From Acidimicrobiia bacterium (lineage in GTDB: Bacteria > Actinomycetota > Acidimicrobiia > Acidimicrobiales > JACDCH01), in assembly GCA_013694495.1 (NCBI GenBank), contig JACDCH010000199.1:1-40068 (forward strand): a stretch of DNA of 40,068 nt, given 5' to 3'. The notes beneath the pieces were generated by a model that saw only the letters and a program-made list of their open reading frames with translations, searched no databases and was not told where the DNA came from. Position numbers and translations under genes: made by a program. Below, in pieces: positions 1-40,068 of the stretch (its first letter is position 1; each line of letters starts with the position of its first letter).

Positions 1-2
1 GG

Positions 3-446
3 GCACTGGCCTTCCGCTTCTTCAACGTGTTCGGCCCGCTCCAACCGGCCGGCCATGCGTATGCAGCCGTCGTCCCCGCCTTCGTCGACGCTGCCCTGGC
101 CGGGCGCAGTGTCGAGGTGCACGGCGACGGCGGGCAGACGCGCGACTTCACCTATGTCGACACCGTCTGCACCATCCTCACCCGGGCGGTCACCGAACAG
201 GTGGGCTCCGACAAGCCGGTGAACCTCGCGTTCGGGGGTCGCTACGACCTCCTCGGCGTGCTGGCCCTCCTGGAGGAGATCCTGGGGCGCCCCGTCGAGC
301 GCCACCACGTGGCGACGCGGGCCGGCGACGTGCGTGACTCCCAAGCCGATCGCACCCGTCTCGAGGCGCTCTTTCCCGGTGTGGTACCGGTGTCTCTGGA
401 CGACGGGCTGCGCCGCACGGTCGAGTGGTTCCGCACCGCCGGCTGA
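3..446 (+). CDS. NAD-dependent epimerase/dehydratase (UDP-sugar 4-epimerase-like), 5' truncated by window edge
   Basis: Frame open from base 3; FRFFNVFGPLQ, VHGDGGQTRDFTYV and RAGDVRDSQAD are extended-SDR C-terminal motifs. Confidence 0.9.
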   Translation, partial: ALAFRFFNVFGPLQPAGHAYAAVVPAFVDAALAGRSVEVHGDGGQTRDFTYVDTVCTILTRAVTEQVGSDKPVNLAFGGRYDLLGVLALLEEILGRPVERHHVATRAGDVRDSQADRTRLEALFPGVVPVSLDDGLRRTVEWFRTAG

Positions 447-464
447 GGGTGCCGCGGGCCCGGT

Positions 465-473
465 TGCTACGCT
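465..473 (+). promoter_or_regulatory. Possible extended -10 (TGCTACGCT) for the tRNA
   Basis: TGn-TANNNT 14 nt upstream of the tRNA 5' end; no clear -35. Confidence 0.3.
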
Positions 474-487
474 CGTCCTCTCCACTC

Positions 488-571
488 GGGCGAGTGGCGG
501 AATAGGCAGACGCGCTGGCTTCAGGTGCCAGTGTCCGAAAGGACGTGGGGGTTCAAGTCCCCCCTCGCCCA
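488..571 (+). tRNA. tRNA-Leu, anticodon CAG
   Basis: Acceptor stem GGGCGAG/CTCGCCC, D arm TGGCGGAATAGGCAGACGC, anticodon arm CTGGC-TTCAGGT-GCCAG, long variable arm GTCC-GAAA-GGAC, T arm GGGG-GTTCAAGT-CCCC, discriminator A571; CCA not encoded (ACAG follows). Confidence 0.97.
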
Positions 572-572
572 C
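551..572 (+). repeat. att core 1 (tRNA 3' end; left junction of element 1)
   Basis: GTTCAAGTCCCCCCTCGCCCAC, identical 22 bp at 23463-23484. Confidence 0.95.
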
Positions 573-616
573 AGCAAAAGCCCAGGTCAGGGCGTAGTCG
601 GAGGGTCGAAAACCCC

Positions 617-639
617 CGATCTCTACCGGATCTCTACCG
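617..639 (+). repeat. Tandem 11-bp repeat (GATCTCTACCG)x2, probable integrase arm-type sites
   Basis: CGATCTCTACCGGATCTCTACCG occurs identically at 23322-23344 near the other end. Confidence 0.8.
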
Positions 640-665
640 AACATTCGGTGTGAGGGAGGACGAAC

Positions 666-926
666 GTGCCAGCGAGCAAGGTCACCGACCTCCGCCAGCG
701 ACGCATCGAGCGCCTCGCTGATGAGTTGGAGCCGTACCTCCGGCGCGGCCACGTCATCGTTGAGATCGACCGTGTTCCTTCTGCTGAAGAGTGGCGCGCC
801 GCTGCCCGTCTGGCCACCAGACGCAACGGCTGGCAGGTCCGCACCGGGATGAGCCGGGGACGCGGGAGAGCGTATGCGGCGCGCGTCGACCCAGAGTTCG
901 AGCGGTCCTGGAACGGCTCGCCCTGA
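666..926 (+). CDS. Small hypothetical protein (86 aa)
   Basis: GTG start after GAGGGAGG RBS; protein-like sequence (EEWRAAARLATRRNGWQVRTG); no family recognised. Confidence 0.65.
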   Translation: MPASKVTDLRQRRIERLADELEPYLRRGHVIVEIDRVPSAEEWRAAARLATRRNGWQVRTGMSRGRGRAYAARVDPEFERSWNGSP

Positions 927-970
927 TCGATGCCGAGCGACGGAGCCGCACAAGAGCCGCCCGTTGCCCG

Positions 971-1423
971 TCAGACCAGTGGTGGCGGAGTGGGTGCGAT
1001 CAGGATCTGGGCCGTCTCGGCGATGCGCTTGCTCTGCCCCTTGCTCTTCTTCGCTCCCTGCAACGTGAAGACCATGGCGTGCTCGGGGCTGCCGTCCTTC
1101 GGGGACTTCACGATCCCCTGACCCTGGGCTCGGACATCAGCGGCGGTGACCATGGCGATGCCGTGGTCGGTGGACCATCGCAACTCGCTTGGCGTTCGTC
1201 CTGACTTCGCCACCTCCGAGTGGAGGAAGACCGACACCGCCACGGCGGGAACCCCAAGATCGGGGAGTTTGCTCTCGTTCTGGTCCTGGAAGGCGTTCGT
1301 CTGGACCCGCACTGGAGTGGTGCCGTCCCAGACGACGTGGCCCGTGGAGATCACCCGGTAGAGGACCTCGTCTCCGCTGATCGAGGCGTCGTCGGAGTAG
1401 ACGCTGCCGGGCTCGGGGGCCAC
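971..1423 (-). CDS. Hypothetical protein, possible ADP-ribosyltransferase/RES-like fold toxin
   Basis: Third gene of a co-oriented operon; motifs DEVLYRVI, NAFQD, AVSVF, EHAMV. Fold call is inference. Confidence 0.55.
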   Translation of the reverse strand: MAPEPGSVYSDDASISGDEVLYRVISTGHVVWDGTTPVRVQTNAFQDQNESKLPDLGVPAVAVSVFLHSEVAKSGRTPSELRWSTDHGIAMVTAADVRAQGQGIVKSPKDGSPEHAMVFTLQGAKKSKGQSKRIAETAQILIAPTPPPLV

Positions 1424-1436
1424 GCTGGGGTCAGGC

Positions 1437-1937
1437 TCAGCCCTGGTCGAGCAGCAGAGCGAGGGCGTCGAGGACGGGCTGCTTGACCGTTGTCAGCGGG
1501 CCCTCGACCTCCTCCCCGGTGGGCCAGCAGACCAGAGCCTCCACTACGCCACTGTTGGCGATGTCCAGCATGAGATCGACGACCTGGCTCTCCCATTCCA
1601 GAAGCACGCCGCCCTCGACCGATGCGCTGATCGACGGGATAGCGCTCGTGGGGAGGTCTGCGACGAACCGCTGGGCGATGCGGATTGAGGCGAGGCTGGG
1701 AGCAATCGCTCCGCGCCCGTCCCAGTTTTCCTCCAGAGCACCATGGGCTGCGAGCACGTGACCCACAGACAGCCCGAGCGGAGCTGCCGGTCGTGGCGCC
1801 GGCCGAGGCCGCGCGGGAGCCGTCATGACATCACGATCCGAAAGCAGGTCCCCGGTGCTGGACATCCCTCGGCCTGGCCACGGCAGGATCTCGGCCTCGC
1901 TCATCGTTGAGCCAGGGCGACCTTCGAGCAACGTCAC
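1437..1937 (-). CDS. Conserved hypothetical protein (LxxNWDGxGA motif), middle gene of TIGR04255 operon
   Basis: GTG start overlaps the upstream stop (GTGA, 1934-1937) after an AAGGAGG RBS; LEENWDGRGAIAP and PSISASVEGGVLLEW. Confidence 0.7.
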   Translation of the reverse strand: MTLLEGRPGSTMSEAEILPWPGRGMSSTGDLLSDRDVMTAPARPRPAPRPAAPLGLSVGHVLAAHGALEENWDGRGAIAPSLASIRIAQRFVADLPTSAIPSISASVEGGVLLEWESQVVDLMLDIANSGVVEALVCWPTGEEVEGPLTTVKQPVLDALALLLDQG

Positions 1938-2767
1938 GGTTCCATCCCCTCCTTGATGTCGTCTCGTTCCCAGGCGGAGTGCATCGCCGGGGTGGTCAGG
2001 TCGGCGAACCCTCGCACGATCCATTCGTGCGCTAGCTCGGCGAACCTCTGGATGCCGCCTCGTCCCTCCCCGATCGGCCGTCCTCGTGCGGTGAGGTTCA
2101 TGAGGAACACCGGCTCGGCGGCAGAGCGGCGGAACCCAGGCACGACCTTGACGTGGAGGCGACCAACGGGCTCACCTTCGTGGGTCATCACGAACTGACC
2201 GTCGGTCCGCTGTTGCTCCGGCGAACCGAGGAAGGGTCCGTCGGTGGGCCGAAGGTACGTGAAGACCTCTGTTGCCTCACTGTGGTTCGTCCACACTCCG
2301 CTTGGCTCGATGTGGTTGATGTAGGTGACCTCGACCTGGTCGTGGACGAGCCCCTTGTCTGGGGCGACGGCTGCTTCGACCCGGTCGATCCAACCGGCAA
2401 ACGCCTCCCACCGGCTTTCCCATCGGCCGTACTCCGCATCAGGTGCGACTTTGCGCCAGTTCGCTGCGAGCCAGTCCGGCTGGAGTTGGAGCAGCTCATC
2501 GCCGGTCTCGTTCAGGAACCAGTACCTGGTTGGCGGTGGGCCAGTGAGGAGTTCCAGCGAGACCTGGTCCACCACTGCTCCGGGACCGAACCTCTCGGTC
2601 GGAGCGTCGTAGCCCGGCTGCTCCTGAACCGTCCGGAACCCGAGATCCCTCAACTCGTTGCCCAACTGCCCGACCGACACCACCGAGTAGTCCGCCACCT
2701 GCTGGAACCGAGAGCCGATGACGACCTCAGTTACCGGCGGTGCCTTGAAGCTCGGAAGTGTGCTCAT
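1934..2767 (-). CDS. TIGR04255 family protein
   Basis: LPSFKAPPVTEVVIGSRF, RYWFLNETGDELLQLQPD, ANWRK, QVEVTYINHI, AHEWIVRGFADLTTPAMH; alternative start 2827. Confidence 0.8.
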   Translation of the reverse strand: MSTLPSFKAPPVTEVVIGSRFQQVADYSVVSVGQLGNELRDLGFRTVQEQPGYDAPTERFGPGAVVDQVSLELLTGPPPTRYWFLNETGDELLQLQPDWLAANWRKVAPDAEYGRWESRWEAFAGWIDRVEAAVAPDKGLVHDQVEVTYINHIEPSGVWTNHSEATEVFTYLRPTDGPFLGSPEQQRTDGQFVMTHEGEPVGRLHVKVVPGFRRSAAEPVFLMNLTARGRPIGEGRGGIQRFAELAHEWIVRGFADLTTPAMHSAWERDDIKEGMEP

Positions 2768-2849
2768 GGTGGTCAGCTCACGGTAGGGCCACTGGTGGCG
2801 TGTTGTACGTCGCAGTACGCTGCTCATGGTTCACGCTTCGTGATCCACG

Positions 2850-3164
2850 ATGCACGAACCAAGATCAGACTACTGGTGGCCCCTGGTGAAAACCGCGACC
2901 GATACCCAGGCGTTGTCCAAGCTCCTGTTCAATGCCCAACACCGGATGACCGTGGCGGCAGTGTTCGCCGGGACCAACGAGGTCCTAGGCCACGAGGAAG
3001 TCGCTAGCCGAGCGAGCGTCAGCCGCTCGGTGGCCCACAAGGAATTGGGGGTGCTGGTGCGCATCGGCGCCCTCGATCGCTTAGCGGCCCTCCGGCAGGT
3101 GAGCTACCAGCGTGCGGCGTCGCCCTTCTGGGCGTTCCTGGAGGACCTGGCCAAGCGAACGTAG
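2850..3164 (+). CDS. Winged helix-turn-helix protein, divergent from TIGR04255 operon
   Basis: HEEVASRASVSRSVAHKELGVLVRIGAL is an HTH-wing pattern. Confidence 0.65.
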   Translation: MHEPRSDYWWPLVKTATDTQALSKLLFNAQHRMTVAAVFAGTNEVLGHEEVASRASVSRSVAHKELGVLVRIGALDRLAALRQVSYQRAASPFWAFLEDLAKRT

Positions 3165-3354
3165 GAGCGCTTGCTCACCGGCCATCGGGCCGTGTCGCCC
3201 GCCAGCTAGATCGGACCACCTGAGCGCCAGCTCGATGGGACCACCCGGAGGGTGCGCTGCGGCTGGTGCCGTGGACGCACTGCTTCACCGTCGTAGGGGT
3301 GACGCCGTGTGGGTTCGAGGAATGCCTGACCCAGCAGAGTTCCGCCAAACTCGC

Positions 3355-4746
3355 TCAAACTCCGTCCCGCTGGTCCACGGCCTCGTCCGCAGCGGGCGTA
3401 GTCCCGAGGATCAGGTTGGCGATTTGGTTCGCGGCCTCGTCGTGGAGCATGGGCGACACATGGCTGTAGATGTCGAGGGTGATGCCGATGGTCGAGTGGC
3501 CGAGGCGCTCCTGGACGACCTTGGGGTGGATGCCCTGCTCGAGTGCGAGCGTCGCCCAGGTGTGACGGAGGCCCTTGAGCGTCAGCCTCGGCGAGTCGAG
3601 CGTTCGCTGCCGCCGGAGAAAGGTCGTGCTCACAGTCTCGGGGCGGAGCGCTGATCCGTCAGGGCGGTGGAAGACGAGGCCTTCGCCGGAGTGATCCGGA
3701 CCGACGAGCAGGCGCTCCTCGAGCATCCGCCGGCGGTGGTCGCGGAGCACGGCGACCGTCGCCGGGTCGAGCGAGATCGGGCGGCGGCCACGAGCAGTCT
3801 TTGGTTCGCTCACGGCGATCTTGCCGTTGATCGACAACATCGTCTGCACGACTCGGAGCCGGCCGGCGTCGAGGTCGACGTCCTGCCAGCGAAGTCCGAG
3901 CGCTTCGCCTCGGCGCATGCCGCTGGTGGCGAGCAGGACCCATAGCGCGTGGTTCCGGTCGCCCGACGACGCGGTGAACCCGAGGAACTCCTGCAGCTGG
4001 CCGGGGGTCCAGGTCCTCACGTCGTCGGCATCGACCGCGACTCGCGGCGGGTCGGCCTGGTCGACGGGGTTCTTGGCCAGGCGCTCCCACCTCACCGCGG
4101 CGCCGAAGGCCTTGTGGAGCACGACGTGGACGGCCTTGACCGTGCTCGGGTCGAGGGAGAAGGAGTTGTCGGTCTTGATCGGGTCGGCCCGGTAGGCGGC
4201 CTGTCGCCGAAGTAGGGAGGCGACCGTGTCCTTGGTGATGTGGCTCGCCTCCTCGAACTCGACCCGGAGTCGATCGGCGGTGGCCTGCAACGACATGCCC
4301 CCCAAACGCAACTCGCCGGCCCGTGCGACGACGTCGGGGGAGTAGCCTTTGCCTGTCCGCGACGGCTTCCGCCGACCACCCTCGAGGAGCTGCGTGTAGA
4401 GCGCGTTGAGGGTGCCGGCGTCGATTCGTGTGAGCCGCATCCCGCCGATATAGGGAACCACGTGGTTGCGGACCTTGGACCGGTACCCGTTCCAGGTCGT
4501 GGCCTTCAGCGTCGACCGGATCGTGACCAGCCACTCGTCGAGGAACTCGGCCACCGTCTCCTGTGTCGGTTCGACGTACACGCCCCGGTCGAACTTCGAG
4601 AGCAGGTCGATTCGAGCGCGTTCGGCCTCCCGTCTGGTCCGGTACCCGGAGTGCCACTTCGTTCGCCGCTTGCCAGTCCCCGGATCGGGGTCAAGCTCGA
4701 TCTTGACGTAGTACACGCTGTCCCGGCGGATCACAGATCCCCGCAT
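3355..4746 (-). CDS. int: Tyrosine integrase (arm-binding N-terminus, core-binding domain with HTH-like insertion, catalytic domain)
   Basis: Start MRGSVIRR at 4746 overlaps the upstream stop; GMRRGE (R), EPKTARG (K), LKGLRHT (R), LGHS (H), TLDIYSH (Y). Confidence 0.93.
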   Translation of the reverse strand: MRGSVIRRDSVYYVKIELDPDPGTGKRRTKWHSGYRTRREAERARIDLLSKFDRGVYVEPTQETVAEFLDEWLVTIRSTLKATTWNGYRSKVRNHVVPYIGGMRLTRIDAGTLNALYTQLLEGGRRKPSRTGKGYSPDVVARAGELRLGGMSLQATADRLRVEFEEASHITKDTVASLLRRQAAYRADPIKTDNSFSLDPSTVKAVHVVLHKAFGAAVRWERLAKNPVDQADPPRVAVDADDVRTWTPGQLQEFLGFTASSGDRNHALWVLLATSGMRRGEALGLRWQDVDLDAGRLRVVQTMLSINGKIAVSEPKTARGRRPISLDPATVAVLRDHRRRMLEERLLVGPDHSGEGLVFHRPDGSALRPETVSTTFLRRQRTLDSPRLTLKGLRHTWATLALEQGIHPKVVQERLGHSTIGITLDIYSHVSPMLHDEAANQIANLILGTTPAADEAVDQRDGV

Positions 4747-5438
4747 CAGTCCTCCTCGTCGCCGACCATGCCAGCGTTGGGGTCGTCGCCTTCCTCGAAG
4801 GAGTGCGACAAGAAATAGCCCTTGGGGCCAAGTTCGCGGATCTTGGTGCCGATCTCGACGAGGAACTCGGCGACCTCGTCGAGGCGATCGGACCGGTCGA
4901 CGGCGAGAGCGCTGAGACGCCTGCGCCGCCAGGTCCGGAAGTGCTGATGCCAATTGTGCGGGTGTTCGCCGTCCACAAACAGCGCGGCCTGCAGATCGGT
5001 GACCTCATCCGGGCTTGTCAGCTTGAGCTCCTGGAGCCGGTCGTCGAGATCTGCGAGCTGCCAGTCCTGCCCGAGTAGCGACACGTACACGTCGCTCGTC
5101 GGGCGGCGGGTGTCGGCCAGCTCGCCCTCGAAGTCGGGCGGGGGGAGGAAGAAGTAGGCGATCGGCACTCCGAACACGTGGGAGAGCAGGTACAGCTCGT
5201 GGGCGTCGAAGCGTCGGCGCCGGTCGCCGTCGAAGCCTCGTTCCATGGCCGAGATCGAGGCCTGGGGCAACAGGTTGCCGGTGAGTTCTGCGAGGCGTTC
5301 GGCGACCTGGGTCTGGGTCATCCCCCGCCGCTCGCGGATCGCCTTCACGTTGAACGAGACGATCGCGTTGACGTCGAGGCGGCCATCGTCGCCGTCGTCG
5401 GGTGTGTCCGTGGTTGCTCGTCGGGGGCTGCGGGGCAC
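4746..5438 (-). CDS. XRE-family HTH repressor
   Basis: NVKAIRERRGMTQTQVAERL...QASISAMERG...ELYLLSHVFGVPIAYFF; GTG start after GGAG (ATG 5444 alternative). Confidence 0.85.
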   Translation of the reverse strand: MPRSPRRATTDTPDDGDDGRLDVNAIVSFNVKAIRERRGMTQTQVAERLAELTGNLLPQASISAMERGFDGDRRRRFDAHELYLLSHVFGVPIAYFFLPPPDFEGELADTRRPTSDVYVSLLGQDWQLADLDDRLQELKLTSPDEVTDLQAALFVDGEHPHNWHQHFRTWRRRRLSALAVDRSDRLDEVAEFLVEIGTKIRELGPKGYFLSHSFEEGDDPNAGMVGDEED

Positions 5439-5444
5439 CACCAT

Positions 5445-5534
5445 CTCCAAATCTTCTCGGATGTTCTTGACAACGCTAGCACATTGCGCGAGAACTGTAT
5501 ACCGCAATGTTGTATAGCGAGGAGCAGTGTGCCA
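5445..5534. promoter_or_regulatory. Divergent repressor/xis control region
   Basis: AT-richer; TTGACA 5467-5472; inverted repeat ACATTGCG (5481-5488)/CGCAATGT (5503-5510); direct repeat TGTATA(C/G)CG at 5496 and 5511. Confidence 0.6.
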
Positions 5535-5750
5535 ATGTTCGATGATCTCCCCTACCTCCTGACGGTCGAGCAGGCCGCCCAGGTCCTCCAGATCGGCCGG
5601 TCGAAGGCCTACGAGCTCACCGTCGAGTACGAGCGCAGCGGTGGGCGCTCCGGTCTGCCGTTCATCTGGGTCGGCAACCAGAAGCGCATCCCCCGCGTCG
5701 AACTCGTCGCGTACGTCGAGCGCCAGCTCCTCCGCCCGCCCGCCGCCTGA
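5535..5750 (+). CDS. xis: Excisionase / HTH_17 DNA-binding protein
   Basis: MFDDLPYLLTVEQAAQVLQIGRSKAYEL...LPFIWVGNQKRIPR; GAGGAG RBS upstream. Confidence 0.85.
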   Translation: MFDDLPYLLTVEQAAQVLQIGRSKAYELTVEYERSGGRSGLPFIWVGNQKRIPRVELVAYVERQLLRPPAA

Positions 5751-6163
5751 TGGCAGCGCCGTCGGCGGGGTCGACGCCAGTCCTGATCGGACCGGCAGCG
5801 GCCCCACTTCGTCGCGCGCTCTCCGCCTCCGCGTGGGTCGCGCTCGAGTGTCTTGTCGCCCGTTCCCACCCGCGTCCGAGCGGCCGGGTGGTCGAGATCG
5901 GCGTTCGCAACCTCGCCGCCGAACTCGGCGGCTCCAAGAACACCGCCCAACGCGCCGTGGTCGCGCTGACCGAAGCCCGGTTGCTTACCGCCGACCACGC
6001 CCGAGCCGACGACGGCACCTTCCGGACCACCCGCTACCTCCTCCACCTCCCCACCGATGTCCTCGACTCCGTCCCGCCCCGACGACCAACCAGGCGAACG
6101 GGCCCGACCAACTCGAGCGACATCACCGCCGAGCCCACGCAGCTCTCACTGCTCGGCACCTGA
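5750..6163 (+). CDS. Winged HTH protein (possible replication/relaxosome accessory)
   Basis: TGATG coupling to xis; IGVRNLAAELGGSKNTAQRAVVALTEARLL...GTFRTTRYLL. Confidence 0.7.
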   Translation: MAAPSAGSTPVLIGPAAAPLRRALSASAWVALECLVARSHPRPSGRVVEIGVRNLAAELGGSKNTAQRAVVALTEARLLTADHARADDGTFRTTRYLLHLPTDVLDSVPPRRPTRRTGPTNSSDITAEPTQLSLLGT

Positions 6164-6263
6164 CCACCCACCCGATCAACCCTCCCCACCGAGGAACCCC
6201 GATGACCCACCGAACCCATCAACACGACAGACAGGTGCCCGCCGGCGGCGAGGGAGCGAACCC

Positions 6264-9239
6264 GTGCTGCGGGTGAGGACCATCTACGCCTCGACGGCTG
6301 CGTCCGCCGCCCGCTACTACGCCGGCCCGGACCGGGGCTATGCCGGCTACGTCGACCCGGAAGGAACCCAGGAGGCGCCGGGGCGCTGGGTCGGCCGACA
6401 AGCCGCCGACCTCGGACTGACCGGCCCGGTCGCAGCCGTTGACCTCGAAGCGCTCCTGTCAGGCCGCGACCCGACGACCGGGACCACGCTCGGCGCGCCG
6501 TTCGTCGATCGGTTCACCAAGCACGGCACCCTCATCCAGGCAGTCGCTGGCTACGACGCCACCTTCTCGGCGCCGAAATCCGTGTCGGTGTGGTGGGGTC
6601 TCACCGGTGACCAGGGCGTGCTCGACGCCCACGACTCCGCTGTCGCCGCCGTCCTCGGCCACCTCGAGCGGTACGGCTGCACCACCCGAGTGCGCGTCGA
6701 CGGCACCCGCTCGTTCCCCGACGCCAACGGGCTGGCGATGGCCACCTTCCAGCAGTCCACTTCCCGCGAGGACGATCCCCAGCTGCACACCCACGCCGTC
6801 ATGTCCAGCAAGGTCCAGGCCCCGAACGGGCGGTGGTACGCGCTCGACGCCCACTACCTCAAGCACCACCAGCACGCCCTCGGCAACCTCTACCAGTCGG
6901 TGCTGCGCGCCGAGCTCACCCACCGCTACGGCGTCACCTGGGGGCCCATCGTCAACGGCCAAACCGAGATCACCCAGATCCCCGACGACCTTCTCGACCA
7001 GTTCTCCAAGCGCACCCGCCAGGTCGACGACCTGCGCACGATGCTCCTCGGTGCGTTCCGAGAACGAGAGGGCCGCGACCCGACCCGGCGAGAAGCCGCA
7101 GCCATCGAACGCGACGCAGCGCTCGATTCCCGTCCCAACAAGAGCGGGCTTCCGATCGACCAGGCCCGCGCCCGCTGGCTCGACGAAGCCGCCCAGCTCG
7201 GCTGGACCCCCGATCGACTCACCACCCAGCTCGTCCCGCGGGCAACCCTCGACCAGCCCACGCCAACCGTCGACGACATCCTCGACACGATCACCGCCCA
7301 CCGCTCCACCTGGCGGCGCGCCGACATCCTCGGCGCCATCGCCGCGACCACCCCGCCCCAGGCCCGCTTCGACGGCGCCACCTGGGCCCGGGCCCTCGAA
7401 CACGCCACCGACCAGGTCCTCGACACCCACGTCGACCTCGACCCCGCCACCACCGGCGCAGTCCGAGCATCCGACGGCCGCTCGATCTGGTTCGACCCCG
7501 ACCTCCCGCACCTGTCCCACAACCGGGTCCTGGCCCAGGAAGAGCGCATCCTCACCTGGGCCATCGCCGCCCACGACCCCGCCCCGTCCCCATCGGCCAC
7601 CACCGACACCACCGGACTCGACCCCCTCCAGGCCGACACCGCACGAGCCGCCGCCGGCCACGACCCGCTCGTCCTCGTCGTCGGCCCTGCCGGCACCGGC
7701 AAGACCACCACCCTCGGCACCGCCGGCGCTGACCTCGCTTACCAGCACCGGCCGGTGTTCGGGGTCGCCCCGACCGCCAAGGCCGCCCGTGTCCTCGAGG
7801 CAGAAACGGGGATCCCGGCCGACACGATCGCCAAGCTCCTCCACGAATGGGACCGGCCCGACGGCCCCGGCACCGCCCACCACCTCCCCGCAGGCACGAC
7901 CCTCATCGTCGACGAAGCCAGCATGGTCGGCACCAACACCCTCGACCGACTCGTCGGCCTCGCCCAGTCCCAGCACTGGCGACTGGTCCTCGTCGGCGAC
8001 CCCCGCCAACTCCAGGCCGTCGGGCGCGGCGGCATGTTCGATGAGCTCTGCCGCACCGGCCGACCCCACCACCTCCAACACGTCCACCGTTTCACCAACC
8101 GCTGGGAAGCCGACGCCACCCTCGCCCTCCGCGCCGGCCACCCCAGTGCCCTCGACGCCTACTTCGACCACCACCGAGTGCGCGCCGGCGACACCGACGC
8201 CCTCGTCGCCCGCATTGCCGAGGCCTGGGCCGGCGACCACAAGCACGACCGCACCATCGCCGTCACCGCCGAGACCAACGCCCACGTCGACGCGCTCAAC
8301 ACCGCGATCCAGGCCCACCGACGAAGCCTCGGCCACCTCGACCCCGACCATGCCGTGGCCATCGGCGGCGGCGAGACCGCCGGCCCCGGCGACCACGTCG
8401 TCACCCGGCGCAACGACCGCACCCTGCGGACCACCAGAGGCGAGCCCGTCCGCAACCGGGAACATTGGCGCATCGACACCGTCGAACCCGACGGCTCCCT
8501 CGCCCTGTCCCAGGCGCGAGGACACGACCGGGTCACCGTCCCCGCCGACTACGCCCGTCAGCACCTCCGCCTCGGCTACGCCGCCACCGCCCACGGCCAC
8601 CAAGGCGACACCGTCGACCGCAGCTACACCCTCATCACCCCCGGCACCAGCCACCGCGCCCTCTACGTCGGCGCCACCCGAGGCCGCCAGAGCAACCGGC
8701 TCCTCGTCGTCACCGACGAACCCGACCTCGACGCCGCCCGCGACACCCTCGAGCACGTCCTCACCAACGACCGCGCCGACATCCCCGCCGTCGCCCGCCG
8801 CCGAGAACTCGCCGAACATGCGCTCGCCGCGCCCCAGCCCGCCGCCGATCCGGTCGACGACGCCGAGCGCGCCGTCAGGCGAGCTATGGCCGCCTCCCGA
8901 CCATTCGAGACCGAGGTCGCCGAACGCCGCGCCAACCTCGACGCCGCCCGCTCCGAGCTACGAACGCTCGAAACCAGGCACCGCGACACGGGACCGATCG
9001 GCAAGCACCGACTCCGCACCCCGCTCGCCACCGCAGCTGACTCGGTCGCCCAGGCCCAGGACGCCTACGACCTCGCCGTCGAAGCAGCAGCACCGACACG
9101 GAACGCACAGCTCGACGCGACCCGACAGCGAGACAAGCTCCTCGACGCCCAGGCCACCCAGCGGGTCATCGAGCGCCTCGATGCCCTGCAGCATCAGCCG
9201 CGCTCGCGTCCTGGCCCAGAGCTCGGACTCGGGCTGTGA
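6264..9239 (+). CDS. mobF: MobF (TrwC-like) relaxase-helicase
   Basis: GTG start after AGGGAG; ARYYAG, YDATFSAPKSVS, SREDDPQLHTHAV (HUH), FSKR, GPAGTGKTT, IVDEASM, LVGDPRQL, GYAATAHGHQGDT, YVGATRG. Confidence 0.95.
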   Translation: MLRVRTIYASTAASAARYYAGPDRGYAGYVDPEGTQEAPGRWVGRQAADLGLTGPVAAVDLEALLSGRDPTTGTTLGAPFVDRFTKHGTLIQAVAGYDATFSAPKSVSVWWGLTGDQGVLDAHDSAVAAVLGHLERYGCTTRVRVDGTRSFPDANGLAMATFQQSTSREDDPQLHTHAVMSSKVQAPNGRWYALDAHYLKHHQHALGNLYQSVLRAELTHRYGVTWGPIVNGQTEITQIPDDLLDQFSKRTRQVDDLRTMLLGAFREREGRDPTRREAAAIERDAALDSRPNKSGLPIDQARARWLDEAAQLGWTPDRLTTQLVPRATLDQPTPTVDDILDTITAHRSTWRRADILGAIAATTPPQARFDGATWARALEHATDQVLDTHVDLDPATTGAVRASDGRSIWFDPDLPHLSHNRVLAQEERILTWAIAAHDPAPSPSATTDTTGLDPLQADTARAAAGHDPLVLVVGPAGTGKTTTLGTAGADLAYQHRPVFGVAPTAKAARVLEAETGIPADTIAKLLHEWDRPDGPGTAHHLPAGTTLIVDEASMVGTNTLDRLVGLAQSQHWRLVLVGDPRQLQAVGRGGMFDELCRTGRPHHLQHVHRFTNRWEADATLALRAGHPSALDAYFDHHRVRAGDTDALVARIAEAWAGDHKHDRTIAVTAETNAHVDALNTAIQAHRRSLGHLDPDHAVAIGGGETAGPGDHVVTRRNDRTLRTTRGEPVRNREHWRIDTVEPDGSLALSQARGHDRVTVPADYARQHLRLGYAATAHGHQGDTVDRSYTLITPGTSHRALYVGATRGRQSNRLLVVTDEPDLDAARDTLEHVLTNDRADIPAVARRRELAEHALAAPQPAADPVDDAERAVRRAMAASRPFETEVAERRANLDAARSELRTLETRHRDTGPIGKHRLRTPLATAADSVAQAQDAYDLAVEAAAPTRNAQLDATRQRDKLLDAQATQRVIERLDALQHQPRSRPGPELGLGL

Positions 9240-9250
9240 ACGGCCGACGC

Positions 9251-10399
9251 CTATGACCTCTCGTCGTCGAACGCGGCGAGCTTGGCGCTGCGGAGGTTGT
9301 CCTCGAACTCGCTCGGATCGAAAGCGGCCGGGTCGTAGTCCCGGCCCATCCACTCGCGCCGCTCCCGGTACTCGGGGTGGCGAGGGTCGGCCAGGATCGC
9401 GAGCAGGTCCTCGAAGCCACCGGTGCCGCCGCAGTCCTCGGGCGGACATGCCCGACGTCCGTCGACGCACGCTGGCACCACCATCACCGCGTCGACCGGG
9501 AAGACCTTCTCCACCTCGACGTCGTGGCGCCAGTTGTCGCCGAAGTCGTACCGGTAAAGGAAACGCGATCCCGGCCCGGCGATCGAGTCGAGCCGTGCGC
9601 CGGTCTCGTCGATGGTCGGGACACCCCAATCGTCACCGTCGGGATCCGGGATGCCGTAGTTCGAGCCGTCGATCTCGAAGTCGTGGAGGTGGTAGTCCCA
9701 CCACCCGAACGCCGCCTGGATCATCTCGTGGATGTGATCGAGCGTGCTCGACCCGTCGACCAGCACCCGGCGCCACACCGCAGGCTTCGTGTCCCGCAGC
9801 GTCACCTTCAGCTGGAAGACAGCGCCGTCAGACCTCGGCGCGGGCTCGGCGAGAACCGGAGACGGCACGGCGATCCCCGGTCGCATCGGGATCACCTCGG
9901 CAAGTGGCTCAGCCGAGCCGACGACGGCTGCCAGCGCCCGGTCGGGTGACGAGCCGAGGTTATGGAGTGGGCCGATGATCACGCGCGCCAGGTCGAGCGA
10001 CAGCTCGACGAGATCGGTCGCGCCCTCCTCGTGCCGGATCTCGGCCTGGAAGGTGAGCTCGTGCATCACCCCGACAACGCGACGGTCGTTCGTCGGCGCC
10101 AGCCGCACCTCCTGCATGGCACCACGTTCGGCCGAGAGGAACTCGTGCCCGGTGCCGTGCTGCCGGAGCACTGTCTCGATCGCCGCCGGCACCCGGTCGA
10201 GCAATGTCGAAGCCGGCGCCAGCTCGACGAGGACTGGCAGGAACGTCTGCTGGTTGACGAGCAGGGCCACTTGCGGACGCCAGAACAGCGCCGTGGCGAA
10301 CCAATCGCCGAGCTCGGTGGTGGAGTGGTCGTCCGGTCTCGCAGCCGGCGCCTTCTTCAGCCGGTCCCGCAGCTTCTTCGTTCCGCGCACCACGAGCAC
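9251..10399 (-). CDS. DUF6933-like N-terminal domain fused to plasmid pRiA4b ORF-3 domain
   Basis: MLVVRGTKKL...LGDWFAT N-terminus; VWRRVLV, IQAAFGWWDYHLHDF, YRYDFGDNWRH, GRRACPPEDCGG. Confidence 0.85.
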   Translation of the reverse strand: MLVVRGTKKLRDRLKKAPAARPDDHSTTELGDWFATALFWRPQVALLVNQQTFLPVLVELAPASTLLDRVPAAIETVLRQHGTGHEFLSAERGAMQEVRLAPTNDRRVVGVMHELTFQAEIRHEEGATDLVELSLDLARVIIGPLHNLGSSPDRALAAVVGSAEPLAEVIPMRPGIAVPSPVLAEPAPRSDGAVFQLKVTLRDTKPAVWRRVLVDGSSTLDHIHEMIQAAFGWWDYHLHDFEIDGSNYGIPDPDGDDWGVPTIDETGARLDSIAGPGSRFLYRYDFGDNWRHDVEVEKVFPVDAVMVVPACVDGRRACPPEDCGGTGGFEDLLAILADPRHPEYRERREWMGRDYDPAAFDPSEFEDNLRSAKLAAFDDERS

Positions 10400-10465
10400 G
10401 CATCGAGTGTCGCAGACCAGCTTCCAGTGCCACGGGTGACAGCGAGGCGAGGTCCTTGGGCGTCA

Positions 10466-11113
10466 TTACCCCGGCTGCCCGTGGCGGAACTCGATGAACG
10501 CCCGGATGGCCGTCTTCATGTTCGCCTGGACCCCTGAGGTCCAGTCCTCCCATTCGGAGCCGTCGGTCAGTGCTCGACGAAGGCGGCTCTTGTAGTCGGA
10601 GATCGGGCGCTCCTCGATCCCGCGCGAACTGCGGAGCCAATCGCCGAATCGCTCGATCTCGTCGTGCAGGACCGGTCGTAGGCGGTGGAGTTGGTCGAGA
10701 AGCTCGGGGAGCCCGGAGCCGGCCGAACGATCAACTCGCGGTCTTGGCGCTGACGCCCGCGCTGCGTTGCCGGCTGACTGGCCCGCGCGTTTGCCCAATC
10801 GCTCGTAGGCGGCCTCCACGCGCTTCTTCACTTCGGGCAAGGGGAGTGGAGCGAGTTCATCGCAGACTTCCTTGGTCATCCTCGCCGCGGCCGTGAGCTT
10901 CCCGTCGCCGAGGAGGGCGTCGACGTTCGCGAAGCGCATCGGGACCGACGTCACCGGACATCCGATCAGTTCGGCGAGATGCTCCTTGACGGCTTTCGGT
11001 TGGTTCGAGGTCCCCGTGAGCAGGTACATGCCGACGATCACGATGTCGTCGTCACGCGTCCACCGGTGGCGAGCGTTGGATTCGGCCATGCCGAGGAGGT
11101 CGTCGAAGTCCAC
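10466..11113 (-). CDS. Hypothetical two-domain DNA-binding protein
   Basis: N-part WTRDDDIVIVGMY...LAELIGCPVTSVPMRFAN resembles HNH-endonuclease N-terminal domains; C-part FGDWL...ISDYKSRLRR...KTAIRAFIEF resembles an integrase SAM-like domain. Confidence 0.6.
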   Translation of the reverse strand: MDFDDLLGMAESNARHRWTRDDDIVIVGMYLLTGTSNQPKAVKEHLAELIGCPVTSVPMRFANVDALLGDGKLTAAARMTKEVCDELAPLPLPEVKKRVEAAYERLGKRAGQSAGNAARASAPRPRVDRSAGSGLPELLDQLHRLRPVLHDEIERFGDWLRSSRGIEERPISDYKSRLRRALTDGSEWEDWTSGVQANMKTAIRAFIEFRHGQPG

Positions 11114-11174
11114 GTGTCCATTGTTACATGATTTTAGAGTTACACGTCAACTACCACCGAGCAGGAAAAATGCT

Positions 11175-11208
11175 TGTTCGCTGTTCTCGTGCACGAGAAC
11201 AGCGAACA
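11175..11208. promoter_or_regulatory. Perfect 34-bp palindrome, probable antitoxin operator
   Basis: TGTTCGCTGTTCTCGTG/CACGAGAACAGCGAACA, followed by TAGGGT (11215-11220) 6 nt before ATG 11227. Confidence 0.8.
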
Positions 11209-11226
11209 GTAAGGTAGGGTTGCGTC

Positions 11227-12255
11227 ATGGTCGGGACCCGCAGCGACACGGTTGAGGACCACGCGGTGGTCTCCCTCGTCCAGGCACTCGGCCGCTATGG
11301 CCTCGACGTCGCGACGCACGAGGAGGCCGATGAGCTAGTCATCGAGGTGGCGGGCTGTCGCCTGGCGGTCGAGGCGCGGTCGGTCGTGACCACTGCGGAG
11401 GCGACGGAGCTGGCGAAGCGGTGGCGTCGACGACCGACACCCGTCATCGTCGTCGCCGACCGCATCGCTGAGCCTGGCCGGGAGGTGCTCGCGGCAGCCG
11501 GCGTCAACTACTTCGACCGGCGCGGCCCGCTCCGCGTGATCGCCCCGCCGCTGATCATCGACGCCGACGTGCCCGCCCCTGGTGAGCGATCCGCACCGAA
11601 CCCACCGCTCTCCAGCCAGGTCGCGAAGGAGGTGGCGATCGCCTGCCTGCTGGCCCCAGACGAGGCGCACGGCGTCCGGGAGGTTGCGACGTTCCTTGAT
11701 CGAGCTCCGAGTGCGGTGTCCAAGGCGATGGCCGAGCTGCGCAGTGAAGGGCTCCTCACCTCGCGCAATGAGCCGCTCGTTCCCGATCTGTTCCACGAGC
11801 TGGTCAGCGTCTGGCGGGTCCGTCGCTACCCCTTGCGGGAGGAGCCGTCCACGTTGGCCACGAACAACCCGCTTGCCGGGGATCTCGGCCTCGCTGACCC
11901 AGCGGAGAGACCAGGGTGGGCCATGACCGACACGGTCGCCGCCGGTGCGCTCGGGATGCCGGTTGTCGCCCGCGGTGACTACCCCCCTGACTTCTACGTC
12001 CCGTCCCAGGCAGCGCTCGACCGGGCCCGACGCATCCTCGTCGATGCAGCTCCCAGCGAGAGCCGGGCATGCACGGTCGCCGTCGCTCCCGTGCGCGTCG
12101 CGTGCCTCCGTCGCTCCGTCCCACCCACCGGAGCGCGTACACCGTGGCCACTCGCCAACCACATCGTCGTCGCTCTCGACATCGCTCAAGACAAAGCGCG
12201 CGGGCTCGAGATCCTCGATGGCTGGAACCCGACCGAGGTGAGCCGTGCCTGGTGA
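11227..12255 (+). CDS. AbiEi-like antitoxin / transcriptional regulator (type IV TA)
   Basis: PVIVVADRI...GVNYFDRRG N-domain; central wHTH GVREVATFLDRAPSAVSKAMAELRSEGLL; C-term ANHIVVALDI..DKARGLEIL; overlaps downstream NTase. Confidence 0.72.
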   Translation: MVGTRSDTVEDHAVVSLVQALGRYGLDVATHEEADELVIEVAGCRLAVEARSVVTTAEATELAKRWRRRPTPVIVVADRIAEPGREVLAAAGVNYFDRRGPLRVIAPPLIIDADVPAPGERSAPNPPLSSQVAKEVAIACLLAPDEAHGVREVATFLDRAPSAVSKAMAELRSEGLLTSRNEPLVPDLFHELVSVWRVRRYPLREEPSTLATNNPLAGDLGLADPAERPGWAMTDTVAAGALGMPVVARGDYPPDFYVPSQAALDRARRILVDAAPSESRACTVAVAPVRVACLRRSVPPTGARTPWPLANHIVVALDIAQDKARGLEILDGWNPTEVSRAW

Positions 12256-13018
12256 CCACGTCGAGCTCGTCGCGGACAGCGGCGGCCGCATCGCCGCGTT
12301 CGTTGACGCCGTTGCACGGTTCCCAAACGAGCCCGCCTGGGCGCTCGTCGGCGGCTTCGCGGTCAACGTTCGTATCGAACGAGTCCATCGCCTGACCAAC
12401 GACATCGACACCATTTCCCGCGACCAGACCCAGCTCGTCGAACTGCTGGTCGCCGAACCCGACGCCGAAAGGCTCGACGCGGCCAAGCTCCGCTTCACCG
12501 CCGGCGGCCTGCCCGTCGACATCGACGTTATGGCCGACACCGAAGGGCTTCCCCTTCCGGTCGAGCTGGGCGAGCGGGTCTTCGCCCTCGCCCGGCGGGC
12601 CGTGCTTCCTCGCGCTTGCCTCACCGAACTGGTAGTGCTCGACGGCGGTACGACTGTCGCCCGAGCCACGGTCCCGGTGGCGTCGACCGCCGGCCTGGTG
12701 CTGCTCAAGACGGTGGCCATCCCGCGCCGGTCAGCCAGCAACAACCCGCAGAAGGTGGGTTCGGACATCCACGATCTCGCCCGCCTCGTCGGCGGCCAGG
12801 ACCTCGCTGCCCTCGCCGCTGAGATCCGCGATACCGGCGACGAGCTGTCGAGCTGGATCGGCTCGACACTGGTCAAGTGGTTCTCACCCGACCACGACCT
12901 TCGCTACACCTACGCCCGCCTTCGCCGGCTGTCTCGTTCGCCGGACACGGACAGTCTCATCGAGTCGGACCTTGAGGTGCTCGCGCTACTCGGCGAACTG
13001 GTGCTGGCCGAGCAATGA
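12245..13018 (+). CDS. AbiEii-like nucleotidyltransferase toxin
   Basis: WALVGGFAV...RLTNDID (GG...DxD), IDVM, LVLLK, KVGSDIHDL. Confidence 0.78.
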   Translation: MPGDHVELVADSGGRIAAFVDAVARFPNEPAWALVGGFAVNVRIERVHRLTNDIDTISRDQTQLVELLVAEPDAERLDAAKLRFTAGGLPVDIDVMADTEGLPLPVELGERVFALARRAVLPRACLTELVVLDGGTTVARATVPVASTAGLVLLKTVAIPRRSASNNPQKVGSDIHDLARLVGGQDLAALAAEIRDTGDELSSWIGSTLVKWFSPDHDLRYTYARLRRLSRSPDTDSLIESDLEVLALLGELVLAEQ

Positions 13019-13165
13019 AGGGCGTACCGCAGCTCGCCTCCTCCGTCCGTTCGGCAGTTCCCGTCACGGCCCCGGCATACATCGCCTGGTCAGGCGGCCC
13101 GCGGCCGACGGCCACCGTACGCTGCGGCCACGACGCTGAGGGCAAGAAGTGAAGGGACCGGGCAC

Positions 13166-14743
13166 GTGATCACCGGAGAGCTGAAGACGCGAATCGACGC
13201 CGTGTGGAACGACTTCTGGTCGGGCGGCATCTCGAACCCGCTCGAGGTCATGGAGCAGCTGACCGTCCTGCTCTTCATCAAGGGCCTCGACGAGGCGCAC
13301 ACCAAGGCTGAGCGCAAGGCCAACCGAACCGGCGAGCCGATCGAGGACCCGATCTTCGGTGACGGCGACTTCGTGCCGGAGGGCGCGGCGCAGGGACGCC
13401 CATACAGCGACTTGCGCTGGGACCGGTTGAAGCACTTCGCCCCGGCCGACATGTACGAGGTCGTCAGCAGGTACGTCTTCCCGTTCATCCAGCAACGGTC
13501 TGCCGCCAGCACTCATGGCAAGCACATGCAGGGCGCCCGGTTCACCATCCCCACGCCGGCGCTGCTCCAGAAGGCAGTCGACGGGCTCGACGGCATCCCT
13601 ATGGAGAACCGGGATACCAAGGGCGACATCTACGAGTACATGCTCGGCAAGATCGCGACCGCCGGCCAGAACGGCCAGTTCCGCACGCCACGCCACATCA
13701 TCCAGCTCATGGTCGAGATGATGGCCCCGACCGCCAACGACACAATCTGCGACCCGGCATGCGGCACCTGCGGGTTCCTCGTCGCCGCGAGCCAGTACTT
13801 GCGGAACAACGTCGAGGACCTGTTCTCCAACCCGACGACGGCGAAGCACTTCCACGGCGCTGCATTCCACGGGTACGACTTCGACAACACGATGCTGCGC
13901 ATCGGGTCGATGAACATGCAGCTTCACGGTGTCGACAACCCGTCCATCACCTACAAGGACTCGCTGTCCGAAGAGCACGCCGGCGACATCGAGGCCTACT
14001 CGCTTGTCCTCGCCAACCCGCCGTTCGCCGGCAGCCTCGACTACGAGGCCACGGCCAAAGATCTGCTCCAGGTCGTCAAGACCAAGAAGACCGAGCTGCT
14101 GTTCCTCGCGCTGTTCCTCCGGCTCCTCAAGCCAGGTGGCCGGGCTGCGGTGATCGTCCCCGACGGCGTGCTGTTCGGTTCGACCACGGCGCACAAGGAA
14201 CTGCGCCGCATCCTCGTCGAGGACCAGAAGCTCGACGGCGTCGTTTCGCTGCCCTCCGGTGTGTTCAAGCCCTACGCCGGCGTGTCGACCGCCATCCTGT
14301 TGTTCACCAAGACCAACTCCGGCGGCACCGACCACGTCTGGTTCTACGACCTCCAAGCCGATGGCTACAGCCTCGACGACAAGCGCACGCCGTTGCTCGG
14401 CGCCGAGAAGCTCGGCGCTCTGGCAACCCTCACCGACGCCGAGCACGCCAAGAACAACCTCCCGGACGCCCTCGCCCATTGGCGGGAGCGCGACGACGGC
14501 CACGAGGTCCAGCGGGAACGAACCGCACAGTCGTTCTGCGTGGCCAAGGCCGACATCGCCACGAACGGCTACGACCTGTCGATCAATCGGTACAAGGAGA
14601 TCGTCCACGATGAGATCGAGCACCCGGCCCCGGGCGAGATCCTTGCGGAGCTAGCTCAGCTGGAGGAGGAGATCCAGCGACGACTCGCCGAGGTCGCGGA
14701 GATGCTCGACCCTGCCGCGGAGGCCGGAAGTCGTGAGAGGTGA
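13166..14743 (+). CDS. hsdM: Type I restriction-modification methyltransferase subunit
   Basis: GQFRTPRHII, DPACGTCGFL (motif I), LANPPF (m6A motif IV), GRAAVIVPDGVLFG, YDLSINRY. Confidence 0.97.
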   Translation: MITGELKTRIDAVWNDFWSGGISNPLEVMEQLTVLLFIKGLDEAHTKAERKANRTGEPIEDPIFGDGDFVPEGAAQGRPYSDLRWDRLKHFAPADMYEVVSRYVFPFIQQRSAASTHGKHMQGARFTIPTPALLQKAVDGLDGIPMENRDTKGDIYEYMLGKIATAGQNGQFRTPRHIIQLMVEMMAPTANDTICDPACGTCGFLVAASQYLRNNVEDLFSNPTTAKHFHGAAFHGYDFDNTMLRIGSMNMQLHGVDNPSITYKDSLSEEHAGDIEAYSLVLANPPFAGSLDYEATAKDLLQVVKTKKTELLFLALFLRLLKPGGRAAVIVPDGVLFGSTTAHKELRRILVEDQKLDGVVSLPSGVFKPYAGVSTAILLFTKTNSGGTDHVWFYDLQADGYSLDDKRTPLLGAEKLGALATLTDAEHAKNNLPDALAHWRERDDGHEVQRERTAQSFCVAKADIATNGYDLSINRYKEIVHDEIEHPAPGEILAELAQLEEEIQRRLAEVAEMLDPAAEAGSRER

Positions 14744-15659
14744 ACTGCGGCTTGTGATCGACCGCCTCGTGCGGGAGGTCTGGCTTCCCATCGTTGAACG
14801 ACACGACGAGAAGGCACAGGTTGCAGGTGACCTGTTCGCAGCAACGTGTGAACGCATGATTGACCGGTACGACCCGGAGCATCCCGACGGTCCACCGGAG
14901 AAGCCGCTCGAGCTTCGGGCGGCGGAGGCTTCGTCTGACTACGAGCTCGCAGTCTTGGAACTCGAATCCATCGGCCCTGATGACTTCGAGAGCGAGGCGG
15001 ACGTTGCGGACCTCGCCGGGTCAGCGTTTGAAGTTCTCGACGAGTACGAGGACGAATCGGCCAGCTCCGACATGAAGTCGCTCCTCAAGGACTTCCTGGA
15101 GCGTTACAGCCTGCGGTACTACGTCGACTCAAGCGGTCGGTTACGTGGAACCCTTCCAGGCCTCACGACATCCGGGTACTTCGAGCTCCGGAAGATCTGC
15201 GTCACAGACGCGGCGCTGCGGTCGCTCCTCGAGGACTTCGAGCAGGCCCTAGCCGAGGCGATCGACGACCCGTCGGAGGTTCGAGTAAAGACCACGCTGA
15301 GCAAGCTCTTCATGCTCATCGAGGGAGTCGCTTCGAAGCATCCGGACATAAGAACTGAGGACGAGCGGACCCTCGGGCGCCTGTGCCAGCGGATCGGCTC
15401 ATGGCCCCACTCGTCGGTACAACACTCGGCTGAAGCTCTCTATCGGTTCGCCTGTGACTATCCAGGGATTCGACACGCGGGAAACCCCACCAATGCCAAG
15501 AGACCGGTGACAGCGACCGACCTGGTGGCGATCTGTTCGATCTTGACGGGGTTCACGTCCTACTTCGTTCCCGAGTTTCCCGAAGGTGTAGGTCTTCGGA
15601 TGCATCGCCGAACGCGCTTGACCGCAGAGGCGCACGTAGGAGCCGAAACGAGGTGGTGA
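14733..15659 (+). CDS. Hypothetical protein with HEPN/AbiJ-like C-terminus, between hsdM and hsdS
   Basis: Overlaps both neighbours; acidic N-half; C-terminal LIEGVA...TLGRL...LYRFACDYPGIRHAG. Confidence 0.65.
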   Translation: MRGELRLVIDRLVREVWLPIVERHDEKAQVAGDLFAATCERMIDRYDPEHPDGPPEKPLELRAAEASSDYELAVLELESIGPDDFESEADVADLAGSAFEVLDEYEDESASSDMKSLLKDFLERYSLRYYVDSSGRLRGTLPGLTTSGYFELRKICVTDAALRSLLEDFEQALAEAIDDPSEVRVKTTLSKLFMLIEGVASKHPDIRTEDERTLGRLCQRIGSWPHSSVQHSAEALYRFACDYPGIRHAGNPTNAKRPVTATDLVAICSILTGFTSYFVPEFPEGVGLRMHRRTRLTAEAHVGAETRW

Positions 15660-16864
15660 GCGCCACGAGCAATGGAGGAGAACGTTCGATCTCGCTCGCC
15701 GAGCTCACGCAGCCCGTAGGTCGCGCTGACCCTCAGAAGACTCCCGACAGGACCTTCTCGTATATCGACATATCAGCGATCGATTCGGAGACGAAGCGCG
15801 TAATCAGTCCGCAGCGAATTCTTGGAATCGATGCGCCAAGCCGAGCGCGTCAAAGCGTGCGGGCAGGCGACATTCTGGTCTCGACGGTTCGACCGAACCT
15901 CAACGCTGTCGCGCTACTCGACGAATCGCACGAGGGGTCGGTGGCTTCGACCGGCTTCTGTGTGCTCCGTCCAGATCCTGGAGTCCTAGACGCCGACTAC
16001 GCCTTCCACTGGGTACGCACCGCTCAGTTCGTCGGTGAACTGATGCAGCACGCAACCGGCGCCAGCTACCCCGCCGTGACCGACAAGGTTGTGAGGCGCA
16101 CGGCTATCCGACTGCCATCGATCGGGGACCAGCGGCGGATTGCAGCGGTGCTGAACGCGGCCGATGCGCTCCGAGCCAAGCGCCGCGAGGCCGTTGCCGC
16201 GCTCGGCGGCCTCACCCAGGCGATCTTCATAGACATGTTCGGCGATCCGATGACCAACTCTAAGGGCTGGCCAGAGAATCGGACGCTGGCGGCGATCGCA
16301 GATGTCGCCTCGGGCATTACCAAGGGTCGGAGGGCATGGGACGAGCCTTTGATCGAGGTGCCTTACCTAGCGGTGGTCAATGTTCAGGACGGGCACATCC
16401 GGCTCGACCCCGTGAAGACGATTGATGTCACGGCAGCGGAGCTCGATCGATACGCGCTTGAGCGGGGCGACATACTTCTCACTGAGGGAGGCGATCCAGA
16501 CAAGCTGGGGCGCGGCGCAGTGTGGGGTGGCGAGATTGAGCCGTGCATTCACCAGAACCACATCTTTCGGGTTCGGATCACCGATGAGTCGATGTCGCCC
16601 GAGTACGTGAGCCGACTCCTCGGCAGTCAGCGCGGCAAGCGCTACTTCCTCCGCATGGCGAAGCAGACCACCGGCATCGCATCCATCAACATGACGCAGC
16701 TGAAGTCGTTCCCCGTCCTCGAACCGCCTCGTGAACTCCAGGCGGAGTTCATCCGCCGGGCAGCCACGGTTGCCGCCGCGGTTGAACGAAGTGGTGATTC
16801 CCAGAGGGCGCTCGACACCCTCTTCGCCTCCCTCCAGCAGCGAGCATTCCGAGGCGACCTCTGA
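15653..16864 (+). CDS. hsdS: Type I restriction-modification specificity subunit
   Basis: Two TRDs with conserved helices LPSIGDQRRIAAVL...QAIFIDMFGDP and PPRELQAEF...SLQQRAFRGDL. Confidence 0.95.
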   Translation: MVSATSNGGERSISLAELTQPVGRADPQKTPDRTFSYIDISAIDSETKRVISPQRILGIDAPSRARQSVRAGDILVSTVRPNLNAVALLDESHEGSVASTGFCVLRPDPGVLDADYAFHWVRTAQFVGELMQHATGASYPAVTDKVVRRTAIRLPSIGDQRRIAAVLNAADALRAKRREAVAALGGLTQAIFIDMFGDPMTNSKGWPENRTLAAIADVASGITKGRRAWDEPLIEVPYLAVVNVQDGHIRLDPVKTIDVTAAELDRYALERGDILLTEGGDPDKLGRGAVWGGEIEPCIHQNHIFRVRITDESMSPEYVSRLLGSQRGKRYFLRMAKQTTGIASINMTQLKSFPVLEPPRELQAEFIRRAATVAAAVERSGDSQRALDTLFASLQQRAFRGDL

Positions 16865-19800
16865 TGGCGTCGCAGTTCGCCTTCCTGGAAGCAGAGTTCG
16901 GTGACTTCTATGACCTGTCGGGGAAGGCCGAGTCGTACTGCCTGGGCGATCCAACAGCCGGGATGATCTACGCCCGCAAGGCGCTCGAATCCATGGTCAC
17001 ATGGGCGTTCGAGTTCGACAAGGCATTCACGCTGCCGTTCGAGGCCAACCTCAACGCCTACCTGCACGAGCCGTCCTTCAAGAACCTGCACAGCGGCAAC
17101 CTGTTCAAGGCCGCCCGGAAGATTCAGCAGGTGGGGAACCGGGCGGCGCACGACACCAAGCCTCCGTCGCGTACCGATGCGGTCGAGGTGCTCTCGGCGC
17201 TGTTCAAGATCAGCATGTGGTTCGGGCACCGCTACGGCCGCACCTCCAAGCCCGACCTGTCGACGAGATTCGACCCGAACCTGCTGCCCGACACCCCGGA
17301 GGCGGCGCGCCGCACCCGCAAGGAGCGCGAGGAGCTCGAACAGCGTCTCGACGACGAGGTCGCGCTAGCCGCCGAGGCCAAGGCCGCGCTGGCCGCAGCC
17401 GAGCACAGCCTGGCCGAACTCGAGGCTTCCCATGCAGCGCTCGTCGCTCAGGTCGCGGCGGCGAAGAAGGCGGCTGAGCAAACCGTTCCCGACGAAGCGT
17501 TCGACTGGTCCGAGCACGAGACCCGGCAGTGGAAGATCGACCACCTCCTGGCCGAGGCCGGCTGGAACGTCGACGCACCGAACGTCCGGGAGTTCGAGGT
17601 CACCGGGATGCCGACCGAGTCCGGCCTTGGGTACGTCGACTACGTGCTGTGGGGTGACGATGGTCTGCCCCTCGGCGTCGTCGAGGCGAAGAAGACGCTG
17701 AAGTCACCCGACGTCGGCCAGCAGCAGGCGAAGCTCTATGCCGACTGCCTGGAGCAGATGTTCGGACAGCGACCGCTCATCTTCGCCACCAACGGCTACG
17801 AGCATTGGATCTGGGACGACACCCGCTACCCGAAGCGGTCGGTACAGGGATTCTGGACCGAGGACGAGCTCGCTCTGGCGATCCAGCGCCGCTCGAACCG
17901 CAAGCCGCTGTCCTCGTTGAGCGTGAACACCGCCATCGCCGGGCGTCCGTACCAAGAGCGGGCCATCCGCTCCATCGCCGAGCACTTCGACGACGACAAC
18001 CAGCGCAAGGCGCTGCTGGTCATGGCGACCGGCTCGGGCAAGACCCGCACGACCATCGCACTGGTCGACCTGTTGATGCGGGCCAACTGGGTCAAGCGGG
18101 TCCTGTTCCTTGCCGACCGCACCGCCCTGGTGAACCAGGCGGTCAACGCCTTCAAGGCCCACCTGCCCGACTCGTCGCCGGTCAACCTCGTGACCGAACC
18201 GAACGAGGAGGGCCGCGTCTACGTGTCGACGTACCAGACGATGGTCGGCAAGATCGACGAGTTCGTCGGCGATGGCACCCGGCGCTTCGGCGTCGGGCAC
18301 TTCGACCTGGTGATCATCGACGAGGCCCACCGGTCCGTGTACCGCAAGTACCGGGGCATCTTCGAGTACTTCGACTCGCTCCTCGTCGGACTCACCGCCA
18401 CGCCGCGCGAGGAGGTCGACAAGAACACCTATGAGCTGTTCGACCTCGCGCCGGGCATGCCGACCGATGAGTACTCGCTCGACGACGCCATCGACGACGG
18501 CTACCTCGTCCCGCCGAAGGCCCTGTCGATCGCACTCGGGTTCGTGCGCGAGGGGATTCGCTACGACGAACTCTCCGAGGACGAGAAGGACCAGTGGGAC
18601 GAGATCGACTGGGGCGAGGACGAGGAGGGCAACCCGCTCGACCCGCCCGACGATGTCTCGGCGGCCGCGGTCAACAAGTTCCTCTTCAACACCGACACCG
18701 TCGACAAGGTGCTCGCGCACCTCATGACCGACGGGATCAGGGTCGCTGGTGGCGACCGGCTCGGCAAGACGATCATCTTCGCCAAGAACCAGCGCCACGC
18801 CGACTTCATCGGAGAGCGCTTCGATGCCAACTATCCCCAGTACAAGGGCGGGTTCGCTCGCGTCATCACCCACTCGGTCAACTACGGCCAGAGCCTCATC
18901 GACGCCTTCTCGATCGCCGAGAAGGTGCCGCACCTCGCCATCTCGGTGGACATGCTCGACACCGGCATCGACGTGCCCGAGGTCGTCAACCTCGTGTTCT
19001 TCAAGCTCGTGCGCTCCAAGACCAAGTTCTGGCAGATGCTCGGCCGCGGCACCCGGCTCTGTGAGGACCTGTTCGGCCCCGGCGACCACAAGACCGAGTT
19101 CAAGGTCTTCGACTTCTGCCAGAACCTCGAGTACTTCAGCCAGAACATCGCTCCTGCCGAGGCCGCCAGCGGTCCACCGTTGAAGGAAGAGATCTTCACG
19201 GCACGCCTCGATCTGATCAAGGCCTTCGACACCCTCAAGATCGATCGTCCGGCGCGCGACTTCGTCGTCGGAGACCTCGTCATCACTATCGACTCGATGA
19301 ACACGAACAACTTCCTCGTGCGGCCCCACGCCGAGCTCGTCGAACGGTTCAAGGACCCAGGCGCTTGGCAGGTTCTCACAGTCACCGACGTCGCCGACCT
19401 CGCCAACCGGGTGGCCAAGCTCCCCGACCAGCTCGATCCCGAGCACGTGGACGCCAAGCGCTTCGACGTCCTCGTGCTCAACTGCCAGCTCGGGCTCCTC
19501 AACGGCCTGCCGTACGAGCAACTCCGGCGCCGCATCGTCGACATCGCCAGTGCCCTCGAAGACCAGCAGACCATCCCTGCCATCGCGGAACAGCTCGAAC
19601 TCATCCAGGCGGTCCAAGCCGACGAGTGGTGGGTCGACGCCACCTACTCGATGCTCGAAGAGGTTCGACGCAAGCTCCGCCTGTTGGTCCCACTCATCGA
19701 GCGCTCGAAGAAGCACATCATCTACACGAAGCTCACGGACACCATGGGCGACGCCACTGAGATCGATCTCCCCGGCACCGCCTCGGACTTCGCTCAGTTC

Positions 19801-20274
19801 CGGCGCAAGGCAGAAGCGTTCCTCAAGGACCACCTCGGCGAAGAGATCGTCGCCAAGGTCCGAAGCGGCGCACCTCTCACGGCGGCCGACATCGACGAGC
19901 TCCAGCGCATCCTCGTCGCCGCCGGAGTCGGCAACGACGACACCTTCGCCGAAGCCTCTACCAAGGCTGGCAGCTTCGGGCTGTTCATCCGCTCGATCGT
20001 CGGCCTCGACCGCGCCGCCGCCAAGGCCGCCTTCGCCGACTTCCTCGACGACAAGCGCTACACCGCCAACCAGATCCGCTTCGTCACCCTGATCATCGAC
20101 GAGTTCACAGCCCGAGGCGTCGTCGACGCCCGGCGGATCTACGAGTCGCCGTACGACGGGCTCGCTCCAGAGGGACCTGAGGATCTGTTCAGCGAGCAGG
20201 ACCTCGACCGACTCTTCGCCTCTCTTCGCACGCTGACCGAGAACGCATCTGCCGACCTGGAGACCGACGCATGA
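16864..20274 (+). CDS. hsdR: Type I restriction endonuclease R subunit (DUF4145 N-term, EcoEI-like C-term)
   Basis: YVDYVL...VVEAKK nuclease, MATGSGKT, DEAH, TAT, MLDTGIDVP, FWQMLGRGTR; TGATG coupling. Confidence 0.97.
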   Translation: MASQFAFLEAEFGDFYDLSGKAESYCLGDPTAGMIYARKALESMVTWAFEFDKAFTLPFEANLNAYLHEPSFKNLHSGNLFKAARKIQQVGNRAAHDTKPPSRTDAVEVLSALFKISMWFGHRYGRTSKPDLSTRFDPNLLPDTPEAARRTRKEREELEQRLDDEVALAAEAKAALAAAEHSLAELEASHAALVAQVAAAKKAAEQTVPDEAFDWSEHETRQWKIDHLLAEAGWNVDAPNVREFEVTGMPTESGLGYVDYVLWGDDGLPLGVVEAKKTLKSPDVGQQQAKLYADCLEQMFGQRPLIFATNGYEHWIWDDTRYPKRSVQGFWTEDELALAIQRRSNRKPLSSLSVNTAIAGRPYQERAIRSIAEHFDDDNQRKALLVMATGSGKTRTTIALVDLLMRANWVKRVLFLADRTALVNQAVNAFKAHLPDSSPVNLVTEPNEEGRVYVSTYQTMVGKIDEFVGDGTRRFGVGHFDLVIIDEAHRSVYRKYRGIFEYFDSLLVGLTATPREEVDKNTYELFDLAPGMPTDEYSLDDAIDDGYLVPPKALSIALGFVREGIRYDELSEDEKDQWDEIDWGEDEEGNPLDPPDDVSAAAVNKFLFNTDTVDKVLAHLMTDGIRVAGGDRLGKTIIFAKNQRHADFIGERFDANYPQYKGGFARVITHSVNYGQSLIDAFSIAEKVPHLAISVDMLDTGIDVPEVVNLVFFKLVRSKTKFWQMLGRGTRLCEDLFGPGDHKTEFKVFDFCQNLEYFSQNIAPAEAASGPPLKEEIFTARLDLIKAFDTLKIDRPARDFVVGDLVITIDSMNTNNFLVRPHAELVERFKDPGAWQVLTVTDVADLANRVAKLPDQLDPEHVDAKRFDVLVLNCQLGLLNGLPYEQLRRRIVDIASALEDQQTIPAIAEQLELIQAVQADEWWVDATYSMLEEVRRKLRLLVPLIERSKKHIIYTKLTDTMGDATEIDLPGTASDFAQFRRKAEAFLKDHLGEEIVAKVRSGAPLTAADIDELQRILVAAGVGNDDTFAEASTKAGSFGLFIRSIVGLDRAAAKAAFADFLDDKRYTANQIRFVTLIIDEFTARGVVDARRIYESPYDGLAPEGPEDLFSEQDLDRLFASLRTLTENASADLETDA

Positions 20275-22550
20275 GCACCCAGCGCTTCTCGCATACCCAG
20301 TACCCGATCAACTCGCTGGTCGAGCAGATCGACAGCGGCGAGCTGAGCCTGCCCGACCTCCAGCGACCGTTCGTCTGGAACCGGTCGCGTGTCCGCGACC
20401 TCTTCGACTCGCTCTACCACGGCTATCCCGCCGGGTACTTCCTGTTCTGGTCGACGCCTGCGGCGGTCGACAGCCACTCGGTGGCGACGTCGGGCGGCAA
20501 GTCACAAGTCCTCAAGATGATCGTGGATGGCCAGCAGCGGTTGACCAGTCTCTACGCGGTCCTGAAGGCCAAGGACGTGGTGACCGAGGACAACGAACTC
20601 CAACAGATGCGGATCTCGTTCAACCCGTTCACCGAGGAGTTCGCCGTCGCAGACGCGGCCCGTGCCAACGATCCTGAGTGGCTCACGAGCATCTCCGAGA
20701 TCTGGAACTCGCCGAAGGGCGAATACGGATTCATCAGCTCCTTCATCAAGGGCGTTCGTGAGAACCGCGGCCTCACCGATGACGAAGAACAGCTCGTCGG
20801 TGAGCGACTCGGGCACCTCGCCGGGCTGAAGAACTACCAGTTCTCTGCGCTCGAACTCTCGGCCGACCTCGACATTGATGACGTCGCCGAAGTGTTCGTG
20901 CGGATCAACTCGGCGGGCATCGATCTGAATAGCGCCGACTTCATTCTCACTCTGATGTCGGTCCACGTGAAGGAGGCTCGCCACGAACTCGAGGACTTTG
21001 CCCGCGAAGCCAAGATCCCGTCGACGAAGGGCGCATCGCCGTACAACCACTTCCATTCGCCGTCGCCCGACCAACTCCTCCGCGTCGCGGTCGGCCTCGG
21101 CCTGAAGCGTGGGGTGCTCCAGAACGCGTACCAGGCGCTGCGGGGCCGTGATCCGAAGACCAAGGAGGTGTCGGAGGCGCTGAGGGACGAGCAATTCGCC
21201 AAGCTGCTCGCCGCCCAAGAGCACGTGCTAGACCTCACCAACTGGGCCGACTACATGATCGCGGTGAAGCGGGCCGGCTACCGATCCGGCGACATGCTCA
21301 CCTCCAAGAACAACTTCCTGTACTGCTACCTGTTCTTCCTCATGGGCCGTCACGAGTACGGCGTCGGCAAGAGCGAACTGCGCGAGGCGATCGCCCGTTG
21401 GTTCTTCATGGCGTCGCTCACCGGTCGGTATACCGGAAGCCCCGAGACGATCCTCGAGGCCGACCTACGACGGTTCTCCGATGCGGAGACCGCCGATGAC
21501 TTCGTCTCCGTCCTCGACGGAGTCATTGACACTCAACTCACGTCCGACTTCTGGAGCGTGACGCTGCCGGACCTGCTGGATTCGTCCGCAGCGTGGAGCC
21601 CCTACCTGTTCGGGTACTACGCCAGTCTCAACCTGCTCGAGGCCAGGGCCCTGTTCTCGAACATGAAGATCAACGAGCTGTTCGACCCCGGCGTCAAGCA
21701 GACCAAGAGCCCCGTCGAGCGACACCACCTCTTCCCGAAGGCCTACCTCTCGTCGATTGGCATCACCGGGACCACGCGCACGAACCAGATCTGCAACTTC
21801 GCGTTCGTCGAGTGGGCCGACAACATCGCCATCTCGGACACGAAGCCGGCCGAGTACTTCCCGGAGTACTTCGCCAAGCTGCCACCGAGCGACCAGGAGC
21901 AGGCCCGGTTCTGGCACGCCCTTCCTCCCGGGTGGGAAGACATGGAGTACTTCGAGTTCCTCCGGGAGCGCCGGAAGCGGATGGCCAAGGTTGTCGAGAA
22001 GGGATTCGAGCGGCTCCGGTCCGGTGTCCCGCACGAGACGAAGCCGCACGAAGCGGCGCTCCCGACGGTCTCGGACCTCCTCCGGCACATGGAGACCAAC
22101 CGGGTCGAGTTCAAGCGGTCGGCGCGCGCTTCGCTCGAGAACGACGCCCCCGAGAAGGTCATCAACGAGGGCGTCGTCAAGACCGTCGCTGCGTTCCTGA
22201 ACTCGTCGGGCGGGACACTCGCAATCGGCATCACTGACGACGGCGACATCTGCGGCATCCAGCCCGACCTCGACTACAAGCACCAAGACCTCGACGGCTA
22301 CCAGAACTGGCTGACGACGCTCCTCGTCAACAGCATCGGCGGGGGTGCGGTCGGGGCGCACGCCGGAATCCGTCTCGAGCCGGTGGGCTCCGAGGTCGTC
22401 TGCCTCGTCGATGTCTCGCCGTCGCCCGTTCCGGTCTACGCGAAGACCACGAAGGGCGACGTCTGCTTCTACGTCCGCATGAACAACACGACGAGGATGC
22501 TGGAGGGCCCTGACCTCCCCGCCTACATCGACGGCCACTGGAAGAAGTAG
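20271..22550 (+). CDS. GmrSD-type (DUF262 + HNH-like) nuclease fused to C-terminal Schlafen/AlbA_2 domain
   Basis: LQRPFVW, IVDGQQRLTSL, FVRINS (GmrS); ERHHLFPKAYL...NQICNF...NIAISD (GmrD HNH); ETNRVEFKRS...KTVAAFLNSSGGTLAIGITDDG (AlbA_2). Confidence 0.88.
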   Translation: MSTQRFSHTQYPINSLVEQIDSGELSLPDLQRPFVWNRSRVRDLFDSLYHGYPAGYFLFWSTPAAVDSHSVATSGGKSQVLKMIVDGQQRLTSLYAVLKAKDVVTEDNELQQMRISFNPFTEEFAVADAARANDPEWLTSISEIWNSPKGEYGFISSFIKGVRENRGLTDDEEQLVGERLGHLAGLKNYQFSALELSADLDIDDVAEVFVRINSAGIDLNSADFILTLMSVHVKEARHELEDFAREAKIPSTKGASPYNHFHSPSPDQLLRVAVGLGLKRGVLQNAYQALRGRDPKTKEVSEALRDEQFAKLLAAQEHVLDLTNWADYMIAVKRAGYRSGDMLTSKNNFLYCYLFFLMGRHEYGVGKSELREAIARWFFMASLTGRYTGSPETILEADLRRFSDAETADDFVSVLDGVIDTQLTSDFWSVTLPDLLDSSAAWSPYLFGYYASLNLLEARALFSNMKINELFDPGVKQTKSPVERHHLFPKAYLSSIGITGTTRTNQICNFAFVEWADNIAISDTKPAEYFPEYFAKLPPSDQEQARFWHALPPGWEDMEYFEFLRERRKRMAKVVEKGFERLRSGVPHETKPHEAALPTVSDLLRHMETNRVEFKRSARASLENDAPEKVINEGVVKTVAAFLNSSGGTLAIGITDDGDICGIQPDLDYKHQDLDGYQNWLTTLLVNSIGGGAVGAHAGIRLEPVGSEVVCLVDVSPSPVPVYAKTTKGDVCFYVRMNNTTRMLEGPDLPAYIDGHWKK

Positions 22551-22560
22551 GCGCCGGACC

Positions 22561-23307
22561 GTGTCCCATCCGCTCGCCACCTCGGTCGACTGGTTCGAGG
22601 AGGGCCAGTGGCCGGCGCTCAGGTGCGGATTGTGCGGACGTGGACGGCTGAGTGTTGAGGGGGATGAACGGACCAGCGAGGACGGACAGTCCGAACGCCT
22701 ACATAGCCACGAAGCCTGGGAGCCGGAATGGATCTCCGGGACGTTCTCAGCGACTCTGCAATGCACCGACCCCGAGTGCGCCGATCGCGCTGAGTGTGTG
22801 GGCGAATGGCGCGTTGACTACGCATCTCGGAGCCGGCACGGCGAGCAGTACGCGAACCATTTCAAGATTCGAGCCGTGTGGCCCTCGCCGGTGCTGATCG
22901 ACCTTCCGGACGGCACGCCGGACCAGGTCCGGGACTTGGTGAAGTCGGCTGCGGCAATCCTTTGGCTCGATCCAAGCTCAGCGGCGAACCGGCTGCGCAC
23001 CAGCATCGAGCACCTCCTGACCGCCCAGCACGTAAACCGTCAGAAGCGGGCCCCGAACAAGAAGCTTCACAAGCACAGCCTTCACGAACGCATCGATCTA
23101 TTTCGAGCGAGGCGTCCGGATGTGGCCGAGCAACTTGAGGCGGTGAAGTGGATCGGCAACGAAGGCAGTCACGAGGAGGGCCTGTCAGTCGACCAGGTTC
23201 TGGCCGGGGCGGAGCACCTCGAACACGCGTTGGACCTTCTGTACGACCCCGCACCGGCGACTCTCAAAGCGCGCGCTCGGAAGATCAACAAGCGGCGCGG
23301 TCTCTGA
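22561..23307 (+). CDS. DUF4145 (HEPN superfamily) protein with Cys-rich N-terminus
   Basis: CGLC and CTDPEC; SAANRLRTSIE...SLHERI...AVKWIGNEGSH. Confidence 0.85.
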   Translation: MSHPLATSVDWFEEGQWPALRCGLCGRGRLSVEGDERTSEDGQSERLHSHEAWEPEWISGTFSATLQCTDPECADRAECVGEWRVDYASRSRHGEQYANHFKIRAVWPSPVLIDLPDGTPDQVRDLVKSAAAILWLDPSSAANRLRTSIEHLLTAQHVNRQKRAPNKKLHKHSLHERIDLFRARRPDVAEQLEAVKWIGNEGSHEEGLSVDQVLAGAEHLEHALDLLYDPAPATLKARARKINKRRGL

Positions 23308-23321
23308 CCAGCAGGGGTGGG

Positions 23322-23367
23322 CGATCTCTACCGGATCTCTACCGGACGGGTAGACATCGGGTAGATC
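23322..23367. repeat. Arm-type repeats: two direct and two inverted copies
   Basis: (GATCTCTACCG)x2, then GGTAGACATC (23349-23358) and GGTAGATC (23360-23367), degenerate reverse complements. Confidence 0.78.
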
Positions 23368-23462
23368 TGGGCAACACCGTTCAGCACGCCTAACACACGA
23401 ATGCCCTGTTCAGAGGCACTTTTTGGCATCGTCCAACACCGTCCGAAAGGGCGCTGTTCACA

Positions 23463-23484
23463 GTTCAAGTCCCCCCTCGCCCAC
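23463..23484 (+). repeat. att core 2 (right end of element 1 / left end of element 2)
   Basis: Identical to 551-572. Confidence 0.95.
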
Positions 23485-23554
23485 TCAGGACGGGGTATCT
23501 GTCCCGGGAACCGAAGGCGACGACGACGGGCTGAGCGTCGCGGACGGTGGGTCG

Positions 23555-23927
23555 ATGACCGACCCACGCACGGAGTACCGCCCTCCACCACCTCCCCGTC
23601 GACGACCCCCCATCGAGCCGGTGGTCCTGGGCTGTCGTCACTCCCGATCCGAGCGGCCGGGTCCAGCTCCCCGCCGCCGCAATCGAGGTCCTCGGCGCCG
23701 GGCCCGCCCGCGCCCGCATGGCCGGCGGTGTGCTCGTCCTGCGCCAGGTGGATGGACCGGGACGTCGGCTCGGGATCGACCGTCGCGGTCGGTGCTACCG
23801 GCCCGCCTGGCTCCGCCGACCAGCGGTTCTCGTCGCCACCGATGCAGCCGCGGCCGTCGTCCTCGTCGCCGACGCTGCGGTTCTCGGTCCGATCGGCGAG
23901 CAGTTGGCTCGGGCGGCCCGGACATGA
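23555..23927 (+). pseudogene. MraZ/AbrB-like double-domain protein, frameshifted near the 5' end (decay or sequencing error)
   Basis: The 23718 frame extends upstream as SSRWSWAVVTPDPSGRVQLP...GIDRRGRCYRPAWLRR; ATG 23555 (MTDPRT) matches the paralog start MNRPRT but is out of frame; stop overlaps the recombinase ATG. Confidence 0.7.
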
Positions 23928-24949
23928 ACGCCCGGCACCTTCGGGCCCGGGCGCTGCTCGCCGAGGCCCACGAACTCGGCGTCGACCTCGCCGATCTCCT
24001 CGCCGCGGCCGAACCCGTCGACCTTCCCACCCTCGCCGGATGGATCACCGAGATCGAGACGACCTTCACCCCGTCGACGGCCCGGACCTACCGGCCCTAC
24101 TGGAACCTCGCTATCCGGATGCTGGGTGATCGACGCCTCGCCGAGCTCACCCCCGGCGACCTCGCCGCCGTCGTCCAGGCCGCCGGCGACCGGGCCCGGG
24201 CCAGCCGGCCCACCAGTAGCGGCCGGTCCGCCGAGGAGACCTGCGTCGCCGCCCTCCGAGCGCTCTGCGGCCGCGCCCTCGCCGCGGGACAACTCCGCGT
24301 CGACCCCGCCGCTACCCTCACCAAGCCCCGCAGGGCACGCAGCCGCCGACGGGCCCTCGACGACGCCGAGATCGCTGAGCTCGCCGACGCCGTGCGCCTC
24401 ACCAGCCGCGACCCGGCCCTCGACCTGCTCCTCGTCCGCTTCCACCTCGAGACCGGCGCCCGACGCCAGGGCGCGCTTCGCGTCGGGCCCGGTGATCTCG
24501 ACCGGCGGCGGTCCACGGTGTGGCTGCGCGAGAAGCACGGCGACCAACGCGAACAGCCCGCCTCGCCCTCACTCCTCGCCGCGCTCGACCGGCTGCATCG
24601 CGGCCGCACGACCGGCACTGACGACCGGCTGTTCATCGACCGCAGCGGGACAGCGATCACCGCCCGCCACTACGACCTGTTCTTCACCCGGGCGCGCTCG
24701 GTGCTCACCTGGGATCCCCGCACACCGGTCTCGGCCCACGTGCTCCGCCACACGGCCATCACCAACGTCGCCCGACTCGCCGGCTACGCCGTCGCCCAGA
24801 CTTTCGCCGGCCACACCCCACCCACCGTCACGGGCCGCTACATCCACGCCAGCCCTGCCGAGGTCGCAGCTGCGGTCGCCGCGCTCACCGGCGAACCCCA
24901 TCCGCTCGCGAGCGGTCCCGCGGCTCGCCGTCGGTGCGCTCGTGGGTAG
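23924..24949 (+). CDS. Tyrosine recombinase (341 aa)
   Basis: ETGARRQGAL (R), WLREK (K), SAHVLRHT (HxxR), FAGH, TGRYIH (Y); ATGA coupling. Confidence 0.92.
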   Translation: MNARHLRARALLAEAHELGVDLADLLAAAEPVDLPTLAGWITEIETTFTPSTARTYRPYWNLAIRMLGDRRLAELTPGDLAAVVQAAGDRARASRPTSSGRSAEETCVAALRALCGRALAAGQLRVDPAATLTKPRRARSRRRALDDAEIAELADAVRLTSRDPALDLLLVRFHLETGARRQGALRVGPGDLDRRRSTVWLREKHGDQREQPASPSLLAALDRLHRGRTTGTDDRLFIDRSGTAITARHYDLFFTRARSVLTWDPRTPVSAHVLRHTAITNVARLAGYAVAQTFAGHTPPTVTGRYIHASPAEVAAAVAALTGEPHPLASGPAARRRCARG

Positions 24950-25184
24950 CAACCCGGGACACACCGATCGACACGGACAGGCGATGCGCGACCGTCAGGG
25001 CACCGTCGGCGACTCGATCTCGAGCCAATCGAATGCCTCGCTGACCGCAGTCCGGTCGGTGCCGAACCTGGAGGCTCGATCCGGTGGCCGGCTCGGGACG
25101 TCGACTTGGGATCGACCGCCGTATCCGCTGCTCCCTGGCAGGCATGGCTCCGACCGGCGCCGGCCGGTTCCAGGGCTGAGCGGC

Positions 25185-25721
25185 CTACCTGCGGGCGCAG
25201 CGCTGAATGGTGTGCCGGACCCGCTCGAGGATCGGCGGCAGCACCGGAAGGTCCAGGCTGCGCTGCACGAGCAGCGTGTCGTCGATCAGATCTGCGGAGA
25301 GGAGTGCGGTTGCGAACTCGAGGTCCTTCTCCCGGCCGGCGACGAGCTTGGCGAGCACGAGGTCGTGCGGATCGAGGCAGACGGCGGCGCTGTCCGGGTT
25401 GGTCGGGTCGAAGGGGACGAGCCGATCCCGCCATCCCGCCGGGAGCACGGCGGTCGAGATGCTGACGCCCTGCGCGTAGTAGCCGAAGGTCGCGTGGAAG
25501 GCCGAGAGTTCGCCGATGGCGCCGTCGACGTCGTCGGACTTCACGTTGTCCGGGTCGTCCCAGAACGCCACGTCGGCCTCGATCGAGCGGGTCGCTTCCT
25601 CGGGCAGGTCGTCGGCGTCGTGGCTTCCGAGGATCGCTTGGCTGCCGAGCACGACGATGTTCGGGTCCTCGACGATCTTCGAGGCAGCTCGAAGGATGTG
25701 GGCGAGCTGCTCGCGGTTCAT
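25185..25721 (-). CDS. DUF6036-like nucleotidyltransferase
   Basis: MNREQLAHILRAA...VVLGSQAILG...RSIEADV...GELSAFHATFGYYAQGV...LPAGWRDRL...AKLVAGREKD; ATGA coupling. Confidence 0.8.
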   Translation of the reverse strand: MNREQLAHILRAASKIVEDPNIVVLGSQAILGSHDADDLPEEATRSIEADVAFWDDPDNVKSDDVDGAIGELSAFHATFGYYAQGVSISTAVLPAGWRDRLVPFDPTNPDSAAVCLDPHDLVLAKLVAGREKDLEFATALLSADLIDDTLLVQRSLDLPVLPPILERVRHTIQRCARR

Positions 25722-26239
25722 GCGGCGCCCGACGTTCGCCACGAAGCGAGGACCCGCTGACGCTCCCGGTCGGAGAGCAACCCGGCGAACGGCGCGTTCT
25801 GGCGGAGCTCGCGCCCCCGTAGCGAGCGTGAGAGGTACAGCTCGAGCAGCCGGTCCAGCGGTCCGTCGACGAGGCGCTGCCATTCGGCCAGCCAGCGGCG
25901 GGTCTCTCCCCTGGACTGCTCCCGCATGAGGTCGAGGTTCGTGCGGGCCAGCGTCATGGCCTTGTCGGGGTTGGCGACGATCTTTCCGACGGTGGCGTAG
26001 GCGAGCCAGAGGCTGCGGCGCTGGTCACGGGTGACTCGCTCGGATCGGGTCCGGATGGCGTCGATGTCGCCGCGTCGGACGCGCCGGTGCCGTCCGACGA
26101 GGGTGAAGGGCAGGTCGCCTCGTTCACAGAGATCGACAACGTGCTGACGGGTGGAGCTCAGGAGCGCGGCCGCCTCACCCGTCGTGAGCAGCTCCTCCGG
26201 GTCGGTTGACGACACGGTGTCGTAGACGGCGGTTCTCAC
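25718..26239 (-). CDS. HTH_17 (excisionase-type) DNA-binding protein with C-terminal domain, probable antitoxin
   Basis: LLTTGEAAALLSSTRQHVVDLCERGDLPF...GRHRRVRR; C-term RELRQNAPFAGLL; start uncertain (26239 or 26215). Confidence 0.8.
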   Translation of the reverse strand: MRTAVYDTVSSTDPEELLTTGEAAALLSSTRQHVVDLCERGDLPFTLVGRHRRVRRGDIDAIRTRSERVTRDQRRSLWLAYATVGKIVANPDKAMTLARTNLDLMREQSRGETRRWLAEWQRLVDGPLDRLLELYLSRSLRGRELRQNAPFAGLLSDRERQRVLASWRTSGAA

Positions 26240-26246
26240 CTCCTGC

Positions 26247-26310
26247 AATGTACCGCTAAACGCAATATACCCAACACGCAGCCCTTCATTGTGTTTATTG
26301 TGGATGTCAA
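26247..26310 (-). promoter_or_regulatory. AT-rich promoter/operator for the HTH-NTase pair
   Basis: Minus strand TTGACA (26305-26310), CACAAT repeats, TTGGGT-16 nt-TACATT 7 nt before GTG 26239. Confidence 0.5.
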
Positions 26311-26400
26311 CCGCTCCGGGCTCGACACACTCGGGTAGCGCTTGCGCCAACTCCGACCGACTGCAGGTGCCGTTCGTCCGCCTTCGTTCCGGGATTGCCC

Positions 26401-26565
26401 CTAGTGTCCCGGCAGGTTGGTCCGTTGATGAAATGGGCGAGTCAGATTCGGTCCTGGCAGGGACGCAGGCCGACGGACTCCCCCAGCGAATGCGAGGCCG
26501 AGGACGCAGCCAGGGGCGGATCTGGCCGACCGATTTCGCGGCGAGTCAGCCTGCCGGGACACTAG
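26401..26565. mobile_element. MITE-like element (165 bp) with CTAG-terminated inverted repeats
   Basis: CTAGTGTCCCGGCAGG (26401-26416) and CCTGCCGGGACACTAG (26550-26565), perfect 16-bp IR; non-coding interior. Confidence 0.7.
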
Positions 26566-26905
26566 GAGACTGTTGAACAACCGGTCGGCGGGTCGTCGTC
26601 GTGGGGTCGCGACGGGTCTGGGGTTGGCTGAACCGATCGTGGGCTCAGGCCGCAGTTGTGGAAGCCGCCCACCGCCAACACCGTCACGGCCGACGCCACC
26701 GTCCTGCCATGAAGCGTTCCATGTCCACTGCTCCTCGAGTCAGGTGGGACCCTCGCGGTCTCACCGTCGACCATGCGGCAGGTCGACCCCCACCGGTATG
26801 GGGGAGAACCGACAATTGGGGGCCGGACAGCCCCGTTTCGTGCCGGACCAGGCTCGTGGTGTCGCGAAGACCCGGCCGACCTGCCCGATGGGGGAAACTG
26901 GCCCG

Positions 26906-29797
26906 ATGGTGCGGGACCTGCTCTGTCCCACCCTCGTCGGGCGGGACGCGGAATGGGGGCGACTCGAGGCGGCGCTCGACGCGGTCGGTGACGGGGACGG
27001 CGTGGCCATCGCCCTGCTCGGCGAGGCGGGCATCGGCAAGTCGCGCCTGGTGAGCGAGCTCGCCGGCGCGGCCGCAGAGCGAGGGGTACCCGTGCTCGAC
27101 GGCCGGGCCGTCGACGCCCCCACGCCGGTGCCGTTCCGGCCGCTGTTCGAAGCGCTGGCGGGGTGGTCCCGCGACGGTGGTCCCGACTCGCACCCGGAGC
27201 TGGCGGGGATCCGGGAGGTGCTGGCCCCCATCGTTCCGGCCTGGCGCCCCGGCGGCGAGCCCTCGTACCCGGTGTCCGCGATGGAGCTCGGTGACGCGCT
27301 GCTGCGCCTGCTGACTGGGATCGCCGGGGCTCGCGGCTGCGTCCTCGTGCTGGAGGACCTGCACTGGGCCGACCCGGACACCGCTGGCGTCCTCGAGTAC
27401 GTCGTCGACAACCTGGCCGGGAGCGGCGTCCTGTGCGCCGTGACGGCGCGTCCGGAAGGCTCCGGTGATGCTCTCCGGATGATGCGGGCGCTCGCGTCGC
27501 GCCGAGCGGTGACGGTGCTCGAGCTCCAGCGCCTCGGTGGTGACGACCTGGCCGAGATGGTCCGGCGGTGCCTCCGAGCCGACGAGCTCTCCGAGAACGT
27601 CGACACCATGGTCCGCCGCTTCTCCGACGGCCTGCCGTTCCTGGTGGAGGAGCTCCTCGCGTCGACCGTGGCCAGCGGCGCCCTCGTCGACGGACCCGAG
27701 GGCTGGCACGTGGATGGCGCTGTGGGGCCGGTGCTCCCGCAGGGATTCGAAGAGCTCGTCCGCCGCCGGATCGGGGCGCTGAGCGAGGACGCCGCGAGCG
27801 TGCTCCTGGCGGCCGCCGTGCTCGGCCGGCGCTTCGATGCCGAGCTGCTGCCGGCGATCACGGGACGACCGATCGGCGAGGTGGTCGCAGCACTCCGCAG
27901 CGGGGTGGCGGCGCAGCTCCTGGTCGTCGACCGGGTGGACCCAGGCTCGTTCGAGCTTCGCCACGCGCTCACGCGGGATGCGCTGCTCGCGCAGCTCTTG
28001 CCGATCGAGCGGACCGCGTTGGCCCGCAAGGTGCTCGCTGCGCTCGAGGAGCACGAGCCGGAGCTGCCGGGGGAACTGACGGAGCTGGCCGCATCGCTCG
28101 CCGAACAGCTCGGCGACGGAAGTCGAGCCGCCGAGCTGCTCCTCGTCGCCGCCCGACGTGCTGTGAGGCGAGGTGCGTTCTCGAGCGCCGAGCCGGTGCT
28201 CGACCGAGCCTGGCGGCTCGTGCGCCGTGACGACCCGGTCTGGCCGGAGGTCGGGAGCGAGCTCATGGCGGTGCTGACCGAGACCGGGGACATCGATCGG
28301 GCCCTCGAGGTGGGCGGGCGGTTGCTCGCCGACCTTCCCGCGTCGGTCGACGCGGCGGCGATCCACCTGGCGATGGCGCGAGCCGCCGTCGCGGCCGGCC
28401 GAACCGGCAGCGCGCTCGCATCCCTGGAGCGCGCGCGAGTCGCAGAACCTGCCCACCTCGCAGCGGTGGCGGCCGATGCCGACGTGATCGCAGCGGACAT
28501 CGCGGCGGAGGCGCGCCGATTCGAGGAGGCCGAGCGTCTTGCCTCCGGCGTCCTGGCGGTGACGGATCCGGAGGTGGATCCGGCTCGTGCGTGCCACGCG
28601 TTGCTGGTCCTCGGTCGGTGCGCCCGTCTGCAACGGCAGGACGAGGCGGCACACCTGTTCGACCGAGCGATCGCGATCGGTGAGGCCCACGGGCTGCACG
28701 CACTGCGGTTGCGCGCGGTCATGGATCGGGCCTGGTTCGAGCTCGTGAGCTTCGGTGACGGACAGCTGATGACGGCCGCACGCGACGAGGCCGCCGGGGC
28801 CGGTGCACTGGTGGTCGCCGCCCACCTCGACAACTTCCTGGCGTGGTCGGCGATCGACCACCACGCGCCGGAGCGAGCGGTCGCCGCCGCGGAGCGGGGC
28901 GCCGCCCTGGCCCGGAAGCTTCGCCTGGATGTCCTCCAGGGGATGCTCCTGGGGGGTTCGATCGTGGCCGCGGCCCAGCAGGGCGACCGCGCCCTGATGG
29001 AGCGTCGGGCCGCCGAAGCTGCGGCCCTCCCCGACGACCACGCCAACCTCGCCATCCTCGAGGCGTGGGCCCGGGCCGAGCTCGTGCTCCCGCGCGACGA
29101 CCTCCCTCGACTCCACGCCGAACTGGAAGCCGCGATGGTGCTGCTCCGCGAGGCGCCGGAGTTCCCCATCCCGGCACGCGGGTTGTTCGCCCTCGTCAGC
29201 GTGTTCCTCGACCGTGACGCCGAGGCGGCGCTCGCCGAACTCGGTGCCGACCCGGCGTTCAACCACGCGATGAGCAGGGCCCACTGGCACTACGCGAACG
29301 CCATCCTGCTGGGCCGGGCCGGCGAACACGCCGAAGCGGCCAGCGAGGTCGCCCGTGGCGACTCGGCCTCGACGCCGTTGGCGTGGTTCCAGCACCACGC
29401 CCGACGCCTCGTCGCGGAAGCGGCGCTCGCCGACGGCTGGGGCGAGCCCATCCGGTGGCTCCGCGAGGCGCACCTCGACTTCGCGGGCCGGGGTGACGAG
29501 GACCTTGCCGCGTCGTGCCGGCGCCTGCTCACGAAGGCGGGGGCACCGGTGCCCAGGAAGGCCTCGGCCGACACCGGCGTCCCGGTGGACCTCCAGGCGA
29601 AGGGCATCACCGCTCGAGAGGTCGAGGTCCTCGAGCTCCTGGCCGAGGCCATGCCCACCCGGGAGATCGCCGAGCGACTGTTCCTGTCGCATCGGACGGT
29701 CGAGCGCCACATCTCGAACATCGCGGTGAAGGTCGGCGTCCCCGGTCGGGCCGGGGTCGTGGCCTTCGCCGCCCGGTTCGCCGCCTCGGCGGACTGA
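26906..29797 (+). CDS. Large ATP-binding LuxR-family regulator (AAA_16 + helical repeats + LuxR HTH)
   Basis: LVGRDAE, GEAGIGKSRL, LEDLHWAD, GLPFLVEE, FELRHAL; C-term ITAREVEVLELLA...EIAERLFLSHRTVERHISNI. Confidence 0.92.
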   Translation: MVRDLLCPTLVGRDAEWGRLEAALDAVGDGDGVAIALLGEAGIGKSRLVSELAGAAAERGVPVLDGRAVDAPTPVPFRPLFEALAGWSRDGGPDSHPELAGIREVLAPIVPAWRPGGEPSYPVSAMELGDALLRLLTGIAGARGCVLVLEDLHWADPDTAGVLEYVVDNLAGSGVLCAVTARPEGSGDALRMMRALASRRAVTVLELQRLGGDDLAEMVRRCLRADELSENVDTMVRRFSDGLPFLVEELLASTVASGALVDGPEGWHVDGAVGPVLPQGFEELVRRRIGALSEDAASVLLAAAVLGRRFDAELLPAITGRPIGEVVAALRSGVAAQLLVVDRVDPGSFELRHALTRDALLAQLLPIERTALARKVLAALEEHEPELPGELTELAASLAEQLGDGSRAAELLLVAARRAVRRGAFSSAEPVLDRAWRLVRRDDPVWPEVGSELMAVLTETGDIDRALEVGGRLLADLPASVDAAAIHLAMARAAVAAGRTGSALASLERARVAEPAHLAAVAADADVIAADIAAEARRFEEAERLASGVLAVTDPEVDPARACHALLVLGRCARLQRQDEAAHLFDRAIAIGEAHGLHALRLRAVMDRAWFELVSFGDGQLMTAARDEAAGAGALVVAAHLDNFLAWSAIDHHAPERAVAAAERGAALARKLRLDVLQGMLLGGSIVAAAQQGDRALMERRAAEAAALPDDHANLAILEAWARAELVLPRDDLPRLHAELEAAMVLLREAPEFPIPARGLFALVSVFLDRDAEAALAELGADPAFNHAMSRAHWHYANAILLGRAGEHAEAASEVARGDSASTPLAWFQHHARRLVAEAALADGWGEPIRWLREAHLDFAGRGDEDLAASCRRLLTKAGAPVPRKASADTGVPVDLQAKGITAREVEVLELLAEAMPTREIAERLFLSHRTVERHISNIAVKVGVPGRAGVVAFAARFAASAD

Positions 29798-29818
29798 GCC
29801 CTCCCGCTGCCGCGCCCG

Positions 29819-29857
29819 ATGGGGGTGGATGGGGATCGGAATGGGGGCGGCCCCGAT
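29819..29857 (+). promoter_or_regulatory. ATGGGG(G/A) repeats plus inverted CCCCGAT, probable LuxR operator
   Basis: Copies at 29819, 29829, 29841; inverted at 29851; ATGGGGG also at 26798 and 26888 upstream of the regulator. Confidence 0.5.
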
Positions 29858-29923
29858 GCCACCGAGCCCAAGGAGGCGCATCGTGTGACTCGCACCACGT
29901 CACACCTTCGAGAGGAGCCCAAC

Positions 29924-30388
29924 ATGTCCCCTGAGCCCATGGTCGTCGCCCCGGCGGATCGCCCCCGATCCCTGAACGTCGTCGGCGAGCAGGTCACGGT
30001 GCTCGCCTCCGGCGAGCAGACCGGCAGCTTCGAGATCTTCTTCCAGGCAGGGCCGGAGGGTTGCGGCCCGCCCCCCCACAGCCACCCGTGGGACGAGGCC
30101 TTCTACGTGCTCCGTGGCGAGATCCACTTCGTGGTCGACGGGCTCGAGCGGACCGCCGGGGCCGGCGCCATGGTCTTCGTGCCCGCCGGGACCCTGCACT
30201 GCTTCCGGCTCGGTTCGGGCGGCGCCGAGGCACTGAGCATCACCTCCCGCCCCGGGGCGGCGGCGATGTTCAGCGACATCGACGCCGAGATCTCGCCCGA
30301 CGCCCCCGACCTCGGGAAGCTCGTGGCCGTGGCGCTCGCCCACGGGCTCGACGTCGCCGTGCCCCCGCTCGAGGAGGTCGCCGGCTGA
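29924..30388 (+). CDS. Cupin domain protein
   Basis: GPPPHSHPWDEAFYVLRGE...VFVPAGTLHCF; GAGGAG RBS. Confidence 0.9.
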   Translation: MSPEPMVVAPADRPRSLNVVGEQVTVLASGEQTGSFEIFFQAGPEGCGPPPHSHPWDEAFYVLRGEIHFVVDGLERTAGAGAMVFVPAGTLHCFRLGSGGAEALSITSRPGAAAMFSDIDAEISPDAPDLGKLVAVALAHGLDVAVPPLEEVAG

Positions 30389-30940
30389 TGGACGCCATCG
30401 ACGCCCTCGAGCGCAGCCACGGCCACCTGCTCGTAACGGTCACCAGCATCTCCACCGAGGAGCTCTCGAACCCCTCCGCCTGCGACCAGTGGGATCTGCG
30501 CACCCTGCTGAACCACATCCTCGGCGCCGGGTGGATGTTCACCCTCGCCAACCGTGGCGAGGCCGCCGGCGAAGACGGCGGCGACCTCGTGGGCGACGAC
30601 CACGTCGCCGCCTGCGCAGCCCTGGCCGAGGCCAACCTTGCGTCCTGGCGGGCCGGGACGCGCTGGAGGCGAGCGGGCGTTCCCGTTCGGGACCTTCCCG
30701 GCGCCGATGGCCCTGCTCATCAACGTCGGCGAGGTCGCAGTGCACGCATGGGACCTGGCCAACGCCACCGGCCAGGACCCCACGATCGATCCCGAGGTCG
30801 CAGCGCTGCTCCTCGACTTCTACCGCAGCCTCCCCCTGGAGGAGTTCCGCGCCCACGGGGCCTTCGGGCCCGAGGTCGAGATCGATCCGACGGCACCGGC
30901 TGCCGACCGCATGCTCGCCCTCCTCGGCTTCCGACCGTAG
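30388..30940 (+). pseudogene. TIGR03086 / MDMPI-DinB-like metal-binding protein, frameshifted around 30650-30672
   Basis: PSACDQWDLRTLLNH in one frame; EVAVHAWDLANATG...AFGPEV...DRMLALLG in another. Confidence 0.8.
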
Positions 30941-31004
30941 GCCTCGCTCCCGATCGACCGGATCCGCAGCGCGACCCAGGAGAGGACCGCGTGCAGTTGG
31001 TTCA

Positions 31005-31034
31005 GTGCTGGCCTGCGGAGACGCAGGTCAGCAC
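31005..31034 (+). terminator. 13-bp hairpin with GAGA tetraloop, possible terminator
   Basis: GTGCTGGCCTGCG-GAGA-CGCAGGTCAGCAC (one G-T pair); no U-tract. Confidence 0.45.
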
Positions 31035-31194
31035 CGCGCTCGCTCCGCGCTGCCACGTGCTCGGTCAGGGTACGACGCCCCGGCCAGGACGGGTCCTTGC
31101 CAGTGGGCGGGCGGTCGGCGATGCTGGCGCCGGTCCCGAGGAGGTCACCATGTCCCGCTCGACGGCGGGGCAGGTGCCCCGGAAGTGGTCGGTG

Positions 31195-31212
31195 AGTCCC
31201 CCTCGCCCACCA
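31195..31212 (+). repeat. att core 3 (shorter tRNA 3'-end copy ending in CCA)
   Basis: AGTCCCCCTCGCCCAC-CA versus tRNA AGTCCCCCCTCGCCCAC (one C fewer); followed, as at core 2, by GGGGTA and the MraZ-like/recombinase module. Confidence 0.85.
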
Positions 31213-31292
31213 GAACTGGGGTAACCACCCCACATGCGGGTGATCGTCACGGAACGGCACGGCAGGGTTCGTGACCAGCGTCGGGGATGCGC

Positions 31293-31687
31293 ATGAACCG
31301 CCCCCGCACCCCACCCGCCGCCCTGCCCGACCTCACCGGCCCACCCCTCCCGGCGTCGCGGTGGCAGTGGTCGGCCGCCGAACCCGAACCTTCCGGCCGG
31401 CTCCTTCTCCCTCCGGTCGCCCGCCGCGTCCTCGGATCGGAGTCCGCCTCGCCGCAGGTCGTCTCGGGCAGCGTGCGCGGCGACACGCTCGTCATTCGTC
31501 CCGAGCACGCAGAAAGCCCTGCGATGACGCTTGACGCCCGCGGCCGGATCTACCTGCCGGTGTGGCTGCGCCGCCACCCCGGCTTCCTCATCGGACCCAC
31601 GCCACCGGCGCGAATCCGGCCGTCGTGATCGTGCCCGCCACCTTGTTCGACGCCGTCGGCGACCAGCTCCTGGAGCGGCTCCGATGA
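31293..31687 (+). pseudogene. MraZ/AbrB-like double-domain protein, frameshift near 31594
   Basis: EPSGRLLLPPVARRVLG and TLDARGRIYLPVWLRR; continues in a shifted frame ...AVVIVPATLFDAVGDQLLERLR* overlapping the recombinase ATG. Confidence 0.72.
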
Positions 31688-32723
31688 ACCGCCAGCTCCG
31701 AGCCAAGATCCTGATCGAAGAGGCCCGAGCCCTGGGCATCGACGTCGACGACCTTGTCGCCGCCGCCACCGGCGGAGCCACGCCGCTCACGCTTGCGGCG
31801 TGGTCGATGAGATCGCCCCGACCTTCGGTGGGTCGACCGCCGCCACGTACCGCCCCTACTGGCGTCTCGCCACCTGGCTGTTCGGCGACCGGTATCTGGC
31901 CGAGCTCACCACCACCGACCTCGCCGGGGTGGTCGACGCCGCCGCAGAGCGCGCCCGCACCCACCGGCCTGACTCGACCGGCCGGGCCTCCCGGGAGACC
32001 TGCATCGCTGCCCTCCGCGCCCTGTACGTCCGGGCCGTCGACGCAGGCCACGTCGCCACGAACCCGGCCGCCGCGCTCCGCAAGCCCCTGCGCACCACGA
32101 GTCAACGCCGAGCCCTCGACGACCACGAGCTCACCGACCTCGCCGACGCCATCCGGGCCACCAGCACCGACCCCGACCTCGACCTGCTCCTCATCCGGTT
32201 CCACCTCGAGACCGGCGCCCGCCGTCAAGGCGCCCTCAACCTCCGACGCCGAGACATCGACAGCAACCGCGCCACCGTGTGGCTCCGGGAGAAGAACGAC
32301 ACGACGCGCGAACAACCCGCCTCGCCCTCCCTCGTCGAGCGTCTGATCGCAGACGCCGACGGGCGAAACGGTGTCGGGCGAGACGATGCCGTGTTCCGGA
32401 ACCGACGAGGAGAGCCGATAACGGGACGCCGCTACGACCGGATGTTCGCCCGAGCCCGGGAGCGTCTGGGCTGGGACGACCGCACACCAGTGTCGGCCCA
32501 CGTGATGCGGCACACCGCCGTCACCCGCATCGGGCGCATCGCCGGGTATCCCGTCGCCCAAGCCTTCGCCGGCCACGCCCCGCCCACCGTCACCGGCCGC
32601 TACCTCCACGCCACGCTCGCCGACGTCGCAACCGCCGTCGCGACCCTCACGGGAGAAGCACACCCCCTCGCTCACCCCGCCCGAGACAGCAGCCGGCGCA
32701 TCTGCGCCAACCTTCGACGCTGA
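31684..32723 (+). pseudogene. Tyrosine recombinase, paralog of 23924-24949, frameshift near 31803
   Basis: MNRQLRAKILIEEARALGID...LAAW, then (one G missing) VDEIAPTF...ETGARRQGAL, WLREK, SAHVMRHT, FAGH, TGRYLH. Confidence 0.88.
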
Positions 32724-32750
32724 CTCAGTTCGGGGTCAGGTCGTCGCGAC

Positions 32751-32805
32751 CTTCGGGGACAGTCACCCGGCCCGGACCATCCCACCTACCCGGCGTTGGA
32801 GGGCA
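32751..32805. repeat. Inverted repeat A, left arm (55 bp)
   Basis: CTTCGGGGAC...CCGGCGTTGGAGGGCA; reverse complement matches 38650-38704 exactly over 16 and 10 terminal bp with identical overall length. Confidence 0.85.
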
Positions 32806-32831
32806 GGTGTAAGAGGCGATCTGGCCGCACG

Positions 32832-32941
32832 TTAGGTGGCAGCTCGACGGCTCGCATACGCGCCGTTCGGTGCGGACCTAGCGGAGGCTCTCGGCCGGGA
32901 TTATGGCCGGGTGATATCCCGCGTCCTTCACCGGCACATGG
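32832..32941 (+). repeat. Spacer motif cluster shared with 38726-38810
   Basis: TTAGGTGGCAGC (32832), ATACGCGCCG (32856), GATATC-N10-CACCGGCAC-N-TGG (32913-32941). Confidence 0.75.
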
Positions 32942-33042
32942 AGGTCATGTTCCAGGCTGACACCGCCGGGCGTTGTGGGGTACCTGACCGACGTGTGGAT
33001 TCGCGTGGGCTCGCGCTGCGCGGTGTCGGGCAACATCCAGTC

Positions 33043-33801
33043 ATGGATCCCGTCGTGCTCCAGGACGACGAGCACTGTCCCGTGCTGCTCGTCGACGGCA
33101 CAGTGCGTCGACGAAGACGTTGGTGGTCGACCGCCGTTCATCACTTGCTGTCGTATCTGGCCGACGTCGGCTTCGCCGAAGCGCCGCGACCGCTGGGCTT
33201 CGACAAGGACGGGCGAGAGATGCTCACGTTCATCGAGGGAGATTCCGGCAGCGCTGCTGGCAGGCGGGTCGCGTCCACGACCGCGCTGGTCGAGTTCGCG
33301 GTGTTCCTTCGCCGATTCCACGACGCGGTGCGGGACTATGTGCCGCCGCCGGGAGCTGACTGGGCATTGCCCGCGACCCCGGACGCACCGCCGGCAGGCA
33401 TCTGCCACGGCGACTTCGCTCCGTGGAACGTCGTGTGGTCGGGCGACGCGCCCGTCGGGATACTGGACTTCGATCTCGCTCATCCCGGGCCGGCGAACCA
33501 CGACGTGGCTTACGCGCTGGCGTACAGCGTTCCGTTCCGAGACGACGCTGACACCCGAAGGATGCTGGGCGTCGATCAGATCCCGGACCGTCGCCACCGC
33601 GTTCGGGTCTTTGCCGATGCCTACGGTGTCGACACCGATGGGCTCGTGGAGCGAGTCGTTGCGCGACAGCTCAAGTACGCCCACGACGTCGAGTTGTTGC
33701 GCGAGCGCGGCCTCGTCGCAGGATGGACCTCGCCCGAGTCGATCGCCCGCAACCACCAGATCGCCGCCTGGCTCGCCCGCCACCAGCACCTCTTCCGGTA
33801 G
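33043..33801 (+). CDS. Aminoglycoside phosphotransferase-like kinase
   Basis: AVHHLLSYL...APRPLG...REMLTFIEG, ICHGDFAPWN, ILDFD. Confidence 0.88.
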   Translation: MDPVVLQDDEHCPVLLVDGTVRRRRRWWSTAVHHLLSYLADVGFAEAPRPLGFDKDGREMLTFIEGDSGSAAGRRVASTTALVEFAVFLRRFHDAVRDYVPPPGADWALPATPDAPPAGICHGDFAPWNVVWSGDAPVGILDFDLAHPGPANHDVAYALAYSVPFRDDADTRRMLGVDQIPDRRHRVRVFADAYGVDTDGLVERVVARQLKYAHDVELLRERGLVAGWTSPESIARNHQIAAWLARHQHLFR

Positions 33802-33806
33802 CGGGA

Positions 33807-33843
33807 GCCGTAGCAACTACGGCCGCACGCATGGCGCGTGCGG
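33807..33843. terminator. Two adjacent hairpins between convergent genes
   Basis: GCCGTAG-CAA-CTACGGC and CCGCACGC-ATGGC-GCGTGCGG. Confidence 0.4.
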
Positions 33844-33853
33844 TTGGGATGCG

Positions 33854-33974
33854 CTTCTGGGACAGGTCGGGCTCATGCCAACCACCGGCACCTCGGGGGC
33901 GCTGTCCCACGCCGTTCTGGCCACGCGTTTTGGGATGGCGCGCGGCCCTCGACGTGCACCAAGCCGTCGATCTG
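33854..33974 (+). repeat. Inverted repeat B left arm (33854-33872) plus about 100-bp direct repeat copy (33876-33974)
   Basis: CTTCTGGGACAGGTCGGGC pairs 18/19 with 39735-39753; CCACCGGCACCT...AGCCGTCGAT is colinear with 38791-38890. Confidence 0.85.
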
Positions 33975-34025
33975 TGCGCGGGACCGGGACGGGTGCGTTC
34001 CACCAACCGCCGCGCCTGTGGGTGG

Positions 34026-36944
34026 TCAGCTCGACGCTGCTCGGGTGATCGATGCACGGAGCGCGGTGATGGCCTGCAGCGCAGTGGCGACGATGTCGTC
34101 GCCTGAAAGCGTCGAGCCATACTGGGCTTCACGATTCAGCCCAGCGACGCCGATCTGGGCCTCGATGCGACTCCGCGCTGCTTCCAGCAACGCCGCGTCG
34201 GTTCCGAACGGCGACGCTCCGGTTCGGTTCGACGTCACCGCGCCGTACAAGACAGCCGCTTCGGTTGCGGCGCCGTGGCGTGAGAGTAGGTCGACGAGGT
34301 GCCGCAGCGTGACCCACTGAGGTGCCCAGGCGTTGTGGCGGCCCCATTGTTGGATTGCGGCGGCGTAGTGGTCGAGCGCCTGCGGGGTGTCGTTCGCTCG
34401 CGCTTCGAGGGTCGCCAGCGTGACGCTGGCGAGGCCTTCGACGAAGCGGCTGTCGCAGCTCGAGGCGATTTCGATGGCGCGCCGAAGGTGGGCGTCGGCG
34501 TCGTCATCACCGGTGGCGGCCCCAATCTCGCCGAGGACGAACTCGGCGAACGCCACGGCGGAGGGATTCTGCGAATCGTTTGCCTGCCGAACGGTTGTGG
34601 CCGCGAGAGCGGCGGCATCGGCGGGCTGCCCGCCGTACAGATGTGCAAGCGCGGCACTTCCGAGGCTCCACACAGCTTGCGGCGCGTCGCCGTCTGCCAT
34701 CGCGTGGCGATGACATTCGAGGTAGAGCGCGATGGCGTCATCGATCTCGCCGCGGAGCAGCTTCACGTCGGCGACGGCTTCGCGGGCGATCCAGGCGGCC
34801 GACCGGTCGGTCGTCGCTCGGAGTGCCGCGTACGCTGCGGATTCGGCCTCGTCGAGTTCGCCTCGCTGCGCCCTGCCGATCGCCGCTGATGCAAGGGCCG
34901 AGATCAGCGAGGCCGAGCGCGTCCCGCCGGCGGCCGCGACGGCGGTCTCGGCCCAGTCGAACACCTCGCCGTGTCCCCGCCACATGGCGAAGGGGTGCAG
35001 GGCCGCCGACAGCCGCAGGGCGCGTTCGACGTCGCGACCCACGAGCCACTCGTGGGCCAGGCGGAGATCGTCGAAGTGCTGGTGTATTCGCTCGACCCAC
35101 TCCCTCTCGTCAGGTCCTCGAAGGCCGACTGCAGCGTCCTCCGCTAGTGACACGGCCCAAGCAGCATGCCGGTTGCGTACGTCCTCGCCACATCCCCCGG
35201 CGTCGACCTGCTTGTGGGCGTAGCTCCGCAGCGTGTCGAGCATCCGGTAGGTCGTGGCGTCGCCGGTGCGGCGAGCGGACAGGAGTGAGCAGTCCACGAG
35301 CCTGGCCACGTCGGCCGCCACGCGCGACGGGGCATCGCCGTCCGGTGCGGCCACCGCGACAGCCCCCTCGATGTCGAACCCACCGGCGAACACGGACAAC
35401 GCCTCGAACAGCAGCCGCACCTGCTCGTCCAGCTGCTTGTACGACCAGTCGATGACCGATTCCAGCGACCGGTGTCGCGGGGTCGCGCGAGGTCCGCCGT
35501 CGAGAAGCTCAAGCCCGGACCCGAGCACGGCGGTGAGCTCGCGCAGGCTCATCGTGCGCAACCGGCCGGCGGCGAGCTCGATGGCCAGAGGGAGGCCGTC
35601 GAGCCTGGCGCAGACGACTGCGGCGTCGGCAAGGTGCTCTGGCCCGAGGTCCACGTCGGGATTCGCTTGTCGTGCACGGTCGAGGAACAGTTCGAGCGCG
35701 GGCGAGCCGCTTCCGAGGGCGAGCGGGGCCACCGTGAGGACCCGCTCGCCGTCGACGGCGAGCGGCTCGCGGCTCGTCGCCACCAGCCGAACGCCGTTGG
35801 TGTGATGGAGAAGTCGATCTGCGAGTCGCGCCACCGCCTCGATCACGTGCTCACAGTTGTCGAGCACGAGGACCATCCGCTGGTGGTCGAGGTGAGCGAC
35901 GAGATGTTCCTCCCGCGATCGTGAGTCGGGGCGCTCGGCGCCTGCCGCCATCGCGACAGCTCGGACCACGTGGGTGCCCCGACCGATCGCGGCGAGATCG
36001 CAGTAGTGAACGACCTCGCCACGATCCATCAATCGGTACGTCGCCTCCAACGCCAGCCGCGTCTTGCCGACACCACCGGGCCCGCAAAGTGTGATGAGCC
36101 GCGAATCGGCAACGAGCTCGACAACGCGTCGGAGCTCGATCTCCCGCCCCACGAATGTCGTGATGGGTCGCGGGATCCCCGCCGGGTGCCGCTTGCCCAC
36201 CTTCGGAGTCAGCTCGTGGGTGAGGATCTTCTGTTCGAGGCTCCGCAGCTCGGGTGCCGGCTCGAGGCCCCGCTCGGCGAGATGCTCGCGCCAGCCCTGG
36301 TAGAGGTCCAGAGCATCGGTGTGGCGTCCCTCCCGGTACAACAGCTCCATCAGCAGCGCCCGAGCGTGCTCGCGCTCGGGGTGCTCGTGGACGACGCGCG
36401 CCAGCCCGGCCGCCGCTTCGGCGGCGTCGCCGTTCTCGAGCAGGAGCTCGCAGCGCTGCTCGGTCGCGCGCAGACGCAGGTCGTCGAGCCGGACAGCCTC
36501 TGCCTGCGCGAAGTCACGGTCGGCAACCGGCCCGAACGCCGGCCCGTGCCAGAGTGCCACGGCCTCGTCCAAGAGCAGCGACGCCGTCGACGTGTCCGCT
36601 TCTGCTGCCGCCGCGACCAGGTCCTCGAAACGCGTTGCATCCAGATCGGAACGATCGACCTCCAGTCTGTATCCGCCCGTGTCCCCGACGAGCTCACCGG
36701 CTGGGAGCACCCGACGGAGGCGCGAGACCTGCGACCGCAACGCTGCGCCCGGATCGCGCGGCAAGTCGTCCGCCCACAACGTGTGCACGAGCCGGTCGAC
36801 CGCCACGGTCCGCCCACGCTCGACGAGCAGGTGCGCCAGCAACAGACACTGCCGACCGACGATCGTGCGGCGGTGCCCACCGGACTCCACCGCGATCGTT
36901 CCAAGCACCGCATACGTCGTCGACGGGCTGGTCGTGGTGAGCAT
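34026..36944 (-). CDS. AfsR/SARP-family regulator (wHTH-BTAD-NB-ARC-TPR-like)
   Basis: ALRSQVSRLRR, HPEREHARALLMELLY, GPGGVGKTRLA, LVLDNCEH, LDGLPLAIELAA, IDWSY. Confidence 0.92.
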   Translation of the reverse strand: MLTTTSPSTTYAVLGTIAVESGGHRRTIVGRQCLLLAHLLVERGRTVAVDRLVHTLWADDLPRDPGAALRSQVSRLRRVLPAGELVGDTGGYRLEVDRSDLDATRFEDLVAAAAEADTSTASLLLDEAVALWHGPAFGPVADRDFAQAEAVRLDDLRLRATEQRCELLLENGDAAEAAAGLARVVHEHPEREHARALLMELLYREGRHTDALDLYQGWREHLAERGLEPAPELRSLEQKILTHELTPKVGKRHPAGIPRPITTFVGREIELRRVVELVADSRLITLCGPGGVGKTRLALEATYRLMDRGEVVHYCDLAAIGRGTHVVRAVAMAAGAERPDSRSREEHLVAHLDHQRMVLVLDNCEHVIEAVARLADRLLHHTNGVRLVATSREPLAVDGERVLTVAPLALGSGSPALELFLDRARQANPDVDLGPEHLADAAVVCARLDGLPLAIELAAGRLRTMSLRELTAVLGSGLELLDGGPRATPRHRSLESVIDWSYKQLDEQVRLLFEALSVFAGGFDIEGAVAVAAPDGDAPSRVAADVARLVDCSLLSARRTGDATTYRMLDTLRSYAHKQVDAGGCGEDVRNRHAAWAVSLAEDAAVGLRGPDEREWVERIHQHFDDLRLAHEWLVGRDVERALRLSAALHPFAMWRGHGEVFDWAETAVAAAGGTRSASLISALASAAIGRAQRGELDEAESAAYAALRATTDRSAAWIAREAVADVKLLRGEIDDAIALYLECHRHAMADGDAPQAVWSLGSAALAHLYGGQPADAAALAATTVRQANDSQNPSAVAFAEFVLGEIGAATGDDDADAHLRRAIEIASSCDSRFVEGLASVTLATLEARANDTPQALDHYAAAIQQWGRHNAWAPQWVTLRHLVDLLSRHGAATEAAVLYGAVTSNRTGASPFGTDAALLEAARSRIEAQIGVAGLNREAQYGSTLSGDDIVATALQAITALRASITRAASS

Positions 36945-36984
36945 GCCGAAGGACTGCCGCTCCTTGCCTCGCCTTCCGGTCGGC

Positions 36985-37014
36985 GCGGCACGCTGATGAC
37001 ACGAGTATGACACG
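36985..37014. promoter_or_regulatory. 11-bp-period direct repeats, probable SARP binding site
   Basis: GCGGCACG (36985), ATGACACG (36996), ATGACACG (37007) between the divergent regulator and oxidase. Confidence 0.6.
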
Positions 37015-37061
37015 GGGCCATGCGACGGTTCCGGGGACCGTTCACCGACCAAAGGTGCGCC

Positions 37062-38423
37062 ATGAGCTCCGCCACGATTGTCATCCCCGACGACCTCGCC
37101 CGCTCATTCGCCGGCGAGTTCCTGCGGCCCCCCGACGCGACCTACGACGACGTTCGCCGCGTACACAACGGGCTGATTGACAAGCGTCCCGCCGTCATCG
37201 CCCGGGCCACGTCCACCGACGACGTCGCTGTCGCCTTGGCGCTGGCACGCAGGTTGGGCCTGGAGCTGTCCGTGCGGGGCGGCGGCCACAACGTTGCCGG
37301 GCGGGCAGTGACCGACGGCGGCGTCATGGTCGATCTCTCGACCATGAAGCGAATCGACGTCGACTCCCAACGGCGAACGGTGACTGCCGAGGGCGGCGTC
37401 ACGTGGGCCGAGATGGACCAGGCCACCCACGAGCACGGTCTCGTCGTACCCGGCGGCGTGGTGTCCTCCACGGGCATCGGCGGGCTCACCCTCGGCGGGG
37501 GCCTGGGATGGACCCAGGGCCGGTTCGGGCTCAGCATCGACAACCTCCTCGCAGCCGAGGTCGTCACCGCCGACGGCACCGTCATCGTCGCCAGCGACGA
37601 AGACCACGCTGACCTGTTCTGGGCCCTCCGGGGCGGCGGGGGGAACTTTGGCGTCGTCACACGCTTCACCTACCGAGCCCACCCCCTCACCACCGTGCTC
37701 GGCGGCCTGGTCGCCTACCCCGCTGACGAAGCCGCTCAGGTCCTTGCCACCTACCGCGATGTGACCGCCAGCGCGCCCGACGAGCTCAGCGTGCAGGTCG
37801 GGCTCCTGCACACGCCCGACGACGCCCACGCGCCGATCATCGCTGTGCCCCTGTGCCACTGCGGCGATGACGAGGCAGCCGCCGAGGCCGACATCGAGCC
37901 CCTCCGCCACGCCGGCACGGTGCTCGCCGACGACATCGGGCGGATCCCGTACCCAGCAATGAACGCGGCCACCGACCCGCTGTTCCCCCGGGGCACCCTG
38001 AACTACTGGAAGCAGGCCTTCGTCGACGAGGTGAGCGGCGGGCTCATCGACGTTCTCATCGACGCCTTCGCCACGTGCCCGTCGCCCATGTCCGCGCTGG
38101 TCATCGAACCACTTCACGGCGCCGCCGCACGAGTCCCCATCGACGCAACCGCGTTCCCCTACCGTCGAGAGGGCTACGCCGTGCTTCTCTGCGGACAGTG
38201 GCAGGATCCGGCCGACAACGAGGCCAACATCTCCTGGGTCCGCGACACCTTCGTCGCGCTCGCTCCGCTCGTCAGCGACCGTCGGTACGTCAACTACATG
38301 GGCGACGGCGACAGCGCCCGCGCCGCCTACGGCCCCCAGTACGACCGGCTCGTCGACGTGAAGCGCCGCTATGACCCCGACAACCTCTTCCGGCTCAACC
38401 AGAACGTCGACCCGACACGTTGA
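37062..38423 (+). CDS. FAD-binding oxidoreductase (berberine-bridge-enzyme/VAO family)
   Basis: SVRGGGHNVAG, TGIGGLTLGGG, DLFWALRGGGGNFGVVT, YVNY, VKRRYDPDNLFRLNQN. Confidence 0.95.
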   Translation: MSSATIVIPDDLARSFAGEFLRPPDATYDDVRRVHNGLIDKRPAVIARATSTDDVAVALALARRLGLELSVRGGGHNVAGRAVTDGGVMVDLSTMKRIDVDSQRRTVTAEGGVTWAEMDQATHEHGLVVPGGVVSSTGIGGLTLGGGLGWTQGRFGLSIDNLLAAEVVTADGTVIVASDEDHADLFWALRGGGGNFGVVTRFTYRAHPLTTVLGGLVAYPADEAAQVLATYRDVTASAPDELSVQVGLLHTPDDAHAPIIAVPLCHCGDDEAAAEADIEPLRHAGTVLADDIGRIPYPAMNAATDPLFPRGTLNYWKQAFVDEVSGGLIDVLIDAFATCPSPMSALVIEPLHGAAARVPIDATAFPYRREGYAVLLCGQWQDPADNEANISWVRDTFVALAPLVSDRRYVNYMGDGDSARAAYGPQYDRLVDVKRRYDPDNLFRLNQNVDPTR

Positions 38424-38649
38424 CATGACCATGCCGACGGGACCTGGGACGGTGATCTACATCGATCGGTCCCCACATGCACGCAGGCCGACGGGATCAA
38501 TTCAAGGTGGCATGCAGGAGAAGGTGGCGGCCCTCAGTCGGGGCACACCAGGAACTTCGTCCTCTCCAAGCGACCTATTCGGCGTCTGCCCCCGGTGGCG
38601 GACGGCGAGGACGTGTCACAGAACGCGCGACGCCTCGCTTCGCCGGAGG

Positions 38650-38704
38650 TGCCCTCCAACGCCGGCTACGCGACGGTGTCGTGACGGCTGACGCGTCCCC
38701 GAAG
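38650..38704. repeat. Inverted repeat A, right arm (55 bp)
   Basis: TGCCCTCCAACGCCGG...GTCCCCGAAG. Confidence 0.85.
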
Positions 38705-38725
38705 CGCGTCGCCGGACATCCCGGA

Positions 38726-38890
38726 ATACGCGCCGATCTGCTGCGCTCGCGGGGCATTCGGGGACGCGATTAGGTGGCAGCGATATCTGGTGCCCTCCAC
38801 CGGCACCTGGGGCGATGCCCCACGTCGTTTTGCATGCACATTCGGGGACACCCGCGCCCTTCGTCGTGTGCGCCCAGAGCCGTCGATGTG
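38726..38890 (+). repeat. Spacer motif cluster and about 100-bp direct repeat copy
   Basis: ATACGCGCCG (38726), TTCGGGGAC (38757, 38841), TTAGGTGGCAGC (38770), GATATC (38782), CCACCGGCACCT (38797), AGCCGTCGAT (38878). Confidence 0.85.
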
Positions 38891-39057
38891 CCGCAGCGGT
38901 TGGCCGTCCGCGCTCGTGACGCGCGTGGCGCGCTGATCGAACCCTGTTTGTGTCAAGTGCCTTGGCGCGAGCGCGTGAGCGCCGCTGGATGAGCGGGCGT
39001 AGCGTTCGGGTGTTGGGTCCGGGAGTGACTGATCCGAAGAACCGACCGGAGGACGAG

Positions 39058-39666
39058 ATGAACGAAGCGATCGAAGTACGCGTGGCAAAGCGCGACGAGG
39101 TGCGCCAGGTGGCGGCGTCGCTGGCGACAGCCTTCTACGACGACCCCGTAATCTCGTTCGCCTATCCCAGCGATACCACCCGCCTGCGCCGTCTCGAGGT
39201 CTTCTTCGCGACGCAGGCCCGGGCTCTGTGGAAGCAGCGAGAGATCCACATCGCCGACGACTCCTCGAGCGCCGCCATCTGGGCACGCCCCGGTGAATGG
39301 AAGATGTCGACGCTCGGCTTGCTGAGAGGCATCGTGCCAGCGACGCTGCGCACCCGGCCGAAGCTGGCGGCGCTTCGGGGCTACCTCGGCACCGACCGGC
39401 TGCACCCGGACGAGCCGCACTGGTACCTCGAGGCTCTCGGCACCGTGCCCGCGCAGCAGGGCAAGGGCCTTGGCGCGCAGGTCCTGGCCCCAGTGTTGCG
39501 CCAGTGTGACGAGGAAGGCGTACCCGTGTGGACCTGGTCGTCCAACGAAAACAACCTCGCCTTCTACCACCGCCAGGGCTTCGAGGTGCTGGACAAGCTC
39601 GAGTTCGCCCCCGGCGGGCCTCCGATCTTTCCTATCCGGCGGGACCCACGGCCACTTGAGCTGTAG
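39058..39666 (+). CDS. GNAT-family N-acetyltransferase
   Basis: LATAFYDDP, HWYLEALGTVPAQQGKGLG (motif A), NLAFYHRQGF; GGAGG RBS. Confidence 0.92.
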   Translation: MNEAIEVRVAKRDEVRQVAASLATAFYDDPVISFAYPSDTTRLRRLEVFFATQARALWKQREIHIADDSSSAAIWARPGEWKMSTLGLLRGIVPATLRTRPKLAALRGYLGTDRLHPDEPHWYLEALGTVPAQQGKGLGAQVLAPVLRQCDEEGVPVWTWSSNENNLAFYHRQGFEVLDKLEFAPGGPPIFPIRRDPRPLEL

Positions 39667-39734
39667 GCCGGCGTACCGAGGAGCAGCTGGCGCGTAGCAC
39701 CAAACGCCCGCCGGCTGATGGACGCACTCCTCGG

Positions 39735-39753
39735 GCCCGACGTGTCCCAGAAG
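39735..39753. repeat. Inverted repeat B, right arm
   Basis: GCCCGACGTGTCCCAGAAG is the reverse complement of 33854-33872 with one mismatch. Confidence 0.8.
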
Positions 39754-39914
39754 ATCACCCGCGAGCGTCCCCGATGGTCGCGGGGGAACCGCTCCCGAAG
39801 CGCCGATCTCCAGCGAAGCCGACCGCTCGCGAACGGGTGATCTGCGGATTCGATCGGAACTGACGATCGGCACTTCGGAGCGGGTGGCCAACCGGACGGC
39901 TGTCGCCGCGCCGC

Positions 39915-40068
39915 CTACGGTCCCTTCTCGGCCCTTCGAGGCGCCCGCGCCTGCACGCAACGGTCGATGACTGCAAGCGCCTCCAGGATGCCGCCGTGTT
40001 CAGCGATAGCACGGGCTATGTCCTTCGCCCTCGCTGCGAACTCGGGCTCACCGAATGCACGCTTCACC
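39915..40068 (-). CDS. C-terminus of a probable GT1/MGT-type glycosyltransferase (partial; not in ORF track)
   Basis: Minus frame from 40067: VKRAFGEPEFAARAKDIARAIAEHGGILEALAVIDRC...*, typical GT-B C-terminal helices. Confidence 0.6.
   Translation of the reverse strand, partial: VKRAFGEPEFAARAKDIARAIAEHGGILEALAVIDRCVQARAPRRAEKGP

Follow-up and report, generated by a model that had tools for sequence, protein, structure and literature searches.

The two copies of a small gene followed by a tyrosine integrase in the 40,068-nt stretch of Acidimicrobiia DNA analysed here (the window) are integration modules of very small integrative elements, members of a family that targets the 3' end of tRNA-Leu genes in Acidimicrobiales-type hosts. 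According to structure prediction, the small protein has the MraZ fold, a single-chain double AbrB forming a swapped-hairpin barrel with a DxxxR-type motif in each half. We consider it somewhat probable that this protein is the DNA-binding accessory of the integrase as well as an autoregulator, and that the gene pair is the module of decaying small tRNA-Leu elements.

The tRNA-Leu(CAG) gene's 3' end is the attachment core for all elements stacked in the window (Table 1). Its last 21 nt were repeated exactly at the second core copy, which serves island A as its right junction and element 1 as its left one. The third copy has one C fewer than the tRNA, and a 97%-like contig from another run diverged from the window at 31202, within this copy. 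The core 11-mer occurred 3 times in the window versus 0.11 expected. The order runs from tRNA-Leu(CAG) through the newer island A to two older modules, both of which are preceded by a repeat of the tRNA 3' end. Island A is a separate, mobilisable island of 22.9 kb inserted between the tRNA and module 1; this newer, unrelated insertion at the same site displaced both small-gene/integrase copies from the tRNA. Its other genes include a TrwC relaxase, AbiEii, a type I R-M system and GmrSD (Pfam), and a second repeat pair of 22 nt was located at 618-639 and 23323-23344. Island A, a relaxase-bearing island with its own arm-binding integrase, is not a member of the small-gene/integrase family. The original prediction saw no dedicated xis or relaxase. 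The window does hold a relaxase and a second integrase, but these are confined to island A; an HTH_17 protein is encoded within element 1. The probable cargo of element 2 comprises an APH-family kinase, a BTAD/STAND regulator, an FAD/BBE oxidase and a GNAT protein (Pfam), and a repeat search of the whole window found no further core copy before the contig end that could mark the right end of this element. The window is a hot spot where at least two unrelated element families compete for, and stack at, one tRNA gene.

Table 1. Positions of the attachment sites, genes and elements in the window.
Feature	Position	Strand	Basis or remark
tRNA-Leu(CAG)	488-572	+	ARAGORN; Rfam tRNA 54.6 bits
Island A	573-23463	.	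Pfam; exact 21-nt direct repeats 552-572 and 23464-23484
Island A integrase, 532 aa, arm-binding domain	3355-4953	minus	Pfam
Att core copy 2	23464-23484	+	Identical to last 21 nt of tRNA
P' quasi-palindrome, module 1	23491-23506	+	Alignment A6 columns 8-23; includes GGGGTA
Small gene copy 1 (predicted MraZ fold)	23555-23927	+	Three-frame translation; intact relatives
Integrase 1, 341 aa	23924-24949	+	Pfam PF00589, 54.8 bits
Element 1 cargo	24950-31149	.	Pfam
DUF6036 nucleotidyltransferase, element 1 cargo	25185-25883	minus	Pfam
HTH_17 protein, inside element 1	25718-26350	minus	Pfam
LuxR/AAA_16 regulator, element 1 cargo	26885-29797		Pfam
Cupin, element 1 cargo	29924-30388		Pfam
ORF without family, element 1 cargo	30390-30940		Pfam
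Element 1 right arm (P arm)	31150-31194	+	
P arm quasi-palindrome, element 1	31166-31181		16 bp
Att core copy 3	31195-31210	+	Element 1 right junction and element 2 left junction
P' quasi-palindrome, module 2	31217-31232	+	Two perfect 6-bp arms, 4 nt between
Small gene copy 2, 'c2' type (predicted MraZ fold)	31287-31687	+	
Integrase 2	31684-32723	+	Frameshift near 31797-31803
Element 2 cargo (probable)	32724-40068	.	Pfam

Both copies in the window are decaying remnants of two old elements, not working modules. In this assembly both small genes and integrase 2 carry frameshifts, which leaves one of the four genes unaffected, so activity in the window need not exist. Judged against intact relatives of 123 aa, with which it shares 60-71% identity, small gene 1 carries a 1-bp insertion after codon 6, near 23572-23573. 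Downstream of the insertion the frame runs from 23574 to 23924 with the stop TGA at 23925-23927, and no ATG, GTG or TTG precedes the first motif in the correct frame. The same sequence was found in contigs from two runs belonging to a single study. In small gene 2 the frame changes near 31594-31595, and its last 30 codons lie in another frame up to the TGA at 31685-31687; a contig from run X3 has one extra base after 31594, and intact relatives of 133 aa occur at three loci (L004-L006). For integrase 2, contigs from runs X2 and X3 have one extra base after 31801. The sole intact gene is the Xer-sized integrase 1, which retains every catalytic residue (R, K, H, R, H and Y).

Most of the layout read from the window at first was borne out. 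GGGGTA follows both cores (23492-23497 and 31218-31223), the ATG codons of the small genes at 23555 and 31287 lie 70 and 76 nt past the core, within the predicted spacing of about 70-80 bp, and ATGA overlaps join the two genes in both copies (23924-23927 and 31684-31687). The two (D/E)xxGR motifs of a protein of about 125-130 aa are present in both small genes, but neither reading frame is intact. Likewise, a recombinase of about 340 aa is complete in the first module only. The two integrases are 62% identical and share the sequence blocks noted earlier, such as TYRPYW and TVWLREK.

The integrases scored 54.8 and 67.8 bits against PF00589, above the cut-off of 27.1, and R183, K207, H276, R279, H301 and Y310 show little or no variation in alignment A4. 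They are not XerC/XerD dimer resolvases: the NCBIfam equivalog scores were 53.1 bits versus 335 required for XerC and 40 versus 330 for XerD, and att repeats and variable cargo surround the genes. The XerC alignment begins at integrase residue 48, and the first 45 residues matched no known family. A lambda-type heterobivalent integrase was also rejected, since no Arm-DNA-bind family matched at E up to 1. The same Pfam scan detected an arm-binding domain in the island A integrase and in neither of the two recombinases, as first read from the window. The clade comprises at least 418 integrase clusters at 90% identity.

As proposed for the small protein from its motifs, a structure prediction was compared with MraZ, and MraZ was the only strong match. 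The AlphaFold2 model built from 36 relatives had a pLDDT of 91.2. The best 11 Foldseek rows were all MraZ (E 5e-3, TM 0.50-0.56), and in VIA-align five MraZ entries, aligned over 98-99 residues, reached Z scores of 10.0-10.4, with the next fold at 4.1. G-R is invariant in both motifs of the 36 sequences. Sequence scores were lower: the gathering cut-off of PF02381 (23 bits) was not reached by window copy 2 (16.8) or by the best single score (20.3), and 27 of the 36 relatives matched this family only at E up to 1, the best being 1.8e-5. Assignment to the Xis/HTH excisionases was rejected on fold, as no HTH family matched and the model is a MraZ-type barrel. In the account of PMC12957436, the MraZ residues that match the motifs of the small protein read the bases of the DNA boxes.

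The search for the gene pair in relatives showed that the pair is kept. The small gene was present in all 53 metagenome loci that covered the N-terminus of the integrase together with 420 nt or more upstream, and an HMM found it in 13 of 16 testable places in genomes of the order. A 4-nt overlap of the small-gene stop with the integrase start was the commonest arrangement, and overlaps (ATGA, GTGA or 8 nt) are retained even in distant branches. In three distant loci the AbrB-like motifs of the upstream gene were recognised by eye only, with hhalign E of 0.0015-0.015. Literature and family-library searches found no described example of a MraZ-fold protein paired with an integrase, in agreement with the earlier statement that none was known. 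AbrB and MazE folds are common among antitoxins, and the small protein gave a weak match to a PHROG antitoxin (E 0.0074) and a MazE Pfam match in 2 of 36 members. It is nevertheless very improbable that the protein acts as an addiction or antitoxin-like component, or is cargo with no link to the integrase beside it: there is no toxin partner, the integrase invariably follows with its start overlapping the small-gene stop, and the small gene is constant where cargo is variable.

The proposed tabulation of tRNA adjacency placed the pair beside tRNA 3' ends or their remnants, with an adjacent tRNA or core remnant in 31 of 41 metagenome loci. Insertion is at the 3' end of either tRNA-Leu(CAG) or tRNA-Leu(GAG), with tRNA-Thr as target in one case. 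The tRNA-Leu(CAG) gene stands about 75 nt upstream in two genomes (G055 and G075) and also upstream in G304, G222 and G173; the remaining loci have core remnants in the place of the tRNA. Bounded elements measured 5.3, 3.5, 4.1, 4.4 and 7.7 kb and carried unrelated cargo. No replication, transfer or capsid genes were found among 20 larger ORFs scanned in related loci, bounded elements among them. AICEs were rejected as an identity, as neither these selected ORFs nor those scanned in window element 1 include replication or FtsK-like transfer genes. The family was found only in Acidimicrobiales-type genomes and soil-type metagenomes.

GGGGTA proved to be one arm of a covarying quasi-palindrome; it is no series of direct repeats of the MraZ kind. 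In relatives this 16-bp site lies at a constant offset of 6 nt beyond the core, and the module 1 site occupies the corresponding position. Pairing was found in 87.3% of cells versus 67.8% after shuffling, where none of 500 shuffles reached the observed value, and fell to 34-55% when the partner was slid; 29 distinct stems were observed. At the far end of element 1, the P arm site matches the reverse complement of the module 1 site at 13 of 16 positions (1 of 2000 shuffles as good). Such an inverted copy was located 28-29 nt left of the core in all three non-c2 cognate pairs, with matches of 13/16, 13/16 and 12/16 and 1, 0 and 6 of 2000 shuffles as good. The c2 elements, to which window module 2 belongs, have a weak far-end site or none, with matches of 11/16, 9-10/16 and 8/16.

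The small protein might act as nothing but an AbrB/MazE-like autorepressor of its operon, with the upstream palindrome as operator and no role in synapsis or direction. In every lineage the P' palindrome does separate the core from the start of the operon, repressors are a classic kind of AbrB-fold protein as treated in PMC12957436, and c2 far ends lack a convincing second site. We regard this as unlikely, since the inverted site recurs at the far end of all three non-c2 pairs where no operon stands and strict coupling to one integrase clade would be unusual for a plain repressor. Less likely still, the quasi-palindromes could be extra integrase sites or hairpins, such as an insulator or terminator behind the tRNA, with the small protein acting elsewhere. 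Covariation of the arms is what a base-paired stem would produce, T-G pairs occur (n = 18), the site begins 6 nt past the tRNA end, and the non-c2 arm, as read from the sequences, holds a tRNA T-arm-like motif that could be an integrase site. Against this stands the matching copy at the far end, where there is no tRNA. The palindromes have no T run, no terminator-like site was called and Rfam returned nothing; with 18 G-T cells and 12 A-C cells there is no clear excess of G-T, so that the pairing counts do not separate a DNA site from an RNA hairpin.

The fold of the small protein, the position of its gene and the paired sites around the core point to the accessory role. The module consists of the core, the 16-bp quasi-palindrome 6 nt on, the MraZ-fold gene of about 125 aa and the overlapping Xer-sized integrase. 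The MraZ-fold protein would act as the DNA-binding accessory of an integrase without arm-binding domain by binding the matched quasi-palindromes on either side of the crossover site, one per element end, which would become adjacent in the excised circle. Binding to these paired sites may affect recombination or its direction, and the protein would replace the architectural work done in lambda-type integrases by arm-binding domains together with Xis/IHF. As one predicted site lies just upstream of its own operon, autoregulation is proposed as well. Several points count against the accessory role: the palindromes could be the integrase's own sites or hairpins, MraZ binds direct and not inverted repeats, the far-end site of c2 elements is weak or absent, and Pfam MraZ scores are below the cut-off.

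At the right end of element 1, AGGAG precedes by 6 nt an ATG whose position, 31150, is exactly 45 nt ahead of the core. The small gene is open and in frame with the core in 17 of 22 non-c2 clusters, and in 7 of 15 c2 clusters, which is no bias. Far-end start codons lie 45 or 48 nt before the core. Among the far-end flanks with a ribosome site and start, which are some of the far ends only, 8 of 9 are in frame, and one database ORF of 171 aa has the form that crosses the core. It is possible, though doubtful, that the non-c2 attachment site lies inside a reading frame, that the circle joins start, core, spacer and MraZ-fold gene, and that integration splits this unit and turns it off. If so, only the excised circle would make the longer accessory protein and the integrase, which would be a built-in topological switch of direction without excisionase. 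Attachment sites within genes are known in SSV1 int and Mx8 intP, and circle-dependent expression in ICEclc Pcirc and IS junction promoters. The frame across the att site, the start signal at the far end and a full unit in the circle alone would resemble these cases. In contrast to SSV1 int and Mx8 intP, the split gene here would be the leader of an accessory gene and not the integrase.

Modules for site-specific integration are familiar, and genetic engineering uses small tyrosine integrases as tools. Direction control in integrases without arm-binding domains is, to our knowledge, poorly understood. The tie between this integrase clade and a MraZ-fold protein suggests that integrases have partners of a new class, and would give the AbrB/MraZ fold a role beyond transcription of cell-division genes. 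The system is compact, with a tRNA-Leu 3'-end target, a core of about 17 bp, two putative 16-bp accessory sites on its flanks and two genes. If the frame across attP is real, integration itself would split the expression unit.

Comparison with MraZ (PF02381; 1N0E, 9QLG, 9R4J, 9SZ7) shows the same plan of one chain with two AbrB-like halves, each with DxxxR/GR. The G-rich half-sites of the palindromes (xGGGx) loosely resemble MraZ boxes, given as GTG(T/G) for Mycoplasma in PMC12957436. The small protein differs in being shorter (about 123-133 aa), with fewer helices in the model and sequence scores below the cut-off. In all relatives examined its gene lies between the att core or tRNA remnant and the integrase and does not head a cell-division cluster, and its putative sites are inverted pairs, whereas MraZ binds a row of direct repeats.

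The RDFs known to us are winged-helix or HTH proteins. Like lambda Xis, pSAM2 Xis, TorI and Cox, the small gene lies immediately upstream of int with overlapping frames in a tRNA-targeting element, and architectural binding beside the core is proposed for its product. However, its predicted fold is AbrB/MraZ, transcription of the operon leads away from the core next to it and not towards it, and the integrase has no arm-binding domain for cooperation with an RDF. The SNJ2-type haloarchaeal integrases described in PMC5861418 are likewise tyrosine integrases with small accessory genes and a tRNA gene target. According to that description, the co-transcribed Orf2 and Orf3 set direction and are needed for integration and not for excision. 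These accessories are a coiled-coil and a MarR-like protein, with homologues of both in only 5 MGEs in that account, so that their pairing is not a universal one. The host there is an archaeon, and the two integrase families are not related.

The window is an entire contig (40,068 bp), one of 665 in a metagenome-assembled genome that is 88% complete. The tRNA 3' end is repeated in it, and a separate island (island A) lies between the tRNA gene and module 1; elements are therefore stacked at a single tRNA gene in the window: the newest, island A, adjoins the tRNA, and both modules lie behind it. Besides the features tabulated below, island A carried genes for PRiA4_ORF3/DUF6933, an AbiEii toxin, a type I restriction-modification system, GmrSD and DUF4145. 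Two GGGTAGA copies were located after its right-hand 22-nt repeat, and together with the 22-nt repeats they are likely the arm sites of island A. Movement of island A by the integrase of module 1 (integrase 1) was ruled out, as the island carries both an integrase and arm repeats of its own. Right ends of the island A type (TTCAGAGGCACTTT...) directly preceded small-gene/integrase modules at loci L039 (genome G046), L008, L135, L076 and L102, which indicates that at least two element families use the same site. G046 also had an island-A-like left end after its last core, so both families stack in either order.

Coordinates of the tRNA gene, core copies, island A features and far-end start in the window
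Feature	Position	Strand	Description
tRNA-Leu(CAG)	488-572		
Island A	573-23463		22.9 kb, mobilisable, bounded by exact 21-nt repeats
22-nt repeat	618-639 and 23323-23344		near both island A ends
Island A integrase	3355-4953	minus	532 aa, Arm-DNA-bind_4 domain (Pfam)
Island A TrwC relaxase	5970-9239		
Core copy	23464-23484		exact last 21 nt of tRNA-Leu(CAG)
Far-end start	31150		ATG with good ribosome site, 45 nt before third core
Third core copy	31195-31210		one C fewer than tRNA

Both modules showed the order originally predicted, namely core, GGGGTA, small gene, ATGA overlap and recombinase gene, and the small gene started 70 nt (module 1) or 76 nt (module 2) after the core. The two recombinases were 62% identical, and the sequence blocks cited for their likeness were common to both. 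All four predicted genes were present in the expected order, but three of the four were broken by a frameshift. Compared with four intact 123-aa relatives, small gene 1 contained one additional base after codon 6; frame changes were located near 31594-31595 in small gene 2 and near 31797-31803 in integrase 2. We compared contigs of public sequencing runs (Logan) with the window region. Contigs of the best-matching run (96% of words) were identical to the window throughout, with the same indels. A second run of the same study also had the module 1 frameshift, with one added base after 31801, and a run from another study had one added base after both 31594 and 31801. Assembly errors were ruled out by the same indels in the independent contigs of the best-matching run and by the module 1 frameshift in the second run. 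Since the extra bases differed between runs, the module 2 breaks are recent and strain-specific, and the bases added at 31594 and 31801 in near-identical strains indicate that intact versions of module 2 exist.

The frameshift in small gene 1 produces a 508-codon open frame (23423-24949), which starts at TTG 23423 (or ATG 23555), reads small gene 1 out of frame and continues into integrase 1. It probably arose by chance in DNA rich in GC. No promoters or terminators were detected in 23300-25100 by a scan with consensus sequences, which may not suit this phylum, and the runs listed as carrying the region included no RNA sequencing run. Excision joints were sought in assembled contigs, in which rare joints are invisible. 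The joints found had sides of 21-28 nt and were taken as spurious, with the exception of a deletion variant in a contig of another study (side 255), in which 161 bp were missing at 26400-26562, between the HTH_17 gene and the gene of the LuxR-type regulator.

Conservation of the gene pair, on which the original prediction depended, was examined in genomes of the order, in metagenomes and in the phylum. The small protein was detected at E<=1e-10 in 9 of 400 other genomes of the order, and the integrase clade reached E<=1e-50 in 13 other genomes of this sample. Counting the two in the window, it occupied 18 places. Two places were cut by contig ends, leaving 16 that could be tested; the small gene was recognised by HMM upstream of the integrase at 13 of them, and at the remaining three the upstream ORF had GR-type motifs. 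Alignment of these three diverged genes with the family by hhalign gave E values of 0.0015-0.015 and probabilities of 3-17%, and Pfam gave no match for them. For metagenomes, 80 of at least 167 loci found by integrase alignment were taken, and the small gene was present in all 53 that included the integrase N-terminus plus 420 nt or more of upstream sequence. The stop-start overlap (ATGA, GTGA or 8 nt) was kept in distant branches, one of six examined having no overlap. None of 400 other genomes in the phylum-level sample gave a match at E<=1e-5.

Among 1.84 billion cluster representatives, profile searching retrieved 114 relatives of the small protein at E<=0.001, of which 48 reached 1e-10. 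Two G-R motifs were invariant across an alignment of 36 relatives, and Pfam MraZ matched 27 of the 36, always below threshold. In a profile search of PDB sequences, the first half of the protein gave marginal AbrB/Abh matches and the second half gave MraZ matches. The AlphaFold2 model had a pLDDT of 91.2, the top eleven Foldseek rows were all MraZ, and VIA-align gave Z scores of 10.0-10.4 over 98-99 residues to MraZ, with the next fold at 4.1. The MraZ-like double-AbrB architecture first proposed from sequence agrees with this model, in which the predicted fold is the MraZ fold in a single chain. The barrel built by one MraZ chain is the barrel that AbrB, MazE and SpoVT build as dimers (PMC12957436). 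In score and in genomic context the small protein falls outside the MraZ family. NCBIfam, PHROGs and Pfam contain no family for it, the PHROGs antitoxin match reaching only E 0.0074, and ESM Atlas returned nothing usable (best score 0.82). AlphaFold2 on the diverged small protein of locus L055, with only 3 sequences, gave a pLDDT of 35, too low for use, and prediction of a complex between the integrase and small protein of locus L006 scored 0.01, a value with no bearing either way on binding.

The integrase is a tyrosine recombinase with every catalytic residue present. It is of Xer size, scores far under the XerC/XerD cut-offs and, as predicted, gave no match to an arm-binding domain. At E<=1e-20 it matched at least 418 clusters at 90% identity, under generic names only ('integrase', 'XerC', 'tyrosine-type recombinase [Acidimicrobiales bacterium]'). 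Integrase 1 had no match in phage and plasmid collections, and IMG/VR contained integrases only 22-36% identical and no member of the small-protein family.

Adjacency to tRNA 3' ends was tabulated. In genomes G055 and G075 the small gene followed an intact tRNA-Leu(CAG) at a distance of about 75 nt, this tRNA was also upstream in G304, G222 and G173, and the other loci had a core remnant at the tRNA position; distant genome loci adjoined tRNA-Leu(GAG) and tRNA-Val. In metagenomes, 41 loci had sufficient upstream sequence, and a tRNA or core remnant was present in 31 of these: tRNA-Leu(CAG) in 9, CAG-core remnants in 9, tRNA-Leu(GAG) in 10, GAG remnants in 2 and tRNA-Thr(TGT) in 1. Nothing was recognised upstream in the other 10.

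Elements bounded by two cores measured 5.3 kb in G075, 3.5 and 4.1 kb in G046, 4.4 kb in G222 and 7.7 kb for element 1 of the window. A 97%-like contig from another run tracked element 1 to 31202, inside the core, and then diverged. The cargo varied by element and included a SEC-C protein, a BTAD regulator, a methyltransferase, a PIN protein, an APH-like kinase and SnoaL; replication, transfer and capsid genes were absent among the ORFs scanned. On the minus strand (25185-26350), a gene for a 210-aa HTH_17 protein overlaps one for a DUF6036 nucleotidyltransferase. The two resemble a cargo pair of the toxin-antitoxin or AbiE-like kind, and no such pair was seen in the remaining bounded elements that were scanned.

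A 16-bp quasi-palindrome (xGGGx, four bases, xCCCx) began at the seventh base past the core. The GGGGTA predicted as a motif after the core was present in both modules but is one arm of this quasi-palindrome. In 46 distinct sequences, 87.3% of cells paired; shuffles gave 67.8%, none of 500 reaching the observed value, and pairing fell to 34-55% when the partner was slid. The second pair was U-A in 20, G-C in 19 and C-G in 4 cases. G-T cells numbered 18 and A-C cells 12, no clear excess; an RNA hairpin at this position would be favoured by such an excess, and the counts point neither way. Both ends were known for three elements (window element 1, G075b and L121), and in these the reverse complement of the 16-mer was found 28-29 nt left of the far-end core, with identities of 13/16, 13/16 and 12/16, respectively; 1, 0 and 6 of 2000 shuffles were as good. 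In the c2 type, which includes window module 2, the far-end match was weak (11/16) or absent. In a circular form, the two 16-bp sites would lie on either side of the crossover region, with about 52 bp between them.

Non-c2 relatives, among them L040 (G304), L082 and loci related to these, had a motif resembling the tRNA T-arm (GGTGTTCAAG-like) behind the palindrome, 25-80 nt past the core, with an inverted copy about 30 nt further (arms of 11 bp in G304). The motif was absent from window module 2. Possibly the two copies are extra integrase sites or an RNA structure. Many internal junctions had five C where the tRNA has six (the third core of the window, L006, L038, L039, L041, L068, L075, L078 and L121). 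Either these cores mark the crossover position, right of the C run, or they reflect slippage.

The C count also decides whether a frame across the core remains open. It is possible, though rather doubtful, that a reading frame runs across the core into the small gene. The small gene was in frame with the core (TCG CCC ACN) at 34 of 49 distinct junctions, and 32 of the 34 frames were open; window module 1 scored out of frame solely through its own frameshift: 69 nt separate ATG 23555 from codon boundary 23486, and the frame is open. Among non-c2 clusters (about 60% protein identity), 17 of 22 were in frame (binomial test with a null of one third, 3e-5). Spacer differences were multiples of three within and between clusters (95/98/101/104; 86/95; 215/224/227); spacers were 70/76/82/85/94 nt in loci with a clear ATG, and several lineages had no ATG from the core to the conserved domain. 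A ribosome-site-like motif with a start codon was found in 9 of 23 non-tRNA left flanks, and in 8 of these 9 the start, in an open and matching frame, preceded the core by 45 nt (48 nt in one case). The 24-codon ORF from the window's far-end start (31150-31224) crosses the third core and ends in the loop of the module 2 palindrome; relatives have a start at the same distance. When cognate ends were joined by script, the frame was open from the far-end start to the small gene in G075b and L121, and the database protein P0006 (171 aa) has exactly this form. Other database gene calls start inside the core or ahead of it, and some of them use a different frame. Against such a frame, the c2 type had neither a frame bias (7/15) nor a far-end start, DNA of such high GC content often has open frames, and the five C of the third core would break the frame for element 1.

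The finding amounts to an integration module that targets a tRNA gene, in which the site layout is unusual and the putative accessory protein represents a new class. In agreement with the original prediction, no described example was found in the literature or as a protein family; an MraZ- or AbrB-fold protein as the recombination partner of an integrase was not found among the full-text literature matches listed. Under the best-supported reading, the integrase, which itself lacks an arm-binding domain, uses the MraZ-fold protein as a DNA-binding accessory. This protein would occupy the matched sites that flank the core, may shape the recombination complex, and may regulate the operon that starts just past one of these sites. 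The protein may favour excision, like Xis, or integration, like SNJ2 Orf2/3 (PMC5861418).
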